From: Escherichia phage AV115
Length of the DNA: 64,000 nucleotides
Reading direction: 5' to 3' (one strand)
Sequence record: OR352945.1
Shown here: positions 1 through 64,000 of the stretch, piece by piece
How positions within the stretch are numbered: the first letter of the stretch is position 1
Layout: the number at the start of each line of letters is the position of its first letter
Notes under the pieces: model-generated
The model's input: the letters and a program-made list of their open reading frames with translations, nothing else
What the model was told of the DNA's origin: nothing
Database searches by the model: none
Position numbers and translations under genes: made by a program

Positions 1-70
1 AACGAAAGGCCACCGGGCAAAATTACTTAATGCACATGACGGCCACTTAAAATTGCTTCTTATTTCTAAT

Positions 71-289
71 TCAGACATCTTTAACACTTATAATTTCAAT
101 ATCAGCCCAATGACCGTATCCAGGTATACGGTCTTCGATAGATAAATTTCCGTCATTTTTAGGCATTTTAATTGACGTAACGTATGGTTCTAGACGGTTT
201 TCTGCATAATACGGAAAAACGTCTGTTACACGATAAGTAACTTCGATCATTTCTGTACCCAACAATTTCTGAATTAATTTCTTTAACAT
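71..289 (-). CDS. hypothetical small early protein (72 aa)
   Basis: ORF in minus-strand early block; no recognisable motif. Confidence 0.4.
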   Translation of the reverse strand: MLKKLIQKLLGTEMIEVTYRVTDVFPYYAENRLEPYVTSIKMPKNDGNLSIEDRIPGYGHWADIEIISVKDV

Positions 290-290
290 A

Positions 291-485
291 TTATCCTCGC
301 TTTAAACATTTGATTACAGACAGTTCACCACCCATGCGAACGTCTTCAGTTCCATCGACCCATAGGACGGTGTAGGCTTCTTTAATAGTAGCATTACCTA
401 ATTTAAAAGCAGGTAAAACCTTTGAAATCATACCAGGAATACCTATACCTTTTAACTGGACAGTTTGTGATAAGAATAGTTGCAT
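291..485 (-). CDS. hypothetical protein (64 aa)
   Basis: ORF packed head-to-tail with neighbours. Confidence 0.35.
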   Translation of the reverse strand: MQLFLSQTVQLKGIGIPGMISKVLPAFKLGNATIKEAYTVLWVDGTEDVRMGGELSVIKCLKRG

Positions 486-772
486 TAGAACCTCATCTGA
501 AATCCGTGTGATTTAACATTACCGCCATAAATGTCAGAGGTATTGACTTCACGTGCGGCGCTAGGGTCGATGTTAATATCATGGTTGAGCTTAGTGATTG
601 CTAAGGTGTCACGACCGTTAACAGTACGGAATTCTACCGGGCACACATCATCAGCATAAGCCTTAATGGATTCATGAGTAGGTTGTTTGTCGACAGGAAC
701 GTCTTTACCTGCTTTAGAGAAAACAACTTCACAGAAATTTTTACGGGTATCAAAATAAGTGGTCATAAACAT
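485..772 (-). CDS. hypothetical protein (95 aa)
   Basis: ATG at 770-772 preceded by GAGGAAAA RBS. Confidence 0.5.
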   Translation of the reverse strand: MFMTTYFDTRKNFCEVVFSKAGKDVPVDKQPTHESIKAYADDVCPVEFRTVNGRDTLAITKLNHDINIDPSAAREVNTSDIYGGNVKSHGFQMRF

Positions 773-787
773 AATATTTTCCTCAAA

Positions 788-810
788 GGAGGCCGAAGCC
801 TCCTTTTTTA
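788..810. terminator. intergenic hairpin GGAGGC-CGAA-GCCTCC plus T-tract (possibly bidirectional)
   Basis: Perfect 6-bp stem, tetraloop, TTTTTT on plus side. Confidence 0.4.
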
Positions 811-813
811 AGA

Positions 814-1179
814 TTAGATATCGAATTCGTTAAGAACTACATCAAAGATTGCTTCGAGATGTTCAGGTTTAGCTCGGTTACTCAGGATATGACGAATCCA
901 AGTTTTAACCAGAAGTTTACGATTAACACCGTTCCAGCAAGGATGAGTACCTAAATCACGTTGACGGAAATCATCATCTAATGCAATTTTGAAGTTGGAA
1001 CCTTCCATCATGATTGAAACAGTAATGCCATTTTCAAATCGCATATAAACGTAATTAGGAGTCATATACTGCTCAATTTCACATACTGAACCATTTTTAT
1101 GCTTCCACAAGCAAACCATGTCGATAGAACCAGCGATACCGTTAGAAACATATTTACGTTCGAAGTTGATGTAGTTCAT
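814..1179 (-). CDS. hypothetical protein (121 aa)
   Basis: ORF downstream of early promoter at 1215-1250. Confidence 0.5.
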   Translation of the reverse strand: MNYINFERKYVSNGIAGSIDMVCLWKHKNGSVCEIEQYMTPNYVYMRFENGITVSIMMEGSNFKIALDDDFRQRDLGTHPCWNGVNRKLLVKTWIRHILSNRAKPEHLEAIFDVVLNEFDI

Positions 1180-1214
1180 TTTATTCTCCGGTTGTTTTAT
1201 TGATTAGGTGGTAC

Positions 1215-1250
1215 AAGTCTATAGTAACACATCCTACAGGAGAGTAAACA
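1215..1250 (-). promoter_or_regulatory. T4-type early promoter
   Basis: Minus strand GTTTAC, 17 nt, TGnTACTAT. Confidence 0.5.
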
Positions 1251-1285
1251 TCTTTTTAAACTTTTTCTGCCCTAAACGCACAAAA

Positions 1286-1303
1286 GGGAGACCGAAGTCT
1301 CCC
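1286..1303 (-). terminator. intrinsic terminator hairpin GGGAGAC-UUCG-GUCUCCC
   Basis: 7-bp GC-rich stem with UUCG loop then UUUUG on minus transcript. Confidence 0.6.
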
Positions 1304-1308
1304 TAAAA

Positions 1309-1488
1309 TTATGCAACAACCTTTCCAAAACGAGAAGCATCATCTCGAAGAACTGCACGTGCTCTGCGCATGATCTTCTCAACGGTTTGATTAATACGAG
1401 AGTTCGACCCACGCTTGTATCCAGCGCGTTTAGAGGTACCATCAACTTTCTTTTCAACTGCTTTCTTTGCTTTAGCTTGTTTTGCCAT
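1309..1488 (-). CDS. small lysine-rich basic protein (59 aa, MAKQAKAKKAVEKK...)
   Basis: ATG-initiated frame followed by terminator hairpin at 1286-1303; preferred over overlapping track ORF 1272-1457, which starts at TTG in another frame. Confidence 0.45.
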   Translation of the reverse strand: MAKQAKAKKAVEKKVDGTSKRAGYKRGSNSRINQTVEKIMRRARAVLRDDASRFGKVVA

Positions 1489-1651
1489 TATAAATTCTCT
1501 TTAAATGAAAATGCAGGACTTATTGACATTGCCTGCTCAAGCCCTCAATGGGAACATAGGTTTTGGATATTTAACGACAGGATAACCATAAACCCGTCAT
1601 CATACCTACCATGACTTACACAGCTAACCTTTTGCTGACGCATGATAGCAA

Positions 1652-1900
1652 TTATTTCAAAGTAATAACAAAATGACGTACTGCTTTACGAGCTGCAGAA
1701 GCCAAAGGCTTAGCATATTTCAGTTCATCTTTTGCTTCCAGTTCAGAAGCCAAAGCTGCCTGGACCGGGTTCAGATGTTTGAAATAACGAAGGATTTCAA
1801 GAGCTTCGGCTTCAACATCAATAGATGCGCCATAGTTTTCATGACCATTATTCCATGCGTTTCGTTGCAGTTCAAGAGCGTGTTGTAATTGTTTAATCAT
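1652..1900 (-). CDS. rIII: lysis inhibition accessory protein rIII (82 aa)
   Basis: Length and sequence match recalled T4 rIII; sits next to gene 31. Confidence 0.75.
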   Translation of the reverse strand: MIKQLQHALELQRNAWNNGHENYGASIDVEAEALEILRYFKHLNPVQAALASELEAKDELKYAKPLASAARKAVRHFVITLK

Positions 1901-2024
1901 TTTAAATTCTCAATTCGAGATAATATTTAGTAGCCACGTTCGTCTGAATTTCACCTTCTTTCGACAAGTCTCTCAGTTGTAGGCTACCGCTTAGAAGAGT
2001 GTTCTCTTCATATAGTTATTTATA

Positions 2025-2357
2025 TCACTTATAAAGACACGGAATAGCTTTATAGTGGCATGTTACGAATTTCTGTTTAATTTCTTTAGGTTGTTTAAGT
2101 CCCAAAGCCACAAATGGATGTGGAACATTTCGAATTTGTCCAACTGGTAGTGGAGTCAAATCACCGACTTCAACAAAACCTTCAGGAACATCAGGACCTA
2201 CAGAATGAACTACACATAGTTCAGGAACTTCACCTTGAACACGTTTACCAATCACAAGTCCTGATTCGGTAACTTCTTCATCACCTGCTTGAGCGGGTTC
2301 AGAAACCAGAATGACATATTCACCAACAGCACGAATTGGGAGTTGTACTTCAGACAT
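2025..2357 (-). CDS. 31: co-chaperonin gp31 (GroES analogue for capsid folding)
   Basis: 110 aa, near-identical to recalled T4 gp31 (MSEVQ...[22 protein letters not shown]...). Confidence 0.9.
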
Positions 2358-2414
2358 CTTATTTCCTTGTTGTTTGACGATAGATTAATAATACCATACT
2401 ATTCGTAAAGCATA

Positions 2415-2723
2415 TTACATAAGAAGCAAACGTTCTACCGGAGTACCATCAACCGAAATTACTTTATCAAGGCGGAAAGAACGCCACTGACCTAACTCGG
2501 TATCGAATGCTCGAACTGATTCACGAGGTTCAGAACGAACTTCTGTTGATGGGTTACTATTTTCATATTTGACTTCAAGTTCGTCGCGGGAAGCAAACAT
2601 CGTACGAACATCACCGTTAGCCTTTTCAAATACAACACAATGAACGCCTACAGACAGAATAGTTTTAATACGTTCACGAAGAACCATAGTTTCTTGTTCA
2701 GTTAAAATCATATTATTCACCAC
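2415..2723 (-). CDS. hypothetical protein (102 aa)
   Basis: ORF between cd and gene 31. Confidence 0.45.
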   Translation of the reverse strand: MVNNMILTEQETMVLRERIKTILSVGVHCVVFEKANGDVRTMFASRDELEVKYENSNPSTEVRSEPRESVRAFDTELGQWRSFRLDKVISVDGTPVERLLLM

Positions 2724-3294
2724 AAAAGTTTCGAATTTGTTCCCAATTCAGAGAACGAAGATTATTACGAGAGTACTGAATTACTTCAATACCGGCTTTT
2801 TTTAGAATGTCTGCCCAATTTTCAGGAGATCGGTCATATAATTCTGCATATACAACCTTTTTAATACCTGACTGTGTAATAGCTTTAGTGCAATCAGGAC
2901 ATGGAGAAAGCGTCGTATACAACGTAGCACCTTCAATAGAATTACCTTTACGAGCTGCAAACAAAATTGCATTCAATTCCGCATGGATTTCGTTATTAGC
3001 AGACCATGCACTATGAGCGGCCCGATGTTCTTTAGCCAAAACAAAATTATCCACCCGTCCAAATGCTGTAGTGCCTTCTTTATGCCCAGCAACGATGACC
3101 GGGCTTGGTTTATTCTTCAACCAACCATTTTCGGATGCATGTTCGCAACAGTTTGTACCACCTGAAGGAGAGCCATTATAACCTGTAGAAATAATGCGTC
3201 CATCTTTTTCAATGACGGCGCCAACTTTCCATGAACAACATTTTGATTCTTGAGAAATCAGATAAGCAATCTGAAGATATGTGCTAGCTTTCAT
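2713..3294 (-). CDS. cd: dCMP deaminase
   Basis: 193 aa; cytidine/deoxycytidylate deaminase zinc motifs (CEHA...SPCPDC); T4 cd length. Confidence 0.9.
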   Translation of the reverse strand: MKASTYLQIAYLISQESKCCSWKVGAVIEKDGRIISTGYNGSPSGGTNCCEHASENGWLKNKPSPVIVAGHKEGTTAFGRVDNFVLAKEHRAAHSAWSANNEIHAELNAILFAARKGNSIEGATLYTTLSPCPDCTKAITQSGIKKVVYAELYDRSPENWADILKKAGIEVIQYSRNNLRSLNWEQIRNFCGE

Positions 3295-4286
3295 TATTGA
3301 ACCTTATTAATATAAGTTAACAGCTCTTTAGTTTGTTCCCAACTGATGCACGCATCGGTAATGGAAACGCCATAGGACATATTATCAGAAATTTTTTGAT
3401 TTCCTTCATGTAGGAATGATTCTATCATAATTCCTTTGACCAAATCATTAGCTGCTAAATTTTTACCAATACCAATTTGATTGCTATAATGCCCATCAGC
3501 GTTTGCATGGCTACAGTCAACCATTACATAATGATTCAGACCTACTGCCCTTGCTTTGTTAGAAGCTTCTTGAATATCAGAAGAATGATAGTTCGGGCCG
3601 TTGGTCCCGCCACGCAATACGATATGCGTATTCTGATTACCTTCAGCTTCAACAATGCCTACAGTACCATCGACGTCCATACCCATATACCGATGAGGCC
3701 AGGCGGCACTATACATCGCGTCTGTAGCTACTTTAATAGAACCATTGGTTGCGTTCTTGAAGCCTACGCACATCGGTAGACCTGAAGCAATTTCACGATG
3801 TGTCTGACTTTCAGTCGTACGGGCGCCAATAGCAACCCATGAGAAAATACCAGAAAGATACTTAATCGTGAATGGGTCTAATACTTCAGTTGCTAATGGA
3901 AGTCCCATACGTAGAAGTTTACGACACAATGTTCGTGCAACTATAAGACCGTGGTTCATATCAAAACTTCCGTCAAGATATGGATCATTTACAAGACCTT
4001 TCCAACCTACGGTAGTTCGAGGCTTTTCAAAATAAACGCGCATCACTAACAGAACATTAGGAAGACGAGTTTGAAGTTCAGCCAGACGTTTGCCGTATTC
4101 AACAGCAGCAATAGGGTCATGAATTGAACAAGGACCTACAACAATAAGTTTGCGTGGGTCTTCACCGTTCATAATCGAATTAACTTGTTCGCGATGAGAA
4201 GCCACTTGTGATGCGTAAGCTTCCGACAAAGGAATAATCTCAGCCAGTTCTTTTGGAGAAATAAGTTTTCCGACGACAGGTAACAT
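3294..4286 (-). CDS. 3-deoxy-7-phosphoheptulonate (DAHP) synthase, class I AroF/AroG/AroH-like
   Basis: 330 aa with blocks GPCSIHD, MRVYFEKPRTTVGWKGL, AIGARTTESQTHRE, VGFKN, DCSHAN, ITDACISWE that I recognise from E. coli DAHP synthases; ATG at 4284-4286 with TAAGGA RBS. Confidence 0.85.
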   Translation of the reverse strand: MLPVVGKLISPKELAEIIPLSEAYASQVASHREQVNSIMNGEDPRKLIVVGPCSIHDPIAAVEYGKRLAELQTRLPNVLLVMRVYFEKPRTTVGWKGLVNDPYLDGSFDMNHGLIVARTLCRKLLRMGLPLATEVLDPFTIKYLSGIFSWVAIGARTTESQTHREIASGLPMCVGFKNATNGSIKVATDAMYSAAWPHRYMGMDVDGTVGIVEAEGNQNTHIVLRGGTNGPNYHSSDIQEASNKARAVGLNHYVMVDCSHANADGHYSNQIGIGKNLAANDLVKGIMIESFLHEGNQKISDNMSYGVSITDACISWEQTKELLTYINKVQ

Positions 4287-4406
4287 AACAATCCTTAGGA
4301 GATATAAACAGATTCTGATTCAACAATACCTTTAACCGGATTAGACAGGCTAAGTTGGTAGTGCTCAGATTTATGACCATTCTCGATAGTAATGAGATAG
4401 CTCTCA

Positions 4407-4643
4407 TTATAGTGTTCCATATACTCGAGTTGCTTCAACAAGACCATCACTGCCTAATTTAAGATTAGTAATTTGGTCACCATCTTTAGGATTAACGATT
4501 ATGAGAAAAGAACGTGGAGATTCTTGAATAACTCGTAATGTTGCATCTTGGAAACGTTCAGACACTTTATTGATGAGTGCTTGAGCAAATTCTTTTACTT
4601 TAATCTGAAATTCGTGTACTGTAATTGGGTTTTCACTTAGCAT
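4407..4643 (-). CDS. hypothetical protein (78 aa)
   Basis: ORF only. Confidence 0.4.
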   Translation of the reverse strand: MLSENPITVHEFQIKVKEFAQALINKVSERFQDATLRVIQESPRSFLIIVNPKDGDQITNLKLGSDGLVEATRVYGTL

Positions 4644-4703
4644 TTCTATTTCCTCATTTGTTGGTAGAGTTATAGTATCACAACTCCACCATGTTGTAAA
4701 CCA

Positions 4704-4979
4704 TTAAATTGCTTTGCATTCAATTTTTTGTGTACCGAAATTGATATCACATTGGATAACTAAATCGCCGTCAAGATCAAATACCACTATGACGTGTGCA
4801 GACCCAGGGAGAAGAGTAATAGCAATAGAATCTACTTGGTCTGGGAGCAAAGCATTGAGTACATGAGTTAGTTGAGCATGAACTCTGAGTTCGGCTGCAA
4901 TATCAAGCACTTCAAACATATTATTAGCAATAATCTGACTGAAGACTACCTTTACAATTTCAGAATATTTAGGGAACAT
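4704..4979 (-). CDS. hypothetical protein (91 aa)
   Basis: ORF only. Confidence 0.4.
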   Translation of the reverse strand: MFPKYSEIVKVVFSQIIANNMFEVLDIAAELRVHAQLTHVLNALLPDQVDSIAITLLPGSAHVIVVFDLDGDLVIQCDINFGTQKIECKAI

Positions 4980-4986
4980 AATTACC

Positions 4987-5211
4987 TCAGTGCACAGTAT
5001 TTACTTTAACTCGAACAACAAATCGCTCGGTTGGTTCACCGACGGGAACAAACTCTACATGATATTCACCTTTGTAACGAGTATTCAGATCATTACGAAT
5101 TCCTGCGAGTTTGTTGATTAATGTAGGACTCATATTAAGTCCCACTAGTTTACGAAGCATTTTGTATGCTTCATCTTCGATTTCATGATGTTTATCGTAC
5201 ATAGTTTTCAT
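4987..5211 (-). CDS. hypothetical protein (74 aa)
   Basis: ORF only. Confidence 0.4.
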   Translation of the reverse strand: MKTMYDKHHEIEDEAYKMLRKLVGLNMSPTLINKLAGIRNDLNTRYKGEYHVEFVPVGEPTERFVVRVKVNTVH

Positions 5212-5382
5212 TTAACCATTCAATTGCCTGGTCGACGTTATCAAATATACCGCCGTCCAAACGTTCTTCACGCTCATAGTCCATCACATCAATACCGAAC
5301 TGTCCATTTACTAAAGGCCAGGCTACAAACAAATATTCTTTATGATGTTCGATGGCCTCAATCACTTCATATAATCGTTTCA

Positions 5383-5383
<1 letters not shown>
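5192..5383 (-). CDS. hypothetical protein (63 aa)
   Basis: ORF abutting pseT. Confidence 0.4.
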
Positions 5384-6469
<1,086 letters not shown>

Positions 6470-6470
<1 letters not shown>

Positions 6471-6769
6471 TATTTTATTCCTAAGAAAGTTTCAAGAATA
6501 CGAATGTTATGCTCGCGCCGGTCTTTATTAATTTCAGCAACGTTTTTATTGATTGACGTACTTCTAACGTTTGAAGAAATAAATTTAATCATATGACTTT
6601 TGAGTTGTTGCAAATCCAACCCTTTTTCTTTAGCAGCTTTACGAAGAGCTTTACCTGCTTCATCTAGTGCCTTTGCTGCATCTTTGTCATAATCGACAAG
6701 TGACATTCCACGGCAGATATCAATATACTCATCAGACCGTTTGATGTAATTCTCTAGTAATGTTTTCAT
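6470..6769 (-). CDS. hypothetical protein (99 aa)
   Basis: ORF downstream of early promoter at 6795-6828. Confidence 0.45.
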
Positions 6770-6794
6770 TTAGATTTCCTCAATTATCCATAGG

Positions 6795-6828
6795 AGCATT
6801 ATACTCTGCTCCCGAGAGTTTGTAAACT
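6795..6828 (-). promoter_or_regulatory. T4-type early promoter
   Basis: Minus strand GTTTAC, 18 nt, TATAAT. Confidence 0.55.
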
Positions 6829-7051
6829 ATTTTACTAAAGATTCAATATACTCATGAAGAGCTTTAGTAGCTACTGCCCACTTATTCTGATATTCATTTT
6901 TCAGATTAGCACGAGACTGAACTAACAAGCGGTCATTAGTCGGAGGCAAAGATTCTAATCGTTGAATCTGGCGCCCATAAATCATAGCCGCCATTTCAGA
7001 TTCATAGATAAGCCCTTTAATGTATTCATGCTGTTCTTTAGTCATTGGCAT
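6827..7051 (-). CDS. hypothetical protein (74 aa)
   Basis: ORF only. Confidence 0.4.
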   Translation of the reverse strand: MPMTKEQHEYIKGLIYESEMAAMIYGRQIQRLESLPPTNDRLLVQSRANLKNEYQNKWAVATKALHEYIESLVK

Positions 7052-7332
7052 TTTTCCTCTTTTAAACCACTACGATAATAACATAACATAGTCTTCTGGT
7101 CATGTACATATCTTTTTATGTCGTTTAACCAGATACGAAATTCTTGAGAGTCTTCAAATGGCATTCCAACCCATGGATTACCATCAATAACCTTTACTTG
7201 CCATTTCTGGTTATATTCAGCAATAGATTCAGGCCATGGCGGATGTAAAGTTTCTTTAGGGCTTAAGGGCACATCCTGGGCACATCCAGCCAAAATGCCA
7301 ATAGATAATACAACTGCGGTTAATTTAATCAT
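7042..7332 (-). CDS. putative lipoprotein (96 aa)
   Basis: N-terminal signal with lipobox-like LAGC (MIKLTAVVLSIGILAGCAQ). Confidence 0.5.
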   Translation of the reverse strand: MIKLTAVVLSIGILAGCAQDVPLSPKETLHPPWPESIAEYNQKWQVKVIDGNPWVGMPFEDSQEFRIWLNDIKRYVHDQKTMLCYYRSGLKEEKCQ

Positions 7333-7685
7333 TCTGAGAGCTTCCTGAGGTCTTCTGCAAAGGAATCGAAGGACCTGTTGATTTGTTTTTCGACCAATCC
7401 TGGCTTACTTGCCACCACGTTCTTCTTCTTCGAATCCTGACGGAGCTTTTCATTTTCGGCCTTAAGTTGGTCAACTAAAACACGGTTCTTATAAGTCATT
7501 TCTTCGATTGACTGATATTGAACCTTGAAGTCGTCTAATACTTTAGCATTGTTTTTAGCGGTCTCTTTGACAGAAGCTAATTCAGTATTCAACGAATCAA
7601 CTTTGTTGTTTAAGACCACTATTGTTACCGTAGAAACTAGAGCAAAAGCTGCTACTATAGCATAAATCGGATTTACTTTAAGCAT
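7329..7685 (-). CDS. hypothetical membrane-anchored coiled-coil protein (118 aa)
   Basis: N-terminal hydrophobic segment then charged helical region. Confidence 0.45.
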   Translation of the reverse strand: MLKVNPIYAIVAAFALVSTVTIVVLNNKVDSLNTELASVKETAKNNAKVLDDFKVQYQSIEEMTYKNRVLVDQLKAENEKLRQDSKKKNVVASKPGLVEKQINRSFDSFAEDLRKLSE

Positions 7686-8173
7686 GTTTTAATAATCTCA
7701 ATGATTTCATCTCGGGATAAACCATTAATAAGAACGGTTTTCAAACCATCACACTGGACTTTGTATGATTCAAACAATACACACAACTCTTCTGCTGTAT
7801 GATATGGACTTGAAATTCCAAGGCGGTTGAATTTGTCGGTAAGAGGGTCGCAAATGATGTAGAATTTTATACCTGCGATATGTACGTTTGGTTGACTAAT
7901 ATTAATGAACACATTAGCGTCGTATTTAGTCAAATTGTTTTGAAGAAATTCTACCATGGCATTAACTGCTTCCGGCATCGCTTCGCGTTTCTCTTCAGCG
8001 TATCGGGTGGAATACTCTTTTTGTTTTACTTTCTTTTTAAGATTTTTGGCCAGTGTAACACGTAGGTCAGTAAGATAACCAACTGGACGTCCTTTCTTAA
8101 AGACCCGGATTCCGTCAGTTGTATCTCCAAAAGCGGTTACGACCATATCGTTAGTAATCAATTGCATATTCAT
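7673..8173 (-). CDS. hypothetical protein (166 aa); positional candidate for alc
   Basis: Start moved to ATG 8171-8173 with GAGGAG RBS and early promoter at 8200-8234; identity to alc not verified. Confidence 0.45.
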   Translation of the reverse strand: MNMQLITNDMVVTAFGDTTDGIRVFKKGRPVGYLTDLRVTLAKNLKKKVKQKEYSTRYAEEKREAMPEAVNAMVEFLQNNLTKYDANVFINISQPNVHIAGIKFYIICDPLTDKFNRLGISSPYHTAEELCVLFESYKVQCDGLKTVLINGLSRDEIIEIIKTCLK

Positions 8174-8199
8174 AATTTTCTCCTCTGGTTGTTGATAAA

Positions 8200-8234
8200 A
8201 GCCATAGTAACACCTTCCTTGGTGTTTGTAAACC
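8200..8234 (-). promoter_or_regulatory. T4-type early promoter
   Basis: Minus strand GTTTAC, 17-18 nt, TACTAT. Confidence 0.5.
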
Positions 8235-8235
8235 A

Positions 8236-9369
<1,134 letters not shown>

Positions 9370-9384
9370 TCAGTTAGTTTTTTT

Positions 9385-9417
9385 AAATTGTACCACAATC
9401 CTTGTGGTGTGTAAACT
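9385..9417 (-). promoter_or_regulatory. T4-type early promoter upstream of gene 63
   Basis: Minus strand GTTTAC, 18 nt, TACAAT. Confidence 0.5.
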
Positions 9418-9826
9418 ACTTTTTCTTATGTTGGATATTCCAAGGCGGGTTGAACTTTTTGATAAAAAGTGGTTCTTCAAGGTCCATTGTTGCGATGGTC
9501 ATTGAACCAAGTTCGTTGGTGACTGAAAGGTCAAAACATTGGCGGGCCCAGAATTCAACCTTTTTGCCTTGCATTAAGGCATCCAAAATCATAAGTGATT
9601 TTCTTGAATCTGAAGTCTGGTCTTTTCGATTTATGGCTGTTCGATAATAGTTAATGCGTTTCTTTAAATTCTTGGTTTTACCAATATACACAAGTTCGTC
9701 ATCTATAGCAATAGCATATATAACATTTTTCTTATTAGGGGCATCAATGGTTTTAATTGTTGCATCTTCTAATAGCTCCAATTCTATATATTTAATAAAG
9801 GAATATTCGGCGGCAATATCTTTCAT
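9416..9826 (-). CDS. denA: endonuclease II (GIY-YIG family)
   Basis: 136 aa with GIY-YIG-like VYIGKTKNLKKRINYY; position between gene 63 and nrdB. Confidence 0.85.
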   Translation of the reverse strand: MKDIAAEYSFIKYIELELLEDATIKTIDAPNKKNVIYAIAIDDELVYIGKTKNLKKRINYYRTAINRKDQTSDSRKSLMILDALMQGKKVEFWARQCFDLSVTNELGSMTIATMDLEEPLFIKKFNPPWNIQHKKK

Positions 9827-9834
9827 AATAAAGT

Positions 9835-9848
9835 GGGACCGAAGTCCC
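9835..9848 (-). terminator. intergenic UUCG hairpin between nrdB and denA
   Basis: GGGAC-UUCG-GUCCC on minus transcript; weak U-tract, may be stability element. Confidence 0.35.
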
Positions 9849-9852
9849 GTCC

Positions 9853-10355
9853 TTAGAAATATTTTTTGTATGAATTGATTACATTTTGGTCTACATCATT
9901 ATCAATTTGTGCGACAAGATAAGAACTGATTTCAACTTCCTGAGGAGCTGCTTGAACTAAATCAGAGTTCAGATATTCACGAATCCAAGGATAAGGATGT
10001 TTGGTCGGAGCATCAGTAATTGGACACGGCAAACCACACTGTTTCATACGAGACACAGTCAAGTAATCAACAAAAGCACACATACTCTGTGTATTGATAC
10101 CTGGACATGTACCGTCTTTAAAGAGGTGTGCAGCCCATTCCTTCTCTTGACTATTTACTTCCATAAAAATGTCAACTGCTTCTTGTTCACATTCTTTAGC
10201 AATTTGAACCCACTCATCACCATCAGTACCGGATTGAAGTTGACGGATAATGTACTGAGTACCCTTGAGATGGAGTTGTTCGTCACGAGCAATGAACTTC
10301 ATAATCTTTGCATTGCCTTCCATAATTTCCATATTCTTATGGAAATTAAATGTAC
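9853..10355 (-). CDS. nrdB: ribonucleotide reductase small subunit NrdB, exon 2
   Basis: C-terminal R2 sequence (FNFHKNMEIMEGNAK...); joins exon 1 to give conserved Cys codon TGT. Confidence 0.85.
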
Positions 10356-10947
10356 CGTTATGTTCGATTGAGCTCGCTAATTCTCAACCCGTTCTCTTAT
10401 GAACTGCTGCATATTACTATGCAGACCAGACTATATCACAATCCCGGAGGGATTCTCCCCATTTCGAGTCGCTTGACCCTACGTCCGAAGACTAGTCGTT
10501 GAACCTTGCTTTGCAATTGTCGCCGTGCCATCGTTTATATGTCGATGGTGATAAATCTTTCTTTTCACAATATGGACAATTCAATTGAATTCTATTTGGA
10601 TTTAATTTGCATCTGTCATTATGTTTTAGATAAAACCCAGGACCTTTACCAATGTGACCGCAGAAATCACATGTGATTTCTTTTTGTGCAGGATGGGTTC
10701 CGTTCTTAACCATTTCTAATGTTTTTGCTGATGTTCTTCCATCAGAATCTTTAGGTATAGGCCCGTTAGCATCCATCCAAATTTTTCTATAATTCAATTG
10801 TGCATCCTCTTAAAAGTATAATCATATTTATTTTATAATATACTAATTAAAGGTGCAAGCAAAACCTTGGCTGCTAGTTTTCCTATAAAGGACTTTCCAG
10901 CAATTAAAGGAGTTTTCGATAAACGTTACCGTTTAAAGGCGCATTTT
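10356..10947 (-). mobile_element. group I intron in nrdB (about 592 nt; boundaries approximate)
   Basis: Interrupts conserved R2 sequence; 3-prime end GAACATAACG and core blocks shared with td intron. Confidence 0.8.
10492..10797 (-). CDS. intron-encoded HNH/zinc-finger endonuclease remnant (I-TevIII-like, 101 aa)
   Basis: ORF inside nrdB intron with CxxC...H...C and CxxC...HGDNC motifs; short, so probably truncated. Confidence 0.6.
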   Translation of the reverse strand: MNYRKIWMDANGPIPKDSDGRTSAKTLEMVKNGTHPAQKEITCDFCGHIGKGPGFYLKHNDRCKLNPNRIQLNCPYCEKKDLSPSTYKRWHGDNCKARFND

Positions 10948-11623
10948 ACGCAAAAGATACATAAAAACGAATAGCTTCCAATGCATTGATGACATGCAAA
11001 CAAAGATAAAGAGATTTCATTAGGTCTCGTTTAGCTTCGGTCTCTTGTTTAATAGCTCGGTTTAAACGAAGGTCGGCATCAGGAGATTCTTTAGCTTGTT
11101 CTACAAATTCTTTAGCATTTTCCCAATTACGAGTCTTGACTAGAACATCATCATAATATTTACCTATTGATTCAGCTCGTTTCATGATTGCTTCGTCTAA
11201 TACAATCTCATCAAATACTTTGGATGGATCGGTATAAAGATTTCGCATAATATGAGTATACGAACGAGAGTGAATAGTTTCACTGAATGTCCATGTTGCA
11301 ACCCACGTATCTAATGAAGGGTCGGAAAGCAGTGCCATAAGTACCGCAGATGGGGCCCTGCCTTGGATAGAATCTAATAATGATTGATACTTAAGGTTGT
11401 TTGTAAAGATGTCCTGTTGGAACTGAGGAAGCTTATTGAACTGGGCCGAATCCAGCATCAGGTTTACTTCTTCTGGTCGCCAGAAAAACGACAATTGCTT
11501 TTCAATAAGTTCTTCAAAAACTTTATGTCGCTGAATATCATAACGTGCGAGGCCAAGACCAGAACCAAAGAACATTGGTTCATTCAAAACATCGACTTGT
11601 TGTGTGTTAAAAACTGTACTCAT
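10948..11623 (-). CDS. nrdB: ribonucleotide reductase small subunit NrdB, exon 1
   Basis: N-terminal R2 sequence ending ...RFYVSFA then in-frame stop at exon/intron junction. Confidence 0.85.
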
Positions 11624-11678
11624 TATATTTTCTCACTTAGTTATTAACTCATCCATGAGTAAATTATAATCAAAAGTC

Positions 11679-13943
11679 TTAAAGCTTACAAGCAGAACAA
11701 TCTTCAGCTTTAGGTGTTTCTAATTCATAGTCATCTGTACCTGACCCATCACGAGTGTTATGATAGTAGAGGTTTTTTCCGCCAAAGTACCAGAAGTAAA
11801 GCAGATCGTCAAGCATTACTGACATTGGCACTTTACCTTTCTCAAATACTGCAGGGTCATAGTAAGTATTAGCAGAAGCAGATTGGCACACCCATTTCAA
11901 CATGATAGCAACTTGGGTCAAATAAGGTTTATTACCTTTCTTAGCAAGTTTCCACGCGTAGTCGTAAAGACTCATGTTATGTTCTATATTAGGAACAACC
12001 TGTCGGAAGTTGCCTTCTTTAGATTCTTTAATACTTACAGGTCCACGAGGTGGTTCTATACCATTTGTGCTATTTGAGACTTGACTGCTTGACTCACAAG
12101 GCATGAGTGCAGACAACGTTGAGTTACGAATTCCATGTTCTTTGAGTTCAGCTCGAAGTTCTTCCCAGTCACAGACATAGTTCGGGGCTGCGATTTGGTC
12201 AATCTTTTTATTGTACCAGTCGATAGGTAATTCGCCTCTAGACCATTTAGTGTCTGAATAATACTCACAAGGTCCTTTTTCTTTGGCGAGTTTGATTGAT
12301 GCTTTGATAAGGCCATATTGCAATCTCTCGAACAATTCATGGGTCAAATCGTTAGCGTCTTCATATGAAGCAAAGTTAGAAGCTAACCATGCAGCATAGT
12401 TCGTCACACCAACACCGAGATTTCGACGCTTTTTAGCTTTTAAAGCTTCTGGAACCGGATAATCTTGATAGTCTAACAGGTTATCAAGTGCACGTACTTG
12501 TACTTCAGCAAGTTCATTAATTTTATCTTGGTCTTGCCAATCAAATTTATCTAATACAAAAGCAGATAATGTGCATAAACCAATTTCAGCATCAGGACCA
12601 TTCACATCATTAGTTGGAATAGCGATTTCACAACATAAGTTACTCTGACGAATTGGAGCTTTTTCACGAATAAACGGAGTGTAGTTATTCGTGTTATCAA
12701 CAAACTGTGGATAAATTCGAGCAGTGCCAGAACGTTCAGTCATGAACAATTCAAAGAGTTCTAGTGCTTTGATTCTTTTCTTTCTGATTGTTGGGTCTTT
12801 TTCAGCTTTCTCATAAAGCTCACGGAATTTATCTTGATCTTCAAAGAACGAGTAGTATAGTTCACCTGACATTTCGTGAGGGCTAAATAAAGTAATATAA
12901 TCATTTTTACCAAGGCGTTCCATCATAAGGTCATTAATCTGAATTCCGTAGTCCATATGTCGAATACGGTTTTCATCCACGCCTTTGTTATTTTTCAGAA
13001 CTAATAGGTTCTCTACTTCTAAGTGCCACATCGGATAATACGCTGTAGCAGCACCACCACGAATACCACCTTGAGAACAAGATTTTACTGCAGTTTGGAA
13101 ATGTTTCCAGAATGGAATAACACCTGTATGTCGAACTTCACCCGTACCGATCTTAGAACCTTCTGCACGAAGCATACCAACGTTGATACCGATACCAGCT
13201 CGTTTAGAAATATATTCAATAATTGATGCTGAAGTTTTGTTAATAGATTTTAACGAATCACCTGCTTCAATAACTACACAACTAGAGAACTGGCGAGTTG
13301 GAGTACGAGCACCTGCCATAATTGGGGTTGGCAATGAAACTTGATGAGTAGAAACGGCATCATAAAAACGAATAATATGTTTCAAACGGTCATGAGTTTC
13401 GTCTTGGTGTAAGGCCATGCCAATAGCCATGATAGCAAACTGGGGAGTTTCATAAATCTTCCCAGTTGTTTTATCTTTAACTAGATATTTTTCTTTAAGC
13501 TGCATAGCACCAGCATAAGTCAGGTCAAAGTCTCGTTCATGTTTAATCTGTGAATCGAGATAAATGATTTCTTCTGCTGAATATTGAGACAACAGCTCAG
13601 GGTCATATTTGCCTTCATTAACACAGTAAGAAATATGGTCTATAAAAGCAGGCGGTTCAAACTGCCCATATACATCTTTACGAAGTGCAAACATTAGCCC
13701 TTTGGCGGCGACATACTGATAATCAGGTTCTTCGACAGAAATCAAGTTAGCTGCAACTTTAATACAAATCTTCTGAATATCTTTGGTGCTCATCCCGTCG
13801 ACAAGATGGGTCTTAATTTCTTCATACAATTCGTATGGGTCGATTTGTGTTCCTTCACACTGCCAAGTTAATACTTGAATAATTTTCTGTGCATCAAAAT
13901 TTTGGGATACACCTGAATTTTTCACTACTTTAAAATTATACAT
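11679..13943 (-). CDS. nrdA: ribonucleotide reductase large subunit NrdA
   Basis: 754 aa; class Ia R1 features; T4 length and synteny. Confidence 0.95.
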   Translation of the reverse strand: MYNFKVVKNSGVSQNFDAQKIIQVLTWQCEGTQIDPYELYEEIKTHLVDGMSTKDIQKICIKVAANLISVEEPDYQYVAAKGLMFALRKDVYGQFEPPAFIDHISYCVNEGKYDPELLSQYSAEEIIYLDSQIKHERDFDLTYAGAMQLKEKYLVKDKTTGKIYETPQFAIMAIGMALHQDETHDRLKHIIRFYDAVSTHQVSLPTPIMAGARTPTRQFSSCVVIEAGDSLKSINKTSASIIEYISKRAGIGINVGMLRAEGSKIGTGEVRHTGVIPFWKHFQTAVKSCSQGGIRGGAATAYYPMWHLEVENLLVLKNNKGVDENRIRHMDYGIQINDLMMERLGKNDYITLFSPHEMSGELYYSFFEDQDKFRELYEKAEKDPTIRKKRIKALELFELFMTERSGTARIYPQFVDNTNNYTPFIREKAPIRQSNLCCEIAIPTNDVNGPDAEIGLCTLSAFVLDKFDWQDQDKINELAEVQVRALDNLLDYQDYPVPEALKAKKRRNLGVGVTNYAAWLASNFASYEDANDLTHELFERLQYGLIKASIKLAKEKGPCEYYSDTKWSRGELPIDWYNKKIDQIAAPNYVCDWEELRAELKEHGIRNSTLSALMPCESSSQVSNSTNGIEPPRGPVSIKESKEGNFRQVVPNIEHNMSLYDYAWKLAKKGNKPYLTQVAIMLKWVCQSASANTYYDPAVFEKGKVPMSVMLDDLLYFWYFGGKNLYYHNTRDGSGTDDYELETPKAEDCSACKL

Positions 13944-14583
13944 AATAATTCCATGTTGGATAATTTGATGATTTTAGACGGCGTCTAACCGTTTGGGTGC
14001 TCATAGATAAAATTATTGACGCTTCATTTAATGTATCATATATTACGTCGTTTATAATTACTTTCTTTGCAAATGGATTCTTAGCTCCTATCATAGCGTT
14101 AGAAATAGCTTGCTTAGTTGATTCTTTTAATGGGACTCCTTTAGAAATTTTTGTTTTAATTTTTATATTGTATTGTCCGCGTTTTTTACCTAATAAAGAA
14201 TTTCGTATCTTTTCTTTAGTCTCTTCAGATTTAACATGTCCTAGTTTGGAACGAGATATTTTATCTTTTGTTTTTTGGTCTAATTTTCGCCCTTTAAGCA
14301 AATCAACCATTTTTGCTCTAGCCCATCCAAATTCTTTATTATTTCTAGAACTCATTAAATTAACCGCGGTTGCTAAACCTAAATTGTTCGGATATATTTT
14401 TAATAAAAGAAGATGAGCCAAATAATGTTCTGAATATGTTAATTTAACTAGATTGTATGACTCATTGGTGCCACCTAAACATTTTGGGATTATATGATGC
14501 CATTCACCATCGATATCTTCAAAATTTCTTTCTTTATTTACTAAGTTTTTATATATTTTTAAATAATCCATAGTATAATCCAC
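13936..14583 (-). CDS. free-standing HNH homing endonuclease (215 aa)
   Basis: HHIIPKCLGGTNESYNLVKLTYSEHYLAH motif; 3-prime end overlaps nrdA start by 8 nt. Confidence 0.75.
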   Translation of the reverse strand: MDYTMDYLKIYKNLVNKERNFEDIDGEWHHIIPKCLGGTNESYNLVKLTYSEHYLAHLLLLKIYPNNLGLATAVNLMSSRNNKEFGWARAKMVDLLKGRKLDQKTKDKISRSKLGHVKSEETKEKIRNSLLGKKRGQYNIKIKTKISKGVPLKESTKQAISNAMIGAKNPFAKKVIINDVIYDTLNEASIILSMSTQTVRRRLKSSNYPTWNYYV

Positions 14584-14646
14584 TTTGTAGTATCAACGGG
14601 ATAGTATTTATCCCGTTAATTTATTATACACTTTTAAACTGAAGCG

Positions 14647-14901
14647 TTAATTATCCTCAGCAATAATTTCTTCGTATTCTTTAGGTGTCAAGACCGTGAT
14701 ATTGAAATAAACCAACGGTTCTTTTTCCACACCGTAACCACCACAGAATTCACGATATTCATAAATTCGTTCATGTGAATAACAAATGAATCGTTCACCT
14801 TTAACTATGATTTCACTATTCGGTGAAGGGATATCTAGTTCGGTAGGATTTTTCATTTCAAAAATTGTGGTGCCATATGAATTAATAAAACGTAAAATCA
14901 T
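14647..14901 (-). CDS. hypothetical protein (84 aa)
   Basis: ORF between td exon 2 and the HNH gene. Confidence 0.45.
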   Translation of the reverse strand: MILRFINSYGTTIFEMKNPTELDIPSPNSEIIVKGERFICYSHERIYEYREFCGGYGVEKEPLVYFNITVLTPKEYEEIIAEDN

Positions 14902-14902
14902 T

Positions 14903-15214
14903 TTATACCGCCATTTTAGCTTTGATAGCTGGATGTGATTCGTAATTTTTAAGAACGAAATCAGAATGTGTCATCGTTCCGGTAACCCAGTCCATTTGGA
15001 TTTTTGTAGGCCAATTCTCAAAATTACTAGGCCAATTAATTTCAAGAGAACATAACTCTTTAGGTTCATGACGAAGAACTTCTTTGCATTGTTCTACATG
15101 ATTGCTGTAGATATGCGTGTTGCCGCCTGAGAACACTAAATCACCTGGGATAAGGTTACACATCTTCGCTACAATATGTGTCAAGGCAGCGTACGAGGCG
15201 ATGTTGAACGGTAG
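14903..15214 (-). CDS. td: thymidylate synthase, exon 2
   Basis: Begins LPFNIASYA..., matching recalled T4 td after the intron. Confidence 0.9.
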   Translation of the reverse strand, partial: LPFNIASYAALTHIVAKMCNLIPGDLVFSGGNTHIYSNHVEQCKEVLRHEPKELCSLEINWPSNFENWPTKIQMDWVTGTMTHSDFVLKNYESHPAIKAKMAV

Positions 15215-16230
15215 CATTATGTTCAGATAAGGTCGTTAATCTTATCCCGGAATTATATCCAGCTGCATGTCACCATGCAGAGCAGACTATATCTCCAACT
15301 TGTTAAAGCAAGTTGTCTATCGTTTCGAGTCACTTGACCCTACTCCCTAAAGGGATAGTCGTTAGGCATTTATGTAGAACCAATTCCACTTATCAGATTT
15401 TACACGGTAAGTAACTAATCCTGATGAAATTTCAAAATGTCTAGCCGCATCGGCTGCACATTCAAAAATAATCCCATCGCATGAAATCTTTTTGATGTTA
15501 GCTGGCTTTTTGCCTTTCATCTTTTCAGATAGTTTAGTTTTAGTTTTTTCTGAATGTTTGTGATTAAAGAACGGGTTATTTTCACCTGAACGTTTTCGGC
15601 ACTTTCCACAAGTATCGGCCGAAGATGGTATGCGAACACCGCATTTACAAAACTTGTGGTTTTCTGGATTCCATCGGCCATTTTTACTTCCGTGTTTACC
15701 ATAAAGAGCTTTCCGACCATCAGGACCAAGCTTAAGCATCTTAGCTTTAACAGTTTCAGCTCGTTTCTTAGCAATTTCTTCTTTTAATGGATGATTTGAA
15801 AGCACATCGCCAAAAGACGCATCAGCAATATTATATCCATTAATTTTAGAATTTAGCTCTTTAATCCAAAAATTTTCTCGTTCAATAATCAAATCTTTCT
15901 CATATGGAATTTCTTCCAGTATAGAGCATTCAAAAACATTACCATGTTTATTAAAAGACCTTTGAAATTTTATAGAAGAGTGAACACCGTTTTCAAGGTC
16001 TTTAAAATGTCTCTTCCATCTTTTCTCAAAATCTTTAGCACTTCCAACATACACTTTACCGTTTAAAGTGTTTTTAATCTGATAAATTCCGCTTTTCATA
16101 AACACCTCTTTTTATATAGAAGTATTTATTAAAGGGTAGTCCTACAATTTAGCACGGGATTGTCTACTAGAGAGGTCCCCCGTTTAGATAGATTACAAGT
16201 ATAAGTCACCTTATACCTAGGCCTAAATTA
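15215..16230 (-). mobile_element. group I intron in td (1016 nt)
   Basis: 5-prime end TAATTTAGGCCTAGGTATAAGGTGACTTATAC and 3-prime end GAACATAATG on the minus strand; length equals recalled T4 td intron. Confidence 0.9.
15362..16099 (-). CDS. GIY-YIG homing endonuclease I-TevI
   Basis: 245 aa from ATG 16097-16099; MKSGIYQIKNTLNGKVYVGSAKDFEKRWKRH closely matches recalled I-TevI. Confidence 0.9.
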   Translation of the reverse strand: MKSGIYQIKNTLNGKVYVGSAKDFEKRWKRHFKDLENGVHSSIKFQRSFNKHGNVFECSILEEIPYEKDLIIERENFWIKELNSKINGYNIADASFGDVLSNHPLKEEIAKKRAETVKAKMLKLGPDGRKALYGKHGSKNGRWNPENHKFCKCGVRIPSSADTCGKCRKRSGENNPFFNHKHSEKTKTKLSEKMKGKKPANIKKISCDGIIFECAADAARHFEISSGLVTYRVKSDKWNWFYINA

Positions 16231-16779
16231 ACCTAAGAAAACATCTACACTGCGTTGATACCATTGTAAATCAAGATGACCATTACGCACATTGAACTGA
16301 TAGAACATATGGCAAGGAGGAAGAGCCATTTGATTTATTTCAGCCGGATTCCAGGCAGAAACAATTTGACGACGATCAGTTGGTAATTTTTTAATACGGT
16401 CGATTGTTTCAACTAATTGGTCTACACCACCAAAATCACGCCATTGCTTACCATAAATAGGACCAAGTTCGCCGCTATGATATCCAAGGTCTTTTGCCTG
16501 ATTTTCATAGTTGTCGTCCCAAATAGTTTTACCTTGAATAAGACTACCATGAGTACGAATACGCAAATCATTAACATTGGTAGAACCAGACATGAACCAC
16601 AGTAACTCGGCAATACAAGCTTTCCATGCTAATTTCTTAGTTGTTACTGCAGGAAATCCTTTAGTAAGGTCCCAACGTAATTTAGTTCCGAACAGGGCAA
16701 TAGTGCCGGTACCTGTACGGTCGTCTGTTTCGTAGCCATTTTCTAAGATATCTTTAATCAGGTATTGGTATTGTTTCAT
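16231..16779 (-). CDS. td: thymidylate synthase, exon 1
   Basis: Ends ...SVDVFLG; in-frame TAA is the first three intron nucleotides. Confidence 0.9.
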
Positions 16780-17363
16780 TTATATACGCTCTCAGTAATT
16801 TCGGTGAGTTCATCGATTCTGTAGTAATGAGATTCTACCATAGAACGTTGAAGCATAATATCTTGGACGAAATCTTTATCAAGTTGAACATCGGAATTAA
16901 CACGACATTTCTTAATGATTTTAGTCATCACGATTTCATCGGCATAAGGCAGTGCTTGTTTTAATAGAGCAGGGCCACCAATAATAGATACATCAACATG
17001 TTCAGTAGAAAGTTTAAACGGTACGTCAGTTGCAGGGCTAAACAGGTTAATTTCACCACCCGTTACCAAGGTAATAAATTCTGCTTGGGTGATATAGAAC
17101 CGTGCAAGTTCGTTGGTTTTGGTCCTAGGCAGTTTTCTGGCCATATCAGTGACAACCACATGAGTACGATCCTGGAGTAGACGAGGTAATGATGCAAAAG
17201 TCTTAGCACCCATAACCATTACAGTGTTTTTAGTGCGAGCAACAAAGTTACTCATATCTTGTTTGATATGCTTCCATGGAAGTCCATCACCTAATCCAAA
17301 AGCATATTCCAGTTTATCATCAACTGTTTTAGTCGGAGCGCATGCGAATACTAATTTAAGCAT
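16776..17363 (-). CDS. frd: dihydrofolate reductase
   Basis: 195 aa; matches recalled T4 Frd (GLGDGLPW...VIGGPALL...ALPYADE). Confidence 0.9.
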   Translation of the reverse strand: MLKLVFACAPTKTVDDKLEYAFGLGDGLPWKHIKQDMSNFVARTKNTVMVMGAKTFASLPRLLQDRTHVVVTDMARKLPRTKTNELARFYITQAEFITLVTGGEINLFSPATDVPFKLSTEHVDVSIIGGPALLKQALPYADEIVMTKIIKKCRVNSDVQLDKDFVQDIMLQRSMVESHYYRIDELTEITESVYK

Positions 17364-17366
17364 TTT

Positions 17367-17615
17367 TTATTTCCTCAGATTTTTCTTAACAACTTTCCAA
17401 TCAGCTTTAAACGATTCAACATCAGAGTGGTGAATCCAGAATCCTGCACTTTCACCATCTTCGTAGAGTGGACATCCATCGCATTCTTCGTTCCAACCCA
17501 TTTCACGTAAAGCTTCTTCAGCTTGTTCAAGGAGTTCAGCGTCTTTACCAACGATGTTGAAGTACCATTTACCTCTAACTTCAGAATCTTTGATGCTCTG
17601 GCGTTGCAATCTCAT
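17367..17615 (-). CDS. hypothetical protein (82 aa)
   Basis: Start moved to ATG 17613-17615 with AAGGAG RBS. Confidence 0.5.
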   Translation of the reverse strand: MRLQRQSIKDSEVRGKWYFNIVGKDAELLEQAEEALREMGWNEECDGCPLYEDGESAGFWIHHSDVESFKADWKVVKKNLRK

Positions 17616-17677
17616 TTTATTCTCCTTCACTTTTGATTTGATAGGGCTACTATAACATAACCCTATCTGATTATACA

Positions 17678-18070
17678 CTACTTTTTAAAAGTTTTTTGCA
17701 AAAGTTTGATGATTTCGTCGACGTTGGTTTCATCTACGATACAATGGATTTTTGTTACACCTAAAGTTATACCTTCGTTAGTAGGTTGAGGCTTTACTAA
17801 ATCTACTTCAATAAAGTATTTGAACTCGTCAGGATAAATCTCGAAATAAGTTTCAATTTCACCACCGGCAGAACATACAGTACCGTCTTCCATAGTTACA
17901 CTTACTACGTTTGACGTATCGCTATCATAATCAGGTTCCATTCCGTTTACAACAAAACTAGGCCCATGGAGTTCAATCAATTTTAACATCTTAGCGTTAT
18001 TGTGTGGTGCTTCTTGAACAAAGTCGTCTTTAAATAAAGGGTTAATGATATAAGATTTTCCGATTTCCAT
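17678..18070 (-). CDS. hypothetical protein (130 aa)
   Basis: ATG with GAGGAA RBS; early promoter at 18095-18129. Confidence 0.5.
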   Translation of the reverse strand: MEIGKSYIINPLFKDDFVQEAPHNNAKMLKLIELHGPSFVVNGMEPDYDSDTSNVVSVTMEDGTVCSAGGEIETYFEIYPDEFKYFIEVDLVKPQPTNEGITLGVTKIHCIVDETNVDEIIKLLQKTFKK

Positions 18071-18094
18071 TTTGATTTCCTCATGTTGTTGATA

Positions 18095-18129
18095 GGTCTA
18101 TACTAACACATCCAGGTAAGAAGTAAACA
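18095..18129 (-). promoter_or_regulatory. T4-type early promoter
   Basis: Minus strand GTTTAC, 17 nt, TAGTAT. Confidence 0.5.
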
Positions 18130-18159
18130 ACTTTTTCGGCAATTTACAGATACTCAAAA

Positions 18160-18177
18160 GGGAGACCGAAGTCTCCC
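18160..18177 (-). terminator. intrinsic terminator after gene 32
   Basis: GGGAGAC-UUCG-GUCUCCC then CUUUUG on minus transcript. Confidence 0.6.
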
Positions 18178-18183
18178 AATTTA

Positions 18184-19083
18184 TTATAGACCAGCTAACA
18201 GGTCATCGAGGTCACCATCGTCAGAAGACGAGGAACTCATGAAGTCATCTTCAGTTTTTGCAGAACCAAAGGCTTCCATGTCTTTATCAAAATCGTCAAG
18301 GTCAGAAGCAACTTTATCTGCAACAGAAGCTGCTGCGGCTGCTGCACCACCAAGAGCGGCAGTACCAAGAACTTGATTAAATTTAGTATTCAATTCTTCA
18401 AACGATTTGAACTTATCTTTAGAAGTCATTTCAGAAAGGTCGACCATTTGTTCGAACAATTCTTTCTGGAAAGATTCATCATCAATGTTTGGAATCGCAG
18501 ATTGATTCAGGAATTTAGATTCGTCGTAGTTACTGAAACCAGAAACCTGTTTAACTTTCAGCACAAAGTTAGCACCTTCCCACGGGCAAGTTACATCAAC
18601 AGGAGTTTCACCCATTTCAGTATCGACTGCAATCATTGCATTGATTTTGTCCCAAATCTTTTTACCGAAACGATATTTGAATACTTTACCTTCATTATCT
18701 GGAGCTTGAGGGTCTTTAACAACCAGAATATTAGCCCAATAAGAAGTTTTACGTTTCAGTTGAGAATATTCAGTTTTGTTGGTATTGTACAGGTCATTTT
18801 TACTAATGTACTGACATACAGGACAAGAGTCATAATCGCCGTGTGTAGATGAACAGGTTTCAATATACCATTTACCATTTTTCTTGAACCCGTGGTTAAC
18901 AAGAATTGTAAACGGAAGTGCGTCATCTGTTTTTGCCGGCAGGAAACGAATTACCGCTTGACCATTACCGGATGCATCGAGTTTCAGCTTCCATTCACCT
19001 TTATCTTCTGAAGAGAAACCTTTGTTACCATTCAGTTTAGCCATCTGAGCTGCGAGGTCTGCGGTACTTTTACGTTTAAACAT
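18184..19083 (-). CDS. 32: single-stranded DNA-binding protein gp32
   Basis: 299 aa; near-identical to recalled T4 gp32 including acidic C-terminus. Confidence 0.95.
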
Positions 19084-19150
19084 TTTATTTGCCTTTATTT
19101 AGATTATTAATTAAATTTTACAGTTGGTTGCTACGACACTTATACCTCGT
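19084..19150 (-). promoter_or_regulatory. gene 32 5-prime leader, putative autoregulatory operator
   Basis: Unstructured AU-rich leader before the gene 32 ATG; T4 gp32 autoregulation is established. Confidence 0.4.
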
Positions 19151-19163
19151 AGCTGGTATGATT

Positions 19164-19171
19164 TATTTATA
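19164..19171 (-). promoter_or_regulatory. late promoter (TATAAATA) upstream of gene 32
   Basis: Exact TATAAATA on minus strand about 80 nt upstream of gene 32 start. Confidence 0.55.
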
Positions 19172-19200
19172 AAGTAATTTTAACACACAAGAAATAAAGC

Positions 19201-19854
19201 TTAATACTTACATGATTTGATTGTTTCTATGAACAATTTCTTAGCAGCATTTCTATCGATTTGAAGTATTTTTCGATATGCCTTTAATTTGGTAGAATAA
19301 TTTTGCCAGACTAAGTTATCGGTGAGTTCGTCGTGCTTATCTATAATATTCAAAAACGAGTCCAACAATAAGAAAGTTTCAAATGAAATTATATTGCTTT
19401 GTAGCAATTTAAATATGTAGCTCGACTGAACGTTGTTATTATAATCAAATATCTCTTGAAGCGCACTAACTTCAACTTTCTTACTGAAATAGTAGATGTT
19501 ACGTACGTCTTCAGCAAACGTCTCCTTGGCTTGTTTGAGACGTCCAATATATTCCCTATAGAAAACTAATGCATCAGCGTCTGATATCTCACCAATCCAT
19601 GCGTCTTGGTTAGCAACTAAGTTGCTTATGAATATCAAGGTGAGTTCCTTCAATTTATATTTCTCTGCTAGTTTTTCAAAGAAATATTTATCTCGGCGTT
19701 TTTGATACGCATTATCCGAAACACGCATGCACCAGTTATATTTGATTACGTCATACCGACCACCAAAGTGGTTTTTGCACATCAAGTATAGTTTATATAC
19801 TGATTTTCCATTAATATAACGTTCTCCGTCAGGAGGCATGCGTATTTTAATCAT
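19201..19854 (-). CDS. 59: helicase loader gp59
   Basis: 217 aa; near-identical to recalled T4 gp59. Confidence 0.9.
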   Translation of the reverse strand: MIKIRMPPDGERYINGKSVYKLYLMCKNHFGGRYDVIKYNWCMRVSDNAYQKRRDKYFFEKLAEKYKLKELTLIFISNLVANQDAWIGEISDADALVFYREYIGRLKQAKETFAEDVRNIYYFSKKVEVSALQEIFDYNNNVQSSYIFKLLQSNIISFETFLLLDSFLNIIDKHDELTDNLVWQNYSTKLKAYRKILQIDRNAAKKLFIETIKSCKY

Positions 19855-20530
19855 AGTTCCATCCAGGCCATTTTGAAGATTTAAGTCTATATGTAACTAA
19901 AGACGCAGAAATATTAAAAACATTTGAAACTTCTTTACACGAGGCGTATTTTACACCATCAATAATTATAGGTTTTTGTTTTTTAATAGTTCTTTCTTTA
20001 GAATGCGGCTTTGAATTTGCTATTCTAAGAGCTTCTTTGGTTGAATCAGGCATCGGCTTATTCGTTTTTCGCCCTTTTCGGACTTTACTCAAGGCCAATT
20101 TGTGAGCTTCAGATAGTTTCTTACCCTTATTAGGTGACGGTATTTTTCTTTCTAGTCTTGTTTTAGATACTTTAGCCTTAGTCTCTTCAGATCTAGGTTT
20201 ACCTAATTTAGAAAGTGAAATAGACCTTTTAGCTTCATCACTTTGTTTTTTACCAGGACCACCTTTACCACCGGGAACTAAGTTATAAGTATCATCTCGC
20301 AAAACAAAATCTTCATTAACCAATTCTGCTTCTTTTTTATAGGCGTCCTTGTCATTATCATATTCATAAAGAATTTCGGTATAAAAATTTTTTAGTCCAT
20401 ATTTAGCTTTGGCCGCTAATATAGCGCGGCCTGATCCAATATACCAATCTTTCTCTTTATGTTTTTTGTGTACGCCTATATAAATTTTACCATTTATTTT
20501 ATTGGTAGTTTTATACACAACGTATTTCAT
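19847..20530 (-). CDS. free-standing GIY-YIG homing endonuclease (seg-like, 227 aa)
   Basis: N-terminal VVYKTTNKINGKIYIGVH GIY-YIG motif, basic C-terminal DNA-binding region. Confidence 0.75.
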   Translation of the reverse strand: MKYVVYKTTNKINGKIYIGVHKKHKEKDWYIGSGRAILAAKAKYGLKNFYTEILYEYDNDKDAYKKEAELVNEDFVLRDDTYNLVPGGKGGPGKKQSDEAKRSISLSKLGKPRSEETKAKVSKTRLERKIPSPNKGKKLSEAHKLALSKVRKGRKTNKPMPDSTKEALRIANSKPHSKERTIKKQKPIIIDGVKYASCKEVSNVFNISASLVTYRLKSSKWPGWNYD

Positions 20531-20865
20531 AATAAGAAATCTAGCGTATTAGTTTTTTCACCACGAGCAACTGATGGGCGAAGCATGTTTTCGTCAATTG
20601 CTTCGCTTGTAATTTTTTCAACAATTCCTGTAGGAATAAATTTAGCAAATTGTGTTTCTGGAATAGAATTTTCTTCCAAGAAAGCAGTTGTTGCTTCTAA
20701 ATAAGACATACCAAATTGTTCAACCATGGATTCGATAATGAATCCGTTTTCTTGACGGTCAAGCAATTTAGCGATATCATCTTTATCGTGTTTTACTGCT
20801 AATTCTTGTTCAGATAAACCGGCCTCATCAACCGGTTTAATATCACTTAGTGAAAACTGTGTCAT
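20527..20865 (-). CDS. 33: late transcription co-activator gp33
   Basis: 112 aa; near-identical to recalled T4 gp33. Confidence 0.85.
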   Translation of the reverse strand: MTQFSLSDIKPVDEAGLSEQELAVKHDKDDIAKLLDRQENGFIIESMVEQFGMSYLEATTAFLEENSIPETQFAKFIPTGIVEKITSEAIDENMLRPSVARGEKTNTLDFLL

Positions 20866-21112
20866 AAAGCTCGACTACCTCTTCGTTTTCAGCTTCAAAT
20901 TGGTCACGAGCGTCTTTATGATAAAGAGCTAACAAACGATTAAACATTTTTCCATCGACACCAAGCTCTTCTTTAGCACGAGTACGAATGTCTTTAATCA
21001 GTTCATTATAACCAGAAATTTTAAGTTTGTTATCGGAAGCTTCCTTGACTAGTTTAGCCAGTTCTTCACCATGCACATCTTGATTAAATTCAACTGCTTC
21101 TTTCTTAGCCAT
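20843..21112 (-). CDS. dsbA: dsDNA-binding late transcription protein DsbA
   Basis: 89 aa from internal ATG (MAKKEAVEF...); track ORF has a 6-codon N-terminal extension. Confidence 0.7.
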   Translation of the reverse strand: MAKKEAVEFNQDVHGEELAKLVKEASDNKLKISGYNELIKDIRTRAKEELGVDGKMFNRLLALYHKDARDQFEAENEEVVELYDTVFTK

Positions 21113-21119
21113 GTTTACC

Positions 21120-22037
21120 TCAGAATTCATTAATTACACTTGTCAATTTAGAAAGACCAGATTTTACAAAGTATGAATAAATCTTGCCTTTAGGTTGTGG
21201 TTTATATGAGTTATAATACTCTATAATGGTTGAAGCAATATTATCAGGGATATAATCAAAATCAATGAGAACCAAATTTTCTTGATACCGTTTATATTCT
21301 TCTGCACTTAATAATACTTCAGCTTGAGAGCGGTCATTGGCAATTGCTTCAATAATCGTTGTTTTCATGCTTGGAGTTCGTTCACCATCAACTCTGGTAA
21401 ACCAGAAGTCACCACGAACTCGAACCGATGCAACACCGTCTTTACGGTCACCTTTAAGAATTTTAGTCATGCAATCAATTTCAGCAGAACCGTTCTTAAT
21501 TTTAACCCATTTTTTCTGTGGTGGCGACCACTGTTTAACGTTAGGATATTTGTGTAATTGTGTAAAGTCACCATCTGATGCAACAATACATACTTTATGT
21601 CCAGCTAATGACAAATATTTAGTTAATACACCGATATGGTCATCCGCTTCATACTTGTCAATATCCATTACAACGTATGGCATGTATTTCTTAATCTCAT
21701 CAACAACTTGATGGAGTGCAGTAAAATATCCTTCCCAATCCCACTTTGAAGCTTCACGATCGGTTTTACGATTTTTCTTGTAATAGTAAGCAAAGTCACG
21801 TCGCCAATAACCTGAAGTAGCATTATCCATACACAATACAAATTTTGTATAGCCTTGCTTACGGAACATCACTACGTTTTTACGAATTGAATTCAAGATT
21901 ACATGGCGAACCATCGGAACAGTAATTTTATCGCCGTCTTCAAAGTTGTTTAATGCGGCTGCCAATGCAATGTTACTAAAGTCGGCAAGTGCAATACCTT
22001 CTTTGTAATCTTCATCCAACATCATTTCTAAATCCAT
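21120..22037 (-). CDS. rnh: RNase H (5-prime to 3-prime exonuclease / flap endonuclease)
   Basis: 305 aa; near-identical to recalled T4 RNase H. Confidence 0.9.
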   Translation of the reverse strand: MDLEMMLDEDYKEGIALADFSNIALAAALNNFEDGDKITVPMVRHVILNSIRKNVVMFRKQGYTKFVLCMDNATSGYWRRDFAYYYKKNRKTDREASKWDWEGYFTALHQVVDEIKKYMPYVVMDIDKYEADDHIGVLTKYLSLAGHKVCIVASDGDFTQLHKYPNVKQWSPPQKKWVKIKNGSAEIDCMTKILKGDRKDGVASVRVRGDFWFTRVDGERTPSMKTTIIEAIANDRSQAEVLLSAEEYKRYQENLVLIDFDYIPDNIASTIIEYYNSYKPQPKGKIYSYFVKSGLSKLTSVINEF

Positions 22038-22064
22038 ATGAACCTCTTGTTCAGTTAGTCAACT

Positions 22065-22100
22065 TGTCTATAGTAACACACTCATTTGAAAGCGTAAACT
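22065..22100 (-). promoter_or_regulatory. T4-type early promoter for rnh
   Basis: Minus strand GTTTAC, 18 nt, TACTAT; back-to-back with gene 34 late promoter. Confidence 0.5.
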
Positions 22101-22102
22101 GG

Positions 22103-22110
22103 TATAAATA
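22103..22110 (+). promoter_or_regulatory. late promoter (TATAAATA) for gene 34
   Basis: Exact TATAAATA about 30 nt upstream of gene 34 ATG. Confidence 0.7.
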
Positions 22111-22140
22111 AGTATTATTGAAACAATAAAGGAAAAACGA

Positions 22141-25100
22141 ATGGCCGACATCAAACGTAAGTTCAGAGCCGAAGACGGTCTGGACGCCGGTGGCGACAAG
22201 ATTGTTAACGTAGCATTAGCCGACCGTACAGTAGGTACTGATGGCGTAAACGTTGACTTCCTGGTACAAGAAAACACCGTTCAAGTATATGATTCTACGC
22301 GTGGATATAACAGAGGATTTGTTGTTCTTTATGACAACCGCTTATATCAAGCAATAAATGATATCGTGTCTCCTTCCGGGGCATTTAACCTTTTACAATG
22401 GCGTGCAGTTCGTACTGATGCACAATGGATAACCGTCGCTTCTGGGACTTATCAACTTTCTTCAGGCGAATCGATTTCTGTTAACACTGGTGCCGGCAAT
22501 GATATGGTTTTCACGTTGCCAAATACTCCGGTTGATGGTGATACTGTTGTTTTGGCTGATATTGGTGGAAGAACCGGGACAGTTAAAGTACAGATTAACG
22601 CGTCTGTGCAGAGTATTTTAAACTTTAGAGGTGAACAAGTTCGTACAGTTTTAATGACGCGCCCACGTTCACAACTATTGTTTGTGTTTAGTAATCGTTT
22701 GTGGCAGATGTATATTATCGATTATGGTAAAGAATCAATCACTGTTACACCTGCGACACCATATCAAGCACAAGCAAATGATTTTATCGTTCGTCGTTTT
22801 ACTAGTGCAGCACCAATCAACATTACACTTCCACGTAATGCTAACAATGGTGATATAATCAGCCTAGTCGATTTAGATAGATTAAACCCACTGTATCATA
22901 CAATTGTTAAAACATTTGATGATACAACGTCTATTGGTGAAGTCGGGACTCATATTGCCGAAGGCAGAAATGACTCTGACGCGTTTTTTGTTTTTGATGC
23001 CGCAAATAGTTTATGGCGTATATGGGAAGGCGACCAGAAATCGCGTCTTCGTATTATCCGTGCGGATTCAAATATTCGTCCAAATGAAGAAGTTCTTATT
23101 TTTGGCACAAATAACGCTACAGCCGGAACTATTAATCTTACGCTGCCTTCCGGAATTTTGAGTGGTGACACTGTTAAAATTTCAATGAACTACATGCGTA
23201 AAGGCCAAACAGTAAAAATTAAAGCTGCCGAAGGTGATACAATTGCTTCTTCTGTCGCATTACTTCAGTTCCCTAAACGTTCTGAATATCCACCTGATGC
23301 TCAATGGGTTTCTGTTACTGAACTAGAATTCAATGGCACTACTTCATATGTTCCTGTGTTAGAATTAGCGTATATCGAAGACACTGTTGCTGGTACACGT
23401 TATTGGGTTGTTCAACAAAACGTCCCTACAGTAGAACGTGTTGATGCTGGAACTGATGCTACACGAGCTCGTTTAGGTGTTATTGCTCTTGCTACTCAAG
23501 CGCAAGCAAATGTTGATTTAGAGAATACTCCAGCTAAAGAAGTGGCTATTACTCCGGAAACATTGGCAAATCGTACAGCAACTGAAGCTCGACGTGGTAT
23601 CGCTAAAATTGCTACAACAGCACAAGTTAACCAGAATTCCACAGCATCATTTGTGGACGATACTATTGTTACGCCTAAAAAACTAAATGAGCGTACAGCA
23701 ACTGAAACTCGTCGCGGTCTTGCTGAAATTGCTACTCAGACCGAAACCGATGCTGGTCTTGATGACACAACGATTATTACACCTAAGAAATTGCAGGCAC
23801 GTCAGGGTTCTGAAACACTATCGGGTATAGTTAAATATGTATCAACTACTTCTGCTACTCCTGCTGAAACTCGTGGGGCTGCAGGCACTAACGTTTATAA
23901 TAAAGACACAACTACGTTAACTATTTCGCCTAAAGCTCTCGATCAGTATAAAGCGACTTCTACTCAACAGGGTGCTACTATTCTGGCTCTTGAAAGTGAA
24001 GTAATTGCTGGTCAATCCCAAGCAGGTTATTCTCATGCTGTAGTAACTCCTGAAACACTACATAAGAAAACTTCTACTGATGGACGTATTGGTTTAATTG
24101 AAATTGCTACGCAAGCAGAAACTAATGCTGGGACTGATTATACACGTGCAGTAACGCCTAAGACGTTAAATGATAGGAAAGCTACGGAAGGATTATCCGG
24201 CATAGCCGAACTTGCTACGCAAGTTGAATTTGATACTGGAACTGATGATACTCGTATCTCGACTCCACTGAAAATTAAAACTCATTTTGATTCTTCTGAC
24301 CGTACCAGTGTTAATTCTGATTCCGGACTTATTGAAGAAGGAACCTTGTGGAACCATTATACTCTTGATATTTCTAAAGCAAATGAAACACAACGTGGTA
24401 CACTTCGCGTAGCGACCCAGGCAGAATCTAATGCAGGAACTTTAGATGATGTTCTTATTACTCCTAAAAAGCTTTTAGGGACTAAGTCCACTGAAACGTC
24501 TGAAGGCGTAATTAAGGTTGCTACTCAGGCTGAAACTGTAACAGGAACTTCTGCTAATACTGCTGTATCTCCTAAGAATTTAAAATGGATTGTCCAGAAA
24601 GAACCAACATGGGCTGCTACTACAGCAATTCGCGGATTCGTTAAAACTTCATCCGGTTCTATTACATTCGTTGGTAATGATACAGTCGGTTCTACCCAAG
24701 ATTTAGAACTGTATGAGAAAAATAGCTATGCAGTATCACCATATGAATTAAACCGTGTATTGGCAAATTATTTGCCGTTAAAAGCAAAAGCCGTAGATAG
24801 TAATTTATTGGATGGTCTAGATTCATCTCAGTTCATTCGTAGGGACATCGCCCAGTCAGTTAATGGTTCACTAACCTTAACCCAACAAACGAATCTGAGT
24901 GCCCCTCTTGTATCATCTAGTACTGCTACGTTTGGTGGTTCAGTTTCGGCAAATAGTACATTAACTATTTCTAACTCTGGAACAGCTACTCGTCTGATTT
25001 TTGAAAAAGGACCTCAGTCCGGAACAAATCCTGCTCAAACGATGACTATCAGAGTTTGGGGAAATGAATTTGGTGGTGGTTCAGATACAACACGTTCTAC

Positions 25101-26016
25101 TGTATTTGAAGTTGGTGATGAAACATCTAATCACTTTTATTCTCAACGTAATAAAGCTGGGAATATAACGTTTAGCATTAATGGTACTGTGATGCCAATA
25201 AATGTTAACGCTTCAGGCACGTTAAATGCGAATGGTGTAGCAACATTTGGTCGTTCAGTTACAGCCAATGGTGAATTCATTAGCAAGTCTGCAAATGCTT
25301 TTAGAGCAATAAACGGTGATTATGGATTCTTTATTCGTAATGATGCCTCTAATACCTATTTTTTGCTCACTGCAGCCGGTGATCAGACTGGTGGTTTTAA
25401 TGGATTACGCCCATTATTAATTAATAATCAATCCGGTCAGATTACAATTGGTGAAGGCTTAATCATCGCCAAAGGTGTTACTATAAATTCAGGCGGTTTG
25501 ACTGTTAACTCGAGAATTCGTTCTCAGGGTATTAAAACATCTGATTTATATACTCGTGCGCCAACATCTGATACTGTAGGATTCTGGTCAATCGATATTA
25601 ACGATTCAGCCACTTATAACCAGTTCCCAGGTTATTTTAAAATGGTTGAAAAAACTAATGAAGTGACTGGGCTTCCATACTTAGAACGCGGCGAAGAAGT
25701 TAAATCTCCTGGTACATTGACTCAGTTTGGTAATACACTTGATTCACTTTACCAAGATTGGATTACTTATCCAACAACTCCAGAAGCACGTACCACTCGC
25801 TGGACACGTACATGGCAGAAAACTAAAAATTCTTGGTCAAGTTTTGTTCAGGTATTTGATGGAGGTAACCCTCCTCAACCATCTGATATTGGTGCTTTAC
25901 CATCTGATAATGCTACAATGGGGAATCTTACTATTCGTGATTTCTTAAGGATTGGTAATGTCCGCATTATTCCAGACCCTGTGAATAAATCTGTTAAATT
26001 CGAGTGGATTGAATAA
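22141..26016 (+). CDS. 34: long tail fibre proximal subunit gp34
   Basis: 1291 aa; late promoter upstream; internal repeats ending in ATQAE..AG. Confidence 0.95.
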   Translation: MADIKRKFRAEDGLDAGGDKIVNVALADRTVGTDGVNVDFLVQENTVQVYDSTRGYNRGFVVLYDNRLYQAINDIVSPSGAFNLLQWRAVRTDAQWITVASGTYQLSSGESISVNTGAGNDMVFTLPNTPVDGDTVVLADIGGRTGTVKVQINASVQSILNFRGEQVRTVLMTRPRSQLLFVFSNRLWQMYIIDYGKESITVTPATPYQAQANDFIVRRFTSAAPINITLPRNANNGDIISLVDLDRLNPLYHTIVKTFDDTTSIGEVGTHIAEGRNDSDAFFVFDAANSLWRIWEGDQKSRLRIIRADSNIRPNEEVLIFGTNNATAGTINLTLPSGILSGDTVKISMNYMRKGQTVKIKAAEGDTIASSVALLQFPKRSEYPPDAQWVSVTELEFNGTTSYVPVLELAYIEDTVAGTRYWVVQQNVPTVERVDAGTDATRARLGVIALATQAQANVDLENTPAKEVAITPETLANRTATEARRGIAKIATTAQVNQNSTASFVDDTIVTPKKLNERTATETRRGLAEIATQTETDAGLDDTTIITPKKLQARQGSETLSGIVKYVSTTSATPAETRGAAGTNVYNKDTTTLTISPKALDQYKATSTQQGATILALESEVIAGQSQAGYSHAVVTPETLHKKTSTDGRIGLIEIATQAETNAGTDYTRAVTPKTLNDRKATEGLSGIAELATQVEFDTGTDDTRISTPLKIKTHFDSSDRTSVNSDSGLIEEGTLWNHYTLDISKANETQRGTLRVATQAESNAGTLDDVLITPKKLLGTKSTETSEGVIKVATQAETVTGTSANTAVSPKNLKWIVQKEPTWAATTAIRGFVKTSSGSITFVGNDTVGSTQDLELYEKNSYAVSPYELNRVLANYLPLKAKAVDSNLLDGLDSSQFIRRDIAQSVNGSLTLTQQTNLSAPLVSSSTATFGGSVSANSTLTISNSGTATRLIFEKGPQSGTNPAQTMTIRVWGNEFGGGSDTTRSTVFEVGDETSNHFYSQRNKAGNITFSINGTVMPINVNASGTLNANGVATFGRSVTANGEFISKSANAFRAINGDYGFFIRNDASNTYFLLTAAGDQTGGFNGLRPLLINNQSGQITIGEGLIIAKGVTINSGGLTVNSRIRSQGIKTSDLYTRAPTSDTVGFWSIDINDSATYNQFPGYFKMVEKTNEVTGLPYLERGEEVKSPGTLTQFGNTLDSLYQDWITYPTTPEARTTRWTRTWQKTKNSWSSFVQVFDGGNPPQPSDIGALPSDNATMGNLTIRDFLRIGNVRIIPDPVNKSVKFEWIE
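23460..24600 (+). repeat. tandem degenerate coding repeats within gp34 (about 7 copies of a roughly 40-aa unit)
   Basis: Recurring ...T.E.RRG.A.IAT.A...AG... units in the translated sequence. Confidence 0.5.
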
Positions 26017-26024
26017 GAGGTATT

Positions 26025-27152
26025 ATGGAAAAATTTATGGCTAAGTTTGGACAAGGATACGTCCAAACGCCATTTTTATCGGAAAGCAATTCAGTACGAT
26101 TTAAATTAAGCATAGCGGGCTCTTGCCCGCTATCAACATCTCCTGCTTATATTAAGTTCCAGGATAATCCACTTGGTTCCCAGGTTTTTTCCGTTGGATT
26201 AAACGTTCGTGTAATAAATCCTACAACAGGTGCAGTAGTTGAATCTAAGTCATATAATTTCTCTACTGAAAACGACGCCACGTCAAGTGCATTTGTTACT
26301 TACATGGATACATATGCTTCAAATTTTATATTTGCTCTTGTTACTAACGCTAAAACAAACTTTCCTCCTGAAGTTCTCGCATGGTTTACCAAAGCTGGGA
26401 GTTCTGCTATTCCATTAGCTCAACAAGTTTTAAATATAGTGGACATTTCTTATTCTGCATTTTATATTTCTGGTAAGAACGCTATAGCACTAGAACATAT
26501 TAAGTATAGTAATAAGAAAACTTCAACCGACTATAGTACACCACTTGATGTTGTGTACGACACTATCGATGATATTGGTGCTACCGGCTTCCCTAGTCGT
26601 ACGTACGAATCGACAGACACATTTTTATCTGCTGTTGGAGGTACTAATAACGAAATTAAAAGGATGCCTACAACATCCCTTATTACACCTCTCGCTGGGT
26701 ATAAATTGAAGCCTGGAGATTTCCTTTATATGAAATTCCAACTAATGGCCGATGCTGATTTGTTAGCACAAGGGACGACACGACTCTCTATTCGTTTCTT
26801 TAAATCTCCTTCTACTTCACCTATTTCATTTAAGGATATAAACTTTGATGGGGCTGCAGGTGAATGGAAGATATATGAAGACTACATAGAAATTCCTGCT
26901 GGTGCTGACGGGTTCACGATTTATTGTTATCGTACAGCTCCAGTCGGGCAAGGTGGATTAAGAAACGTTATATTCACTGAAGTATCATGTAATGGAAGCG
27001 TTTCAAAACCTGCTGAGTTTGGTATAAATGGTATTCGTGTAAATTATGTTTCAGAATCTTTAAGTGCCCCAGACATAATGACATTACCTACTCAATCTTC
27101 AACTGATACCGGTAAGGTATTTGGACAAGAATTTAAAGAAGCATCAGAATAA
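26025..27152 (+). CDS. 35: long tail fibre hinge protein gp35
   Basis: 375 aa; matches recalled T4 gp35. Confidence 0.85.
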   Translation: MEKFMAKFGQGYVQTPFLSESNSVRFKLSIAGSCPLSTSPAYIKFQDNPLGSQVFSVGLNVRVINPTTGAVVESKSYNFSTENDATSSAFVTYMDTYASNFIFALVTNAKTNFPPEVLAWFTKAGSSAIPLAQQVLNIVDISYSAFYISGKNAIALEHIKYSNKKTSTDYSTPLDVVYDTIDDIGATGFPSRTYESTDTFLSAVGGTNNEIKRMPTTSLITPLAGYKLKPGDFLYMKFQLMADADLLAQGTTRLSIRFFKSPSTSPISFKDINFDGAAGEWKIYEDYIEIPAGADGFTIYCYRTAPVGQGGLRNVIFTEVSCNGSVSKPAEFGINGIRVNYVSESLSAPDIMTLPTQSSTDTGKVFGQEFKEASE

Positions 27153-27157
27153 ATTTA

Positions 27158-27180
27158 GGGAGACCGAAGTCTCCCATTTT
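27158..27180 (+). terminator. intrinsic terminator after gene 35
   Basis: Same 18-mer palindrome followed by AUUUUU on plus transcript. Confidence 0.55.
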
Positions 27181-27182
27181 TG

Positions 27183-27190
27183 TATAAATA
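27183..27190 (+). promoter_or_regulatory. late promoter (TATAAATA) for gene 36
   Basis: Exact TATAAATA 25 nt upstream of gene 36 ATG, just after gene 35 terminator. Confidence 0.7.
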
Positions 27191-27214
27191 TGGTATACAT
27201 ATAAGGAGACAACT

Positions 27215-27877
27215 ATGGCCGATTTAAAAGCTGGTAGTACAACTGGCGGTGCCGTTATATGGCATCAAGGTAATTTCCCTTTAATGCCAGCAGGTGATGA
27301 CGTCCTGTATAAAACGTTTAAACTCTATTCAGAATATAATAAACCACAAGCTGCTGATAATGATTTCGTTTCTAAAGCTAATGGTGGTACTTACGCTGCA
27401 ACTGTTCGATTTAACGGAGGCGTACATGTTCCTACTGTAGGTAGTAGTCAACAGTGTGGTGTTTATCCAGGTAACGGTGATGCAGCTACTTTTGATATGG
27501 CAAATATTGACATCGTTTCGTGGAATGGTATTGGTTTTAAGTCATCACAAGGTTCAGCAGACCGAACTGTTGTTATTAACGCTCGTAATGGTGATATTAG
27601 TACAAAAGGCGTTGTGACAGCAGTAGGTCAAGTAAGAAGCGATGCGACTTCTCCTATAGCAGCGAATGATCTCACAAGAAAAGATTATGTTGATGGACGA
27701 ATAAATATTGTTACGGATAACGCAAATTCCCGTGTATTGCGTAAAGGCGATACCATGATTGGTACTTTAACAGCACCAAACTTTTTCTCACAGAATCCGG
27801 CGTCTGAGGCTAATCATGTTCCTCGTTTCGACCAGATTGTAATTAAAGATTCTGTTCAAGATTTCGGCTATTATTAA
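27215..27877 (+). CDS. 36: long tail fibre distal connector gp36
   Basis: 220 aa; position and T4 length; TATAAATA late promoter upstream. Confidence 0.85.
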   Translation: MADLKAGSTTGGAVIWHQGNFPLMPAGDDVLYKTFKLYSEYNKPQAADNDFVSKANGGTYAATVRFNGGVHVPTVGSSQQCGVYPGNGDAATFDMANIDIVSWNGIGFKSSQGSADRTVVINARNGDISTKGVVTAVGQVRSDATSPIAANDLTRKDYVDGRINIVTDNANSRVLRKGDTMIGTLTAPNFFSQNPASEANHVPRFDQIVIKDSVQDFGYY

Positions 27878-27885
27878 GAGGACTT

Positions 27886-30800
27886 ATGGCTACATTAAAA
27901 CAGATACAATTTAAAAGAAGCAAAGTAGCAGGAGTTAATCCTACTGCAGCACAATTAGCCGAAGGCGAATTAGCGATAAACTTAAAAGATCGAACTCTTT
28001 TTACTAAAGATGACCTCGGTAATATTATTAGCCTAGGCTTTGCTAAGGGTGGGGATATTAACGGTAATGTAACTCAAACTGGCGATTATTTACAAAACGG
28101 CACGTATAATCTCAATGGAAATCAGTTTGTTTACGCAGGAAAATACATTGAATTTTTACCTAAAACCACTGGAAATGGCGCTTGGGCTAACCAACATTCG
28201 AATAAAGCCCCTATCTTTACAGATTTAAGTTCAACTACTTCTGTTTCAGAATACCATCCACTGATTAAACAACGTTATAAAGATGGAACTTTTTCTGCTG
28301 GTACATTAGTAAACGAAGGTAGTTTTAAATTCCATTATATTGATGAAACCGGGACTTCAAAATACTGGACTTTTAATCGAAACGGTAATTTTCAAGTTGA
28401 TTCCGGAAGTTTATTAGTATCTAATGGATATTTAGTTACTCAAAGTAATATTGAAACTAAAGCTGGTTCTTTAATTGGTCCTAAAGTTATTACCAAAAAT
28501 ATCAATGTGAGTACTAAATCTTGGGACACTAATATTGATACTGCATATGATTTAGTTTCATTACCGACTTGGCACTATACTCCAACCGAAACAGATTTGG
28601 ATACTAATGGTATAAACTACCTTCGTAAATTCCGCGGACATGTTTCTTCTGCTATTTTCCATGAAGTTGCTGATGCTCGTTCAGGTAAACCACAGAATAT
28701 TTCGTATTGGACGGGACGTAATGCTGAAGTTTATCAATGGTCTTATACCACAGACGGGCGTATGTCTGTTGCTAATTCGATAGGTATAGGTCTTGCTGAT
28801 GTTGGTGACCAAGGACGTTATCCATTGGTTTCGTTTGGTAAAGGTATTGCAATTGGTGACAATGATACTGGTATTAAATGGGTTCGTGACGGCGTTATTG
28901 ATTTGATTGCTAACGGTGTTTCGACCGGTACAATAAACAGTACTGGTGTTAATAGTACAAAGAAATTAACAGTTGGGTATAGCCGTGATTCTGGATCTAC
29001 TTGGGATTATCCGAATACCAACCAGGCAATGTTCAGCGCTAGAACAGAAGTTGATGGTAATAATAACGGTGATGGTCAAACTCACATTGGTTATAGTTCT
29101 AATGCTAAGATGTATCATTATTTCCGTGGCGCTGGCCGCATGGCCATCAGCATGGGTGAAGGTCTTATTGTCGAACCAGGAATTCTTGATATTAAAACCG
29201 GTTCAAATTCGTTAAATTTGCGTGCTGATGGTACCATCGCTTCTGTTCAAACGTTAAAACTTAATAATGGATTATATTTTAATGGTGATGGAACTAATGC
29301 TTCTCTAATTTTTAAAGCAGCTTCAGGTATTGATGGTACTAAGCAAATTTTGTGGGAAGGCGGTACTCGTGCAGGTCAGAACAAAAGTTATGTGACCGTG
29401 AAAGCATGGGGTAACTCATTTAATGCTACTGGTGATAAAGCTCGAGAAACCGTATTTGAGGTTTCTGATGGCCAAGGTTATTATTTCTATTCTCAACGCG
29501 TAGCTCCGACCGGTTCTGAAACTACAGGCCCTGTTGTAACTCAGTTCAATGGACAGGTTAATGCTAGAGGAAGCTTAATAACCGACGGAAGTCTTAGAGT
29601 TAACGGATTAAGCACTCTAGTTGGCAACGTTACAATGAATAATGGATTGTTTGTTCAAGGCGGTTCTTCTATTACTGGACAAGTTAAAATTGGTGGAACA
29701 GCTGATGCATTAAGAATTTGGAATGCTGAATACGGTGCTATTTTCCGTCGTTCTGAAGATAAGCTTTATATTATTCCAACTCCGCAGAATGCTGGTGAAT
29801 CAGGTGGTATTTCTAATTTACGTCCGTTCTATATTGCATTAAGTAATGGTAAAGTTTCTATGGATCATGATGTAGATATCGGCGGCGGCAGATTTAAAGT
29901 AGAAGCTGCTGGAACTACGGCTGGTCAACGCATAACAGTAAATATGGCATCAGATGCTATTAGAATAAATGCTCCAACACAAGAGTCTTCTAACTTCATT
30001 CAAGGACGTAAAGCAGATGTTCCGAAATGGTATTTAGGTATTGGCGACGGCGGCAACGTCGTTCGTATGCACAGTTACACATATTCACATGGTATTGCAT
30101 TAAACTCTGATTCTGTCGATATTACTAAACCTCTTAAAGTCGGAAATGCCCAACTAGGAACCGATGGCAATATCACGGGCGGTTCAGGAAACTTTGCTAA
30201 CTTGAATACAACTTTAAACCGTAAAGTGAATTCTGGTTTTATTACTTATGGAGCAACTGCAGGTTGGTACAAGTTTGCAACAGTAACAATGCCTCAAGCT
30301 ACATCAACCGTTTCAATTACAGTCACTGGCGGAAATGGATCTAATTCTGGATCATTTAATCAGTGCGCAATTTCTGAAATTGTTCTTCGTACAGGAAACA
30401 ATACTCCTAAAGGATTAAATGCTGTTCTATATAGAAGAGGACTAAATTCATTTAGAGATATTGCTTGGGTTAATACATCTGGCGATACATATGACATTTA
30501 TGTCAATATGGGAACATATGCTAATCAGTTAATATTCAATTACAGTTCTGTTGATAATGCAACAGTTCAAATAATTGGCGCATTTAGCTCAGCTCAAAGT
30601 CCTGTTGATACATTACCGGAAACAAATGTTAAAGGACAGGTAGCAGATGTATTGACTAACTTAGTTGATTCAGGAAAAACAAAGCGTTTTGTTGCTGAAT
30701 CTGAAATAGCTGTTAATAATCAAACTGGATTACGTATTACGAGTAATGGTGATAAATCTGGTTCAAATTCAGTATTATTTAGAAATGACGGTGGAAGCTT

Positions 30801-31779
30801 CTATATTTTACTGACCGACAAAAACTCTTCAGACGGCGATAATAAAGCAACTGAAGGTGGTTGGAATGGAAAACGACCATTTTCAATTGATATGACTGCT
30901 GGTACTGTTCGTCTTGGCGAAAATACTTCTTTTGGTAAAGATGTTACTATTGATGGAAGCATTAATTCACGAGTTAAAGTTGTCGGACAGTGGAGTGTTA
31001 GCTTTTCTGATATTTCAGATGTGACTCGTGACCGTTCTGCATTTTTAGTGAATACGGGTGGCATTTCCAAGACAAGTCAATCTTATTACCCGCTATTTTC
31101 TGGATACAGTTTTTTAACTGACGCAGGTTATCGCCAATCGTTTGAATTTGGATGGTTAGGTGTTTCTGGTACTTGGCGTCAAGGCATTATTCGCATGCGT
31201 GGTGACAACCCATCGGGGCAACAGGCTCGTTGGACTTTTGATATGGACGGAACATTTTATGCTCCTATACTATCATGCGGATCTGCGAGAGCATTCGGTG
31301 TCAATACAACAAATGGATGGGGTGGTAACTCAATTGCGATAGGTGATAGTGATACTGGTTTTAGACAAGTAGGCGATGGGCTTTTAGAAACATGGGCAAA
31401 CAACGTTAAGGTCGTTCGTTATACTTCAAGTGAAGTTTATTCCGAGAAAAACGTCAACGCTCCTAACGTTTATATTCGTTCTGATATTCGTTTGAAATCT
31501 AATTTCAAGCCTATTGAAAACGCGCTCGAAAAGGTTGAACAACTTGATGGTTTAATCTATGACAAAGCTGAATATATAGGCGGTGAACCTGTCCAAACAG
31601 AAGCGGGTATTGTGGCTCAAACACTGCAAGATGTTTTACCAGAAGCAGTTCGTGAAGTTGAAGATATTAAGGGTAATAAAATACTCACTGTTTCTTCTCA
31701 ATCCCAGATTGCTCTTCTGGTTGAAGCTGTGAAAACACTTTCTTCTCGTGTAAAAGAACTTGAATCTAAACTTATGTAA
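27886..31779 (+). CDS. 37: long tail fibre distal subunit gp37 (T2-type, with C-terminal chaperone-like module)
   Basis: 1297 aa; C-terminal roughly 100 aa resemble intramolecular chaperone domains. Confidence 0.9.
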   Translation: MATLKQIQFKRSKVAGVNPTAAQLAEGELAINLKDRTLFTKDDLGNIISLGFAKGGDINGNVTQTGDYLQNGTYNLNGNQFVYAGKYIEFLPKTTGNGAWANQHSNKAPIFTDLSSTTSVSEYHPLIKQRYKDGTFSAGTLVNEGSFKFHYIDETGTSKYWTFNRNGNFQVDSGSLLVSNGYLVTQSNIETKAGSLIGPKVITKNINVSTKSWDTNIDTAYDLVSLPTWHYTPTETDLDTNGINYLRKFRGHVSSAIFHEVADARSGKPQNISYWTGRNAEVYQWSYTTDGRMSVANSIGIGLADVGDQGRYPLVSFGKGIAIGDNDTGIKWVRDGVIDLIANGVSTGTINSTGVNSTKKLTVGYSRDSGSTWDYPNTNQAMFSARTEVDGNNNGDGQTHIGYSSNAKMYHYFRGAGRMAISMGEGLIVEPGILDIKTGSNSLNLRADGTIASVQTLKLNNGLYFNGDGTNASLIFKAASGIDGTKQILWEGGTRAGQNKSYVTVKAWGNSFNATGDKARETVFEVSDGQGYYFYSQRVAPTGSETTGPVVTQFNGQVNARGSLITDGSLRVNGLSTLVGNVTMNNGLFVQGGSSITGQVKIGGTADALRIWNAEYGAIFRRSEDKLYIIPTPQNAGESGGISNLRPFYIALSNGKVSMDHDVDIGGGRFKVEAAGTTAGQRITVNMASDAIRINAPTQESSNFIQGRKADVPKWYLGIGDGGNVVRMHSYTYSHGIALNSDSVDITKPLKVGNAQLGTDGNITGGSGNFANLNTTLNRKVNSGFITYGATAGWYKFATVTMPQATSTVSITVTGGNGSNSGSFNQCAISEIVLRTGNNTPKGLNAVLYRRGLNSFRDIAWVNTSGDTYDIYVNMGTYANQLIFNYSSVDNATVQIIGAFSSAQSPVDTLPETNVKGQVADVLTNLVDSGKTKRFVAESEIAVNNQTGLRITSNGDKSGSNSVLFRNDGGSFYILLTDKNSSDGDNKATEGGWNGKRPFSIDMTAGTVRLGENTSFGKDVTIDGSINSRVKVVGQWSVSFSDISDVTRDRSAFLVNTGGISKTSQSYYPLFSGYSFLTDAGYRQSFEFGWLGVSGTWRQGIIRMRGDNPSGQQARWTFDMDGTFYAPILSCGSARAFGVNTTNGWGGNSIAIGDSDTGFRQVGDGLLETWANNVKVVRYTSSEVYSEKNVNAPNVYIRSDIRLKSNFKPIENALEKVEQLDGLIYDKAEYIGGEPVQTEAGIVAQTLQDVLPEAVREVEDIKGNKILTVSSQSQIALLVEAVKTLSSRVKELESKLM

Positions 31780-31780
31780 A

Positions 31781-31798
31781 AGAGGGCTTCGGCCCTCT
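31781..31798 (+). terminator. intergenic UUCG hairpin between genes 37 and 38
   Basis: AGAGGGC-UUCG-GCCCUCU on plus transcript directly before gene 38 RBS. Confidence 0.4.
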
Positions 31799-31809
31799 AA
31801 GGATTTTTA

Positions 31810-32601
31810 ATGGCAATTGTAGGTGTTCCTGGCTGGATTGGTGAATCTGCCGTGAATGAAACTGGACAACGTTGGATGGATGCTGCAATGAAAGCAGTTC
31901 GTGTTTCAGTTCCTGGTTGGATGAGTTCAATGGCTGGGCAATCTAAAGAGATTCATTATAGCATTGGTGCTAGCAATTCTTACAATAAAGACACACTAAT
32001 AAACTGGATAAAAGCCCAAGGAAGCACTCCTGTTGTTATTACTATTACAGGAAATATTGTTTCTCAATCTACCGGTGTTCCATGCTTAGATTTTCCTAGC
32101 TCATTAACTAATGCATATGTTACCTTAAATATTAATAGTGGTGTTCATGTATTAGGTCGGGGAGGAAATGGCGGAAGTAACTCTGCTGGCGGAGCAGGAG
32201 GAACTGCAATAAATAACGGAATTGGAACTCGTTTAAGAATAAACAATAATGGTATTATTGGTGGCGGCGGAGGTGGCGGCGCTGGTGCTAGATACCATCC
32301 TTTCCCTCAAATGGATATGATATTTGGTGGCGGCGGAGGTCGTCCATTTGGCGCAGCTGGCGCAGCAGGAGGTGGCGCAGCGGCAGCATCCGCTGGTACA
32401 ATTTCTGCTCCTGGTAAAGGTACTGTTTCTGGGGTTCACTATGGAGGAAATGGTGGAGATTTGGGAGCTGCTGGCAAATCTTCATATATTCAAGGTGGTA
32501 CTGGAGGAACTGTTCACTCGGGTGGTGCAGCAGGTAAAGCTGTTACTGGTAATGCTCCAACTTGGACTAAAGTTGGTACAATATACGGTTCAAGAGTATA
32601 A
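31810..32601 (+). CDS. 38: tail fibre adhesin gp38 (T2-type, glycine-rich)
   Basis: 263 aa; MAIVGVPGWIGESAVNETGQRWM N-terminus and poly-Gly islands typical of T2-like gp38. Confidence 0.85.
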   Translation: MAIVGVPGWIGESAVNETGQRWMDAAMKAVRVSVPGWMSSMAGQSKEIHYSIGASNSYNKDTLINWIKAQGSTPVVITITGNIVSQSTGVPCLDFPSSLTNAYVTLNINSGVHVLGRGGNGGSNSAGGAGGTAINNGIGTRLRINNNGIIGGGGGGGAGARYHPFPQMDMIFGGGGGRPFGAAGAAGGGAAAASAGTISAPGKGTVSGVHYGGNGGDLGAAGKSSYIQGGTGGTVHSGGAAGKAVTGNAPTWTKVGTIYGSRV

Positions 32602-32606
32602 TTTTG

Positions 32607-32614
32607 AATAAATA
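32607..32614 (+). promoter_or_regulatory. possible late promoter variant (AATAAATA) for holin t
   Basis: One-mismatch late box 18 nt upstream of t start. Confidence 0.3.
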
Positions 32615-32632
32615 TCCTTAAAAGGAGGTATT

Positions 32633-33292
32633 ATGGCAACACCAAAAGTGGCATTTTCACCTAGTGATATTCTATTTGGGTTGCTAGATCGTATTTTCAA
32701 AGATAACGCTACTGGAAAGGTTTTAATGTCCCGAGTAGCGGTAATTATTCTTTTGTTCCTAATGGCACTAATATGGTACAAAGGAAGTATTTTGCTGGAT
32801 TATTATGTAAGAGCTAAGTATGATACTTATACTGAAATAATCCAAAAAGAACGAGCTTTACGTTTTGAATCTGCGGCTCTAGAACAACTGCAAATAGTTC
32901 ATATCTCATCTGGTGCAGATTTTAGTGCTGTGTATTCTTTCAGACCTAAAAACTTAAATTATTTTGTCGACCTTATAGCTTATGAAGGCAAACTACCTAG
33001 CACAATTTCTGAAAAGTCCCTTGGCGGATTCCCGGTGGATAAAACGGCCAATGAATATATAATTCATTTAAGTGGCCGTCATTTCTTATCTAAATCAGAA
33101 TTTGCATTTTTGCCTACAAAATCTAAGACTGCCGAACTTTCTTATATGTATAGTTGTCCATACTTTAATTTGGATAACATCTATGCTGGAACTGTGACGA
33201 TGTATTGGTATAAGGGGAGTAATATACTTGAGGAAGATCGCTTAGCGGCTATATGCAACCAAGCGATCCGAATACTAGGAAGGGCTAAATAA
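32633..33292 (+). CDS. t: holin T
   Basis: 219 aa; near-identical to recalled T4 holin; one N-terminal TM segment. Confidence 0.9.
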   Translation: MATPKVAFSPSDILFGLLDRIFKDNATGKVLMSRVAVIILLFLMALIWYKGSILLDYYVRAKYDTYTEIIQKERALRFESAALEQLQIVHISSGADFSAVYSFRPKNLNYFVDLIAYEGKLPSTISEKSLGGFPVDKTANEYIIHLSGRHFLSKSEFAFLPTKSKTAELSYMYSCPYFNLDNIYAGTVTMYWYKGSNILEEDRLAAICNQAIRILGRAK

Positions 33293-33565
33293 TTAGTTGT
33301 TAGAATACATCGCTAAATGACGATAAATATTTTCAAAACCTTCATTGAATTCACTAATCAGTGTTTTCTTTTCTTCGGCAGTTAAATTTGTAATTAGTTT
33401 TCTGAACGAATTCTGATTTAACTGCCGACCATCTTTTTTAATTCCAATCTCATTCAAGAATCCGATGAAACTTGCTCGGTCTTCAACAATATCTTCCCTA
33501 GAGAATTTAATCAAAATAGAAGCAATAGTAATAATTTCACGTACGATTTCAATGTCTTTATTCAT
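33293..33565 (-). CDS. asiA: anti-sigma70 factor AsiA
   Basis: 90 aa; near-identical to recalled T4 AsiA. Confidence 0.9.
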   Translation of the reverse strand: MNKDIEIVREIITIASILIKFSREDIVEDRASFIGFLNEIGIKKDGRQLNQNSFRKLITNLTAEEKKTLISEFNEGFENIYRHLAMYSNN

Positions 33566-33611
33566 AACGTTTTATTCATTCCACTTAGTTGATATGGATA
33601 TAGTACCATTA

Positions 33612-33773
33612 TCAGTGTTGATTGTAAACGGCTTTTTCTACGCTTTTAACGTAATTGGTGTAGTCTTCCTGTTCGTACGAGTGTAAGGCCAAGAACGGAA
33701 CTAATAGTTCATTATAGACTAAAGCCTCACGCTCACGTTCGGCCTCTACTACGTTCTGAAGATTATGACTCAT
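33612..33773 (-). CDS. hypothetical protein (53 aa)
   Basis: Start moved to ATG 33771-33773 with AAGGA RBS. Confidence 0.4.
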   Translation of the reverse strand: MSHNLQNVVEAEREREALVYNELLVPFLALHSYEQEDYTNYVKSVEKAVYNQH

Positions 33774-34062
33774 ATTGTTCCTTATAACTATCAATATAGT
33801 CCTGTATGTCGAAGAACGATATTTCATATTCTAGGGCATTAAGAGCCTGTTCTTCGGTGTAGTCAGAACCAAATACAATAGTGATTTCACCTGGTTTAGA
33901 ATGACTGAAATCAACACTAAACTCAATTCTAGAGCAGACTTCATCTTCCATATCTATGATAACACTACGATACACTTCTCGGTTAACCTGATAAAGCTCT
34001 GCAAGTTCTTCACAACGAATAACAAGTTCAGTGGCAGGATTTTCTTTGATTTTAGTAAGCAT
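33763..34062 (-). CDS. hypothetical protein (99 aa)
   Basis: Internal ATG at 34060-34062 chosen; upstream part of track ORF overlaps neighbour. Confidence 0.4.
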   Translation of the reverse strand: MLTKIKENPATELVIRCEELAELYQVNREVYRSVIIDMEDEVCSRIEFSVDFSHSKPGEITIVFGSDYTEEQALNALEYEISFFDIQDYIDSYKEQYES

Positions 34063-34145
34063 AGTCTTTACCCTTATGTTTTTGTTTACGTTTAGATTGA
34101 AGTTCTGATTTCTTTTTGTCCTTATGGACGGAAGCCTTATTGAAA

Positions 34146-34364
34146 TCATGTTTTGCTACAAGATTGTTCATAATGCTTTATAACCTCGTTTAAACATTTA
34201 TCGGTAAAAGAAAACTTTTTAGCCACAGAACATTCGATAATGTGCTCTTTCAAATCTTTAGAGTCGGTATATCCCATCTCAGTAATAAAGTGGCGAATTA
34301 AAGCTTTATTCTTATCATTAACAGAATTAAAATAATCTGCTTTAGAATCAATTATTCTCATCAT
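34146..34364 (-). CDS. hypothetical protein (72 aa)
   Basis: ORF in asiA-motA interval. Confidence 0.4.
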   Translation of the reverse strand: MMRIIDSKADYFNSVNDKNKALIRHFITEMGYTDSKDLKEHIIECSVAKKFSFTDKCLNEVIKHYEQSCSKT

Positions 34365-34629
34365 CTAATTTCCTTAATTGATATTGCAACGAGCTAATAA
34401 TTTCTTCGTTCATTTTAATATACATGTCACGCAAGAAAGGTTTTAACCCATCACGAATAATTGCTAACGTATCACCTTTACATAAATTAACCAAATAAGG
34501 ATGGTCTAAAGCGTCCCAACCAGGCTGATTAGCATACATACCATAGTTTTCTTCCATCATATGATTAAGACGTTTGATATCTTGGATACGTGATTCAATA
34601 GCATCTTTCTGGAGTTGTTTAATATTCAT
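34348..34629 (-). CDS. hypothetical protein (93 aa)
   Basis: ORF in asiA-motA interval. Confidence 0.45.
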   Translation of the reverse strand: MNIKQLQKDAIESRIQDIKRLNHMMEENYGMYANQPGWDALDHPYLVNLCKGDTLAIIRDGLKPFLRDMYIKMNEEIISSLQYQLRKLDDENN

Positions 34630-35090
34630 TAATAAAGGTCCTCTGAATAAAGTTCTTTCTCACTTCCACCACGTTCAATACGTACCTGTCCAGCATACGT
34701 TGCAATAATCATTGCTTCTTCACGCGTCCAGTAATTAGAGTATTGGTCAATAAAGCCTTGGTCGTCACCACAAACTTGTTGCGAGACTAATTGAGGACCA
34801 ACTATATCAAGTACTTCAGCCATATCTTTAGAGTAATGACGAACTCCAGGAATAACTAGAGTTCCACCACTCTTCAATTTAAACCTATTAGCCGCACATA
34901 CTATAACACGTTGAACTTTTTGGTCATTATTCCAATAGCACGTTTGCCAACAGATTTCAGGAACTTCATTCATTATATCATCAGCAGAATAATTATAACC
35001 GTAGGACTGGAATTTTTCTGCTAGACTTTCAGGAGTCTCACGAGACAAGGCCAAATCTAATAGCTCTAAACGTTCTTTAAATGATTTCAT
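34629..35090 (-). CDS. hypothetical protein (153 aa)
   Basis: ORF in asiA-motA interval. Confidence 0.45.
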
Positions 35091-35416
35091 TTAAACCATT
35101 CCTTAATACGTTGCCAAATAGATTTTTGTGCTTGTTTATTTACACCAATCGAACGAATAATCGGTTGTGACTGCTGATATTCTTTATAATCTTCTTTATA
35201 GATTTCGTAAGCTGCATCAACAAATGAACTGATCGCTGCCATGTAGTTTTTACGAAGGCCAAATGAAGCGTCATTATTTTCACGAATAACCGTATATTGG
35301 CCTGCTTTAATCTTTACAATTGTCCCTAAATAAGCCCCGTGGTACCAAATATCCCATCCTTCCTGAGTAGGTTCTGCACATTTACGAAGTTCGTTAATAA
35401 TATTCAGCTTATTCAT
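35087..35416 (-). CDS. hypothetical protein (109 aa)
   Basis: ORF immediately downstream of motA. Confidence 0.45.
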
Positions 35417-35426
35417 TATATATTCC

Positions 35427-36059
35427 TCACAGTACGTTAGTTACAAGGGTAATGATTTCTTTGGACACATTAGGGAAGTCAATGTAAGTATATTTACCAC
35501 CGATCTTAATCTTAACATCATTTTCAAGAGAAGTAAACAGCTTTGATTCAGTTTCTGACATGTTGTATGCAAAGATTCTAAGAGCGCCATCTCGTCGAAT
35601 TTCAATTTGGCGAATGCCTAGAACTCGTTTAGCGAATCGAACTTCCAAGTTACTACGGTTTTCACCAATTTCTTTAACTTCAACTTTATCTTTAATATTT
35701 TCAAAAACAAAGTTTGCTAATTCATGCATTTCAGGAGTAACTCCACGTGCTTTTCTAGTGTTACGTTTCTGAAGAAGTTCTGGAGCATTTTCTTGGGCAA
35801 AGAGGTCTGCAGCTTTTTGGATAATATCCATTGCTTCGCCTGTTGCTATAAGTCCATCACCAGATTTTTCGACTAAACCTTTCTTAATCAATACACCAAT
35901 GTTAGAGTTAACAACCGATGCATTGTATTCCGCTTCCAGGGCTTCACGGACATTGGCAGCAGTGGTGAAGTTGTTCTTAATGATATAAACCATTATTGCA
36001 GCAGTTTTTTCATTCAGAGCGTTTTCAGAAGCTTTGATGATGTAAGTAACTTTAGACAT
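35427..36059 (-). CDS. motA: middle transcription activator MotA
   Basis: 210 aa; N-terminal half near-identical to recalled T4 MotA. Confidence 0.85.
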   Translation of the reverse strand: MSKVTYIIKASENALNEKTAAIMVYIIKNNFTTAANVREALEAEYNASVVNSNIGVLIKKGLVEKSGDGLIATGEAMDIIQKAADLFAQENAPELLQKRNTRKARGVTPEMHELANFVFENIKDKVEVKEIGENRSNLEVRFAKRVLGIRQIEIRRDGALRIFAYNMSETESKLFTSLENDVKIKIGGKYTYIDFPNVSKEIITLVTNVL

Positions 36060-36094
36060 TTTATTTCTCCAATTTGGTTGTTTTGTTTTGATAG

Positions 36095-36128
36095 GTCTAT
36101 AATATCATGTTTGAAGCATATGTAAACT
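36095..36128 (-). promoter_or_regulatory. T4-type early promoter for motA
   Basis: Minus strand GTTTAC, 17 nt, TATTAT. Confidence 0.55.
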
Positions 36129-36152
36129 GTTTTGTGAGAAAAATGCACAAAA

Positions 36153-36168
36153 GGGAGCCGAAGCTCCC
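36153..36168 (-). terminator. UUCG hairpin downstream of gene 52
   Basis: GGGAGC-UUCG-GCUCCC on minus transcript. Confidence 0.45.
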
Positions 36169-36244
36169 TAATCATGTTTGTCCAACCAATACAGCCAAAT
36201 CACTAGTGCAGCTATTGCGCCGAGAAATCCTAAGGCTATGGCAC

Positions 36245-37570
36245 TCAAAGTGCCTCCAAGTCTTTAGTGTACTCTGTCACAACATCAGTAGACTTCCAAT
36301 ACTCATTTTCTTCTTTCTTAGCTTTAGCTTCTTCTGCTAGTTTACGTGCTTCATCGGAAGTGATATGGAAGATGTTAAGACCTACCAGTTTATCGACATG
36401 TTCTTTATACATTTCGATTTGTGCGAGCTCTTCAGTCAAAGCTTTACGAGTCTTGCCCTGAATCACAATTTCGCCGTTGATAACTTTTTTGATGAAGTGT
36501 GCCTTAGCAAAAGCCAGTTTAAATGCTTTTTCAGATTCAAGGATTTTGTTGTCAATACGTTTCTGAACGTAAGTCTTACGGACTTCAACAAAATCTTTGA
36601 TTAAGTCCACTACGTTATCGTAGACAGCTAATTTACCCTTTTCATTAATCACTGTGATGTTTTGTGAACGACGTTCGATGAGACTAAAATCTTTCATGAT
36701 TTTTTCATGACGTAGCTCTTCATCATCAGGAAGCGAGTACTCTTTACGGAACTTCACCTTAAACCCAAAGCCGTGTTCACCGCAATCATCTTCCCATGAG
36801 ATTAGACCTTTGTCTTCCAACGGGTCAAGAACCTTACTCACATACGTTTCACGGTCGAATTTATATGGGATTTCAGTTATCTGCATTTGAGTGCGAGATG
36901 TGAACTTATATGTTCCGCGAATCTCATAACGCCCATCAACTTCATGTACTTCACCACGGAATTCCGGGAATTCAACTTTTGGCTTAGTGACATTTTTACC
37001 TTGAAGAGCTTGTAATACAGCCTTTTTGACTGATTTAAAACTATGAGGCAGAATATTTGTTGCGTAACCGGTTGCAATACCAGAGACGCCATTCAAAAGA
37101 ACTGTCGGAATAATAGGAAGATAGAATTTTGGCGGAATGTGTTCTTTATCTTCATGAGCTGGAGCATATTCAGTATCTTTATATACGTTATAGAAATTTT
37201 TACTTACACGAGCAAAAATATAACGAGATGCTGCAGCTTTTTGGACTGTTCTAGAACCAAAGTTGCCTTGGCCATCTAACAGTGGATAGTTGTTGTTCCA
37301 TGTGTTAGCCATTAATGCACCTGCATCTTGTGCGGAAGATTCACCATGGTGATAACCTAAATCTGCAACACCGCCTGCAATTGACGCAAGTTTATGAAAT
37401 TTTTCTTTATTACCACGAGCCAAATCTAACGCACGATGAACCACAAAACGTTGAACCGGCTTAAATCCATCAATCATGTTTGGGATTGCACGGTTTTCAA
37501 CGGTGTACATCGCATATGCTAAGGCTTCGTTATCAATAATACTTTTTAGATTACGAGAATTCAATTGCAT
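36245..37570 (-). CDS. 52: DNA topoisomerase II medium subunit gp52
   Basis: 441 aa; GyrA-like N-terminal region with catalytic-Tyr context. Confidence 0.9.
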   Translation of the reverse strand: MQLNSRNLKSIIDNEALAYAMYTVENRAIPNMIDGFKPVQRFVVHRALDLARGNKEKFHKLASIAGGVADLGYHHGESSAQDAGALMANTWNNNYPLLDGQGNFGSRTVQKAAASRYIFARVSKNFYNVYKDTEYAPAHEDKEHIPPKFYLPIIPTVLLNGVSGIATGYATNILPHSFKSVKKAVLQALQGKNVTKPKVEFPEFRGEVHEVDGRYEIRGTYKFTSRTQMQITEIPYKFDRETYVSKVLDPLEDKGLISWEDDCGEHGFGFKVKFRKEYSLPDDEELRHEKIMKDFSLIERRSQNITVINEKGKLAVYDNVVDLIKDFVEVRKTYVQKRIDNKILESEKAFKLAFAKAHFIKKVINGEIVIQGKTRKALTEELAQIEMYKEHVDKLVGLNIFHITSDEARKLAEEAKAKKEENEYWKSTDVVTEYTKDLEAL

Positions 37571-37574
37571 ATTT

Positions 37575-37715
37575 TCACCATATTAATGAACGAATATCCA
37601 TTATAACATCTGAAATGAAAAGCACTACTTGGATTAGTCCAAACATCACACCATAGTACAGAACCGTAAGCAACAACAAGAGCCCGAAGGCTCCTGCTAA
37701 GATTTTCTTAATCAT
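37575..37715 (-). CDS. small hydrophobic peptide (46 aa)
   Basis: ATG 37713-37715 overlaps upstream stop (TAATG); predicted single TM helix. Confidence 0.3.
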   Translation of the reverse strand: MIKKILAGAFGLLLLLTVLYYGVMFGLIQVVLFISDVIMDIRSLIW

Positions 37716-37861
37716 TACTCGCCTTTTAACACGTTAAGAAGAGCTAAGACCGCTAAGGTACCTTGTGATACGGCCTGTTGAAATACTGTTGTTTCGCCTG
37801 TAACTAAAGTGCTAACGAATAAAAATGTCCAACACAGCAATGCAACAATCCATGCTATCAT
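37715..37861 (-). CDS. small hydrophobic peptide (48 aa)
   Basis: ATG 37859-37861 with GAGGT RBS; predicted TM helix. Confidence 0.35.
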   Translation of the reverse strand: MIAWIVALLCWTFLFVSTLVTGETTVFQQAVSQGTLAVLALLNVLKGE

Positions 37862-37913
37862 TTTAATTACCTCAAAAATAAATTAAAGGCCTATTAAGCT
37901 AGGCCTATATAAA

Positions 37914-38360
37914 TTAGTAACTCTGCAGAATGAATTTGAAATTATCTGCCAGAAGACGGTTCATTTCAGTGAGTGTTTGATATTCTGATGTATGGTTGCG
38001 AGTGAATGCCAGAGCCAATTGTCCTTTACCGTAACCAGTAGTCAGGGGTTTCATGTTCTTAGCTGCAACAAAGATTACATCATATTCAATATTGTTAGTG
38101 CCCATAGTACGGCCTAGTTGCGAACGGCCTTGACGAATATGAGAAAGAATTGCATCCAACCCTTGTTTAGAACGTTGACGTCCTACAAAGAATCGTGCTG
38201 CTACTTGTCGCCAATCAGATGAACCTTTAACAAAGAAGTAAAAACCTTCACGAGAACGAAACTCTTTAGAAACTTCGGAACCATATTCACCATTACGAAC
38301 TACTGCAACAACTTCACCACCAACTGCCAGAAGGTCTTTACGAGTTAAATATTTGGACAT
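37914..38360 (-). CDS. ndd: nucleoid disruption protein Ndd
   Basis: 148 aa; C-terminal half near-identical to recalled T4 Ndd. Confidence 0.85.
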
Positions 38361-38436
38361 ACTAATTTCCTCAATTGATTAATGTTTTTGTAATCCATGA
38401 GAGCATTATACTCTGCTCTCAAGAGTTTGTACAATT

Positions 38437-38637
38437 TTATTCGGTTATATCAGAACGTTCAAAAAGCTCTTCAACAGTTAAACATTCAGTGTCATCTTCA
38501 ATAAAGAATCGAGTCCAACACGTTGGGGCGATGCAGTTGTGAGTTTGTCCGGCTATAGAAGCTACACGAATAAGTTGCTGACCATTATTCAGGACAAATT
38601 TTTCACCAATTTCAACATCTTTAAAAAGCTTAGCCAT
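38437..38637 (-). CDS. hypothetical protein (66 aa)
   Basis: ORF downstream of early promoter at 38660-38696. Confidence 0.4.
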   Translation of the reverse strand: MAKLFKDVEIGEKFVLNNGQQLIRVASIAGQTHNCIAPTCWTRFFIEDDTECLTVEELFERSDITE

Positions 38638-38659
38638 TTTGTGTTCCTCATGTTTCAGT

Positions 38660-38696
38660 AGGACTACTATACCATAATCCTACCGTGATGTAAACA
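38660..38696 (-). promoter_or_regulatory. T4-type early promoter
   Basis: Minus strand GTTTAC, 18 nt, TATAGT. Confidence 0.5.
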
Positions 38697-38887
38697 ATTA
38701 AATTACATTAAAATATGTTAAAGCCAACCATGTTCCAGTGAACGAACATGCAATGTAAAAACCAGTATCACAAATTGTTCTTAGTACAATAAGAAGTGCA
38801 TTTTTCATAAGTACCTCAATGCAATTGAAAATATTATACAAATCATAGGGATACTAAGCAACCATATTCCGATCCACATTTTAGAGC

Positions 38888-39151
38888 TCATATCTCAACT
38901 TCCGCGAGTTCCATATATCCTTTGTTGATAACCTCTTTAAGGTCTTTAGAAAGAATAACACCAAAATGGTCGTTCATATGTCCATTAACTAAACGAGTTA
39001 TTTCGGCTTCAGATGACATATAAGGCACGTCTGAGTCCCAATGAGATAGTCCCAAATGGGTATAAATCATCCCTTCGTCATCTGCAGTGTTGTACATTGA
39101 AACAAATTCGCCTGTTACTTTATGTTTTGCGTAGAAAAATTTAAATTTCAT
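38888..39151 (-). CDS. hypothetical protein (87 aa)
   Basis: ORF downstream of early promoter at 39172-39208. Confidence 0.4.
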   Translation of the reverse strand: MKFKFFYAKHKVTGEFVSMYNTADDEGMIYTHLGLSHWDSDVPYMSSEAEITRLVNGHMNDHFGVILSKDLKEVINKGYMELAEVEI

Positions 39152-39171
39152 GATGTTATCCTCTTTTAGAT

Positions 39172-39208
39172 AGGACTACTATATCATAGTCCTACTTAGT
39201 TGTAAACA
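39172..39208 (-). promoter_or_regulatory. T4-type early promoter
   Basis: Minus strand GTTTAC, 18 nt, TATAGT. Confidence 0.5.
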
Positions 39209-39219
39209 CTTTTATGAAA

Positions 39220-39840
39220 TTAAAGATGAAGATACCACCCGTTGTAGTTGCTCTTGCGGACGATTTTCTTTAGGTCTTCATGGTCTCCCACGAACTTTAT
39301 AGAATAAGAGAAGACGTCAGGTGAGGTTTCTTTGACATCTAATATAATAATGCAATCTGCGACTCGATGATTCAAGAAGGGCCCTATATTGATTCCATTA
39401 CCACCCGGATAATCACCACTGTATCCTGTGGTAACCGAAATCCATTTAGAATCTATCTGGTGCGTCTTGACTTCGACACGCAACCCGCAGTATTTAGGAT
39501 GAGCTAAAACGTCCCATGCATACGTGTACGGGTCTTCTACGTCTTCATTACCTTTATTAACATATCCGTCTAGCCAATTTGCTACTACATACTCTGCAAA
39601 GACTGCAACCTTACAACGTCGAACAACGTCTTCTTTTATTTGACCTGGATCTTGTTTCAACGAGTACCGAGCAGTATCAGCGATCTTAACCTTCATTTCG
39701 CTAGTCAAAAACTCATTCGACAGGATAAATGTCGGAAGACTCTTCAGCCTCAACAGCCCCAAGTTCGTCTTTACCATAGATACCTCTGATGTGTAGTTCG
39801 CCAAAATAAATGCGGTCACCTTCTTCAAGATATTCTGCAT
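39220..39840 (-). CDS. hypothetical protein (start uncertain, 158-206 aa); positional candidate for denB
   Basis: Long ORF between ndd cluster and rIIB; N-terminal part overlaps next ORF. Confidence 0.4.
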   Translation of the reverse strand: MQNILKKVTAFILANYTSEVSMVKTNLGLLRLKSLPTFILSNEFLTSEMKVKIADTARYSLKQDPGQIKEDVVRRCKVAVFAEYVVANWLDGYVNKGNEDVEDPYTYAWDVLAHPKYCGLRVEVKTHQIDSKWISVTTGYSGDYPGGNGINIGPFLNHRVADCIIILDVKETSPDVFSYSIKFVGDHEDLKKIVRKSNYNGWYLHL

Positions 39841-40000
39841 CTACCGGCGGAATTTCATTAACAACTTCGTCGCATTCTAACCAGCCGTAGTGTGCATCGC
39901 CCGGGTGTTTTACCAATTTAGCACAATAAACTGATTTACACTTATGATGACCACGAAGATTAGCAATTTTGGATTCTGATACGTCAAATGGATGAATCAT
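39713..40000 (-). CDS. hypothetical protein (95 aa)
   Basis: ORF just downstream of rIIB. Confidence 0.35.
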   Translation of the reverse strand: MIHPFDVSESKIANLRGHHKCKSVYCAKLVKHPGDAHYGWLECDEVVNEIPPVDAEYLEEGDRIYFGELHIRGIYGKDELGAVEAEESSDIYPVE

Positions 40001-40021
40001 AATTACCCCTAAAGAAAAAAA

Positions 40022-40035
40022 GGGACCGAAGTCCC
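40022..40035 (-). terminator. terminator hairpin after rIIB
   Basis: GGGAC-UUCG-GUCCC then U-rich tract on minus transcript. Confidence 0.5.
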
Positions 40036-40041
40036 CAATTA

Positions 40042-40968
40042 TTATTCTGCAAATAATTCAGTAACGTCTGAAATTACTTCATAACGACAAGTACGCATCT
40101 TAGCATCACCATAGTCAACTGGGATGGATACAACATCACGTGGATGAACTTTAACTTTCACAACTTTATCTGAGCTTGAACCAAAGTGGCGAATATAAGA
40201 TTTAGCACAAACGTGGAGACCGCGAGAACAGGTTTGAGTATCATCGTCGTTAACTCGAGTACGAGGCATTGAAACAACTTTACCTGGGGAGTTATCAAAT
40301 GTACCACTATAGCAGTCTAAATAGTCCTTACGAACTACTTTCCACGCATAGAAATGACCATCTTCAGTGATTTCAATATCGTTTGCAACCAAGAAGTCGA
40401 ATAAACGTTGTACAGCTTTTTCACTCGGGTTTTCTAACAGGTTTTCAAGGAATGGCAGATAGAATTTAAAGTCTTCACCTTTTTCCATGGAATCAATAAT
40501 ACGGTTAACCAGCCCTGAACGAATCTCTATACCTTGATAAAATAAACTACCACCTTCAATAGTAACATTACCATCAACAAACTTAGTAATAGCTTTCTTG
40601 ATGTTAATAAGTTCGACAGCTTTACTAAGGTTTCCTGCGACCAAATTAGCTTTAATTTCTTCAAAATTTGCATGACTTGATGGGGTCGCATTGTATGCTA
40701 CGCGTCCTTCAATGATTGAAATAAATTTAGATGACGCATTCCATACGATTTCTGGACGATGACCTGTAATAATAGGTTCATCATTTTTCGGAACTTCTTC
40801 AACTTTAGAAGTCTCATCTTCGTCTTTAAAATTCTTAACAATCTTACGAAGAGTGTCAGTGGAAATATTGAAGTAATCAGCAATTTCCCGACGGGTCCAT
40901 TGACCTGATTCAACCAGTCTGTAAGCTTCTAACTGTTCTTCTTTAGACAAGCATTTAATATTGTACAT
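40042..40968 (-). CDS. rIIB: rapid-lysis / RexAB-exclusion protector rIIB
   Basis: 308 aa; C-terminal two thirds near-identical to recalled T4 rIIB. Confidence 0.9.
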   Translation of the reverse strand: MYNIKCLSKEEQLEAYRLVESGQWTRREIADYFNISTDTLRKIVKNFKDEDETSKVEEVPKNDEPIITGHRPEIVWNASSKFISIIEGRVAYNATPSSHANFEEIKANLVAGNLSKAVELINIKKAITKFVDGNVTIEGGSLFYQGIEIRSGLVNRIIDSMEKGEDFKFYLPFLENLLENPSEKAVQRLFDFLVANDIEITEDGHFYAWKVVRKDYLDCYSGTFDNSPGKVVSMPRTRVNDDDTQTCSRGLHVCAKSYIRHFGSSSDKVVKVKVHPRDVVSIPVDYGDAKMRTCRYEVISDVTELFAE

Positions 40969-40977
40969 AATGTTTCC

Positions 40978-43191
40978 TTATTTGGCTGCTTCCACAGCCT
41001 TCATGAATTTAACGATTTGAGCGACCTGTTCTTTTGAAAGAGTACCACGTCGTCCCATGTATTCTGACACAATATGATAATTGGTTTCGAATTCAATAAC
41101 CATTTTATCATCATTATCGTAAGCATTATCTTTAAGCTTATCGAAAATTTTAGCACACAATTCTAACTTCTTATTCAGGTCTGTATTAGTAGCACCTGCG
41201 AATCGATTCCATCCCCAACGATTATTTACTGTTGAGAGTTTTGCAAAATCTTTACTGATTTCTTTGTTCTTAGAGCTAAAATACTTACTAAGGAAGTTAA
41301 GCTCTTCATTACGAGTAATATGATTCAAATAAGGCTGTGCTCTACGACTTGGTGATACATACTCATCATAATCCACTTTATCAATTAGCATAATATAGTC
41401 ATTAATTGATTTTTCGAACAAGCATTCTACTTCACCAAGTTTACGAACTTTCTTAGCAATCTGTGGACGGACTACAGTGAACTCTTTAATACCTGACAAA
41501 TCGGCAATACGAGTCAAGAAATTAGAATCATAGTTCAACCAACCTTTATCTGCGTCAAGACATTCAGCGTTAGAACGATTACGAATTACAACATAACCTT
41601 GAATCTCGTCAGCTTTACCGGCCGGAATAAAGAGATCTTCTGATACCCAAACATCGTTTTCATTCTTAAAGAATCGATGAGCACTTGGCGATTTAGGACG
41701 AGGCTCATTAGTCCGTTTCTTGACTTCAATCCATGGCTTAACGATTTGTAAAAGCTCTGAAGTCTTGTACATGTTAATGTTGTCGCCATCAAAGATAACT
41801 TTAAGGCGTTCCAAAAGTTTCATTGCATCTTCGTCTGTAGGGTCAACGAATAGTATGCTTTTACCAAAACCGCGCGGAACTTTACCAGTTAATTTAACAT
41901 CGTCTTTAGACATTTCAATTGAATTAAGAGCTCGCATTAATGGAACGCGTCCCTTAACGTCGTCAATAACAATTTCAACATTTTTAATGTTAATGCCAAT
42001 CAGACTGTTAATTGAAATAGTCGCCGATGAGCTACCACTTTCACGAATACGACGAAGACGAGGGGATTCAGCTATATCGTATACTACGCCAAGATTACAC
42101 CACTCAGGCCCCATTTTAAAACGTTTGTACAACTCAGAATAAGTTAGTTGTTCTTTAGAGTATTTCAGTGATTCAATATTAGACCCGGCCTTTTCCATGT
42201 ATTTACGAGCGGTATAGCCAAGAGAATCAATTTCACGGAACACATGACGTGGGTATTTACAATCAATCCATTTCTTAGAATCTTCAGCGAACAATTTAGC
42301 ATCAATTTCTGCAACGCGTTTATGGATATTTGCTACTGTACGTTTATCAAATGACAATGCTTCACGAGACGGGGCTACATCTAGTTCACCCATAGGGAAT
42401 TTAATATAAGCTGTAGTGCATCGCGTCATCATCCATGTTTGTTCTTTAATAACACTTCCGATTGGATATACAATACCACCATAAACAGCCATGATATTAC
42501 CACGTTCACCCCATGGAGCTTCCTTGGCTAAATAAACATCATCGAATTCCGGGAAGTATTTGATATCTTTAACACCACGAACTTCTGCAATATCGCCGAG
42601 AGGACGCATAACATAAGCAATTTCGGATGCGAACTTTTCAAAATCTTCTGGGTTAACAGGCACAACTACTTCAACGCCGGTCCGGTCATCAGGACCCATC
42701 TTATCTACGAAGGTCGGCTTAATCTGGGGACCCGTGTCATCTTGGTAGATTACGTAACCACGAACTTCACCGTTGTGATAAGACGTAAGGTTAAACGTAT
42801 CGGTATATGCTAATGGAGCTTTAGAGCCGAGTCCGAATCCACCAATGAAATCGTTACTCGATGTTTTAGTTGAAGCAAAATATGAGTTATAAATTCCTGG
42901 CTCTTTGTCATTACCTCGAATGGTGAAATCACTCATACCCGGTCCAAAATCACGAACTACAAAACGTGGGTCTAAACGACCTGGAGCCTGAACAATAAAC
43001 TTATCAGTGCAACCATTAAGAATTTGCCCATCAATACAGTTTGTGATTAATTCACGTACACAAGCCAATTCTTTGTTTGTATAAAGGTCATTAGACAAAA
43101 TCTTATAAACTTTGCTATTGCCTTGAATAGTAAATGCTGTGCTCTTACCGCCTGAACCAATAATCGTTTCTTTAGCCGTTTCGATAATCAT
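40978..43191 (-). CDS. rIIA: rIIA protein
   Basis: 737 aa; T4 rIIA length and synteny with rIIB. Confidence 0.9.
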   Translation of the reverse strand: MIIETAKETIIGSGGKSTAFTIQGNSKVYKILSNDLYTNKELACVRELITNCIDGQILNGCTDKFIVQAPGRLDPRFVVRDFGPGMSDFTIRGNDKEPGIYNSYFASTKTSSNDFIGGFGLGSKAPLAYTDTFNLTSYHNGEVRGYVIYQDDTGPQIKPTFVDKMGPDDRTGVEVVVPVNPEDFEKFASEIAYVMRPLGDIAEVRGVKDIKYFPEFDDVYLAKEAPWGERGNIMAVYGGIVYPIGSVIKEQTWMMTRCTTAYIKFPMGELDVAPSREALSFDKRTVANIHKRVAEIDAKLFAEDSKKWIDCKYPRHVFREIDSLGYTARKYMEKAGSNIESLKYSKEQLTYSELYKRFKMGPEWCNLGVVYDIAESPRLRRIRESGSSSATISINSLIGINIKNVEIVIDDVKGRVPLMRALNSIEMSKDDVKLTGKVPRGFGKSILFVDPTDEDAMKLLERLKVIFDGDNINMYKTSELLQIVKPWIEVKKRTNEPRPKSPSAHRFFKNENDVWVSEDLFIPAGKADEIQGYVVIRNRSNAECLDADKGWLNYDSNFLTRIADLSGIKEFTVVRPQIAKKVRKLGEVECLFEKSINDYIMLIDKVDYDEYVSPSRRAQPYLNHITRNEELNFLSKYFSSKNKEISKDFAKLSTVNNRWGWNRFAGATNTDLNKKLELCAKIFDKLKDNAYDNDDKMVIEFETNYHIVSEYMGRRGTLSKEQVAQIVKFMKAVEAAK

Positions 43192-43203
43192 GTTTTTCTC
43201 TCA

Positions 43204-43434
43204 TCACAAGTTACGTTTAAAAATTTCTGCCACTTCGAGAAGTTCTTCTTTAGTAGCTGTGTCGGTTTGTATTTTATATCGAATTTCCTTAAAGCGTTCT
43301 TTAAAGGCTTCAGCTGATTCGATATCAAAAAATCTTTGGATAAGCCGGAATTCCCGGAGCACTGCTTTATCAAAAAGTTCCAAGTCCACGTTATATGTTC
43401 TCATAATATTCTCTTCAGTAGATTCCTGAGGCAC
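43204..43434 (-). CDS. rIIA.1-like small protein
   Basis: 76-aa ORF immediately upstream of rIIA. Confidence 0.5.
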   Translation of the reverse strand: MPQESTEENIMRTYNVDLELFDKAVLREFRLIQRFFDIESAEAFKERFKEIRYKIQTDTATKEELLEVAEIFKRNL

Positions 43435-43496
43435 TATTACTAAAGACCATATAATCTATCATCTTATGTGTAATAGTGCCTCAGGCGATTCAGGAT

Positions 43497-44597
43497 TTAC
43501 GCTGTGAAGATTTTATCCCACATCGCAACAACTGCATCTCGATTATACTTCTTCCATACTGCTTCAGCACGTTTAACTCGAGCTTCGTATGTGTCAGTGA
43601 ATTCTAATACAGCTTTTGTGTAAAGCGCAACTACTTCTTTCTTAGGAGTAGAGGAATCAATTTCTACACGCACAGTATCTGGGTCGTATTCAAATGTCGC
43701 ATGAGGATAATCCTTAAAAACTAACTGGATTACAGGGACACCTTTAGAGATGGCTTCAATAGAACTATTCTCTACCGTACCTGTGTCAGGACACGTATTA
43801 ATAAGTGCTTTAGCTGTTTTAAGACGTTCCATGATTTCACTATGTGGAGCATCAATAATAACAGGATACTTAGCCGGTGGTGCCCATTTACTAGGACAGT
43901 ATCCTGCACCATTTTCGCCTAGTGCTTTAATCGCTTCAAGAGCAACATCAGTGCGACGCATTTTAGTGTCATAACGTTGGGCACTAATAATCAAATCAGT
44001 TGCTGGGAGAACTTCTGGCTTTTCGGTCAAACAAATAACCGGGTAGTCATCATGTTCAAATAATGGATTTTCACGCCAGTAATCATAATCAATGCTATCA
44101 GTAAGAGCTGAAGTCATATGGCAATATTTACGTTCAAATTCACGGAATGCTTTAGTAGGAGCATAGCTCTTACCACCGTATTTGTGGGTAAGAATAGTTT
44201 GTTTCCAAATTTCTACAATACCGCGAGATACAGGCTCAAATGGAGTTGCCATAAAATTTCTATGAACACTGGATAAACCGGCATCTTTAATTGCGTTAAC
44301 AGTTAGTTTAGTCGGTTCCATAGTAACAACAAAATCGTATTCATGGATGCCGGCTAGTTCAACAATCTTACGAGCCATAGTATAACTCATACCTAGACTG
44401 AATTTAGTCAGATGACCAACAGGATGATGATTAACTTTCCAGTCACCAAACGTGTCATTATCAAAGCCGATATAATCAATATCAGCACCGATGGACACAA
44501 GATATTTCAACACATTTAAATGTACTGCTTCAAGGCCACCTTGTACACGGTCAGGATTAAATGGGACTGCACGAGATGGGATAAACATAACTTTCAT
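43497..44597 (-). CDS. putative GT-B fold glycosyltransferase (366 aa)
   Basis: N-terminal MKVMFIPSRAVPFNPDRVQGGLEAV and C-terminal GTVENSSIEAISKGVPVIQ resemble GT4-type motifs; no T4 counterpart recalled at this locus. Confidence 0.6.
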   Translation of the reverse strand: MKVMFIPSRAVPFNPDRVQGGLEAVHLNVLKYLVSIGADIDYIGFDNDTFGDWKVNHHPVGHLTKFSLGMSYTMARKIVELAGIHEYDFVVTMEPTKLTVNAIKDAGLSSVHRNFMATPFEPVSRGIVEIWKQTILTHKYGGKSYAPTKAFREFERKYCHMTSALTDSIDYDYWRENPLFEHDDYPVICLTEKPEVLPATDLIISAQRYDTKMRRTDVALEAIKALGENGAGYCPSKWAPPAKYPVIIDAPHSEIMERLKTAKALINTCPDTGTVENSSIEAISKGVPVIQLVFKDYPHATFEYDPDTVRVEIDSSTPKKEVVALYTKAVLEFTDTYEARVKRAEAVWKKYNRDAVVAMWDKIFTA

Positions 44598-44624
44598 AAT
44601 TAAGCCTTATTAAAATTAAAATGA

Positions 44625-44640
44625 AGCTCCCGAAGGAGCT
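44625..44640 (-). terminator. UUCG hairpin between HNH gene and glycosyltransferase gene
   Basis: AGCUCC-UUCG-GGAGCU on minus transcript. Confidence 0.35.
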
Positions 44641-45437
44641 TAGGACATCCAACACATTTTATAACCTTTGCAGGTTCTGTTAGGATTATTTAATGCTTTC
44701 AATATATTAGAAGACCCTATATCTAAATACTCCCTTAATTCATAAAGATAGTTAAAATCAATAGTTTCACCTGTTTTTACACTTGTGATTCTTATAGGCC
44801 TTCTTTCATATTTAGATTTATACAACTCTCTAGTCTTAGCTTTAGTTTCTTCTGACCTAGGAGTGTATGGTTTAAATCCTTTTGTTTTAAATGTTTCCAT
44901 TCTTGATTTAGTTATTTTATCCTGGTGTTCTTTTGTTTTTACAGGTGCTTTTCGCCCATTCTCCCAAGATAACTTGTTGGCCTGTATTATTTTATCTATT
45001 GCTTCTTGCGTATGAGTTTTACCATAAAATGGATTTAATTCGCCTATACGTTGTGAAGCAATATGTGACATTAATTCTCTTGTTGCTTTAGTATGTTTTT
45101 TACCTTTAAATGGATTGCCATTTTTAGCAATCCATTCTTTCATAAATCTAGAGTGCTCTTTAGAGAATTCTTGTTTAAGCCAATCATAATCTCTAGAATT
45201 TCTAGCTCCCATGTAAAAAGCTCTAATAGCCATAAGCATAGAACGGTTCTTATGAATTTTATAAAGCAATAAATGGGCGATAAAATGCTCTCTAGGGGTC
45301 ATTTTAACTAGATTTGATTTAGCATTACTCCCACCCATAGATTTAGGCAAAATATGGTGAGTTTCAGTATAATTAGGAATAGTGCTGCGGTTTTTAGCCG
45401 CAGCGATAAGTTTATCATAAATTTTACGATAATTCAT
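44640..45437 (-). CDS. HNH homing endonuclease (mobA-like position, 265 aa)
   Basis: THHILPKSMGGSNAKSNLVKMTPREHFIAH motif and NPFYG/NPFKG repeats; ATG overlaps gene 39 stop as TAATG. Confidence 0.75.
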   Translation of the reverse strand: MNYRKIYDKLIAAAKNRSTIPNYTETHHILPKSMGGSNAKSNLVKMTPREHFIAHLLLYKIHKNRSMLMAIRAFYMGARNSRDYDWLKQEFSKEHSRFMKEWIAKNGNPFKGKKHTKATRELMSHIASQRIGELNPFYGKTHTQEAIDKIIQANKLSWENGRKAPVKTKEHQDKITKSRMETFKTKGFKPYTPRSEETKAKTRELYKSKYERRPIRITSVKTGETIDFNYLYELREYLDIGSSNILKALNNPNRTCKGYKMCWMS

Positions 45438-47260
45438 TATCCTAGCATCCAATCTTTACGGAGTTCAGGGTCGTTACCCATGAGCATTTCAAATAGTTCT
45501 TTCCAATTTTCAGGAAGTTTAACTACGTCGTACACAGGGTTTTGAATCATTTCTTTATATTCATCCCGCTGAAGTGAGCCCAATCCCTTGATGTATCGAA
45601 TACTATGCTTAGGCAGTGTATCTTTAACTTCTTCATACTCAGCTACAGTATAAAACCATTTTTGAGTTTTGCCAATTTGTGCAATAATTACAGGCGTTTT
45701 AACAAAGCGAATACGTCCTTGTTCAAACAATTCAGGCCAATTACTAAAGAAAGCAAGCAAAGCCGGATAAATACTTCCAAGGCCGTCATGATCGGCATCG
45801 GTCATAATTGCAATATTACGGTAGTTCGTATTCTCTGCCTTTTCACCAAGAATAAGACCGGTGATAGCACAGATATCAAAGAGCTCTTTGTTCTTCATCA
45901 TATCAGCATATGACATACCCCAGCTATTCATCACCTTACCACGTAATGGGAATCCGCCGTGTAGTTCACGGTCACGAACATCAATGAGATAACCAATTGC
46001 AGAATCACCTTCTGTTAAGAACAATGTCGTATCTGCATCTTTACCGCATTGGTTAGCTTTAATATGCTTATGAACCTTAGCTTTAGTTGCCTTTTTAGCT
46101 GCTTTAGTTTCTGCAGCCTTTTCTGCTGCCAATTTACGAGCTAATGCGGCTTCAATTATAGGCATTAAAACTGCTTCAGAATTCAAAATATTTTTTGCCA
46201 ATTTTTTTGTATCTAATTTAATATGCGTCCGAATTTCGCCATAAGGACTTGTTAAACGCTCTTTGGTTTGGGAATCAAAACGAAGGTTCTTCATTCCACG
46301 AACGAACATTAAGAGAGTGAGACATTCCTTGATGCGCGCTTTAGTCACGTCGATTTTATATTTGCGTTTAATAGCCGGAATTAATTCTTCGCAAATGTCG
46401 TCCATCACACATTCAATGTGATGACCACCGTTTTTGGTATGGATGTTATTCACATAAGTTAAATGACGGAAGCCATCTGGTGACCGTCCAATGGCAATAG
46501 AGCATCCGTCTTGTTCTTGAATGATGGTCTCTTCATCAAATTGTTTAGCAAACTTCTTAAAGTTACCTTGAATCTTTTTGCCATTAAATTTAAATTCAAT
46601 ACCAGGATAAACGACCGCCAATGTTTGGAGCCGGTCTATAGTAATATCTTGGTATATTTTTTCAAATTGATTCATTTCAAAATGTGAGAAATCAGGAATA
46701 AACTCGACCTTAGTACCGTTGTTTTTAGACGGCTTAGATTTCCAAGAAATATTATCAGCGTTATTAGAACAATTAACGGTCAATTCATTTTTACCATCTG
46801 AAGTAGTGCCAACAAAAGAGACAGAAAAAATATTTGTTAATGAAGAACCGACACCGTTTTGTCCACCCGTAACACGTTCTTTGTCGTCACCAAAGTTGCC
46901 ACCGGCTTTTGTACGTGTCCACGCCGCAACTGGTCCTGGAATTTCTTCTCCTTCAGGAGTAATAACTGTTTCTTGAGGAATACCTCGACCATTATCTTCA
47001 ACAGTCACTTTATTAGAATTTAAATCAATACTAACGGAAATTTTATTAGCATATTTGAAATTGGTTCGAATAGCTTCGTCTACTGAGTTGTCAATAATTT
47101 CATCAATTAATTTGAGAACACCTGCAACATATTTAACCTTTTTAAATTCACCGAATAGGAAACGTTCTTGTTCTTCATTGGCAACACTTCCAATATACAT
47201 GCCAGGACGCTTCAAACAATGCTCTTTATCAGATAGCATTTCAATTTTATTATCAATCAT
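45437..47260 (-). CDS. 39: DNA topoisomerase II large subunit gp39, unsplit 39+60 form
   Basis: 607 aa from ATG 47258-47260; GyrB-like ATPase and Toprim regions in one ORF. Confidence 0.9.
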   Translation of the reverse strand: MIDNKIEMLSDKEHCLKRPGMYIGSVANEEQERFLFGEFKKVKYVAGVLKLIDEIIDNSVDEAIRTNFKYANKISVSIDLNSNKVTVEDNGRGIPQETVITPEGEEIPGPVAAWTRTKAGGNFGDDKERVTGGQNGVGSSLTNIFSVSFVGTTSDGKNELTVNCSNNADNISWKSKPSKNNGTKVEFIPDFSHFEMNQFEKIYQDITIDRLQTLAVVYPGIEFKFNGKKIQGNFKKFAKQFDEETIIQEQDGCSIAIGRSPDGFRHLTYVNNIHTKNGGHHIECVMDDICEELIPAIKRKYKIDVTKARIKECLTLLMFVRGMKNLRFDSQTKERLTSPYGEIRTHIKLDTKKLAKNILNSEAVLMPIIEAALARKLAAEKAAETKAAKKATKAKVHKHIKANQCGKDADTTLFLTEGDSAIGYLIDVRDRELHGGFPLRGKVMNSWGMSYADMMKNKELFDICAITGLILGEKAENTNYRNIAIMTDADHDGLGSIYPALLAFFSNWPELFEQGRIRFVKTPVIIAQIGKTQKWFYTVAEYEEVKDTLPKHSIRYIKGLGSLQRDEYKEMIQNPVYDVVKLPENWKELFEMLMGNDPELRKDWMLG

Positions 47261-47936
47261 TAGATTTTCTCTCAAATTGCATGACTATATTTTTGTATGA
47301 ACCTTCCGGAAATCCACGTTTAATGCTTTCTTTAGCAAATTTCCCAACCTTTGGTTTATCCAATTCTAACCATAATTTATATAAAGCAGATTCATATTCC
47401 CATACAGGACTTTTACGATTTTTAAGCCCACACTTTATAAGCGCTTCCTTTGTATGTTTCTTATTATAAAATGGATTGTTTTTGCCACTCATTGCTTTAG
47501 AATGTTCCGGGCGCTTAATTCCATACATCGGATTAAGATCGCCTTTCTTGATAACGGATTGTAGTTCAATAGTTTCTTCAGAGTGATTGTGTCCATAAAA
47601 TGGATTTAACTCTTTTGAAACATCCATACCAAAGCACCCATCGACTGTGGCATAAGACATGTTGAAAAATTTTTCAGATTTAACCACATTATGCAATTTC
47701 TGGTAATACAACTCACAAAACGTCGCTTCTTCCCGTGTATCAAATTCGCCAATAATACATGAATCAAATAAATGAGGATTATCTTTTATCTCTTTATCAT
47801 AAATTTGTTTATATTTTTTCGACTTTACCGTACCATGATAGTGATTGTTTGTATGTTTATCAAGATAAGTAGACCCTATATAAAACGGTGGCAACTTATC
47901 GCCTGTGTATATTGTTAAGTATGTTATGTATTTCAT
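47253..47936 (-). CDS. GIY-YIG-like homing endonuclease (seg-like, 227 aa)
   Basis: N-terminal YITYLTIYTGDKLPPFYIGST and repeated NPFYG/NPMYG/NPFYN motifs; overlaps gene 39 start. Confidence 0.65.
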   Translation of the reverse strand: MKYITYLTIYTGDKLPPFYIGSTYLDKHTNNHYHGTVKSKKYKQIYDKEIKDNPHLFDSCIIGEFDTREEATFCELYYQKLHNVVKSEKFFNMSYATVDGCFGMDVSKELNPFYGHNHSEETIELQSVIKKGDLNPMYGIKRPEHSKAMSGKNNPFYNKKHTKEALIKCGLKNRKSPVWEYESALYKLWLELDKPKVGKFAKESIKRGFPEGSYKNIVMQFERKSND

Positions 47937-47970
47937 AAAGGTATTCTATCATCCGAAATCTAAAGCAAAA

Positions 47971-47984
47971 AGGGCCGAAGCCCT
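47971..47984 (-). terminator. UUCG hairpin
   Basis: AGGGC-UUCG-GCCCU then U-rich tract on minus transcript. Confidence 0.45.
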
Positions 47985-48406
47985 TATTTAAATTTAATTT
48001 TCTGAAGTGCATCAATTGCAGCCAAACGCCCTTGTTCACTTTTAACTGTAACGACCACATCGCCTGATACGATCACCGAACCATCAACAAATTCTATAGA
48101 GCCTTTTTTGAAATCGACAGCTGTATCTGGTTCCGGAACTTCTTCAAAGAATTTAAATTCTGCACCATAAAGCAGAATATCACCTTGCATACTAATGATT
48201 GTACGTCCAGGTCCATCGGTTTCAGCGGCAATAATCGAAACGCCGTAACCAATCATCTCTTCCACAATAAAATCTTTGGACAATAAAGTAGTATGCAGAT
48301 TAGTATTAAGACGTTTACCAGTCGTATTAAGAATTCTCAAGAAATTATCTTCTTGTCCTTTGATAATACGATATTTCTTACCAACTTCAAAACCTTTAAA
48401 AGCCAT
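47984..48406 (-). CDS. hypothetical protein (140 aa)
   Basis: ORF followed by hairpin at 47971-47984. Confidence 0.45.
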   Translation of the reverse strand: MAFKGFEVGKKYRIIKGQEDNFLRILNTTGKRLNTNLHTTLLSKDFIVEEMIGYGVSIIAAETDGPGRTIISMQGDILLYGAEFKFFEEVPEPDTAVDFKKGSIEFVDGSVIVSGDVVVTVKSEQGRLAAIDALQKIKFK

Positions 48407-48408
48407 AA

Positions 48409-48588
48409 TTAACCCTTCTTAAGTAAGTCGTAAAAACCACCGTTCACATGTTTAGGAGCAGAAACCCGACGAGTAGACAGACGATGACATTCAGGGCAAA
48501 CATCGTTTTCTCGTTCAGAAATTCTTTTAATTTTTTCATATTCATGACCACAATCTTCAGATTGACATTTATAGTCGTATAACGGCAT
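48409..48588 (-). CDS. FmdB-like zinc-ribbon protein (59 aa)
   Basis: Hand-translated: [18 protein letters not shown]...CPECH; ATG overlaps upstream stop (TAATG); below track size cut-off. Confidence 0.5.
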   Translation of the reverse strand: MPLYDYKCQSEDCGHEYEKIKRISERENDVCPECHRLSTRRVSAPKHVNGGFYDLLKKG

Positions 48589-49019
48589 TATTGTTCCTTA
48601 AAGTGAGCTTTCAACATTTGATACAAAGACCATGCCTGGTCGTTATTTTCGATAGTAATCGTCATCACCGGAAATTCAGACAATTCATCAAGTTCACCAG
48701 AATCTTGCTCTTCGGACGCTTGATATGGATTTCCAACTTCGTCAAAGAATTCTGCTTCATTCGTGGAGAGCCAGATAAAGTTTTCATCAAGGATATCACC
48801 GCCTGTTGCGTATCCAACCGTGCCGGTAGATGTCACAATTTTAGTAGGACGACCAAGATGGTCAACATCTAATACTTTAAATGGTTCCATGCCAAGACGT
48901 CGTGCATAAATCCCATTATCAGTGTGGTCTTTAATAAACTCTTCTTGGACACGTTTATCTTTAAATTGATACCACGAGTTAACGCAGAATTTATTAGCCA
49001 TTAGTAAGTTTCCTTCCAA
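48588..49019 (-). CDS. hypothetical protein (143 aa)
   Basis: ORF only. Confidence 0.45.
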
Positions 49020-49273
49020 TAAGTTGTACCATTTTCAGTGATTTCACGGAAGATACCATAGATAGGCATTTCATCGCCTAGTTTTTCGTAAACGTAAACC
49101 ACTTCAGTGTAGCATAAAAATTCAGTCCAGTTTTTCTGTACAACAACTAAATCAGGATTAAACAGAACATCTTCAAACTCATCGATGTTTGAATCAGTAG
49201 TTACGTTTTTAATGATTTGACGTTTCATAATATTCTCCTCTTGTTTTGATAGGTCTATAGTATCATAGACCAT
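49001..49273 (-). CDS. hypothetical protein (90 aa)
   Basis: ORF only. Confidence 0.4.
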
Positions 49274-49285
49274 AGTTGTTGTACA

Positions 49286-49810
49286 TCATTTTAGCAAAAT
49301 AAAATCAACTTGTTCTGCCAATGAACGTCTAAACATTAATTGACAACTTCCGAGGATGAAATCAGGTGCTTCATAGACCGCGATGTAGTATCCTTTAGCT
49401 TTCAAGAGTTCAACATCCACCTGGTCATCAAACCATGCATAAACCGCGTCAACACTTTCAAATCCAAAATAGAACCCTTGAGCCCAATCTTCACTCAATT
49501 CAAATGTGTTCTCAATTCTATAATATCTTAAGATATTTTGTTCAAGGAGTTTGTCTTCATTTATTGTAGGACGATTAGGGACATTATAGTTGTCGCCGTG
49601 ATGGTAGAAGTTACCCGAGATTATTCCATGCTTATCAAGGAACTCCCATGTTTCTTCAGAGTTGTCGGTGCCCGACCAACCGTATGGCGAACGAGGTTCT
49701 TTATTCCAAGAGGTTTCCCAAATTCTGACGGCTTTACCGTCTTCGATAGCAATTCCTGGTAATGATTCACGTTGAGTACAAAAACTACGTTCTACGCGGT
49801 AAACTAACAT
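49286..49810 (-). CDS. hypothetical protein (174 aa)
   Basis: ORF downstream of early promoter at 49832-49866. Confidence 0.45.
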   Translation of the reverse strand: MLVYRVERSFCTQRESLPGIAIEDGKAVRIWETSWNKEPRSPYGWSGTDNSEETWEFLDKHGIISGNFYHHGDNYNVPNRPTINEDKLLEQNILRYYRIENTFELSEDWAQGFYFGFESVDAVYAWFDDQVDVELLKAKGYYIAVYEAPDFILGSCQLMFRRSLAEQVDFILLK

Positions 49811-49831
49811 ATTATTCTCCTCTGGTTGATA

Positions 49832-49866
49832 TGGTTATAATATCAAAACCAGAGGAGAAGTAAACA
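49832..49866 (-). promoter_or_regulatory. T4-type early promoter
   Basis: Minus strand GTTTAC, 17 nt, TATTAT. Confidence 0.5.
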
Positions 49867-49869
49867 ACT

Positions 49870-50289
49870 TTATGCAAAAGATGCTGGACAATATTTTTTG
49901 ATTTGGAACTCAGGAACTACCATGAACTGTCCAGCAAAAACAATGTTATAAAGCTTGACGCCATCTTCAACCCATTGGTCCGAAATAAAACCAGCAACTT
50001 GATTCGTTGTCCATGGAGACCCATCAGTTGCGGCAGCAATAGTAAATTCATGGTCTTTTACAACTAAAACTGACCTGCACAGTTTCCATTTGAACGCTTT
50101 TTCTTCTGGTTCAATGAACTGGCTTGAGACGTAACCAATGTTACCATTAACATCTCGAACTTTAACTTCGTTACGTCCAAAAACCGGATCACTCACAGAA
50201 AGAACTTCAACCAACTTCCCGGCAACTTTAGAGCGAGAAGCAACAGATACATATACGTAATCACCTGTAGAGAGATTCACAATATTCAT
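49870..50289 (-). CDS. hypothetical protein, tandem paralogue A (139 aa)
   Basis: Shares SxASRSKxAG, EVKVR, FKWxLC and GFISDQWVEDGxKLYNIVF blocks with the next ORF. Confidence 0.5.
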   Translation of the reverse strand: MNIVNLSTGDYVYVSVASRSKVAGKLVEVLSVSDPVFGRNEVKVRDVNGNIGYVSSQFIEPEEKAFKWKLCRSVLVVKDHEFTIAAATDGSPWTTNQVAGFISDQWVEDGVKLYNIVFAGQFMVVPEFQIKKYCPASFA

Positions 50290-50298
50290 AATAATTCC

Positions 50299-50754
50299 TT
50301 AAGCTTTACGAGGAGACACATAGCGAGTGATTTCAGATTCTTTAACAACTCGGAAGTCACCTAAGAATACAATATTGTATAACTTTTCACCATCTTCAAC
50401 CCATTGGTCGCTAATGAAGCCACACATAGTATCAGTTTTGCTTGGATAACCGTATTCATCGATGAAGTCAAATTCTTTATCAGTCTGGAATTCAACACCT
50501 TTACACAAGGCCCATTTGAACTGTACATTAGGTTCAGTAGAAGCAGATGGAGCGCTCACACGAGTTTCCAGGAATTTAGGACTTACGTAAGCGTACTGAG
50601 TATCCTGACGTCCAAAACTAGGAATGATTCGAACTTTAACTTCTTTAATACGTCCCATGCCATTTGTGCGAAGTCCGACAACTTCAACCAGACGACCTGC
50701 AGCTTTAGAACGAGAAGCTGTCGATACACGTTTAATTTCACCAATATTAATCAT
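50299..50754 (-). CDS. hypothetical protein, tandem paralogue B (151 aa)
   Basis: Start moved to ATG 50752-50754 (GAGAGA RBS) because early promoter at 50780-50815 covers the track start. Confidence 0.5.
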   Translation of the reverse strand: MINIGEIKRVSTASRSKAAGRLVEVVGLRTNGMGRIKEVKVRIIPSFGRQDTQYAYVSPKFLETRVSAPSASTEPNVQFKWALCKGVEFQTDKEFDFIDEYGYPSKTDTMCGFISDQWVEDGEKLYNIVFLGDFRVVKESEITRYVSPRKA

Positions 50755-50779
50755 ATTTTTTCTCTCTTTGTTTAAGTTG

Positions 50780-50815
50780 AATTCATTATACTCCAACCAT
50801 CCTTGGTTGTAAACT
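50780..50815 (-). promoter_or_regulatory. T4-type early promoter
   Basis: Minus strand GTTTAC, 18 nt, TATAAT. Confidence 0.55.
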
Positions 50816-50819
50816 GGTT

Positions 50820-51497
50820 TTATCGCTGTTTTACACTTAACGGGTCAGGATTCTCAGGGACATCTTCAAGGCCAAGCGCATAACGCTGAGCATATTTTAA
50901 CATCAAAATATCTTTAGCACAATCATGAATACTATCATGGGCAACGAATCCTTTTAGCGTACCCATCGGTAATGGACACATACTTAATCCTCGTGTCAAC
51001 GAGTAAGCTTCGATTGCTGTACGAATATCGCGTTGTGCCCAGAATTTAACCGGTTCTAATTTATCGGTATCAATCTCTGGTTCAAGAACACCTTCATCAC
51101 GATAGAGGTCACGAATCAAATCGACCAATATCGGGAAGTCAAAGCTCATACCACGGCACCACATCTGTGATTTCCATTGGTCAACTTTATTAGCTCGGCA
51201 ATAGTCTAAAAAGATTTTAATGCCTTCAAGCGTAGTGACATCGTCTTCAGACGGGGCCAAGTTTTTACGTGCTTCAGCTGATTGTTCTTTCCACCATTTC
51301 ATAGTGGATTTAGCGAAAACTCGCTTCCCTTTCTGAGAAGCTAAATTAAATTTAATTCGCTTACCTCGTTGAACAAGTTCTTCAAATGATTCAACAACTT
51401 CAGGGTCGGAATTATATGCAATAACCGCAAGGTCAATAACAGCCGCTTTTGATGTATTGCCGAATGTTTCAAAATCTATAATAACATCAGTGCTCAT
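50820..51497 (-). CDS. dexA: exonuclease A (DnaQ-like)
   Basis: 225 aa; N-terminal DFETFG exonuclease motif; T4 length and position before dda. Confidence 0.85.
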   Translation of the reverse strand: MSTDVIIDFETFGNTSKAAVIDLAVIAYNSDPEVVESFEELVQRGKRIKFNLASQKGKRVFAKSTMKWWKEQSAEARKNLAPSEDDVTTLEGIKIFLDYCRANKVDQWKSQMWCRGMSFDFPILVDLIRDLYRDEGVLEPEIDTDKLEPVKFWAQRDIRTAIEAYSLTRGLSMCPLPMGTLKGFVAHDSIHDCAKDILMLKYAQRYALGLEDVPENPDPLSVKQR

Positions 51498-51506
51498 AAT
51501 TTTCTC

Positions 51507-52820
51507 TCAAATAAAATGGACGTCAAACCGACCACGAGTCGTGCCGACATACAATAACTGTTTAGCTAATTCTGAATCAGCATAATGGATACACGGTGTA
51601 TAAACAAAGGCCGTGTCAACAGACATACCCTGGGCCTTATGGAAGGTTGATACTGGTAGTGCCTTCACCTTAGTGAACATACGTTTAGCATCCCAGAATT
51701 CGCTCCATGGAGCTTTACCGCCTTTATTCCAGAATTTGTATGTTTCTGCGGTCTTAGCCAAAAACAAATTGAATTTATAAAGCTCTTCTTCAGAAGAAAT
51801 AACCTTTATATCTTCGCGGATGTATTCTTCATCATCCCCATATGTTTCTACTGTAAGATTCCAGTATCGTATCATATATTCGCCCGAAACACCACGTGCT
51901 TTAACGAATGTAGACGTTTCTACAGCATCTCGAATACGAACGAATTGCCCGTTATTGAAAAGCATTTCAGTCATATTTTTGCCATCTAGCTTGTATGTCT
52001 TAGTAAATGGCTCTTGTAGAACAATGACTTCATCTTTAATAAATGGCTTTTCTGTTTCAAGAAGTTTTCGGCGAATAATTGAATTTAACTTGTCCACCGA
52101 CTTATTTGTGAATGCCATCATTCGATTTTCGAAAAGGTCTTCAGGAGTTTTAACGACGTTAAAATAGTTCATCATATACGATTTAAGGTCTGTATATCCA
52201 TGAACACCGTGCCCATCAACTACTTTATCGTAAATCCATTTGCCATTACGAATATCAGTCGCAACATCAATAATTGGTGCATTGCTACGTTTAACTTCTG
52301 TAAGGTTGCATTGCACGAAGTCTTTGTGAGTGAAGAAAGGACTTAGATACGCAGTTGATTCGCCTGGGTCTACCGGTCGAATCTGGCATCGGTCACCAAT
52401 TCCAATTACTGTACACCATTTAGGGATACTAGCTAACATTATTTTAAACAGAGAACGGTCGCACATTGACGCTTCATCAAATAACAGTACACGACACAAG
52501 GCTAAGTCGGGAACCTTTTTCTGTTCAAACAATACGTTTTCTTCGTATGTAGTTGGGTTGATTTTAAGAATGCTATGAATAGTCGATGCTTCTTGACCAG
52601 CAAGTTTGCTTAGAACCTTTTTAGCGGCATGTGTTGGTGCTGCTAAAATAATACCTGATTCTCCAGAAGAAATAAGAGCTTCAACGATAAATCTAGTAAG
52701 GGTTGTTTTACCTGTACCGGCAGGCCCATTAATAGTTACGTGATGTTTCTTTTCTTTAATAGCTTTCATAACAACGTTGAAGGCGTTTTTCTGGCCTTCA
52801 GTCAAATCATCAAATGTCAT
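51507..52820 (-). CDS. dda: Dda DNA helicase (SF1B)
   Basis: 437 aa; near-identical to recalled T4 Dda including GPAGTGKTT Walker A. Confidence 0.9.
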   Translation of the reverse strand: MTFDDLTEGQKNAFNVVMKAIKEKKHHVTINGPAGTGKTTLTRFIVEALISSGESGIILAAPTHAAKKVLSKLAGQEASTIHSILKINPTTYEENVLFEQKKVPDLALCRVLLFDEASMCDRSLFKIMLASIPKWCTVIGIGDRCQIRPVDPGESTAYLSPFFTHKDFVQCNLTEVKRSNAPIIDVATDIRNGKWIYDKVVDGHGVHGYTDLKSYMMNYFNVVKTPEDLFENRMMAFTNKSVDKLNSIIRRKLLETEKPFIKDEVIVLQEPFTKTYKLDGKNMTEMLFNNGQFVRIRDAVETSTFVKARGVSGEYMIRYWNLTVETYGDDEEYIREDIKVISSEEELYKFNLFLAKTAETYKFWNKGGKAPWSEFWDAKRMFTKVKALPVSTFHKAQGMSVDTAFVYTPCIHYADSELAKQLLYVGTTRGRFDVHFI

Positions 52821-53128
52821 CGTAAAGTCCCTGCAATTGGAATACTAACAATACGGCCTGTGTCCAGGATTCGTTGATACAATCTTTGTGTCTCCGCATC
52901 TAGTTTAACGTGTTTCATTTCAAGCTTATTAAACCAGAACTTACGCGGAGTTTCGACCATTCTTAGAACTCCCATTTTTAAATCTGTTTTATACTGTGTT
53001 TTCAAAGTATCGAAAACTTTATCTGCAATATCCTTTCTAAAAAATACTGCAGGACGATGCTCATCAAGTGGAACCGGGACAGTAAATCCTTCCATATCTC
53101 GATAAACTATTGCATATACATAAACCAT
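52817..53128 (-). CDS. hypothetical protein (103 aa)
   Basis: ORF overlapping dda start by 4 nt. Confidence 0.45.
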   Translation of the reverse strand: MVYVYAIVYRDMEGFTVPVPLDEHRPAVFFRKDIADKVFDTLKTQYKTDLKMGVLRMVETPRKFWFNKLEMKHVKLDAETQRLYQRILDTGRIVSIPIAGTLR

Positions 53129-53130
53129 AA

Positions 53131-53436
53131 TTAACCTTTAATCAGTTGGAATAATGATGCGCTAAGTGGTAAGCCACGTTTCAATTTTAATTTACCAATG
53201 AAACCAATCTTTTCAAAACGTTGCAGACCTTGGATAACTTTATCATATGTATCGAAAAGCGATTCAGCGTCAGTTAATTTAGTTTTAGTTTTCCAGTCAG
53301 AGCCTTTAAGAAGAACGTTGAGTTTAGTAAGTTCATGGCCTTCTGCTTGATGTGAGCCATTAATGCGTGCTTTCAAAGCAACAATTCTAAGTTTAGACTC
53401 ATTAGATAAAGGTTGATTTTTCATCATGTTCGCCAT
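53131..53436 (-). CDS. hypothetical protein (101 aa)
   Basis: ORF only. Confidence 0.4.
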   Translation of the reverse strand: MANMMKNQPLSNESKLRIVALKARINGSHQAEGHELTKLNVLLKGSDWKTKTKLTDAESLFDTYDKVIQGLQRFEKIGFIGKLKLKRGLPLSASLFQLIKG

Positions 53437-53606
53437 ATGCTTAACACGGTTTTCACGTTTTGCTCGGATTTTTAAAATAGTACCATAAACCTTTTTAATT
53501 TGGGCCCATTTCTTCTCGTCGAGATTAAGTTTCTCTACTTTACGAGCAGAAGGATTAGCGATACGTCTTGCAATAGCATCACGTTTCTCAATAAGTTCTT
53601 CTAATG

Positions 53607-53876
53607 TTAAATCAGAACGAGCCGTGTTATATTTTTCTTAACTGGGATAACATTACCTTTAATGTAGCCTATATCATTATTAAAACGTTCTAAGGATAAT
53701 TTCTCACCTTCAACAGAGTTATTAAAAGATTCACCTGAGTAAGCGCAGACCTTTTGATCAAGAATGTTTTTAAGGTAATTAAAGTCTAAGTTAAAATCCT
53801 TAGAGCGTCTCTTCGCAGAAGCTCTGGTGTGGTCAAGACGACGATTGATTTTGTTAATTTTATTATTTGATAACAT
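53607..53876 (-). CDS. hypothetical protein (89 aa), possible HNH-like fold
   Basis: Motif SLERFNNDIGYIKGNVIPV resembles a degenerate HNH element. Confidence 0.35.
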   Translation of the reverse strand: MLSNNKINKINRRLDHTRASAKRRSKDFNLDFNYLKNILDQKVCAYSGESFNNSVEGEKLSLERFNNDIGYIKGNVIPVKKNITRLVLI

Positions 53877-54029
53877 AATATTTTCCTCTGTCTTACGGAC
53901 GTTAAGGTCATTTAGCTGATAAGCTTATAATATCATGCCCTCAGGTAGTGTACACTCTTTTTTCGTAAAATGCTTTAATTTTTTATGTGTTATAATGGTT
54001 CTGAGTTCCATCCGGTTATTCCAATTCAG

Positions 54030-54638
54030 TCAGTAACTGACAATAGACAGATTCCAGATTGTATAACGTCCATCTTGAATAATAGAATCTACACGCAGTG
54101 TAGTCCCTATAGGGAGCATAAATTCACATTCGTCAGATATAAGTCTAGCATTAGACCGTCTTGTCGCTTCAGGGAAAGCTCCATTGAACTCACAAGATGG
54201 CGCAGCCAGAATCATGTTAAGCATATGTTCACGGAAGTTGAAAGCAAATGGTGCATCTTTGATGCAGAACATATTAAATGTTCCGTAAAAATTATACGAA
54301 GCAAAGTTACGTGCTACACCGAACACTGGGCTGAAGCTCATTACTCTGTCAAATTTAATAATACTACCAATGCCTTTATCATCGAGTGTGGCCATAGTTT
54401 TCTTAGAGATTCCACGATACATTGTCTCAGGAACAGAAGACGTCCAATTTCTACGAACGATTGAACTTAACTCCTGTTGAATACAGTCTGGCTTGTTTTC
54501 CATACACTGCCAAAGGATGCTTTGTTCATTATCGTTGAATTGACTATCAATTTCGTACTGCAATACATCTTGATATTCGGGGTTTTGAGCACGACGAACC
54601 ATTTCTTCAATTTCACACTCGTTATACGGCATAAACAT
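54030..54638 (-). CDS. ADP-ribosyltransferase (ModA/ModB family)
   Basis: R-S-EXE triad context: YRG, SFS, ECEF; 202 aa. Confidence 0.75.
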   Translation of the reverse strand: MFMPYNECEIEEMVRRAQNPEYQDVLQYEIDSQFNDNEQSILWQCMENKPDCIQQELSSIVRRNWTSSVPETMYRGISKKTMATLDDKGIGSIIKFDRVMSFSPVFGVARNFASYNFYGTFNMFCIKDAPFAFNFREHMLNMILAAPSCEFNGAFPEATRRSNARLISDECEFMLPIGTTLRVDSIIQDGRYTIWNLSIVSY

Positions 54639-54695
54639 TTAGGTTTCTCCTGTGGTTGATAAAGGTATAATATCATCATCGGAAGAGTTTGTACA

Positions 54696-55277
54696 CTAAA
54701 AATTCAACATTTTCAAATGAATGATTTTGTATAATCGAGATAAAGGGTCATATTCTAACTCTTCAATTTTCACAATCTCAAATCTAGAGATACCTGAAAC
54801 CATGTACTCTTGTTCAGATTCAATCATATCTAGGACATCAACACGCGTTTCTTCCATAACATGCTTAGGGTTCTTTCCGGCGAGTACAATGTTAACCATG
54901 TTTTGGTAGTAATCAAAAATGAATGGAGCATTCCTGAGACTAAGAATAGTGTACGTCTGATACTCCCAACTCCCAGAGAATTGACGAGCTGTACTGAAAT
55001 CAGTTGTGAACGATGTTACTCGTCCAGGAGACCAATGGCATCCAACAGAAAGAAGTGAAAGACGTTCTACTTCTTCTGGAGTTACACCACGGTAGAGTTC
55101 TACCGGTACTGTAGAAGTCATATGCTTACGAACAAGATGGTCTAATTCATAGTGGAAATCCGGGTCTTCCTTAGAATCAGTGCAAGCCCAGAGAATGTTT
55201 TGTTCTTGGCGGGTGAATTTGCTATCAATCAGATTTGTTAGGTATTCGCGTTCTTGAAGTTCAGATTGACATGTCAT
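54696..55277 (-). CDS. ADP-ribosyltransferase (ModA/ModB family), tandem paralogue
   Basis: R-S-EXE triad context: YRG, TSFT, SEQEY; 193 aa. Confidence 0.75.
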   Translation of the reverse strand: MTCQSELQEREYLTNLIDSKFTRQEQNILWACTDSKEDPDFHYELDHLVRKHMTSTVPVELYRGVTPEEVERLSLLSVGCHWSPGRVTSFTTDFSTARQFSGSWEYQTYTILSLRNAPFIFDYYQNMVNIVLAGKNPKHVMEETRVDVLDMIESEQEYMVSGISRFEIVKIEELEYDPLSRLYKIIHLKMLNF

Positions 55278-55302
55278 GATAGACCTCCGTTTAAAGATAA
55301 GC

Positions 55303-55334
55303 CTATCATAACACGAGAGGAGGGAATGTAAACT
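55303..55334 (-). promoter_or_regulatory. T4-type early promoter upstream of modB-like gene
   Basis: Minus strand GTTTAC, 17 nt, TATGAT. Confidence 0.5.
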
Positions 55335-55493
55335 ACTTTTTAAGCTTTCCTACTAAAGGACCATCAGGACCAGGTTGTTCTAACATGAATAAGGATGCTT
55401 TAAAAAGCAATGTCAACCCTTTCACCATTCGATACCATGTCTCAAAGTCTTTTTCCTTGATTTCTAGTAAGAATTTCTCTTTCAATTTATCTT

Positions 55494-55682
55494 TCATTTC
55501 CAAGGACTCCATGGTGGAGGGTCGTCATAATAAGAGGCAAGGTCTTTCAGGGCTTCAACAGGTAAACTAAAGCCATGTCGTTGTATAATACTATCTAGTT
55601 CATCAACAAGTTCACTACGATGCACTTTAGGAGCCTCAACTTCAGGCTCGTCAAACATACTCATAAGGTCCATATTATTCAC
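55494..55682 (-). CDS. hypothetical acidic protein (62 aa)
   Basis: ORF only. Confidence 0.35.
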   Translation of the reverse strand: MNNMDLMSMFDEPEVEAPKVHRSELVDELDSIIQRHGFSLPVEALKDLASYYDDPPPWSPWK

Positions 55683-56139
55683 CTAAATAAAAACTAGGCT
55701 GCTCGGAGAATGTTTCTAGCGCTACACCTTTTGTCTTAAAAAATTTCCAAATAGCTCGTTGCAAATGGATTAAATCTGCTAATGATGTAATAAAGTATTT
55801 TTTGGCAAAATACTTATGGTCTCGCTTTTCAAACAAGTCTAAACGCTTTTCAGGATTCACATAAACTGCATTTTCCGTAGATTCATAACCTAAGTCCTTT
55901 ATGCCTTCTTCAAGACTAAACGGAGAATTTTTAGAACGAGTAATAGCTCCAACTCGCTCTACACGAATTTTGTAACCTTTAGGAATCTGCAATTTGCAGA
56001 ATTCTTCTACGATATATTGCGGATTATTTAGACTTTTGTTAATGAGAATAGCTATTTCTAGTGGAGTCTTATCTTCTACTGGTATATGTTTAAACGACTT
56101 GGCTTCAAGCAAATACATTTTAAATAACATAGCATCCAT
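55675..56139 (-). CDS. hypothetical protein (154 aa)
   Basis: ORF in modB-soc interval. Confidence 0.45.
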   Translation of the reverse strand: MDAMLFKMYLLEAKSFKHIPVEDKTPLEIAILINKSLNNPQYIVEEFCKLQIPKGYKIRVERVGAITRSKNSPFSLEEGIKDLGYESTENAVYVNPEKRLDLFEKRDHKYFAKKYFITSLADLIHLQRAIWKFFKTKGVALETFSEQPSFYLGE

Positions 56140-56345
56140 TATAATTTCCTCGGTGGTTCACCCATATAAAGTTTTACGATACGTTCGCCTTCATCTTCGA
56201 CGAGCTTCTCTTCGTGTTTCTGGAATTCTTTAGCCATATTCTCTTCAAGAACATCCAGCCAATCTTCCGGACCGACACCATCGTCCCAGCTTTTAAACCA
56301 TCTTACCACTCTGTTCATTCGCAGCTCCCTGAGCTTGAACCACAA
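56139..56345 (-). CDS. hypothetical protein (68 aa)
   Basis: ORF only. Confidence 0.35.
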   Translation of the reverse strand: MWFKLRELRMNRVVRWFKSWDDGVGPEDWLDVLEENMAKEFQKHEEKLVEDEGERIVKLYMGEPPRKL

Positions 56346-56638
56346 TCAGAATAACTTGACCCAGAATCACCAGACCAAGACGGTACGTATGAATGATTAT
56401 AACTTGAAGAGCTTGAAGCATTAACCTGTTTTGTTTTTGGACGAACAACTTCTTCCATCATCCCGTCACAGATATATTCCCAACTTTTTTCGTGTGTATC
56501 AGGAATAGGCATCATACCTTCGCCTGGTTTAACAGCAAATAACTTCTTCAGCGTCGTAAGCATTAATTGTTCCTCGAACAAAACGAACACCACCATCGCC
56601 CAAACGGATTTCGGCATTAAATTTGACGTCTTCACCAT
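56315..56638 (-). CDS. hypothetical protein with Ser/Gly/Cys-rich C-terminal tail (start uncertain)
   Basis: C-terminus NASSSSSYNHSYVPSWSGDSGSSYSDCGSSSGSCE; upstream part overlaps neighbour. Confidence 0.35.
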   Translation of the reverse strand: MVKTSNLMPKSVWAMVVFVLFEEQLMLTTLKKLFAVKPGEGMMPIPDTHEKSWEYICDGMMEEVVRPKTKQVNASSSSSYNHSYVPSWSGDSGSSYSDCGSSSGSCE

Positions 56639-56756
56639 CCATCATGAATGAGTGTACGACTACATCATCGTAATATCCAAGACCGTATTTCAACGAAACT
56701 TCTTGAGCAATCAAAGCACCTAATGTGTTATTAGGTTTAATCCAACGATTTAACAT
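56529..56756 (-). CDS. hypothetical protein (75 aa)
   Basis: Start moved to ATG 56754-56756 with GAGGAG RBS, downstream of early promoter at 56780-56815. Confidence 0.4.
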   Translation of the reverse strand: MLNRWIKPNNTLGALIAQEVSLKYGLGYYDDVVVHSFMMDGEDVKFNAEIRLGDGGVRFVRGTINAYDAEEVICC

Positions 56757-56779
56757 ATTGTTCTCCTCTTGAGTAAGTA

Positions 56780-56815
56780 AGAATATCTTAACACAGTTTT
56801 TAGTGGTTGTAAACT
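56780..56815 (-). promoter_or_regulatory. T4-type early promoter
   Basis: Minus strand GTTTAC, 18 nt, TAAGAT. Confidence 0.4.
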
Positions 56816-56830
56816 GTAGAAACAAAAAAA

Positions 56831-56850
56831 AGGAATCCCGAAGGATTCCT
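56831..56850 (-). terminator. terminator hairpin after soc
   Basis: AGGAAUCC-UUCG-GGAUUCCU then U-tract on minus transcript. Confidence 0.55.
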
Positions 56851-56858
56851 TAAATTAT

Positions 56859-57095
56859 TTAACCACTTACTGATGTAGGGGTAAACATTGCAGCGTTCTT
56901 AGTTTTCCAAGTTGCTGCATCAGAAACGACATCAGAATAAGCTGCCTTTTCTGACGGAAAGATTTGGTAATGAGAATCTGCAATCCGATGTTCGTTTGAA
57001 TAAATCTCAAACGGTACAGAAACTTCCATACCTTTGACTTCTTTGCCTTCACCAGCCGGACGTGTAAAGGTTTTGATATTAACGTAACCACCCAT
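56859..57095 (-). CDS. soc: small outer capsid protein Soc
   Basis: 78 aa; GYVNIKTF...HYQ.FPSEKAAYS matches recalled T4 Soc; AAGGAG RBS; late promoter upstream. Confidence 0.8.
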   Translation of the reverse strand: MGGYVNIKTFTRPAGEGKEVKGMEVSVPFEIYSNEHRIADSHYQIFPSEKAAYSDVVSDAATWKTKNAAMFTPTSVSG

Positions 57096-57126
57096 AATTA
57101 ACTCCTTTGTTGTTTAATTACAGGTG

Positions 57127-57134
57127 TATTTATA
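57127..57134 (-). promoter_or_regulatory. late promoter (TATAAATA) for soc
   Basis: Exact TATAAATA on minus strand about 30 nt upstream of soc ATG. Confidence 0.65.
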
Positions 57135-57140
57135 ACTTAA

Positions 57141-57662
57141 TCAGTAACCATTATCCTGACGTTCAAAGTTGTGTTGGTTTTTCAAGTAGTAAAGTTTAAA
57201 GATTTCTTCAGCGGAAAGACCCAAACCTTGGAACATATTCAGAACAAAGTGGAGAATATCAATCATCTCGAATTTAATTTCAAGCTGGTCTTCAGGAGAC
57301 AGTTCATCGATACGACGATTACGATATTCAGCATGTTGTGCTTTCCATGGCTTCCACACAGAGCTGGCAGCTTTTTCACCGTTGGACATACCACCGAGTG
57401 AAGTCAGCAGTTCACGGAATTCATCATCAATATAATCTTTCTGATTACGCAGCCAATCAACAACATCACCGGCAGTAGCCAATTCATCAGGATGTTTGTT
57501 ATGTTCAGGCTTGTCATTTGCCAGACGAACCTGTAAAGATTTCTGCATATCAAGCATTACCTGCAGTGGGTCTTTATCTTCGTGAATCAGAGCATTAAAA
57601 TAAGCTTCTTCTGCTTTATCAACACCAGAAATAAGTTGTGAACATTCGTTAAAGTGTGCCAT
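57141..57662 (-). CDS. 56: dCTP pyrophosphatase gp56 (MazG-like)
   Basis: 173 aa from ATG 57660-57662 (MAHFNEC...), AAAGGA RBS; matches recalled T4 gp56 N-terminus. Confidence 0.85.
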   Translation of the reverse strand: MAHFNECSQLISGVDKAEEAYFNALIHEDKDPLQVMLDMQKSLQVRLANDKPEHNKHPDELATAGDVVDWLRNQKDYIDDEFRELLTSLGGMSNGEKAASSVWKPWKAQHAEYRNRRIDELSPEDQLEIKFEMIDILHFVLNMFQGLGLSAEEIFKLYYLKNQHNFERQDNGY

Positions 57663-57751
57663 TATTTTTCCTTTCAATTCAGTATAAGAGAGTTAATTCT
57701 AACATTAATTTTATAAAGCGTAATAAATAATAAGGTAACTAAGGAGATATT

Positions 57752-57949
57752 ATGTTTAAACTTCCATCGTTAATCAACGCTATTAAAGGCAATAAAAAGA
57801 AAACTGCTATCGCTGCAATAGTTGTAGGTGGCATTATTTCATGGAACTTCGGGATTGCACCATTGTTAGTTGCCAATGGTATTATAGTTCCTTCTGTTCC
57901 ATTGGATACTGTAGTTGATTTGGCCTTTGCTATTATAGGGCTTGTTTAA
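57752..57949 (+). CDS. small hydrophobic protein (65 aa) on plus strand
   Basis: AAGGAGAT RBS 6 nt before ATG; two predicted TM segments; sits between minus-strand genes 56 and 61. Confidence 0.4.
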   Translation: MFKLPSLINAIKGNKKKTAIAAIVVGGIISWNFGIAPLLVANGIIVPSVPLDTVVDLAFAIIGLV

Positions 57950-58968
57950 ATCTTCGAATAACGAGATAATCTCATTTTAGCATGCAACCCACTTGAAATA
58001 TTCTGTTTCATATATTCTAAAATTTCTTGTGGTGTTGCATTTTCTTTCATTACCATATCATTCACATCCTTTGAACTCCATGGAGCTCGGTCCCAGAACA
58101 TGACACGTTCGCCTGCATCAACTAATCGCTTCATACGAGCTATAGTATCCGGATGCCTAGGTTCATTATCCATTACCCATACCCGGCGTTCTTTAAATGG
58201 TACCACATCTAAATCTATTGAGCCGCCTGTAATAGCGATTGCATTGGGTATGAATAAACTATCAATAGGACCTTCCATTACCCAGACGTCCCCTTCCTTA
58301 ACACGTTCAACACCATAAATTTTTGTTGCAGACTCAAACGCTTTAATAGTGATATATTTCTGAGGAGCATCTTTACGAAGTGCACGTCCTTGGAATGACT
58401 CGGCCTTCCCATCTTTATTAAAAATAGGAATCACTAAACGCGGTTCAGGAATCTCTTTCTTATACGTACCTGGTTGAATCTTGTTGACCAATTTAGGCCA
58501 TTCTAATGTGAACCATAATCTGTTCCATGATTCTTTAGGAATGCATCGAGACTTAACATATTTCACAATAGGATGCTCTTCAGGCAACTTGTCCAGACGA
58601 GAACAAGACGGCAAAGAATTTATAGTCTTTTTCTCTGGCTCCGGCTTAGCTTCAGGAACCTTTTCAATCTTTGGTTCCATTCTAGCTTTTTCTTTACGAA
58701 CTTCCATTAGATATTCGCGATAAAGCTCTTCATCATACTCTTTTAAGTATCCGGAAATTGTATTGTGGTATTGACAGTTATAGCAATGTACATTACCAGG
58801 AGTACCACCGTAATACCATCCACGAGCTTTCATTGCATCTGTCTGAGAATCGCCACAAACTGGACAACGAAACGTTAATTTAAATGTGCTTGAATTATTG
58901 ATTTGTCTAAAACGAGGGAGGTGAGAAAACGCACGATAAGCAAATTCATTATCTATCCATTCAGCCAT
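57946..58968 (-). CDS. 61: DNA primase gp61
   Basis: 340 aa; zinc-ribbon CPVCGDS...CYNC and Toprim region; near-identical to recalled T4 gp61. Confidence 0.9.
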   Translation of the reverse strand: MAEWIDNEFAYRAFSHLPRFRQINNSSTFKLTFRCPVCGDSQTDAMKARGWYYGGTPGNVHCYNCQYHNTISGYLKEYDEELYREYLMEVRKEKARMEPKIEKVPEAKPEPEKKTINSLPSCSRLDKLPEEHPIVKYVKSRCIPKESWNRLWFTLEWPKLVNKIQPGTYKKEIPEPRLVIPIFNKDGKAESFQGRALRKDAPQKYITIKAFESATKIYGVERVKEGDVWVMEGPIDSLFIPNAIAITGGSIDLDVVPFKERRVWVMDNEPRHPDTIARMKRLVDAGERVMFWDRAPWSSKDVNDMVMKENATPQEILEYMKQNISSGLHAKMRLSRYSKI

Positions 58969-59007
58969 AGTATTCTCCAGAGGCCTTAAATTAATAAGGC
59001 CATCTTA

Positions 59008-59502
59008 TCACAACTTATTAATATTTACTTTAATTCGCTTTCTTTTCTTGGAAGGAATTTGGTCTGGACCTTTATTTACGACTGCACCTGTAGTTGTTCC
59101 TGATGCAATAGCTTGAGGGCTGCCACCTGAATCGCCAGCAACCATATCCTCAAATAAAGGGAGCTCTTTAAATATTTCTTTCTGTTGTTCTTCCGTAATG
59201 TTATAGCGTGAAGCTACAGCACTCCAGGCAGACATCATTGAGGCCATTCCATTAAGACCCGGAACAGTGCTCATCATTCGCTTCATTGAACGAACTGAAG
59301 CATGAAAAGGTGTATACGCCGCTTTCTCTTCAGGAGTGGAAGGGCGTTTAAGAACACTTCCACGTTCATCGATGATTTTGGCTTCATATGCTTTCCATTC
59401 GGTAAAAGGTTTTTGCATTAGTCGAATAAACTTATATGCGTAAACAGAATCTATTGCAGTGTTAATAATACCCATAGGTACCTCCTGAGTATATTTAATC
59501 AA
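59008..59502 (-). CDS. hypothetical protein (164 aa)
   Basis: ORF in gene 61-41 interval. Confidence 0.45.
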   Translation of the reverse strand: MIKYTQEVPMGIINTAIDSVYAYKFIRLMQKPFTEWKAYEAKIIDERGSVLKRPSTPEEKAAYTPFHASVRSMKRMMSTVPGLNGMASMMSAWSAVASRYNITEEQQKEIFKELPLFEDMVAGDSGGSPQAIASGTTTGAVVNKGPDQIPSKKRKRIKVNINKL

Positions 59503-59692
59503 TTACAAAGATTGCTTTGTCACCATTTATATCTGTGACTTCATATGTAGTGCCTTCATACTGTGGAATATTCCAAATTACACCGTCATTAGCTTTTACG
59601 CTAATATGGCATTGGTGTTTTGAAACAACTTCATAATCTTCAAAACTTGTAAAAACACTAATTTTAGAACCAGTGCAAATTGCAGTAGTCAT
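59495..59692 (-). CDS. hypothetical protein (65 aa)
   Basis: ORF only. Confidence 0.4.
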   Translation of the reverse strand: MTTAICTGSKISVFTSFEDYEVVSKHQCHISVKANDGVIWNIPQYEGTTYEVTDINGDKAIFVID

Positions 59693-59693
59693 T

Positions 59694-60353
59694 TTAACCT
59701 CGATTCATAAATGCATTAAATATTTGGTCATCAACAGAAATTTCTAATTCGACTTCAATTGTTTCAGCCTTTTCTTCAGGTGGTAATTCGTATCCACACA
59801 CTACAATTTTTTCATCGATATCAAAATATACAGAAGCAATACGATTAATGTTATTTTCAGTTAAGTCTAAATCAACATCAACATCTTTTTGACCTACACT
59901 TAAAGGATAACTAATGCGGGTTATTTTATTATCTTTAACAAAGAGTCCGCCAACGTACTCTGTACTACGTTTGAAGTTTACACGTTTCCGAATTGAAAGA
60001 TATGATACATCTTTACCGTGAGCTCGGCTCATAGGACATAATGAATAGCTAGAATAAGAGATGTCAAATCCTACACCTTCAATATGAGCCAACGTGTCAT
60101 GATTAAACCAATTATAATCATATGCCAAATCCATTATATTGTAATATGTGAAAGGCACAGGATTAACATCATATGTTGTACCTTTAAAATCTGCCCAGGC
60201 AACGATTTCGTTATCTTTAACAATTACAAAAATTACACCAATATGGTATCCGTTATTATTTTCATTCGGCGTTATATTATAACATTGTGCATTAGGAAAT
60301 TTACCATATTTAAATGGCGCATTTTTGTGCATATAATAAATCATATTATTCAC
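59694..60353 (-). CDS. hypothetical protein (219 aa)
   Basis: ORF only. Confidence 0.45.
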   Translation of the reverse strand: MNNMIYYMHKNAPFKYGKFPNAQCYNITPNENNNGYHIGVIFVIVKDNEIVAWADFKGTTYDVNPVPFTYYNIMDLAYDYNWFNHDTLAHIEGVGFDISYSSYSLCPMSRAHGKDVSYLSIRKRVNFKRSTEYVGGLFVKDNKITRISYPLSVGQKDVDVDLDLTENNINRIASVYFDIDEKIVVCGYELPPEEKAETIEVELEISVDDQIFNAFMNRG

Positions 60354-60639
60354 CTGTGATTTCGGTTACGATATCTTTGTTATCGAAATTAGGGTCACAA
60401 TACAAAACATAGTTGTACTGCATGATACCGCCAGACTTAAGTTGTTCAACAACTTTATTAACCATATTAGGACGGTCTCGTTTAGTGATGTTCATGATAT
60501 CAGAGAAGATTTGTTGTTCAACATCTTCTTGATTTGCAGTCATTGACCACTCACAGAGGTCTTTATCATAACCTGCCGTAACTGGAGCCGGTGCACATGA
60601 TACTGCAAGTAAGATTGCTGCCAATGATAACTTTTTCAT
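60346..60639 (-). CDS. sp: periplasmic spackle protein Sp (superinfection exclusion, lysozyme inhibitor)
   Basis: 97 aa with signal peptide; AGYDKDLCEWSMTA...GGIMQYNYVLYCD matches recalled T4 Sp. Confidence 0.8.
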   Translation of the reverse strand: MKKLSLAAILLAVSCAPAPVTAGYDKDLCEWSMTANQEDVEQQIFSDIMNITKRDRPNMVNKVVEQLKSGGIMQYNYVLYCDPNFDNKDIVTEITGE

Positions 60640-60664
60640 TTTAACTCCTTAGTTGATTTGATAG

Positions 60665-60699
60665 GACTACTATACTATAGTCCATCTATAATGTAAACA
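60665..60699 (-). promoter_or_regulatory. T4-type early promoter upstream of sp
   Basis: Minus strand GTTTAC, 15-18 nt, TAGTAT or TATAGT. Confidence 0.45.
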
Positions 60700-60702
60700 A
60701 GT

Positions 60703-60951
60703 TTATTCTTTTTCGCGAATAATAATTACTTGTTGAGGCTGCTGAGCAGATTTCTTTTCGGCAACGATAGACCAAATTAAAGTTCCAATCCAACCAATCA
60801 TCGTCCAGTTAAAGAGTAAAGATACAAAGAAGATTGCTGTTGTGCTTTTTGTGCCACGAATAAGTGCTATTACCCAAGGCAACATGTAAATGATGATTGA
60901 ACCAATACCTGCGATTAAAACTGCTACTGAACTAGCTACGAATAATTCCAT
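60703..60951 (-). CDS. small inner-membrane protein (82 aa, two TM helices)
   Basis: Hydrophobic segments; early promoter at 60975-61010. Confidence 0.45.
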   Translation of the reverse strand: MELFVASSVAVLIAGIGSIIIYMLPWVIALIRGTKSTTAIFFVSLLFNWTMIGWIGTLIWSIVAEKKSAQQPQQVIIIREKE

Positions 60952-60974
60952 GTTAATTTCCTCTTGATTTGTTA

Positions 60975-61010
60975 TGTTTATAGTATCTTGTTTTAACTTT
61001 GGTGTAAACC
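60975..61010 (-). promoter_or_regulatory. T4-type early promoter
   Basis: Minus strand GTTTAC, 18 nt, TACTAT. Confidence 0.5.
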
Positions 61011-61012
61011 AA

Positions 61013-61381
61013 TTAATTAAATTTGTTTAAACGTTCAATACACTGGACGTAGTTATTCGCGATTTGTTTCTGGGTAGGCTCTTTACCAGTTGTTTCAACA
61101 TAGCGAATGAATGCGATTTCAGTAGCCTGTAAGCAATGTTCTTTAACGCGCTGTTCTTTTGACATAGCTACAGTATCAGAATCACGATAACGTTGAGCAT
61201 GGGCATCAGCTTGAATCATTCGATTACCTACAGTAACCGGGTCTTCCACTTCAACTTTAGGTTGGTCGTACTGTTTAACATTCGGATTGTAAATCAATTG
61301 GCCGACGTTATTAGGGATAAAGCCATGGGCACCACATCCGGTTAATCCAAATACCATTGCTAAAGCGATTAATTTTTTCAT
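61013..61381 (-). CDS. putative lipoprotein (122 aa)
   Basis: Signal peptide with LTGC lipobox (MKKLIALAMVFGLTGCGAHG). Confidence 0.45.
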   Translation of the reverse strand: MKKLIALAMVFGLTGCGAHGFIPNNVGQLIYNPNVKQYDQPKVEVEDPVTVGNRMIQADAHAQRYRDSDTVAMSKEQRVKEHCLQATEIAFIRYVETTGKEPTQKQIANNYVQCIERLNKFN

Positions 61382-61404
61382 TTCAATTTCCTCTGTAGTT
61401 GATA

Positions 61405-61440
61405 GAAAGATAGTAACACAGTATGTGGTGCTTGTAAACA
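61405..61440 (-). promoter_or_regulatory. T4-type early promoter
   Basis: Minus strand GTTTAC, 18 nt, TACTAT. Confidence 0.5.
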
Positions 61441-61452
61441 GTTATTTTAAAA

Positions 61453-61641
61453 TTATCGAAAATCTGCTTCGAAAACTTTCTCGTCATTAACAAATGCTTT
61501 AACTAATGCTTTGTTCACTTCAGCAAGTTGTACCGTAACCCACTCGATTTCTTCGCGATCACCTGATAACATGATATCTTTAGTGAACATCTCACCGCTT
61601 TTAAACCAACCGATAAAAGTAACTTTAGTTAATTTGCTCAT
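61453..61641 (-). CDS. dmd: Dmd antitoxin (discriminator of mRNA degradation)
   Basis: 62 aa from ATG 61639-61641 (GAGGAAAT RBS); VTFIGWFKSGEMFTK...AEVNKALVKAF matches recalled T4 Dmd. Confidence 0.8.
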   Translation of the reverse strand: MSKLTKVTFIGWFKSGEMFTKDIMLSGDREEIEWVTVQLAEVNKALVKAFVNDEKVFEADFR

Positions 61642-61955
61642 ATTTCCTCGCAAAATGCCCATTCAGCGTGATAAACTGTAGCGCCTTTAGTATCATTCAT
61701 TTGAACTACATCTACCGGAGAAATTACTCGATAGAGACGTGGTTCACCTCCATAAGAGCGTGCTGCTCGTCCTGCATAAATCTTTGCTAAACCGATATCT
61801 TCAGTAAAGAATACACGATCCAAGTTTTTCTTACGTCCAGTTTCAGACAGAACTCCTGTTTCTTCAGGAGGACAAAGCATGTTTTCGATGTTAGCTGAAC
61901 TACTTGAACCGTGATAAAAAATCTTAAATTCTGCTTTACAATCGATGGTTTTCAT
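61638..61955 (-). CDS. hypothetical protein (105 aa)
   Basis: Stop overlaps dmd start; early promoter at 61978-62011. Confidence 0.4.
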   Translation of the reverse strand: MKTIDCKAEFKIFYHGSSSSANIENMLCPPEETGVLSETGRKKNLDRVFFTEDIGLAKIYAGRAARSYGGEPRLYRVISPVDVVQMNDTKGATVYHAEWAFCEEI

Positions 61956-61977
61956 TTTGTTCTCCAGTAGTTGATAG

Positions 61978-62011
61978 GTCTATAATAACACAACTACTGG
62001 AGAAGTAAACT
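61978..62011 (-). promoter_or_regulatory. T4-type early promoter
   Basis: Minus strand GTTTAC, 17 nt, TATTAT. Confidence 0.5.
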
Positions 62012-62385
62012 TAAAAACGTAATTTAGATATATCTGCGTTGATTTCGTTTTGGTTTGCGTCGTATGCAATTAAACGAACCGCTTTAGATGGGTCATTCAA
62101 TGCATAGAAATGATGGAACATTGCTCGAACGATATCACCATTTACGAGTTCTACCTGGATAGGAGAACCTTTTTCGAGTTGGAAATGTTCATAAGCTTTG
62201 ATGGTTCGTAGATAATCAAGTTTTTGATTTCCGGCTCCAACTATTTGTACGATACGTTTGCCCATGTTTTCCATACGAGATACAATAGTTTTAGGAGCAA
62301 GAATAACGTAGGTTGCCAGCGGAGAAACTACTTCAACAGTTGTGTTTTCGGTGATTGCAGTAAAAATTGCTTGAGACATATTCAT
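62011..62385 (-). CDS. hypothetical protein (124 aa)
   Basis: ORF downstream of early promoter at 62410-62445. Confidence 0.45.
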   Translation of the reverse strand: MNMSQAIFTAITENTTVEVVSPLATYVILAPKTIVSRMENMGKRIVQIVGAGNQKLDYLRTIKAYEHFQLEKGSPIQVELVNGDIVRAMFHHFYALNDPSKAVRLIAYDANQNEINADISKLRF

Positions 62386-62409
62386 AATGTTTTCCTCTTG
62401 GTTGGTGTA

Positions 62410-62445
62410 AGTACATCATATCATGCCTAGAGGAAGATGTAAACC
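62410..62445 (-). promoter_or_regulatory. T4-type early promoter
   Basis: Minus strand GTTTAC, 18 nt, TATGAT. Confidence 0.5.
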
Positions 62446-62450
62446 CCGAA

Positions 62451-62468
62451 AGGAGACCGAAGTCTCCT
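62451..62468. terminator. palindromic hairpin after gene 41 (A/T tracts on both sides)
   Basis: AGGAGAC-CGAA-GTCTCCT flanked by AAA and TTTTT. Confidence 0.45.
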
Positions 62469-62473
62469 TTTTA

Positions 62474-63916
62474 TTAAAATTTTAACTCGTTGGCTAAGCT
62501 ATCTAGGTCAGCACGTGTTGCTTTGGCTTTACCTACGCGTTCCGTACGATTCACCTCTGCCTGACGCATCTGAGCACCTGCGTTTTCATTTACTGTGTTA
62601 GGTGTGTTCATGCCTTCTTGCTCAATCTCAACCCATTTCTGATTGCCTTTACGTACACCCATCAGGAATTTATTCCACTTATTCTTATCACCATATCGTG
62701 ATTTGATTTGTTTGATAAGTTGTTGTTCAGCTTGTGCAAGTTCTTCGGTTTCAATTACGGCCAACATGAAATCTGCCGTTGCTGGTAAACCTGCTGATTC
62801 TGCAATATCACTCATGTTCATGTCTGAAGCATCCCATGCTGCACGTCCTACTTGAGCTGCAGTCCATAGAACTGTTTCAGATTCTACTGCTAATGCACGA
62901 AGTTCTTCTGCGATAGCTTTAACTAATGTGTAGCTATTTTCAGTGTAAACTCTGATACGACAAGACCCACAAATACCTAAGTAATCAACCATGATTACAG
63001 ATGGCACAAAGTTCTTCTTGAGTTTCAATTCATTAAGCAATGCACGGAATGTATTAGCATTAGCTCCGCCAGTAGGATACTGTTTAACTACTAAACGTCC
63101 TAATGTGGATTTTGAACGCCATTTTTCCATCTTGGCTTTATATTCAGCATAAGATACGTTACCATCATCAATATCATCGAGCGATACGTCAAGCATGTTT
63201 GCATCTATACGCTTAGCACAAACTTCTTCAGCCATTTCCATAGAAATATAAAGAACATTATGACCTGTTTGAAGATAATCTGCAGCAAGTGAACAAAGGC
63301 CTAAAGATTTACCAACGTTAACACCGGCCATTAAAACATTCAGTGTACCGGTTTCAGCACCACCTTTAGTGATTTTATTCAAAATGTTTAATTTGAACGG
63401 GACCTTACGTGCTTTGTTCAGATAAGAAAGCCAGCGTGCTTCATAGTCTTCCATCCAGTCATGTCCAACATAACTATCGAACGAAATTGAAAGTGCTTGA
63501 CGCATAATATCAGGAATAGCTCCTACGTCAGGCATTTTCTTGTTACGTTGTTCTGGAGGTAGTTCAGCATTAGACTGAATCTCAATGATTTTGGATGTAG
63601 CATTATACATCGCTTTTTGCTGGACATATTTCTCAGTTTCTTTAACCAACCATTCATGGTCTTCAGGAGTATCAGCCAATTTTTCAATTAGGTCCGAAGT
63701 TCCTTTATATTCGGCTTCAGTTAAAGAACTGTTATCTAAAGCCACCTTTAATGCATTGATAGATGGCATTGCATTATATTCGTTAACGTGGCTCTTTATA
63801 ATTTTAAAGACATTTTTTGCCGGTCCACGCTCAAAATACTCAGAATCCATATAAGGCCAGACCTTAGAAAAATAAGCCTGGTCATATACTAGATGAGACA
63901 AAATAATTTCTACCAC
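62474..63916 (-). CDS. 41: replicative DNA helicase gp41 (DnaB-like)
   Basis: 480 aa; GTG start with AAGGAG RBS; Walker A GVNVGKS; near-identical to recalled T4 gp41. Confidence 0.95.
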   Translation of the reverse strand: MVEIILSHLVYDQAYFSKVWPYMDSEYFERGPAKNVFKIIKSHVNEYNAMPSINALKVALDNSSLTEAEYKGTSDLIEKLADTPEDHEWLVKETEKYVQQKAMYNATSKIIEIQSNAELPPEQRNKKMPDVGAIPDIMRQALSISFDSYVGHDWMEDYEARWLSYLNKARKVPFKLNILNKITKGGAETGTLNVLMAGVNVGKSLGLCSLAADYLQTGHNVLYISMEMAEEVCAKRIDANMLDVSLDDIDDGNVSYAEYKAKMEKWRSKSTLGRLVVKQYPTGGANANTFRALLNELKLKKNFVPSVIMVDYLGICGSCRIRVYTENSYTLVKAIAEELRALAVESETVLWTAAQVGRAAWDASDMNMSDIAESAGLPATADFMLAVIETEELAQAEQQLIKQIKSRYGDKNKWNKFLMGVRKGNQKWVEIEQEGMNTPNTVNENAGAQMRQAEVNRTERVGKAKATRADLDSLANELKF

Positions 63917-63925
63917 GATAACTCC

Positions 63926-64000
63926 TTAAAAGAATTTAAATTTTTTCTTGGTTCGTTCATTAAAAGCTTGTTGTACTTGCATTGTAACACATTTTTCAAC
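63926..64000 (-). CDS. 3-prime end of upstream gene (partial, runs off window); possibly gene 40
   Basis: Open frame ending ...NERTKKKFKFF stop, just before gene 41 RBS. Confidence 0.3.
   Translation of the reverse strand, partial: VEKCVTMQVQQAFNERTKKKFKFF

Follow-up and report, generated by a model that had tools for sequence, protein, structure and literature searches.

The window, by which we mean the whole 64,000-nt stretch of DNA analyzed, shares 97.6% identity across its first 8 kb with Escherichia phage AV116 (OR352946.1), the closest complete relative, and its sequence identifies it as a Mosigvirus (Straboviridae), a T4-like phage. Genes run on the minus strand from 1 to 22100 and from 33293 to 64000 and on the plus strand from 22141 to 33292; the identities of the neighboring genes given below were taken from the annotation of AV116 and T4 and from tblastn searches against T4. 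Across the window, the 18-mer GGGAGACCGAAGTCTCCC is present exactly at 1286 to 1303, 18160 to 18177, and 27158 to 27175 (copies 1, 2, and 3), and a relative with two mismatches, AGGAGACCGAAGTCTCCT, lies at 62451 to 62468 (copy 4), all on the plus strand. These are the three exact copies and the near-copy listed in a preliminary description of this DNA, and all four were recovered in place; four matches compare with 0.01 expected, a count reached in 0 of 100 dinucleotide shuffles, which rules out a chance origin. Counted genome-wide in AV116 (167,816 bp), the 18-mer again has three exact copies, all inside the region that matches the window, and AV116 also carries the gene 41 copy.

The 18-mer is a 7-nt inverted repeat, GGGAGAC/GTCTCCC, flanking the loop CGAA, whose reverse complement is TTCG. 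It had been called an exact 18-nt palindrome, which holds for the arms, since these pair, but not for the asymmetric loop; because the loop is not palindromic, each copy has an orientation, with CGAA on the plus strand and UUCG on the minus strand. No plus-strand copy with a TTCG loop was found in the window at up to three mismatches, and the perfect-stem hairpins (at least 4 bp) on that strand of the window comprise 13 with CGAA and 2 with TTCG. Stems of the four copies are 7 to 9 bp long, with five G-C pairs and about −11 to −12 kcal/mol; the predicted fold energies of the UUCG and CGAA forms are −12.0 and −11.1 kcal/mol, respectively.

Placement of the hairpins

All four copies start 3 to 6 nt 3' of a stop codon, those of genes 30.9, 32, 35, and 41. 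Scanning with the early promoter pattern TTTAC[AT]-N16-18-TAnnAT locates a promoter that begins 5 to 36 nt past each of the minus-strand copies 1, 2, and 4, and each of these promoters has an SD and an ATG downstream.

Copy 1 (1286 to 1303, minus strand) reads GGGAGAC-UUCG-GUCUCCC and begins 5 nt after the stop codon of the gene 30.9 homolog (1309 to 1488), an open reading frame (ORF) with 96% identity to T4 30.9; its stem reaches 8 bp when extended to 1285 to 1304, and its tail is UUUUGUG. The early promoter after it, TTTACT-N16-TACTAT (1221 to 1248, minus strand), leads into the SD and ATG of the 30.7 homolog (814 to 1179). Copy 2 (18160 to 18177, minus strand) reads the same, GGGAGAC-UUCG-GUCUCCC, 6 nt after the stop codon of gene 32, which encodes the single-stranded DNA-binding protein (18184 to 19083); its tail is UUUUGAG, and the promoter that follows, TTTACT-N16-TAGTAT (18100 to 18127, minus strand), lies ahead of the frd.2 homolog (17678 to 18070). 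Copy 4, extended to 62449 to 62470 around its core at 62451 to 62468 (minus strand), forms AAAGGAGAC-UUCG-GUCUCCUUU 3 nt after the stop codon of the helicase gene 41 (62474 to 63916). Its U-tract is short, with UUU absorbed into the extended stem and CGGGG thereafter; 5 nt after the hairpin comes the early promoter TTTACA-N17-TATGAT (62415 to 62443, minus strand, with TG), downstream of which the ORF at 62011 to 62385 has no T4 homolog.

Copy 3 (27158 to 27175) belongs to the plus-strand genes and begins 5 nt after the stop codon of the late tail-fiber gene 35 (26025 to 27152). Its sense RNA reads C(CGAA)G, and it is followed on the plus strand (27176 to 27190) by ATTTTTG and then by TATAAATA (27183 to 27190), a T4 late promoter 24 nt ahead of the start of gene 36 (27215 to 27877).

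Hairpins of similar build recur elsewhere in the window. On the minus strand, AAAGGAGGC-UUCG-GCCUCCUUU (785 to 806) follows the 30.7 homolog, and GGGAC-UUCG-GUCCC (9835 to 9848) lies between the nrdB and denA homologs; on the plus strand, AGAGGGC-UUCG-GCCCUCU (31781 to 31798) stands directly 3' of a gene 37-like ORF (27886 to 31779). Further minus-strand examples are AGGGAGC-UUCG-GCUCCCU (36152 to 36169), which has the tail UUUGUGC and precedes the early promoter TTTACA-N16-TATTAT ahead of motA; GGGGAC-UUCG-GUCCCU (40021 to 40036), followed by UUUUUUU; AAGCUCC-UUCG-GGAGCUU (44624 to 44641); AAGGGC-UUCG-GCCCUU (47970 to 47985), followed by UUUGCUUU; and AAGGAAUCC-UUCG-GGAUUCCUU (56830 to 56851), followed by UUUUUUG and the early promoter TTTACA-N17-TAAGAT. 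A UUCG loop closed by C-G on the sense RNA is found in copies 1, 2, and 4 and in nine other hairpins of the window, but not in copy 3. The earlier remark that many related CGAA/UUCG hairpins are present thus stands, and they are strongly biased by strand: CUUCGG falls within a hairpin in 12 of its 15 sense-strand occurrences in the window versus 1 of its 13 antisense occurrences, the single antisense case being the copy at 27158. The same strand asymmetry of CUUCGG hairpins has been reported for T4 by the Gold laboratory in 2020 (PMC7165471).

Copy 1 in its extended form (1285 to 1304) and the hairpin ahead of motA (36152 to 36169) have in common AGGGAG(A)C-UUCG-G(U)CUCCCU together with UUUGUGC, and this likeness beyond the stem is possibly a trace of copying between cassettes. 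Two hairpins with other loops were also observed. One, AUAGCGGGC-AAGA-GCCCGCUAU (26112 to 26133, minus strand; 9 bp, of which 6 are G-C), lies antisense within the 5' part of gene 35 and was flagged as terminator-like by a simple scan; it could act as a block on antisense early transcription into the late tail-fiber genes. The other, a 10-bp hairpin AACGGGAUAG-UAU-UUAUCCCGUU without a UUCG loop (14595 to 14617), lies between a homing endonuclease ORF (13936 to 14583) and the ORF at 14647 to 14901.

Probable terminator-promoter cassettes in T4-like phages

Hairpins followed by a T-run are retained at the corresponding sites of other T4-like phages. Among IMG/VR T4-like contigs, the combination was present 3' of gene 30.9 in 26 of 26 sequences, 3' of gene 32 in 30 of 31, and between genes 35 and 36 in 23 of 23. 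The orthologous stems vary among lineages through compensating paired changes (the best hairpin per region was chosen, so that pairing at inner positions is partly by construction, whereas the presence of a hairpin with a T-run is not), and they are mostly followed by 5 to 7 T within the next 8 nt. Comparison with T4, which the preliminary description had put forward as a check, places hairpins at matching sites after genes 30.9 (AGGACUCC-UUCG-GGAGUCCU), 32 (GGGGACCC-UAGA-GGUCCCC), and 35 (GGGACCC-UUCG-GGUUCCC); after gene 41, the sites compared in T4 and many other relatives had no hairpin.

Several relatives already carry annotation to this effect. In GenBank record MK327933, exactly these 18 nt after gene 35, with the CGAA loop, are annotated as a putative terminator; the hairpin after gene 35 is marked as a terminator by ARNold in NC_055708 and KF562341, and OL960577 is annotated at this site with a rho-independent terminator and the TATAAATA late promoter. 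These annotations are predictions (ARNold, TransTermHP, and WebGeSTer). The tails of copies 1 (UUUUGUG), 2 (UUUUGAG), and 3 (AUUUUUG) are all acceptable for a terminator, and copy 4 has only UUU. A simple terminator scan, which is unspecific in that its counts in positions 1 to 20000 were no higher than in shuffles, picked copies 2 and 3 and missed copies 1 and 4. A scan against Rfam returned no family at gathering score anywhere in the window, and we therefore set aside the idea that the 18-mer is a known RNA family.

On these grounds, we consider it probable, at roughly 85%, that the 18-mer is the stem-loop of Rho-independent terminators or attenuators embedded in terminator-promoter cassettes. 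The preliminary description had read the minus-strand transcripts as carrying cUUCGg terminators or RNA-stability signals, and placement, U-runs, the sense-strand bias, conservation of the sites, and the annotation of relatives all agree with that reading, as far as sequence can speak to it. Terminator or RNA-end hairpins of this kind are a known class. The sense transcript would fold, 3 to 6 nt past the stop codon, into a G+C-rich hairpin of 7 to 9 bp that is closed by C-G and capped by a UUCG tetraloop; the U-run past the hairpin would bring about release of E. coli RNA polymerase, and the hairpin left on the released mRNA would serve as a 3'-end cap against 3' exonucleases. The UUCG tetraloop is very stable. 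We regard the hairpin as the probable upstream half of a compact cassette whose other half would be an early promoter of the form TTTACW-N16/17-TAnnAT at genes 30.9, 32, and 41, as in the PeSL type described below, and the late promoter TATAAATA at gene 35. The copies would then mark ends of transcription units in this phage, those of genes 30.9, 32, 35, and 41, with a new promoter past each. With its short U-tract, copy 4 may provide weak attenuation or be an RNA-end or insulator hairpin only. T4 early transcription reads through many sites of this kind.

The preliminary description also raised the possibility that the hairpins act as bidirectional terminators, stopping RNA polymerase arriving on either strand. 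The stem is identical on both strands, the simple scan found copies 2 and 3 terminator-like on both, and copy 4 has a better T-run on the plus strand (TTTTATTA) than on its sense strand. None of the copies, however, is flanked by convergent genes, and the antisense tails are poor for copy 1 (TAAAATTA), copy 2 (AATTTATT), and copy 3 on the minus strand (TAAATTTA). Directly past the stem, an uninterrupted canonical T-run is found on the sense side only in copies 1 to 3, the antisense side of copy 2 being merely T-rich. The A/T tracts that had been noted on both flanks hold only loosely: the T-run is confined to the sense side in copies 1 and 2, copy 3 does have some antisense T, and in copy 4 the antisense run is the better one, although no transcript is known to head toward it. 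The orientation of the loop, moreover, tracks the sense strand in 12 of 13 hairpins, which a symmetric function would not need, and the sole exception, copy 3, is a recent flip in a narrow clade (see below). A bidirectional role is, in our judgment, distinctly unlikely, and termination of sense transcripts remains the preferred reading.

Alternatively, the hairpins might act mainly after transcription, as 3'-end caps or processing barriers that determine how stable an mRNA is and let adjoining cistrons have different fates, with little termination. This is a possible, if doubtful, account. It draws on the stable cUUCGg cap, on U-tracts that are short or imperfect (4 U in copies 1 and 2 and 3 U in copy 4), and on the fresh promoter directly past every copy, owing to which downstream expression needs no read-through. 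In addition, GGAG motifs in the stems of intergenic terminators, often with UUCG loops, resist RegB (Durand et al. 2006), so that GGAG within such stems would be shielded. A purely posttranscriptional role is less easily squared with the 5 to 7 T within 8 nt of the orthologous hairpins, which speaks for termination and not for a simple cap, or with the strong termination produced by a PeSL stem-loop in a reporter. The two roles are also compatible, in that a terminator hairpin would also cap the RNA it releases, and we retain the terminator reading with this addition.

Nor does the 18-mer resemble an element that works as DNA, be it a protein-binding palindrome, a target of recombination or nucleases, or a mobile repeat akin to REP or MITE sequences. 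Identical copies are spread across 61 kb, PeSL cassettes have been proposed to mediate recombination and mini-circle formation, and all three minus-strand copies adjoin indels relative to T4, each of which could be taken in favor of such an element. The flanks of the copies, however, are unrelated beyond the promoter consensus. The exact 18-mer is also found, within differing flanks, in more than 120 unrelated viral contigs, where the UUCG orientation is nearly always followed by a T-run, and neither among these contigs nor among the copies in the window did we find a conserved unit beyond the stem, terminal repeats, or target-site duplications, which rules out a mobile or REP-like repeat. A DNA-binding palindrome would not be expected to retain pairing but not sequence at orthologous sites or to have a loop whose orientation follows the transcribed strand, and the use of cassettes as recombination substrates would be a by-product and not the primary function. 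A DNA-level role therefore appears very improbable. The earlier description as dispersed identical repeats is apt insofar as a single genome uses one stem in several cassettes, but not in the sense of a mobile repeat. Bacterial REP/BIME elements are likewise short, G+C-rich, intergenic inverted repeats situated after genes; the phage copies differ from them in sharing only the promoter consensus outside the stem, in forming no mosaic arrays, in having an orientation that follows transcription, and in preserving structure rather than sequence among orthologs.

Read as terminators, the copies match the PeSL cassettes of T4-like phages, in which a stem-loop is paired with an early promoter (Arbiol et al. 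2010, PMC2839356; Comeau et al. 2014, PMC4122927). In T4 and PST, the PeSL stem-loop lies just upstream of TTTACW-N17-TAYWAT and the stem consensus depends on the lineage; the cassettes adjoin insertions and deletions, and one phi1 PeSL stem-loop cut reporter expression about as much as rrnB T1 (PMC2839356; PMC4122927). Copies 1, 2, and 4 resemble them in combining a stem-loop with an early promoter, SD, and start codon, in being cassettes repeated within a genome under a lineage-specific stem consensus, and in adjoining differences in gene content: the phage lacks T4 gene 30.8 past copy 1 and T4 frd.3 past copy 2, and past copy 4 it has two extra ORFs for which T4 has no homolog (an apparent association with indels, seen at three sites). 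Those papers name only early and middle cassettes, whereas copy 3 carries the late promoter TATAAATA; further, two of the four copies stand after core genes (32 and 41) and not after ORFans.

C(UUCG)G tetraloop hairpins are reportedly a feature of T4 mRNAs, described, it is said, by Tuerk and colleagues in 1988. The hairpins of the window have the same G+C stem, C-G closure, and UUCG cap, the same intergenic position and sense-strand specificity, and stand at matching sites after genes 30.9, 35, 37, and elsewhere; they differ in that the stem sequence is not the same at any shared site and in that the sense RNA of copy 3 reads CGAA. The T4 gene 32 terminator, which Prentki and Krisch reportedly used in the omega interposon in 1984, has the arrangement of copy 2, in which the hairpin stands directly past the stop codon of gene 32 and is followed by a U-run and an early promoter, but it reads GGGGACCC-UAGA-GGUCCCC followed by UUUUUU where copy 2 reads GGGAGAC-UUCG-GUCUCCC followed by UUUU. 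For the terminators themselves, then, the window adds one further lineage to the cUUCGg terminator and PeSL picture of T4-like phages and little beyond annotation.

Two interrupted genes were observed on the minus strand. Between the halves of nrdB (9853 to 10332 and 10946 to 11623), positions 10407 to 10644 match the group I intron family RF00028 below threshold (35.9 bits versus a gathering score of 50; E = 1.9e-6), and this match overlaps a small HNH endonuclease-like ORF. The thymidylate synthase gene td is split as well (14903 to 15217 and 16228 to 16779), with a homing endonuclease ORF at 15362 to 16105 between the parts, an arrangement like that of I-TevI in the td intron of T4; at td (14903 to 16779), Rfam yielded no group I intron match even at E ≤ 0.1.

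Loop inversion after gene 35

The preliminary description had observed that the copy at 27158 reads CGAA after plus-strand gene 35, and this is what the sense RNA shows. Among the genomes compared, CGAA at the 35/36 site is confined to the window, AV116, AV114, and G2285. The sense strand reads TTCG at this site in phages p000v, ATK47, SA35RD, HX01, ESCO47, and PhAPEC2 and in the metagenomic IMG locus L127. Of these, p000v, ATK47, SA35RD, HX01, and L127 have GGGAGAC-TTCG-GTCTCCC within flanks matching those of the window except for one base in HX01; ESCO47 has the same 18-mer, TTCG on the sense strand, and more divergent flanks, and PhAPEC2 has a shorter stem, AAAGGAGAC-TTCG-GTCTCCTTT, with differing flanks. 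In more distant genera, too, the sense-strand loop at this site is UUCG or GNRA. Identity of at least 99% across the 35/36 stretch was found for 7 of 122 matching records.

Because Mosigviruses with nearly identical flanks read TTCG and the flip is confined to the clade with at least 99% identity, the CGAA of copy 3 is, judged from these alignments, the derived state rather than a designed property of the site, produced by a recent inversion of the 4-nt loop in this narrow clade. A sequencing artifact is unlikely, given that three independent GenBank genomes, originating from two countries, carry the flip in addition to the window. It may have arisen through a template switch during replication or through conversion from another copy of the 18-mer, two routes that would look alike here. 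Inversions limited to the loop, brought about by replication template switching, have been documented (Monttinen and Loytynoja 2022, PMC8794818); there too, the reverse complement takes the place of a 4-nt loop while stem and flanks are preserved, but those cases are in rRNA, whereas copy 3 lies in a phage terminator and could also owe its loop to conversion from another copy.

Stem, U-run, and promoter are not altered by the flip, whose predicted cost is about 0.9 kcal/mol. Since at least four genomes retain the flipped copy, the UUCG loop would not be essential at the 35/36 site. The UUCG and CGAA versions after gene 35, which have the same stem and flanks, make up a clean natural pair for gauging the share of the tetraloop in termination and stability.

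A further CGAA loop was seen after the gene 30.9 homolog of L267 (IMGVR_UViG_2706796116_000001), where the sense strand reads AGGGGCUCC-CGAA-GGAGCCCCU and the relative L262 has AGGGACUCC-UUCG. From sequence, this looks like a second, independent loop inversion.

Stem sharing among cassettes

The finding of the 18-mer in more than 120 viral stretches first hinted that it might be a universally optimal hairpin, an idea that we reject. In a sample of 116 IMG/VR sites of the form GGGNNN-CUUCGG-NNNCCC-TTT, 76 formed perfect hairpins, of which only 1 had the AGA middle of the 18-mer, compared with 12 that had GAG; because AGA is rare in the sample, the many matches to the 18-mer are explained by how numerous UUCG terminators are in the collection.

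Within single genomes, the same stem nevertheless recurs. Of the 22 UUCG/CGAA hairpins in AV116, 5 have the GGAGAC stem, namely those after genes 23, 30.9, 32, 35, and 41. Other genomes repeat other stems: in one of 175 kb, AUGGGAGAC...CCCAUUUUUGUAUCUG follows 30.9 as well as 32, another group has GGACC after genes 32, 35, and 41, and a third has AUGGGAACC with CUAGU-type loops after 30.9 and 32. The late sites behave similarly, the gp8/9 and gp35/36 cassettes of T4 both carrying CCCTTTTTCTT-TATAAATA-CTAT and the same two sites in Mosigvirus both carrying CTCCCATTTTTGTAT, from which it follows that paralogous cassettes are more alike than their orthologs. The sharing of stems within a genome thus looks real and lineage specific, and it would be explained most simply by copying or gene conversion among cassettes, a process also put forward for PeSLs, although the case for concerted evolution draws on a handful of genomes and no phylogeny, and the likeness of flanks is partly promoter consensus. 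We offer only tentatively the broader proposal that gene conversion keeps the stems of a genome alike, the late-promoter cassette included, and that the CGAA flip shows the tetraloop to be dispensable.

Genome-specific stem sharing, at late-promoter cassettes as well, offers a tractable case for the concerted evolution of regulatory cassettes. The late-promoter cassette, composed of the hairpin, a T-run, and TATAAATA, falls outside the published early and middle PeSL classes.

The stem was also encountered after the major capsid gene 23, where AV116, outside the region covered by the window (10351 to 10368 of AV116), has a fifth GGGAGAC stem with the loop UCCG (GGGAGAC-UCCG-GUCUCCC). The exact UUCG 18-mer follows gene 23 in several genera (L008, L023, L035, L062, and L084), and T4 has AGGGAACC-UUCG there.

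Finally, three IMG/VR T4-like contigs of 144 to 170 kb (L065, L083, and L155) contain a 33-nt module, GGGAGACTTCGGTCTCCC-ATTTTTG-TATAAATA, that is identical in sequence to the ancestral form of the gene 35/36 cassette and precedes a different late gene, whose protein starts with MAGQVANNPSELKDL... Its position ahead of a different late gene indicates that the module of terminator and late promoter recurs at other loci and in other genera.

What the first reader, a model, noticed from the sequence alone, without database searches (positions are those of the whole stretch)
3294..4286. Phage-encoded class I DAHP synthase between cd and pseT
A 330-aa ORF carries long blocks that I recognise from E. 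coli AroF/AroG/AroH (GPCSIHD, MRVYFEKPRTTVGWKGL, AIGARTTESQTHRE, DCSHAN, ITDACISWE), so it is almost certainly an active-fold enzyme for the first committed step of the shikimate pathway. It sits in a T-even early nucleotide-metabolism block where, as I recall T4, only small cd.x ORFs lie. It has its own ATG and RBS. It looks shorter at both ends than the host isoenzymes; the N-terminus is where feedback-resistance mutations map in the host enzymes (from memory), so the phage enzyme may escape Tyr/Phe/Trp inhibition. This is a candidate auxiliary metabolic gene of likely host origin.
Basis: partly seen in the sequence, partly recalled or inferred. Interest (0 to 1): 0.8.

Follow-up and report, generated by a model that had tools for sequence, protein, structure and literature searches.

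The report
Phage DAHP synthase, remodelled feedback site
This T4-like (Mosigvirus) phage carries an already-catalogued copy of the enzyme that opens the aromatic amino-acid pathway; its catalytic site is intact, but the pocket where the host enzymes sense tyrosine, phenylalanine or tryptophan has been rebuilt, so it probably ignores the host's feedback brake.

Summary
Window 3294-4286 (minus strand) encodes a 330-aa class I-alpha DAHP synthase (TIGR00034 428 bits; 51% identical to E. coli AroF). All metal, PEP and E4P residues are present, and the model superposes on crystal structures at TM 0.95. It replaces T4's cd.1 between cd and cd.2.

It is not new. An identical protein is annotated in RefSeq (phage PhAPEC2), 212 phage records carry a homologue, and PHROGs lists the family (phrog_5045) as an auxiliary metabolic gene. 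I found no functional study.

It is not a recent host capture. It is about 50% identical to any bacterial protein, its composition matches the phage, and it belongs to a monophyletic phage clade (93/100 bootstrap) that sits in the same pseT-cd slot in four Straboviridae genera.

What I add: only 5 of 329 alignment columns separate the phage clade from its 98 nearest bacterial relatives. Four are inhibitor-site residues (Q151K, D155G, S180P, F209Y; p~1e-5). Q151K matches the feedback-resistant yeast allele ARO4-Q166K. The N-terminal arm that closes the site is missing throughout the clade.

Best reading (0.55): an early-expressed enzyme insensitive to aromatic amino acids that keeps shikimate entry open during infection. 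This is untested biochemically. Because the rebuilt pocket is itself conserved, a new effector remains possible.

The parts
3294..4286 (-). [quoted passage not shown] Metal ligands C53, H260, E289, D311. PEP/E4P residues R83, K88-P89-R90-T91, A155, R156, K177, R225. Remodelled regulatory pocket I141, K142, G146, P171, Y200, A214.
4292..4296 (-). Shine-Dalgarno AAGGA, 5 nt upstream of the DAHPS ATG. It overlaps the TAA stop (4295-4297) of the upstream 41-aa ORF.
   Evidence: read directly from the sequence
4295..4420 (-). Small ORF of 41 aa (MEHYNES...VYIS) filling the apparent spacer between the cd.2-like gene and DAHPS. It matches phrog_15876 over its full length and has a weak similarity to the C-terminal half of the cd.2 family, so it may be a partial duplication left at the cassette junction.
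   Evidence: (annotated in phage AV109)
3296..4403 (.). Segment with no counterpart in T4. It replaces T4 132701-133027 (gene cd.1). The flanks (cd on one side, cd.2/cd.3 on the other) are homologous at about 72% nucleotide identity.
   Evidence: blastn breakpoints; T4 annotation
2713..3294 (-). cd, dCMP deaminase, immediately downstream. Its ATG overlaps the DAHPS stop (TAATG), which suggests co-transcription and translational coupling.
4672..4700 (-). Sigma-70-like promoter TTTACA-17-TACTAT (TG-extended) between the cd.3-like and cd.2-like genes. T4 has an annotated early promoter (Pe133295) at the same position. It is the likely source of the cd.2-like / 41-aa ORF / DAHPS / cd transcript (inferred).
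4407..4643 (-). cd.2-like gene (78 aa, DUF7320, phrog_1504); upstream flank of the cassette.

Best explanation
The gene encodes a catalytically competent class I-alpha DAHP synthase (PEP + erythrose-4-phosphate -> DAHP + Pi). It is probably transcribed early, together with dCMP deaminase. In the host isoenzymes, Tyr, Phe or Trp bind a pocket formed by residues 146-155, 175-180 and 209-223 plus the N-terminal arm of the neighbouring subunit. In the phage lineage the inhibitor-contact residues are replaced (Gln->Lys, Ser->Pro, Asp->Gly, Phe->Tyr, Pro->Ile, Thr->Ala) and the arm is deleted. The enzyme is therefore predicted not to be shut off by aromatic amino acids. Feedback inhibition of DAHPS is the main brake on carbon entry into the shikimate pathway, and a single feedback-resistant DAHPS is enough to raise flux in engineered E. 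coli. One such phage gene could therefore keep chorismate-derived products (aromatic amino acids, possibly also folate or quinone precursors) flowing after host gene expression stops. Shown here: family membership, the intact catalytic site, the fold, the clade-fixed pocket changes, the truncation, and the age and synteny of the gene. Inferred: activity, insensitivity to feedback, early expression, and benefit to the phage.
For: Family and active site: Pfam 252 bits; TIGR00034 equivalog 428 vs cutoff 173; 51/48/44% identity to AroF/G/H with every metal, PEP and KPRT residue conserved. These residues are invariant in 28/28 phage-clade and 98/98 bacterial sequences. The AF2 model has pLDDT 89 and TM 0.95 / 1.7 A to DAH7PS crystal structures. 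Regulatory site: only 5 of 329 columns separate the phage clade from the 98 nearest bacterial homologues. Four are literature-defined inhibitor-site residues, Q151K, D155G, S180P and F209Y (Fisher p 1e-5; 4e-5 when restricted to bacterially conserved columns). The fifth, T223A, is two residues from the feedback-resistance position V221, and P150I just misses the threshold. Per PMC9529685, Q151/Q152 and S180/S181 contact the inhibitor main chain, D155 forms a stabilising salt bridge, and P150L, S180F and F209A/S are feedback-resistant. Yeast ARO4-Q166K is a named feedback-resistant allele (PMC5879953), and Q166 = AroG Q151 = phage K142 by direct alignment. N-terminus: 48-52 residues precede the catalytic Cys in all 28 phage sequences, against at least 58 in all 98 bacterial ones, and the equivalents of AroG D6/D7 are absent. 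Selection and age: the clade is monophyletic at 93/100; the gene sits in the pseT-cd slot in Mosigvirus, Marfavirus, Bragavirus and Winklervirus; its divergence tracks cd and pseT; GC3 is 0.30, like its neighbours. Expression: TAATG overlap with cd, own SD, promoter at the T4 Pe position.
Against: No enzymology, genetics or expression data were found for any phage DAHPS. The pocket changes are fixed and the pocket columns are MORE conserved than average within the phage clade (entropy 0.36 vs 0.96, permutation p 0.004). That is what a still-functional site, possibly binding something else, would look like, rather than an abandoned one. The clade keeps Gly at AroG-211 as Tyr-sensitive enzymes do, and keeps D146, P(147) and L179, so residual Tyr binding cannot be excluded. 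In a wide sample of the family, S180P (19/125) and F209Y (15/125) occur in other lineages whose regulation is unknown. The gene is dispensable: RB69 and T4 lack it. The 28 phage sequences are one clade, so the 'fixed' differences are effectively a few stem-branch events.
Confidence: 0.55

Rival explanations
1. Retargeted allostery. The enzyme is active, but the rebuilt pocket is a working regulatory site for a different ligand (for example chorismate or prephenate, a nucleotide, or a sugar phosphate linked to phage DNA metabolism). Shikimate entry would then be tied to a phage-relevant signal rather than simply deregulated.
For: The six substituted residues are nearly invariant across a clade that has diverged to 56% identity, and pocket columns are significantly more conserved than the protein average. 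The acidic N-terminal residues that bind the inhibitor's amino group are lost and a Lys is gained, which reverses the local charge. The gene sits in the nucleotide-metabolism block and overlaps cd.
Against: Conservation may only reflect structural roles of this interface region. No candidate ligand is indicated by any result. Q->K at this position gives plain feedback resistance in yeast Aro4.
Confidence: 0.2
2. An ordinary extra isoenzyme. The protein is still inhibited (most likely by Tyr, as it is AroF-like with Gly at the specificity position) and merely tops up DAHPS dosage once host synthesis stops.
For: It is closest to AroF (51%). Gly202 is the Tyr-type residue, and D137, P138 and L170 are retained.
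Against: Both residues that hold the inhibitor's main chain (Q151, S180) are replaced, the D155 salt bridge is lost, and the N-terminal arm is absent, all in 27-28 of 28 sequences. Single changes at these positions suffice for resistance in E. coli, C. glutamicum and yeast enzymes.
Confidence: 0.12
3. A carbon-flux device rather than an amino-acid device. By consuming erythrose-4-P (and PEP), the enzyme pulls the non-oxidative pentose-phosphate reactions toward pentose phosphates. These are needed for nucleotides and, in these phages, for the arabinose that decorates their cytosines.
For: Mosigviruses carrying the gene (e.g. phage NP) have 5-arabinosyl-dC DNA, and the source of the arabinose precursor is stated to be unclear (PMC13390438). 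DAHPS co-occurs with a phage arabinose-5-P isomerase in Mosigvirus, EcS1, vB_SdyM_006, KLB31, phiP4-3, and Serratia, Erwinia and Enterobacter phages.
Against: RB69 makes arabinosylated DNA without the gene. At least 22 Klebsiella phage records have DAHPS but no isomerase hit. About 53 Acinetobacter records and the Yersinia phages have the isomerase without DAHPS. The co-occurrence may only reflect shared ancestry. There is no biochemical precedent.
Confidence: 0.07
4. A non-catalytic or hetero-oligomeric role. The phage subunit would mix with host AroF/G/H subunits and disable their shared inter-subunit inhibitor sites, or act as a decoy.
For: The inhibitor site of class I-alpha enzymes is built from two subunits, including the partner's N-terminus (established structural knowledge; PMC9529685).
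Against: Perfect conservation of all catalytic residues in 28/28 sequences argues that catalysis itself is under selection. At about 50% identity to the host enzymes, mixed oligomers are uncertain. There is no supporting data.
Confidence: 0.03

Closest known systems
E. coli AroF (Tyr-sensitive class I-alpha DAHP synthase; PDB 6AGM/6AGL)
   Same: 51% identity over the full length; same fold; identical metal (Cys-His-Glu-Asp), PEP and KPRT erythrose-4-P residues; Gly at the Tyr/Phe specificity position.
   Different: The first ~10 and last ~9 residues are missing, and there are two small internal deletions. The inhibitor-contact residues Q152, S181, D156 and F210 are replaced by K, P, G and Y, and P151 by I. 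GC3 is 0.30 vs 0.50.
Engineered or selected feedback-resistant DAHPS alleles (E. coli aroG P150L, S180F, F209A/S, D146N; aroF P148L; yeast ARO4 Q166K, K229L)
   Same: The phage clade naturally carries substitutions at the same positions: P150I, S180P, F209Y, and exactly Q->K at the Q151/Q166 position.
   Different: The laboratory alleles carry a single change. The phage clade carries five or six together plus an N-terminal deletion, and keeps D146 and AroF-type P148. Resistance of the phage enzyme has not been measured.
PHROGs family phrog_5045 / RefSeq 'phospho-2-dehydro-3-deoxyheptonate aldolase' of Straboviridae (e.g. YP_009056797.1 of phage vB_EcoM_PhAPEC2)
   Same: 100% identical protein, same locus. 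Full-length 606-bit match to the PHROG, which is categorised as 'moron, auxiliary metabolic gene and host takeover'.
   Different: Nothing; this is the same gene. The database entries carry only a name, with no statement about regulation or role.
KDO8P synthase (KdsA), the paralogous PEP aldolase that uses arabinose-5-P
   Same: Same superfamily and chemistry (Pfam DAHP_synth_1 covers both).
   Different: The protein passes the aroFGH equivalog model and has the DAHPS KPRT motif and the class I-alpha decorations. No KdsA model appeared among the NCBIfam hits. It is not a KDO8PS.

Membership tests
Class I-alpha DAHP synthase (AroF/G/H type) | Full-length match to the family models above their curated cutoffs | tested here: met
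   Pfam PF00793 252.6 bits (cutoff 25.5), profile positions 8-269 of 270. NCBIfam TIGR00034 aroFGH equivalog 427.9 (cutoff 173.2) and PRK12755 455.3 (cutoff 343).
Class I-alpha DAHP synthase (AroF/G/H type) | Metal ligands Cys61, His268, Glu302, Asp326 (AroG numbering) | tested here: met
   C53, H260, E289, D311; invariant in 28/28 phage-clade sequences.
Class I-alpha DAHP synthase (AroF/G/H type) | PEP-binding Arg92, Lys97, Ala164-Arg165, Lys186, Arg234 and the KPRT erythrose-4-P loop | tested here: met
   R83, K88-P89-R90-T91, A155-R156, K177, R225; invariant in 28/28.
Class I-alpha DAHP synthase (AroF/G/H type) | (beta/alpha)8 barrel with the beta6a/beta6b hairpin decoration | tested here: met
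   AF2 pLDDT 89.1 with strands 198-203 and 209-214 present. Foldseek TM 0.93-0.95, rmsd 1.6-2.0 A to 4HSO, 1GG1, 1KFL, 5CKS.
Class I-alpha DAHP synthase (AroF/G/H type) | Canonical aromatic amino-acid inhibitor site: Gln151, Ser180, Asp155, Phe209, Pro150 and the N-terminal arm with Asp6/Asp7 | tested here: not met
   K142, P171, G146, Y200 and I141 instead, and the arm is absent; fixed in 27-28 of 28 clade members. This feature defines the regulated isoenzymes, not the catalytic family.
Class I-alpha DAHP synthase (AroF/G/H type) | DAHP synthase activity in vitro or in vivo | not testable with these tools
   No enzymology for any phage homologue was found in the searchable literature.
Specific E. 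coli isoenzyme equivalogs (AroG, AroH) | Score above the isoenzyme-specific NCBIfam cutoff | tested here: not met
   AroG model 363.4 vs cutoff 568; AroH model 386.9 vs cutoff 463. It is not an orthologue of either. It is closest to AroF by identity (51%) but forms its own clade.
Phage auxiliary metabolic gene family phrog_5045 | Full-length profile match; phage genomic context | tested here: met
   606 bits, residues 1-330 to profile positions 8-337 of 341. Found in 212 phage records and syntenic in four Straboviridae genera.
KDO8P synthase (KdsA) | Match to KdsA models; arabinose-5-P-type substrate loop instead of KPRT | tested here: not met
   Only DAHPS models were returned by NCBIfam; the KPRT loop is present.

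The most novel reading that the evidence does not exclude
The rebuilt and strongly conserved pocket is not a dead site but a new allosteric site. In this reading, the phage lineage has re-wired the first step of the shikimate pathway to respond to a different metabolite (for example a nucleotide, a sugar phosphate or a pathway intermediate), coupling aromatic/chorismate supply to the state of phage DNA synthesis. Even the simpler version, a natural multi-substitution fully feedback-insensitive DAHPS kept by phages for a very long time, would be the first characterised shikimate-pathway AMG in a model coliphage group.
Probability: 0.15. Interest if true: 0.6.

Novelty: already known. Interest (0 to 1): 0.35.

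Why it matters
The gene's existence is not news. It is annotated in more than 200 phage genomes and catalogued as an AMG, though apparently nobody has tested what it does.

It would matter for three reasons.

(1) DAHPS feedback inhibition is the main control point of aromatic biosynthesis. A phage enzyme that bypasses it would be a clear, experimentally tractable case of a virulent coliphage reprogramming host amino-acid metabolism. There are natural null comparators (RB69, T4) and available isolates (e.g. BASEL Bas47, Durham NP).

(2) The clade offers an evolved, stable combination of pocket changes at exactly the positions that metabolic engineers mutate singly, often at a cost in activity or stability. 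It could be a useful deregulated DAHPS.

(3) If the conserved rebuilt pocket binds a new ligand, it would show how phages re-purpose host allostery.

Tried and rejected
(1) Recent capture from the E. coli host: rejected. Only a 120-nt patch at 74% matches aroG; no protein above ~55% identity outside the phage clade in 5.8 billion sequences; none above 50% among 1.84 billion representatives; composition is ameliorated.

(2) Requirement for arabinosyl-DNA modification: rejected as obligatory. RB69 lacks the gene, and the distributions of DAHPS and arabinose-5-P isomerase only partly overlap.

(3) KDO8P-synthase identity: rejected (KPRT motif).

(4) Looking for a bacterial lineage with the phage pocket signature as a donor: none found. 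At most 1 of 6 residues is shared among the 98 nearest relatives and at most 2 of 6 among 125 wide representatives.

(5) dN/dS among close Mosigviruses: uninformative, with only 1-5 differences per 993 nt.

(6) The idea that the gene is less diverged than its flanks because of a recent sweep: dropped. The flank divergence comes from whole-allele swaps of cd.3, cd.2 and pseT, not from uniform divergence.

(7) Literature searches for experimental work on phage DAHPS (ten searches) gave only two passing mentions (PMC11845039, PMC8022965).

(8) The structure model could not be used to inspect pocket geometry, because coordinates are not exposed, and the site is inter-subunit anyway.
Full report
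OBSERVATION. The ORF is real and sits at the stated coordinates, on the minus strand: 3294..4286, 330 aa, ATG start, and the longest reading that frame allows. An AAGGA Shine-Dalgarno lies 5 nt upstream of the start. The stop overlaps the start of dCMP deaminase (cd, 2713-3294) as TAATG. Upstream in transcription order are a 41-aa ORF (4295-4420), a cd.2-like gene (4407-4643), a cd.3-like gene (4704-4979), two small ORFs and pseT (5383-6282). A sigma-70-like promoter (TTTACA-17-TACTAT, 4700-4672) lies between the cd.3-like and cd.2-like genes, where T4 has an annotated early promoter. I therefore infer an early transcript running cd.2-like / 41-aa ORF / DAHPS / cd.

WHAT IT IS. The protein matches Pfam DAHP_synth_1 (252 bits, E 4e-75) and the NCBIfam aroFGH equivalog TIGR00034 (428 bits vs cutoff 173). 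It falls below the AroG- and AroH-specific cutoffs. The best solved-structure relative is E. coli Tyr-sensitive AroF (E 7e-105). Identity to E. coli K-12 AroF/AroG/AroH is 51/48/44%. Every metal ligand (C53, H260, E289, D311) and every PEP/erythrose-4-P residue (R83, K88-P89-R90-T91, A155-R156, K177, R225) is present. These residues are invariant across 28 phage-clade and 98 bacterial sequences. An AlphaFold2 model (pLDDT 89) superposes on class I-alpha DAH7PS crystal structures at TM 0.95 and 1.7 A, with the beta6a/6b hairpin present. It is a DAHP synthase, not the paralogous KDO8P synthase.

GENOMIC SETTING AND HISTORY. The window is a Mosigvirus (RB69-like Straboviridae). The protein is 100% identical to that of phage vB_EcoM_PhAPEC2, and the 4-kb region is 97.6% identical to phage AV109, both classified as Mosigvirus. 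Compared with T4, window 3296-4403 replaces T4 132701-133027, which is gene cd.1. Both flanks are homologous at about 72%. RB69 has nothing in this slot: cd abuts cd.2. The slot therefore has three states. tblastn finds the gene in 212 phage records: 139 at 95% identity or more, 47 at 60-80% (Klebsiella, Enterobacter, Edwardsiella, Serratia and Erwinia phages), and others lower, with Proteus phages near 58%. In Marfavirus F48, Bragavirus PM2 and Winklervirus X20 the gene lies in the same pseT-cd interval. Its divergence there (58-68%) tracks that of cd (62-77%) and pseT (45-65%). In a neighbour-joining tree with the 98 best bacterial hits, the phage sequences form one clade (93/100 bootstrap).

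Outside that clade nothing exceeds about 55% identity in a 5.8-billion-protein search. Among 1.84 billion representatives, nothing exceeds 50%. E. coli genomes share only a 120-nt patch at 74%. GC3 is 0.30, like the neighbouring phage genes and unlike aroF/G/H (0.50-0.57). The gene is therefore an old resident of this phage lineage, not a recent host capture.

IS IT KNOWN? Yes. Many GenBank and RefSeq records annotate it as phospho-2-dehydro-3-deoxyheptonate aldolase or DAHP synthase. PHROGs has a dedicated family, phrog_5045, in the category 'moron, auxiliary metabolic gene and host takeover', which the window protein matches at 606 bits. One paper proposes the homologue in Klebsiella phage KLB31 as an AMG (PMC11845039). 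Another merely lists the domain in phage phiC120 (PMC8022965). Ten literature searches found no biochemical or genetic test.

THE REGULATORY SITE: THE NEW PART. All 28 phage-clade sequences have 48-52 residues before the catalytic Cys, against at least 58 (median 60) in all 98 bacterial sequences. The equivalents of AroG Asp6/Asp7 are gone.

The stronger signal is in the pocket itself. Across 329 alignable columns, only five are at least 90% one residue in the phage clade and at least 90% a different residue in bacteria: Q151K, D155G, S180P, F209Y and T223A (AroG numbering). P150I just misses the threshold, at 88/98. Four of the five belong to the 14 inhibitor-site or feedback-resistance positions taken from the literature before the test (Fisher p 1e-5; 4e-5 among bacterially conserved columns).

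According to PMC9529685, Q151/Q152 and S180/S181 bind the inhibitor's main chain. D155/D156 makes a salt bridge that stabilises the site. P150L, S180F, F209A/S, L175D and V221A are feedback-resistant. PMC5879953 names yeast ARO4-Q166K as a feedback-resistant allele. The Aro4 and AroG crystal sequences align to the same column of a common query, which shows that Q166 = Q151 = phage K142. The phage clade thus carries, as fixed wild-type residues, changes at the positions where single mutations deregulate the enzyme in three other organisms.

CAVEATS ON THAT INFERENCE. (i) The 28 sequences are one clade, so the differences are a handful of stem-branch events. (ii) The rebuilt pocket is more conserved than the rest of the protein within the clade (entropy 0.36 vs 0.96; permutation p 0.004). 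That fits a structural role or a new ligand as well as simple loss. (iii) The clade keeps the Tyr-type Gly at position 211, and also D146, P147 and L179. (iv) In a wide sample of the family the pocket is less universal: S180P occurs in 19/125 representatives and F209Y in 15/125, although none shares more than 2 of the 6 phage residues. (v) No assay exists.

RIVAL TESTED: ARABINOSE. Mosigviruses decorate cytosine with arabinose, and the origin of the arabinose precursor is said to be unclear (PMC13390438). PMC8056088 points to arabinose-pathway homologues in several T4-like groups, including Proteus phages that also carry DAHPS. I compared distributions. The phage arabinose-5-P isomerase occurs in 275 records (Escherichia 136, Acinetobacter 57, and others; Klebsiella 3 or fewer). 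DAHPS occurs in 212 (Escherichia 124, Klebsiella 25, Acinetobacter 4). Many enterobacterial T4-likes have both genes. But RB69, about 53 Acinetobacter records and the Yersinia phages have the isomerase alone, and at least 22 Klebsiella records have DAHPS alone. The link is not obligatory and may reflect shared ancestry. I keep it as a low-probability rival, in the form of an erythrose-4-P sink pulling pentose-phosphate supply.

MECHANISM PROPOSED. The best reading (0.55) is an early-expressed, catalytically normal DAHPS that aromatic amino acids cannot shut off. It would keep carbon entering the shikimate pathway in an infected cell whose own isoenzymes are feedback-inhibited and no longer renewed. 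It is well established in metabolic engineering that a single deregulated DAHPS raises pathway flux (PMC5879953). The fate of the extra chorismate (aromatic amino acids for virion protein, or folate/quinone precursors) is unknown. Rivals: retargeted allostery (0.20), an ordinary still-regulated extra isoenzyme (0.12), a carbon-flux or arabinose link (0.07), and a non-catalytic role (0.03).

VERDICT. The gene is an already-catalogued phage AMG, so as a discovery it is ordinary. The residue-level evidence for a lineage-wide rebuilt feedback site is, as far as I could find, undescribed and directly testable, which gives it moderate interest.

Noticed in passing
window 4295-4420 (-): A 41-aa ORF fills the apparent spacer upstream of DAHPS and ends on its Shine-Dalgarno. 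It matches phrog_15876 over its full length and, weakly, the C-terminal half of the cd.2 family (phrog_1504, E 1.8e-5; local alignment shuffle p 0.015). It may be a partial cd.2 duplication left at the cassette junction. It is annotated in AV109 but not in PhAPEC2, and is absent upstream of DAHPS in F48 and X20.
   Followed up: partly
window 4704-4979, 4407-4643 and 5383-6282: The region is a recombination mosaic. Against AV109 everything is at most 0.8% diverged except the cd.3-like gene (29%). Against PhAPEC2, pseT is 16% and cd.2-like 8% diverged, while DAHPS differs at 1 of 993 nt. Whole small-gene alleles are being swapped between Mosigviruses.
   Followed up: partly
window 2415-3294 vs T4 (L004): T4 genes 31.2 and cd.1 have no counterpart anywhere in the 64-kb window by tblastn; the 31.1-like gene abuts cd. 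Window cd and pseT are only 72-74% identical to T4's proteins, while gp31 is 96% identical, another sign of mosaicism.
   Followed up: partly
L008 (Aeromonas phage HJ05, OQ594355) 3899-5062: An unrelated 79-kb phage carries an independent DAHPS homologue (37% identity, annotated as hypothetical). Its pocket is also non-canonical (Q151H, D155P, S180P, F209V, P150A). This may be a convergent loss of the canonical inhibitor site in another phage lineage, or membership of a different subfamily.
   Followed up: no
phage collection; RB69 locus L012 9964-10599: There is partial co-occurrence of DAHPS with the phage arabinose-5-phosphate isomerase of the arabinosyl-cytosine pathway among enterobacterial Straboviridae (Mosigvirus, EcS1, vB_SdyM_006, KLB31, phiP4-3, Serratia/Erwinia/Enterobacter phages). 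There are clear exceptions both ways (RB69, Acinetobacter, Yersinia; Klebsiella).
   Followed up: partly
proteins P0121 (799 aa) and P0122 (730 aa): These are tandem-fused double DAHP synthases in the representative library. In P0122 both copies have degenerate catalytic motifs (GPVSAHD / GPEAIHD in place of GPCSIHD; the KPRT loop is lost), so it looks like a pseudo-enzyme pair. Origin unknown.
   Followed up: no
proteins P0150, P0177, P0221: A few non-phage-clade representatives combine a short N-terminus (50-52 residues before the catalytic Cys) with one or two phage-type pocket residues (e.g. K at position 151). They are no closer overall to the phage clade (39-48% identity), and their source organisms were not looked up.
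   Followed up: no

What the first reader, a model, noticed from the sequence alone, without database searches (positions are those of the whole stretch)
10356..10947. nrdB group I intron carrying a short HNH/zinc-finger ORF
The NrdB reading frame breaks after ...RFYVSFA and resumes about 590 nt downstream; joining at a U-ending exon restores the conserved Cys codon (TGT). The intron holds a 101-aa ORF with CxxC and HGDNC motifs, probably a truncated I-TevIII-like endonuclease that has lost its DNA-binding domain. The intron ends GAACATAACG, almost the same as the td intron end GAACATAATG.
Basis: partly seen in the sequence, partly recalled or inferred. Interest (0 to 1): 0.4.

Follow-up and report, generated by a model that had tools for sequence, protein, structure and literature searches.

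The report
Phage nrdB self-splicing intron, dead endonuclease
This is the well-known self-splicing intron of the T4-family ribonucleotide reductase gene nrdB, here in a Mosigvirus phage, and its homing-endonuclease gene has lost the DNA-cutting domain through a deletion different from the classic one in T4; it is ordinary biology with a small evolutionary twist.

Summary
On the minus strand, nrdB is split by a 592-nt insert (10356-10947). Joining exon 1 (ends in U at 10948) to exon 2 (starts at 10355) restores TGT and gives a 392-aa NrdB colinear with E. coli R2.

The insert is the T-even nrdB group I (IA2-type) intron. It is 95-98% identical to the T4 and RB3 introns, at the same site, and covariation supports helices P7.1-P9.2.

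The 101-aa ORF is I-TevIII with residues about 21-188 removed. That is a 504-nt in-frame deletion between 8-nt repeats (AAGAACAT). The H-N-H catalytic motif is gone. The two zinc fingers and the dimerisation region, which belong to the DNA-binding domain, remain.

The deletion is not T4's. Its right end lies 13 nt further on, and it is in frame rather than frameshifted. It occurs in only four deposited Danish Mosigvirus genomes (AV109/114/116/118), where the intron is not annotated.

The intron was acquired horizontally, because flanking genes are only 68-83% identical to RB3/T4. There is no mobE between nrdA and nrdB.

Verdict: a known element, with a second and undescribed degenerate allele. 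Low interest.

The parts
10948..11623 (-). nrdB exon 1 (676 nt; ends ...TTT GCG T)
   Evidence: ORF list and sequence. The spliced product is colinear with E. coli NrdB.
10356..10947 (-). Group I (IA2-type) nrdB intron, 592 nt
   Evidence: 95-98% identical to the T4 (598 nt) and RB3 (1091 nt) nrdB introns at the same insertion site. Rfam Intron_gpI gives 35.9 bits, E 2.4e-7, below the gathering score. Covariation supports the 3' helices.
9853..10355 (-). nrdB exon 2 (503 nt including the stop codon)
10938..10951 (-). P1: exon GCGU (10951-10948) pairs with the internal guide GCGC (intron nt 6-9), giving a U.G wobble at the 5' splice site
   Evidence: The MFE fold of the ORF-less construct pairs G-C, C-G, G-C and U.G. 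Coordinates.
10859..10934 (-). 5' core: P2 (10921-10934), P3 5' strand (10907-10912), P4/P5/P4' (10872-10902), P6a 5' strand (10859-10865)
   Evidence: P2, P4, P5 and P6a are recovered by MFE folding. P3 (CUCCUU/GGGGAG) rests on inspection only. Intron nt 1-105 are 100% identical to RB3. Coordinates.
10798..10861 (-). Expression signals of the intron ORF, in the P6a loop: MotA-box-like TGCTTGCA (10854-10861), a hairpin that sequesters the Shine-Dalgarno AAGAGGA (10805-10811), and a 5-nt insertion that abolishes the TATAAATA late-promoter motif present in T4/RB3
   Evidence: Alignment and motif search and hairpin folds for the window and T4. The regulatory scheme is known from the review PMC2988022. 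The promoter assignments here are inferred.
10492..10797 (-). 101-aa remnant of I-TevIII (residues 1-20 fused in frame to 189-269). The H-N-H motif is absent. Zinc finger 1 is at 10609-10671 and zinc finger 2 at 10513-10578.
   Evidence: Domain map from PMC1865063.
10731..10738 (-). Deletion junction: the single retained copy of the 8-nt direct repeat AAGAACAT that flanks the 504 nt missing relative to the JM17-type full-length intron
   Evidence: Alignments and junction census.
10356..10514 (-). 3' catalytic core: P6a 3' strand, J6/7, P7, P7.1, P7.2, P3', P8, P7', P9, P9.1, P9.2 and the terminal G. The last ~23 nt of the ORF overlap P6a'/J6/7/P7.
   Evidence: Rfam partial alignment. Alignment with 7 other phage group I introns (6 distant ones and the window's td intron) plus T4 nrdB gives 96.7% of cells paired and compensatory changes in 21 of 37 pairs. 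Coordinates.

Best explanation
The 592-nt insert is the T-even phage nrdB group I intron (IA2-type core with P7.1/P7.2), here in a Mosigvirus (AV109 lineage).

Splicing (inferred by homology). The nrdB pre-mRNA should self-splice by the guanosine-initiated two-step transesterification. The 5' splice site is defined by the U.G pair of P1, and the 3' splice site follows the terminal G. Splicing joins U to GU and yields a full-length 392-aa NrdB.

Homing module (sequence shown; inactivity inferred from published deletion constructs). The homing-endonuclease gene in the P6a loop is dead. A 504-nt in-frame deletion between two copies of AAGAACAT, most simply explained by replication slippage or microhomology recombination in a JM17-like full-length intron, removed I-TevIII residues about 21-188. 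The H-N-H active site and part of the minimal DNA-binding region are gone. Only the two-zinc-finger and dimerisation module remains, still behind its native Shine-Dalgarno sequence and TTG start.

History (inferred from identity patterns). The intron reached this lineage by homing from another T-even phage, with exon co-conversion. It then lost its own mobility. It now persists as a passenger, because precise loss is rare and imprecise loss would destroy nrdB.

This deletion is a different allele from the classical T4 deletion.
For: 1. Identity and site. The intron is 95-98% identical to the T4 and RB3 nrdB introns and sits at the same codon. Intron nt 1-105 are identical to RB3. Outside the ORF-containing P6a loop, every ribozyme base state is found in T4 or in RB3.

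2. Structure.
- MFE folding of the ORF-less construct recovers P1 (with the U.G), P2, P4, P5, P6a, P7.1, P7.2, P8, P9, P9.1 and P9.2.
- The 3' core aligns with T4 nrdB, the window's td intron and introns from Staphylococcus, Pseudomonas, Klebsiella, Clostridioides and Krischvirus phages. In that alignment 96.7% of cells are paired, against 31-43% when the partners are slid, and 21 of 37 pairs show compensatory changes (0 of 500 shuffles reach this).
- Rfam Intron_gpI scores E 2.4e-7.

3. Spliced product. It is colinear with E. coli R2.

4. ORF.
- The alignment to the 269-aa I-TevIII shows residues about 21-188 missing.
- The HNH_3 Pfam match of RB3 I-TevIII (aa 4-48) has no counterpart in the window ORF.
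- PHROG 'intron-like DNA endonuclease' matches only profile positions 189-269.
- In the literature, H26/H27/N39/H48 are catalytic. Fragment 194C binds zinc and dimerises but does not shift DNA, and the minimal binding fragment is 166C.

5. Distinct allele.
- The window junction GATGGAAGAACATCAGC occurs as one piece in only 4 records.
- The T4 junction GGAAGAACATAAGAAAAGAACATCAGC occurs in 15 records.
- 85 of 137 intron-bearing records keep the deleted segment.
- The window shares the 5-nt insertion and other SNPs with the Mosigvirus full-length intron of JM17, and none of the T4-private variants.

6. Horizontal transfer.
- Against RB3/T4 the intron is 95-98% identical, while nrdA is 78-79%, denA 74-75% and rnlA 68%.
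- Against the intronless Mosigvirus AV117, nrdA, exon 2 and denA are about 97% identical, but coding nt 501-700 around the insertion site fall to 66-88%.
Against: - No experimental splicing data exist for this phage.
- Rfam RF00028 does not reach its gathering score (35.9 against 50 bits; nothing is reported in the whole-window gathering search). The probable reason is that the ~340-nt P6a loop carrying the ORF breaks the 5' half of the model alignment.
- P3 rests on inspection only.
- P7 is nearly invariant, so it is uninformative for covariation.
- The T4 junction itself contains AAGAACAT twice, 13 nt apart. The window junction could therefore formally be a secondary 13-nt slippage of a T4-type allele.
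- The retained ORF codons show 4 synonymous and 2 non-synonymous differences from JM17 (pN/pS about 0.12, binomial P about 0.015). That is not what a long-dead gene would show. Either the deletion is recent or the remnant is not entirely neutral.
Confidence: 0.9

Rival explanations
1. The window allele is not an independent deletion. It derives from the T4-type deletion allele by a second, 13-nt slippage between the two AAGAACAT copies at the T4 junction, which happened to restore the reading frame. It then moved into Mosigvirus.
For: The T4 junction reads GG-AAGAACAT-AAGAA-AAGAACAT-CAGC. Deleting one repeat unit (13 nt) gives exactly the window junction. The window shares two bases with T4 against JM17/RB3: the P8 loop C and the P9 C.
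Against: The window carries none of the T4-private variants: the L5 1-nt deletion, TGT at the first zinc finger, AAAAC in P6a', GGACTGC, the P9 G-C pair and the 3' ACATACG. It does share the 5-nt insertion, TTGAAT and GGA with the full-length Mosigvirus intron of JM17. A one-step 504-nt deletion between 8-nt repeats in a JM17-like parent needs fewer events.
Confidence: 0.08
2. The 101-aa zinc-finger/dimerisation remnant is not junk. It is an expressed protein kept by selection. It could act as a dominant-negative partner that poisons full-length I-TevIII dimers from co-infecting phages, or as a regulator.
For: - The deletion is in frame and keeps the native Shine-Dalgarno sequence, the TTG start and the regulatory hairpin.
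- pN/pS is about 0.12 against JM17 over the retained codons.
- The retained part matches the protease-stable, zinc-binding, dimerising fragment 194C.
Against: - An in-frame outcome is expected by chance in one deletion out of three.
- Only 6 substitutions are available, and they may predate the deletion.
- 194C does not bind the homing site in gel shifts.
- An intron-bearing genome is already immune to I-TevIII, so a benefit is unclear.
- The T4-type alleles are frameshifted and persist equally well.
- The perfect late-promoter motif is absent.
Confidence: 0.07
3. nrdB is truly split or pseudogenised, as the GenBank records that annotate two separate 'beta subunit' CDSs imply, and the intervening DNA is only an inserted endonuclease cassette that is not removed from the RNA.
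For: The AV109 record annotates two separate nrdB CDSs and a 'homing endonuclease', with no intron feature. Rfam finds nothing at the gathering threshold.
Against: - A complete group I core is present, with covariation support.
- Exon 1 ends in a stop codon created by the insert.
- Exon 2 has no start codon or ribosome-binding site at its true beginning.
- The exact join restores a conserved Cys and full colinearity with E. coli R2.
- The insert is near-identical to the T4 intron, which self-splices in vitro and in vivo (established literature, cited in PMC1865063 and PMC2988022).
Confidence: 0.02

Closest known systems
Phage T4 nrdB group I intron with defective I-TevIII (598 nt; Eddy & Gold 1991, cited in PMC1865063)
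   Same: - Same gene and same insertion site (after the U of the Cys codon in ...SFAC...).
- Same ribozyme: 95-97% identity.
- Same architecture, with the ORF in the P6a loop and its 3' end overlapping J6/7-P7.
- The endonuclease is also inactivated by a ~0.5-kb internal deletion that starts at the same GGAAGAAC microhomology.
   Different: - The right end of the deletion lies 13 nt further downstream. The deletion is 504 nt and in frame here, against 491 nt and frameshifting in T4.
- The host phage belongs to another genus (Mosigvirus rather than Tequatrovirus).
- There is no mobE next to nrdB, whereas T4 relies on MobE for trans-homing (PMC2790892).
- A 5-nt insertion removes the TATAAATA late promoter.
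Phage RB3 nrdB intron encoding active I-TevIII (1091 nt, 269 aa; Robbins et al. 2007, PMC1865063)
   Same: The ribozyme core is essentially identical: intron nt 1-105 are 100% identical and the 3' part is 98.1% identical. The ORF start, Shine-Dalgarno sequence, hairpin and C-terminal 81 residues are the same.
   Different: RB3 encodes the full H-N-H catalytic domain and the full DNA-binding domain, and its intron homes. The window lacks residues about 21-188 and is predicted to be immobile by its own means.
Full-length nrdB intron of Mosigvirus phages JM17 / JM10 / PTE-Eco05 (1096 nt)
   Same: This is the closest relative and the likely parental type. It shares the 5-nt insertion, and identity is 98.4-99.0% outside the deletion. 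The nrdB exons are 97% identical.
   Different: It has an intact 269-aa I-TevIII. The window has 8 private substitutions in addition to the 504-nt deletion.
T-even td intron / I-TevI (also present in this window, ending at 15215)
   Same: Homologous IA2-type core with a near-identical 3' end, and an ORF in a peripheral loop.
   Different: It lies in a different gene. Its endonuclease belongs to a different family (GIY-YIG), and in this window it is intact (247 aa with GIY-YIG, zinc-finger and DNA-binding domains).

Membership tests
Group I intron (IA2-type, T-even nrdB intron) | 5' splice site follows a U that forms a U.G wobble in P1 with the internal guide sequence | tested here: met
   Exon GCGU pairs with intron GCGC (nt 6-9) in the MFE fold, with U10948 opposite G.
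Group I intron (IA2-type, T-even nrdB intron) | Intron ends in a guanosine (omega G) | tested here: met
   The intron ends ...ACATAACG at 10356, and the frame is restored only with this boundary.
Group I intron (IA2-type, T-even nrdB intron) | Conserved catalytic core helices P7, P8 and P9 plus the subgroup-specific P7.1/P7.2, supported by covariation | tested here: met
   The 9-sequence alignment with distant phage introns gives 96.7% paired cells and compensatory changes in 21 of 37 pairs, against 31-43% paired in the slid controls. P7 itself is nearly invariant and therefore uninformative.
Group I intron (IA2-type, T-even nrdB intron) | P3-P6 domain (P3, P4, P5, P6/P6a) | tested here: inconclusive
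   P4, P5 and P6a are recovered by MFE folding. P3 (CUCCUU/GGGGAG, pseudoknotted with P7) was found by inspection only. No covariation test was done on the 5' half. The 5' 105 nt are, however, identical to the RB3 intron.
Group I intron (IA2-type, T-even nrdB intron) | Rfam RF00028 gathering score (50 bits) | tested here: not met
   The score is 35.9 bits (E 2.4e-7 locally, 1.7e-5 window-wide). The 5' half of the model is mis-aligned into the ORF, so only J6/7-P9 align with high posterior probability. The td intron in the same window behaves the same way (36.2 bits).
Group I intron (IA2-type, T-even nrdB intron) | Self-splicing with guanosine cofactor | not testable with these tools
   Inferred from 95-98% identity to the T4/RB3 introns. 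T4 self-splicing is established in the literature (reviewed in PMC2988022).
I-TevIII (H-N-H homing endonuclease) | H-N-H catalytic motif (H26, H27, N39, H48) | tested here: not met
   All four residues lie in the deleted segment. Pfam HNH_3 matches RB3 I-TevIII aa 4-48 and nothing in the window ORF.
I-TevIII (H-N-H homing endonuclease) | Two CX2CX12-13HX3C zinc fingers | tested here: met
   CDFC-X12-HNDRC (aa 43-63) and CPYC-X13-HGDNC (aa 74-95), equivalent to C211/C214 and C242/C245.
I-TevIII (H-N-H homing endonuclease) | Minimal DNA-binding fragment (residues 166-269) | tested here: not met
   The retained C-terminal part starts at residue about 189. The published 194C fragment gives no gel shift.
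I-TevIII (H-N-H homing endonuclease) | Site-specific double-strand cleavage of intronless nrdB, and homing | not testable with these tools
   Predicted to be absent because the catalytic domain is missing.
T4-type defective I-TevIII allele | Deletion junction GGAAGAACATAAGAAAAGAACA, with a frameshift | tested here: not met
   The window junction is GGAAGAACATCAGC, 13 nt shorter and in frame. Only 4 records carry it, against 15 with the T4 junction.

The most novel reading that the evidence does not exclude
I-TevIII carries a built-in deletion hotspot: GAAGAAC-like microhomologies flank the catalytic-plus-linker region. This hotspot has disarmed the endonuclease independently in different T-even genera. 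In the AV109 lineage the in-frame product, a stand-alone two-zinc-finger dimerisation module behind intact translation signals with pN/pS of about 0.12, would be retained by selection. It could act as a dominant-negative inhibitor of incoming I-TevIII or as a regulator, rather than being a decaying pseudogene.
Probability: 0.07. Interest if true: 0.5.

Novelty: already known. Interest (0 to 1): 0.15.

Why it matters
For annotation: nrdB in these phages is one intact spliced gene, not the two fragments plus an active 'homing endonuclease' that the deposited AV109-type records show.

For biology: this is one more natural data point for the invasion, degeneration and loss cycle of homing endonuclease genes. 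The same intron has lost the same domain by at least two different deletions at the same microhomology-rich spot, in two phage genera. Here it has happened without the MobE helper that keeps the T4 copy mobile.

It opens no long-standing question.

Tried and rejected
- The Rfam search of the whole window at gathering threshold found nothing. Only the E-value mode showed the two sub-threshold Intron_gpI matches, nrdB and td. This was rejected as evidence against an intron, because the ORF in P6a disrupts the model alignment.
- Other low-scoring Rfam matches in the region (rseX, InvR, miRNA models, E 0.45-9.7) were dismissed as chance.
- Pfam on the 101-aa ORF gave only sub-threshold zinc-ribbon-like matches.
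- I considered that the shortness of the ORF reflected the classical T4 deletion. This was rejected by the three-way alignment and the junction census.
- I considered an assembly artefact. This was rejected because four separately deposited genomes, one with diverged flanks (AV118, 98.6%), carry the identical junction.
- I considered MobE-mediated trans-homing as in T4. There is no room for mobE in the 55-nt nrdA-nrdB spacer. A different MobE-like HNH gene lies upstream of nrdA, but its target is unknown.
- No large protein-database, structure-prediction or metagenome scans were run, because they would not change the verdict.

Full report
**Origin of the window.** The region 9800-11700 is 100% identical to Escherichia phages AV109, AV114 and AV116 and 98.6% identical to AV118. 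These are Mosigvirus phages (Straboviridae) from Danish pig waste and wastewater. The gene order on the minus strand is nrdA (13943..11679), nrdB, denA (9826..9416), rnlA (9360..8236). The paper describing these phages (PMC10844046) does not mention introns.

- On the minus strand, nrdB exon 1 runs 11623..10948 and ends ...RFYVSFA plus a T.
- The next two bases (AA) belong to the insert and create a TAA stop.
- Exon 2 starts at 10355 (GT ACA TTT AAT...).
- Removing 10356-10947 (592 nt) gives an 1179-nt ORF. Its 392-aa product aligns over its whole length with E. coli NrdB (E 8e-127) and reads ...AIRFYVSFACTFNF... against ...AIRFYVSFACSFAF....
- The 101-aa ORF (10797..10492, TTG start) and the CxxC and H-X3-C motifs are present.
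- The intron's 3' end GAACATAACG has one near-twin in the window, GAACATAATG at 15215-15224(-), which is the td intron end.

**It is the T-even nrdB group I intron.**
- A three-way alignment with T4 (598 nt) and RB3 (1091 nt) shows the same insertion site. Sequence is near-identical everywhere except for one large gap.
- Rfam's Intron_gpI model matches 10407-10644(-) at 35.9 bits (E 2.4e-7), below the 50-bit gathering score. Only J6/7 through P9 align with confidence, because the ORF sits in the P6a loop and derails the 5' half of the model. The td intron in the same window behaves identically at 36.2 bits.
- An ORF-less construct folds by MFE into P1 (with the U.G wobble at the splice site), P2, P4, P5, P6a, P7.1, P7.2, P8, P9, P9.1 and P9.2. 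P3 (CUCCUU/GGGGAG) and P7 (GACUA/UAGUC) are pseudoknotted. P7 is included in the covariation test below, and P3 was read off by inspection.
- The 157-nt 3' core finds 791 phage records in a sensitive search, including Twort-like Staphylococcus phage introns.
- I aligned the core with T4 nrdB, the window's td intron and six distant introns. The helices P7-P9.2 that I specified are paired in 96.7% of cells, against 31-43% when partners are slid. Compensatory changes occur in 21 of 37 pairs, and 0 of 500 shuffles reach that.
- Outside the ORF-containing P6a loop, every ribozyme base in the window is found in either T4 or RB3. One difference from T4 in P9 is a compensatory G-C to A-U change.
- Splicing competence is therefore a strong inference, but it has not been tested.

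**The ORF is I-TevIII with its nuclease removed.**
- Against the 269-aa RB3 enzyme, the window ORF keeps residues 1-20 (or 1-22, since the repeat encodes RT) and 189/191-269.
- Pfam HNH_3 matches residues 4-48 of the RB3 protein and nothing in the window ORF. The PHROG profile for the family is matched only at positions 189-269.
- Robbins et al. 2007 (PMC1865063) showed that H26, H27, N39 and H48 are catalytic. They showed that C211/C214 and C242/C245 form two CX2CX12-13HX3C zinc fingers needed for DNA binding, and that dimerisation maps to residues 194-241.
- In the same study, fragment 194C is protease-stable, binds two zinc ions and dimerises, but gives no gel shift. The smallest binding fragment was 166C.
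- The window ORF therefore has no active site and an incomplete DNA-binding domain.

**The deletion is not T4's.**
- The closest full-length intron is that of Mosigvirus JM17 (also JM10 and PTE-Eco05), at 1096 nt. It is 98.4-99.0% identical outside the gap and shares a 5-nt insertion upstream of the ORF.
- In JM17 the 504 nt missing from the window are bracketed by AAGAACAT...AAGAACAT, and the window keeps one copy (10731-10738).
- 504 is divisible by three, so the N-terminal 20 codons run in frame into the zinc-finger part.
- T4's deletion starts at the same GGAAGAAC, but its right end lies 13 nt upstream. It removes 491 nt relative to RB3 and shifts the frame, so the native start runs into a stop (...DSDGRT*). 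The annotated 97-aa T4 ORF uses an out-of-frame internal ATG.
- Tequatrovirus G8 has a T4-like junction that differs by one base at the crossover. The protein cluster also holds annotated 73-, 87- and 105-aa C-terminal pieces.
- In the phage collection, 137 records carry the intron and 85 of them keep the deleted segment. Fifteen have the T4 junction (T4 stocks, T4T, RB55, RB59, Salmonella phage Manna). Four have the window junction (AV109/114/116/118).
- The T4 junction itself contains AAGAACAT twice, so a secondary 13-nt slippage could formally convert it into the window junction. The flanking polymorphisms argue against this: the window has none of the T4-private variants and has the JM17-type ones. 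I give this rival about 8%.

**History of the element.**
- Against RB3 and T4 the intron is 95-98% identical, while nrdA is 78-79%, the nrdB exons 78-83%, denA 74-75% and rnlA 68%. This is the known pattern of recent intron transfer among T-even phages.
- Against the intronless Mosigvirus AV117, nrdA, exon 2 and denA are about 97% identical. Coding nt 501-700, from about 175 nt upstream to 25 nt downstream of the insertion site, drop to 66-88%. RB3 reaches 98% in nt 501-550. This looks like an exon co-conversion tract left by homing. That is an inference.
- In T4 the dead intron is mobilised in trans by MobE, encoded between nrdA and nrdB (PMC2790892). In the window that spacer is only 55 nt, so there is no mobE.
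- A different free-standing HNH gene lies immediately upstream of nrdA and overlaps its start (13936-14583). It has a MobE-like N-terminal domain (47% identity over 77 aa, E 4e-22), a NUMOD3 motif and an I-TevI-type DNA-binding tail. It occurs in only 11 phage records. Whether it mobilises anything is unknown.

**Expression signals.**
- The Shine-Dalgarno AAGAGGA, the TTG start and the hairpin that sequesters the Shine-Dalgarno sequence in long transcripts are kept (scheme reviewed in PMC2988022).
- The 5-nt insertion, shared with full-length JM17, removes the perfect TATAAATA late-promoter motif present in T4, RB3 and JK45.
- Over the retained codons, the window differs from JM17 by 4 synonymous and 2 conservative non-synonymous changes (pN/pS about 0.12; binomial P about 0.015 under neutrality, ignoring transition bias).
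- The simplest reading is that the deletion is recent and these changes predate it, in an unsampled full-length parent. A retained function for the zinc-finger module cannot be excluded, but I rate it at about 7%.

**Verdict.** The finding is real. The group I intron reading is right and the domain assignment is wrong. The element is the long-known T-even nrdB intron. The only new detail is a second, in-frame natural deletion allele of I-TevIII in a Mosigvirus lineage, which is present in GenBank but not annotated as an intron. Interest is low.

Noticed in passing
window 15215-~16230 (-); ORF 15362-16105 (-): A second group I intron, the td intron (Rfam Intron_gpI 36.2 bits at 15263-15493, 3' end GAACATAATG). 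It carries an apparently intact 247-aa I-TevI-like ORF with GIY-YIG, I-TevI zinc-finger, NUMOD3 and I-TevI DNA-binding domains. It splits td between ORFs 16228-16779 and 14903-15217.
   Followed up: partly
window 13936-14583 (-): A free-standing HNH homing-endonuclease gene (215 aa) overlaps the nrdA start by 8 nt. Its N-terminal domain is MobE-like (47% identity to RB3 MobE over 77 aa), and it also has a NUMOD3 motif and an I-TevI-type DNA-binding tail. It is found in only 11 phage records, including all four AV109-type phages. It could in principle act as a trans-mobiliser of the nrdA-nrdB region. Its target is unknown.
   Followed up: partly
window 11624-11678: The nrdA-nrdB spacer is only 55 nt, so there is no mobE or hef-type gene here, unlike T4 and RB3. 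The defunct intron therefore lacks the helper described for T4.
   Followed up: yes
L001 (AV109, OR352939.1) 1578-3348: The deposited AV109-type records annotate nrdB as two separate CDSs and call the 101-aa remnant a 'homing endonuclease'. No intron feature is present. This is likely mis-annotation.
   Followed up: yes
L014 (phage vB_EcoM_G8) intron; T4 L003: The Tequatrovirus G8 intron is also 592 nt, but by a T4-like deletion whose junction differs by one base (GGAAGACCAT against GGAAGAACAT), plus a separate 2-nt deletion. Together with the window allele this suggests a microhomology deletion hotspot in I-TevIII (GAAGAAC / GAAGACC / AAGAACAT).
   Followed up: partly
window 10830-10850 (-), intron nt ~98-118: A 5-nt insertion in the P6a loop removes the perfect T4 late-promoter motif TATAAATA. 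It is shared with the full-length, presumably mobile, JM17 intron, so it is a Mosigvirus-lineage trait and not part of the decay.
   Followed up: partly
window ~10925-11123 (-) (nrdB coding nt 501-700): This stretch of exon 1, plus the first ~25 nt of exon 2, is much more diverged from the intronless Mosigvirus AV117 (66-88%) than the rest of the gene (94-100%), and is partly closer to RB3. It is probably a co-conversion tract from intron homing.
   Followed up: partly
L005 (JM17) 2863-6022: In the related Mosigvirus JM17, nrdA is split by an inserted homing-endonuclease gene (4333-5043) that is absent from the window, where nrdA is an intact 754-aa ORF. This shows how variable the mobile-element load is in this gene cluster.
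   Followed up: no
protein cluster (P0007, P0013): Salmonella phage S16 is listed with both a 269-aa I-TevIII homologue and a separate 105-aa C-terminal piece. This could be a duplication or overlapping gene calls.
   Followed up: no

What the first reader, a model, noticed from the sequence alone, without database searches (positions are those of the whole stretch)
10381..10500. Two introns share near-identical core blocks
The nrdB intron (10381-10500) and td intron (15230-15360) both contain CAGACTATATC, TTTCGAGTC(G/A)CTTGACCCTAC and TAGTCGTT in the same order on the plus strand. These are presumably the conserved catalytic core segments, and they provide roughly 20-bp identical stretches about 5 kb apart that could support intron-intron recombination.
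Basis: seen in the sequence. Interest (0 to 1): 0.3.

Follow-up and report, generated by a model that had tools for sequence, protein, structure and literature searches.

The report
Shared ribozyme blocks in two T4-type introns
The short sequences shared by the nrdB and td introns of this T4-like phage are the conserved folding elements of two related self-splicing group I introns, a long-known feature of phage T4, so the finding is correct but ordinary.

Summary
The window is Escherichia phage AV116, a T4 relative. All three blocks are present exactly where stated, but the introns are transcribed from the minus strand, so the blocks are reverse complements of the RNA.

As RNA:
- AACGACUA is J6/7 plus the 5' strand of P7.
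- GAUAUAGUCUG is the 3' strand of P7, the guanosine-binding helix.
- GUAGGGUCAAGYGACUCGAAA is the P7.2 hairpin with its junctions. This is a subgroup IA extension that Rfam's general group I model treats as an insertion.

Covariation across 59 diverse phage introns supports P7, P7.1, P7.2, P8 and P9.

"Roughly 20-bp identical" is overstated. The longest perfect runs are 11 nt, and the 21-mer has one mismatch, in the loop. The 3' domains are 71% identical (z about 22); the 5' parts show no similarity above chance.

T4 has the same blocks in td and nrdB, and nearly the same in nrdD. The 21-mer occurs in at least 96 unrelated viral contig stretches.

Recombination between T4 introns was published in 1989. 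No sequenced phage carries a td-nrdB deletion or chimera.

One addition: td introns of Salmonella phages Melville and SEA1 carry an nrdB-type P9.2 hairpin, which suggests natural exchange of a module between the two intron lineages.

Verdict: already known.

The parts
10356..10947 (-). nrdB group I intron, 592 nt, T4-type eroded version
   Evidence: Exon joining restores a 392-aa NrdB colinear with the intronless Melville nrdB. 569 positions are identical to the T4 nrdB intron. RF00028 matches at 35.9 bits, below the gathering score.
15215..16230 (-). td group I intron, 1016 nt
   Evidence: Exon joining restores a 286-aa Td colinear with the intronless S16 td. 917/1016 positions are identical to the T4 td intron, which has the same length.
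10493..10500 (-). nrdB block 3: RNA AACGACUA = J6/7 plus the P7 5' strand (R element). Holds the bulged C and the G of the guanosine-binding pair, and contains the TAG stop codon of the intron ORF.
   Evidence: the sequence.
15356..15363 (-). td block 3: RNA AACGACUA = J6/7 plus the P7 5' strand. The I-TevI stop codon TAA (15364-15362) overlaps its first two bases.
   Evidence: the sequence.
10462..10482 (-). nrdB block 2: RNA GUA-GGGUC-AAGC-GACUC-GAAA = P7.2 hairpin with conserved flanking junction bases
   Evidence: One search places it in an insertion relative to the general group I model.
15323..15343 (-). td block 2: RNA GUA-GGGUC-AAGU-GACUC-GAAA = P7.2 hairpin. The single difference from nrdB is the fourth loop base.
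10427..10437 (-). nrdB block 1: RNA GAUAUAGUCUG = P7 3' strand (S element)
15283..15293 (-). td block 1: RNA GAUAUAGUCUG = P7 3' strand (S element)
   Evidence: The seventh pair is A-U here and G-C in td, a compensatory change.
15263..15280 (-). td P9 hairpin CUGCAUGGUGACAUGCAG
10455..10460 (-). nrdB P3 3' strand GGGGAG. Pairs with CUCCUU at 10907-10912.
   Evidence: 6 of 6 positions paired.
15316..15321 (-). td P3 3' strand GAUAGA. Pairs with UCUAUC at 16187-16192.
   Evidence: 6 of 6 paired. One search aligns the same bases to P3 of RF00028 in the SEA1 td intron.
10366..10391 (-). nrdB P9.2 hairpin CGGGUUGAGAAUUAGCGAGCUCAAUC, the module found transplanted into td introns of Melville and SEA1
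15362..16099 (-). I-TevI homing endonuclease ORF, 245 aa, in the P6 loop of the td intron
   Evidence: Pfam GIY-YIG, I-TevI zinc finger and I-TevI DNA-binding domain; record annotation.
10492..10776 (-). Remnant I-TevIII ORF, 94 aa, zinc-finger part only, H-N-H domain missing
   Evidence: No Pfam hit. The T4 record annotates the homologue as a defective H-N-H endonuclease. The deletion is described in PMC1865063.
11679..13943 (-). nrdA, the main gene that a td x nrdB intron crossover would delete

Best explanation
The two loci are the td and nrdB self-splicing group I introns (subgroup IA) of a T4-like phage, both transcribed from the minus strand. The shared blocks are homologous RNA structural elements of their 3' ribozyme domains.

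AACGACUA and GAUAUAGUCUG pair with each other to form P7, the helix that binds the guanosine cofactor. GUAGGGUCAAGYGACUCGAAA folds on itself as the P7.2 hairpin (GGGUC/GACUC stem, AAGY loop), flanked by conserved junction bases GUA and GAAA. The helices between the blocks (P7.1, P3, P8) differ in sequence between the two introns but keep their pairing.

The identity reflects two things. One is functional constraint, which acts on the P7 strands, the junction bases and the loop. The other is common descent from one phage intron family, which explains the shared P7.2 stem sequence, because that stem is free to covary in other introns.

As a by-product, the blocks are collinear direct repeats about 4.86 kb apart. 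They can serve as rare, low-efficiency recombination sites. A crossover would delete td exon 2, nrdA and nrdB exon 1, and leave a hybrid intron. Hybrids that cross over 3' of P3' (in the P7 3' strand or in P9) keep P3 intact and should still splice. Hybrids that cross over in AACGACUA or in the 21-mer mismatch P3 and should not.

Shown here: the identity of the introns, their boundaries, and the helices. Taken from literature: that T4 introns recombine. Inferred: the splicing outcome of each kind of hybrid.
For: - The window is 100% identical to phage AV116, with split nrdB and td genes. Exon joining restores both proteins.
- T4 carries the same three blocks in td and nrdB, and near-identical ones in nrdD. 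The T4 record annotates both as group IA introns.
- Rfam RF00028 aligns AACGACUA and GAUAUAGUCU to its R and S consensus. It matches the natural ORF-less td intron of phage SEA1 at 69.6 bits, above the gathering score of 50. In that alignment the 21-mer lies in a 31-nt insertion between P7 and P3'.
- P7 covaries. Seven contexts have GAUCA/UGAUC in place of GACUA/UAGUC, and two have a compensatory A-U to G-C change.
- P7.2 covaries. 41 of 41 stems are fully paired across 25 different stem sequences, against 65% paired when partners are shuffled.
- Formal count on 59 introns: 96.0% of cells paired, against 72.4% in shuffles and 31-47% when partners are slid. 25 of 29 pairs change on both sides.
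- The 3' domains are 71% identical with z about 22, while the 5' parts are at chance level.
- The 21-mer occurs in at least 96 stretches of unrelated viral contigs, always in the same layout.
- P3 is 6/6 paired in each native intron, and 4/6 or 3/6 in hybrids.
Against: - Rfam finds nothing in the window at its gathering scores. The two window introns score only 35.9 and 16.5 bits, because of the inserted ORFs and the subgroup IA extensions.
- Splicing was not tested.
- No natural td-nrdB deletion or chimera was found. Recombination at these blocks therefore rests on literature I could confirm only by title and a secondary mention, plus my own recollection of it.
- The 11-nt and 8-nt blocks are individually within chance expectation.
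Confidence: 0.93

Rival explanations
1. The identity is kept up by ongoing gene conversion between the two introns in the same genome (concerted evolution), not by constraint plus shared descent.
For: td introns of Melville and SEA1 carry an nrdB-type P9.2 hairpin and the nrdB-type loop base in P7.2. This shows that exchange between the two lineages can happen. SEA1 holds both introns about 4 kb apart.
Against: - In the window, T4, RB3 and S16, the segments between the blocks (P7.1, P3', P8, P9.1, P9.2) are fully diverged between td and nrdB.
- The one difference in the 21-mer (U in td, C in nrdB) is stable across those phages.
- Six control td introns show 0-1 nrdB-diagnostic sites.
- The same 21-mer is present in at least 96 unrelated contig stretches that have no partner intron to convert with.
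Confidence: 0.05
2. The blocks are chance matches between two AT-rich non-coding regions.
For: Taken singly, the 8-mer (1.9 expected) and exact 11-mers (79 of 300 shuffles) are not unusual. An unrelated 13-nt exact match also exists between the I-TevI ORF and the nrdB intron.
Against: - The 21-mer never appears in shuffles.
- The blocks are collinear with near-constant spacing of 4,856 and 4,861 nt.
- The whole 3' domain aligns at z about 22.
- The same blocks recur in T4's three introns and in hundreds of phage introns, with covariation.
Confidence: 0.005
3. The blocks are DNA-level or protein-level signals, such as homing-endonuclease recognition sites, promoters or ORF ends, and not RNA structure.
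For: Block 3 overlaps the stop codons of both intron ORFs.
Against: - The variation is of the compensatory base-pair kind, which DNA-binding or coding constraints do not predict.
- The same blocks occur in T4 nrdD, where the ORF sits elsewhere (downstream of P9), and in the ORF-less SEA1 td intron.
- From established knowledge: homing sites lie in the intronless exon junction, not inside the intron.
Confidence: 0.015

Closest known systems
Phage T4 td intron (1016 nt, encodes I-TevI)
   Same: Same gene, same insertion site, same length, 917/1016 identical. The three blocks are identical, and only 2 differences fall in the 3' ribozyme part. The ORF is a complete I-TevI.
   Different: The ORF is roughly 12% diverged at the DNA level. 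A synonymous change in the 5' exon (TTGGGT to TTAGGT) is accompanied by changes in the internal guide sequence (sequence).
Phage T4 nrdB intron (598 nt, defective I-TevIII)
   Same: Same gene and site. It is the eroded form lacking the H-N-H domain, and the blocks are identical.
   Different: 592 nt, with small indels and 14 substitutions relative to T4. There is no mobE between nrdA and nrdB here; the gap is 55 nt.
Phage T4 nrdD (sunY) intron
   Same: It carries AACGACUA, GAUAUAGUCUG and the same P9 hairpin, plus GUAGGGUCAAGCGACCCGAAA, which has a single change that turns a G-U pair into G-C.
   Different: It is not in this window. Its ORF lies downstream of P9, not in P6, and its P7.1 is longer.
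Experimental recombination between T4 introns (Hall, Liu and Shub 1989, Nature 340:574; Bryk and Belfort 1990, Nature 346:394, the latter recalled from memory)
   Same: It is the same pair of collinear homologous introns flanking non-essential genes.
   Different: Nothing equivalent is seen in natural genomes: 0 of 360 records join td exon 1 to nrdB exon 2, and there are no high-identity chimeras. I could not read either paper, so the crossover positions they found are not compared.
General group I intron R and S elements (Rfam RF00028; P7 with the guanosine pocket, PMC3984707)
   Same: AACGACUA aligns to consensus UUCAaAGACUA, and GAUAUAGUCU aligns to AAGAUAUAGUC.
   Different: The 21-mer has no counterpart in the general model. 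P7.1 and P7.2 are named as class-defining extras in PMC3984707.

Membership tests
Group I self-splicing intron | P7 helix formed by the R and S elements, with a bulged base and the G-C pair of the guanosine site | tested here: met
   Both introns have ACGACUA / UAGUCU. Across 59 introns the pairs are 100% paired, and 3 of 6 show changes on both sides. They align to the RF00028 consensus.
Group I self-splicing intron | P3 long-range pairing that forms the P3/P7 pseudoknot, followed by a P8 hairpin | tested here: met
   P3 is 6/6 paired in each intron, using different sequences. P8 hairpins differ in sequence but pair, and P8 covaries in the family. RF00028 assigns the same P3 in the SEA1 td intron.
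Group I self-splicing intron | 5' splice site after a U that can pair with a G in the guide sequence (P1), and an intron ending in G | tested here: met
   The exons end ...GGU (td) and ...GCGU (nrdB). The introns end ...AUAAUG and ...AUAACG. The junctions are confirmed by colinearity with intronless genes. P1 was assigned by inspection, and by RF00028 in the SEA1 td intron.
Group I self-splicing intron | P4-P6 domain | tested here: inconclusive
   For td-type introns, RF00028 aligns P4, P5 and P6 in the ORF-less SEA1 intron, whose 5' part is close to the window's. For nrdB, P4 (UGCUGG/CUAGCA) was assigned only by eye, and the Rfam alignment ran into the ORF.
Group I self-splicing intron | Rfam RF00028 gathering score (50 bits) | tested here: not met
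   Nothing in the window reaches the gathering score, and the sub-threshold matches are 35.9 and 16.5 bits. The cause is the ORFs inserted in P6 plus the P7.1/P7.2 extras, because the same td-type intron without an ORF scores 69.6 bits.
Group I self-splicing intron | Self-splicing activity | not testable with these tools
   This needs in vitro transcription with GTP, or RT-PCR. It is known for the T4 homologues from the literature.
Subgroup IA (T4-type phage introns) | Extra hairpins P7.1 and P7.2 between the P7 5' strand and P3' | tested here: met
   Both hairpins are present in both introns. P7.2 is 100% paired with all 5 pairs covarying, and P7.1 is 94% paired with all 4 covarying. PMC3984707 names P7.1 and P7.2 as class features. 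The T4 record calls these 'group 1A' introns. The finer IA2 label was not tested here.
Mobile intron with a homing endonuclease | Intact intron-encoded endonuclease | tested here: met
   This holds for td only, which has a complete I-TevI domain set. The nrdB intron ORF is the 94-aa zinc-finger remnant with no Pfam hit, matching the non-mobile T4 form.

The most novel reading that the evidence does not exclude
Recombination between the td and nrdB intron lineages happens in nature as short-patch module exchange.

In Gelderlandvirus phages, the td introns of Melville and SEA1 are td-type throughout, except for the P9.2 hairpin and the P7.2 loop base. Their P9.2 matches the nrdB intron: a 25-nt exact match to the S16 nrdB intron. 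Close relatives STP4-a and EcL8g keep the td-type P9.2. SEA1 carries both introns about 4 kb apart.

If this is real, ribozyme hairpins are swapped as intact units between co-resident phage introns, using only 4-8 nt of flanking identity.
Probability: 0.65. Interest if true: 0.4.

Novelty: already known. Interest (0 to 1): 0.15.

Why it matters
The main finding adds nothing new. It re-describes the conserved ribozyme elements shared by the T4 introns, and the idea, tested experimentally in 1989-1990, that such elements allow recombination between introns and hence exon shuffling.

Its practical value is for annotation. It shows where the true intron boundaries and ribozyme helices lie in a record that only lists split genes.

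The side observation is modestly interesting. A P9.2 hairpin appears to have moved from the nrdB intron lineage into td introns of Salmonella phages. That would be natural, not laboratory, evidence that ribozyme modules are exchanged between introns.

Tried and rejected
- Rfam at gathering scores on the whole window found nothing. I had to use permissive thresholds and an ORF-less relative.
- My first pattern-based parse of the P7 strands was badly designed and parsed only 20 of 72 contexts. I redid it with fuzzy matching.
- One script failed because a locus file was not under the expected name. I redid it.
- I searched for natural deletion recombinants using a query that joined frd-td exon 1 to nrdB exon 2-denA. 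None of 360 records joined the two halves within about 1.5 kb.
- I searched for four artificial td/nrdB chimeras crossing over in the 21-mer or in the P7 3' strand. Every full-length hit was 86% identical or less, meaning other related introns and not recombinants.
- Literature: Bryk and Belfort 1990 and Shub et al. 1988 could not be found or read, nor could the T4 genome review. Two searches failed on term format. The 'hybrid intron' search returned an irrelevant paper.
- An IMG/VR scan for the nrdB-type P9.2 gave only one contig, so I used the isolate phage collection instead.
- I first argued that a 'genus-specific C' in P9.2 links Melville td to S16 nrdB. SEA1's td intron has T at that position, so that argument is weaker than I first thought.
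- In alignment A2, I cut the two window rows short of the P9 3' arm. Those cells were set aside.

Full report
**What the window is.** Bases 9800-16400 are 100% identical to Escherichia phage AV116 (OR352946.1), a T4-like member of Tevenvirinae. That record annotates split nrdB and split td genes, nrdA, and three homing endonucleases, all on the minus strand. The ORF list agrees.

**Intron boundaries.** From the sequence, the nrdB intron runs 10947..10356 (592 nt) and the td intron 16230..15215 (1016 nt). Joining the exons gives uninterrupted proteins of 392 aa (NrdB) and 286 aa (Td). These are the same lengths as the naturally intronless nrdB of Salmonella phage Melville and td of phage S16, with identical residues across both junctions. 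The td intron is 917/1016 identical to T4's and the same length. The nrdB intron has 569 positions identical to T4's. The td intron ORF is a complete I-TevI with GIY-YIG, zinc-finger and DNA-binding domains. The 94-aa nrdB intron ORF has no Pfam hit, as expected for the T4-type I-TevIII remnant that has lost its H-N-H domain.

**Checking the observation.** All three blocks exist at the stated places and in the same order.
- The 21-mer has no other copy in the window even with three mismatches, and none in 100 shuffles.
- The 8-mer and the 11-mer are each within chance when taken alone. In 79 of 300 shuffles, the two introns share an exact run of at least 11 nt.
- The signal lies in the collinear whole. 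The 3' domains align at 107/150 identical with z about 22. The 5' parts are at chance level, z about 0.4.
- The repeat finder ranks the two intron segments among the best direct repeats in the 7-kb interval: 41 nt at 80% and 28 nt at 86%, with spacings of 4,856 and 4,861 nt.
- 'Roughly 20-bp identical' is overstated. The longest perfect runs are 11 nt.
- The blocks were read on the plus strand, but the RNA is the reverse complement.

**Mapping onto the group I structure.** With permissive thresholds, Rfam's group I model matches both 3' domains, at 35.9 and 16.5 bits. It aligns AACGACUA to the J6/7-P7 consensus and GAUAUAGUCU to the P7 3' strand consensus. A cleaner mapping came from Salmonella phage SEA1. 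Its td intron is a natural 244-nt ORF-less version, and the 5' part of that intron is close to the window's. It scores 69.6 bits, above the gathering score of 50, over the whole model. In that alignment P7.1 plus P7.2, including the 21-mer, form a 31-nt insertion between the P7 5' strand and P3'. So two blocks are the two strands of P7, the helix that holds the guanosine pocket (PMC3984707). The longest block is the P7.2 hairpin of the subgroup IA extension.

**Covariation.**
- The 21-mer occurs in at least 96 stretches of unrelated viral contigs, with contig lengths from 4 to 280 kb. The layout is always the same: P7 5' strand, variable hairpin, 21-mer, P3', variable hairpin, P7 3' strand, P9.
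- In that set, seven contexts carry GAUCA/UGAUC in place of GACUA/UAGUC, and two carry a compensatory A-U to G-C change.
- A second scan was anchored only on the two P7 strands. There, the position of the 21-mer reads GUA, 5-bp stem, AAGY, return stem, GAAR. All 41 stems are fully paired across 25 different stem sequences, against 65% paired when partners are shuffled.
- A formal count on 59 introns gives 96.0% of cells paired, against 72.4% in shuffles and 31-47% when partners are slid. 25 of 29 pairs change on both sides, and all five helices are supported.
- Only one of the 41 unbiased sequences has the GGGUC/GACUC stem. Structure alone therefore does not force the stem sequence that td and nrdB share. 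That identity reflects membership of one intron family.

**Comparison with T4.** T4 has the same three blocks in td and nrdB. Its nrdD intron has AACGACUA, GAUAUAGUCUG, the same P9 hairpin, and a 21-mer with one stem change that turns G-U into G-C. The finding is therefore a property of the classic T4 introns.

**Recombination.**
[quoted passage not shown] Another paper describes it as showing that introns provide non-coding targets for recombination of exons in T4.
- From memory only, Bryk and Belfort (Nature 1990) reported spontaneous shuffling of domains between T4 introns. I could not retrieve it.
- In natural genomes I found no deletion joining td exon 1 to nrdB exon 2: 0 of 360 records. 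I also found no high-identity chimera for any of four crossover designs.
- From the sequence, P3 is 6/6 paired in each intron but only 4/6 or 3/6 in hybrids. I therefore infer that crossovers in AACGACUA or in the 21-mer, both of which lie 5' of P3', would give splicing-defective hybrids. Crossovers in the P7 3' strand or in P9 would keep P3 intact.

**A side finding.**
- While examining the chimera hits, I saw that the td intron of Salmonella phage Melville is td-type in P7.1, P3', P9, P9.1 and at the 3' end, but has an nrdB-type P9.2.
- It shares a 25-nt exact run, CGGGTTGAGAACTAGCGAGCTCAAT, with the nrdB intron of phage S16, which belongs to the same genus.
- STP4-a (same genus, same P8 sequence) and EcL8g keep a td-type P9.2.
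- Using sites diagnostic for the td or the nrdB group, Melville has 46 td-type and 8 nrdB-type sites, and five of the eight are consecutive in P9.2. A maximum chi-square permutation test gives 27 of 20,000. Six control td introns have 0-1 nrdB-type sites.
- S16 has the nrdB intron but an intronless td. Melville is the reverse. SEA1 has both introns about 4 kb apart, and its td intron also has an nrdB-type P9.2.
- SEA1's td copy reads AAT where Melville's reads AAC. The variant I first took as genus-specific is therefore polymorphic, which weakens that one argument.
- Paired sites are not independent, and hairpin loops may have a limited set of working variants. I rate natural exchange at about 0.65.

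**Verdict.** The biology is already known from T4.

Noticed in passing
L218 1565-1740 (Melville td intron); L227 7086-7329 (SEA1 td intron); L221 about 1577-2636 (S16 nrdB intron). Window counterpart: P9.2 at 10366-10391.: td introns of Salmonella phages Melville and SEA1 are td-type except for an nrdB-type P9.2 hairpin and the nrdB-type loop base in P7.2. Melville shares a 25-nt exact run with the S16 nrdB intron. This looks like a natural exchange of a module between the two intron lineages (permutation 27 of 20,000).
   Followed up: partly
L227 7086-7329 (OQ927978.1, about 139085-139328): Phage SEA1 has a natural ORF-less td intron of about 244 nt, in which a short P6 hairpin replaces the I-TevI ORF. 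It passes the Rfam group I gathering score (69.6 bits), unlike the ORF-bearing introns. SEA1 also carries an nrdB intron with an ORF.
   Followed up: partly
window 10492-10494 and 15362-15364: The stop codons of both intron ORFs lie in or against block 3. The TAG of the I-TevIII remnant is inside the P7 5' strand (AACGAC-UAG), and the TAA of I-TevI overlaps the J6/7 bases (GCC-UAA-CGACUA). Translation of either ORF would therefore run into the ribozyme core. PMC3984707 notes that such ORFs are tightly regulated.
   Followed up: no
window 16231-16236 (exon) and 16213-16225 (guide sequence): Relative to T4, the last td exon 1 codons carry a synonymous change (TTGGGT to TTAGGT). The intron's guide region changes from GCCTGA to GCCTAG at intron positions 13-14, which looks like compensation that keeps P1 paired.
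   Followed up: no
window 15215-16230: Divergence from T4 is very uneven along the td intron. There are 2 differences in the last roughly 150 nt (the ribozyme 3' domain), 7 in the first 125 nt, and about 90 in the 738-nt I-TevI ORF.
   Followed up: no
window 13936-14583 (minus strand): A free-standing ORF of 211-215 aa overlaps the start of nrdA. It has a NUMOD3 motif and a sub-threshold match to the I-TevI DNA-binding domain (25.0 bits against a 27-bit cut-off), and the record annotates it as a homing endonuclease. By contrast, the nrdA-nrdB gap is only 55 nt, so there is no mobE-like gene there, unlike T4.
   Followed up: partly
window 16056-16068 and 10926-10938: The longest exact match between the two introns is a 13-mer (CTTTAAACGGTAA in RNA sense). 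It links the I-TevI ORF to the 5' part of the nrdB intron, is not collinear with the ribozyme blocks, and is within what shuffles give (maximum 13).
   Followed up: yes
L223 about 1325-1345 (STP4-a td intron): The STP4-a td intron carries a compensatory change inside the 21-mer (GGGCC...GGCUC in place of GGGUC...GACUC). So even within td introns, the P7.2 stem can drift while staying paired.
   Followed up: no
L125 8250-9630; L134 141-1650; L153 3884-4444; L150 1191-1689: Several metagenomic viral contigs hold two or three introns of this family within 0.3-1.5 kb of each other. Such closely spaced homologous cores would offer more opportunity for intron-to-intron recombination than the 4.86-kb spacing here.
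   Followed up: no
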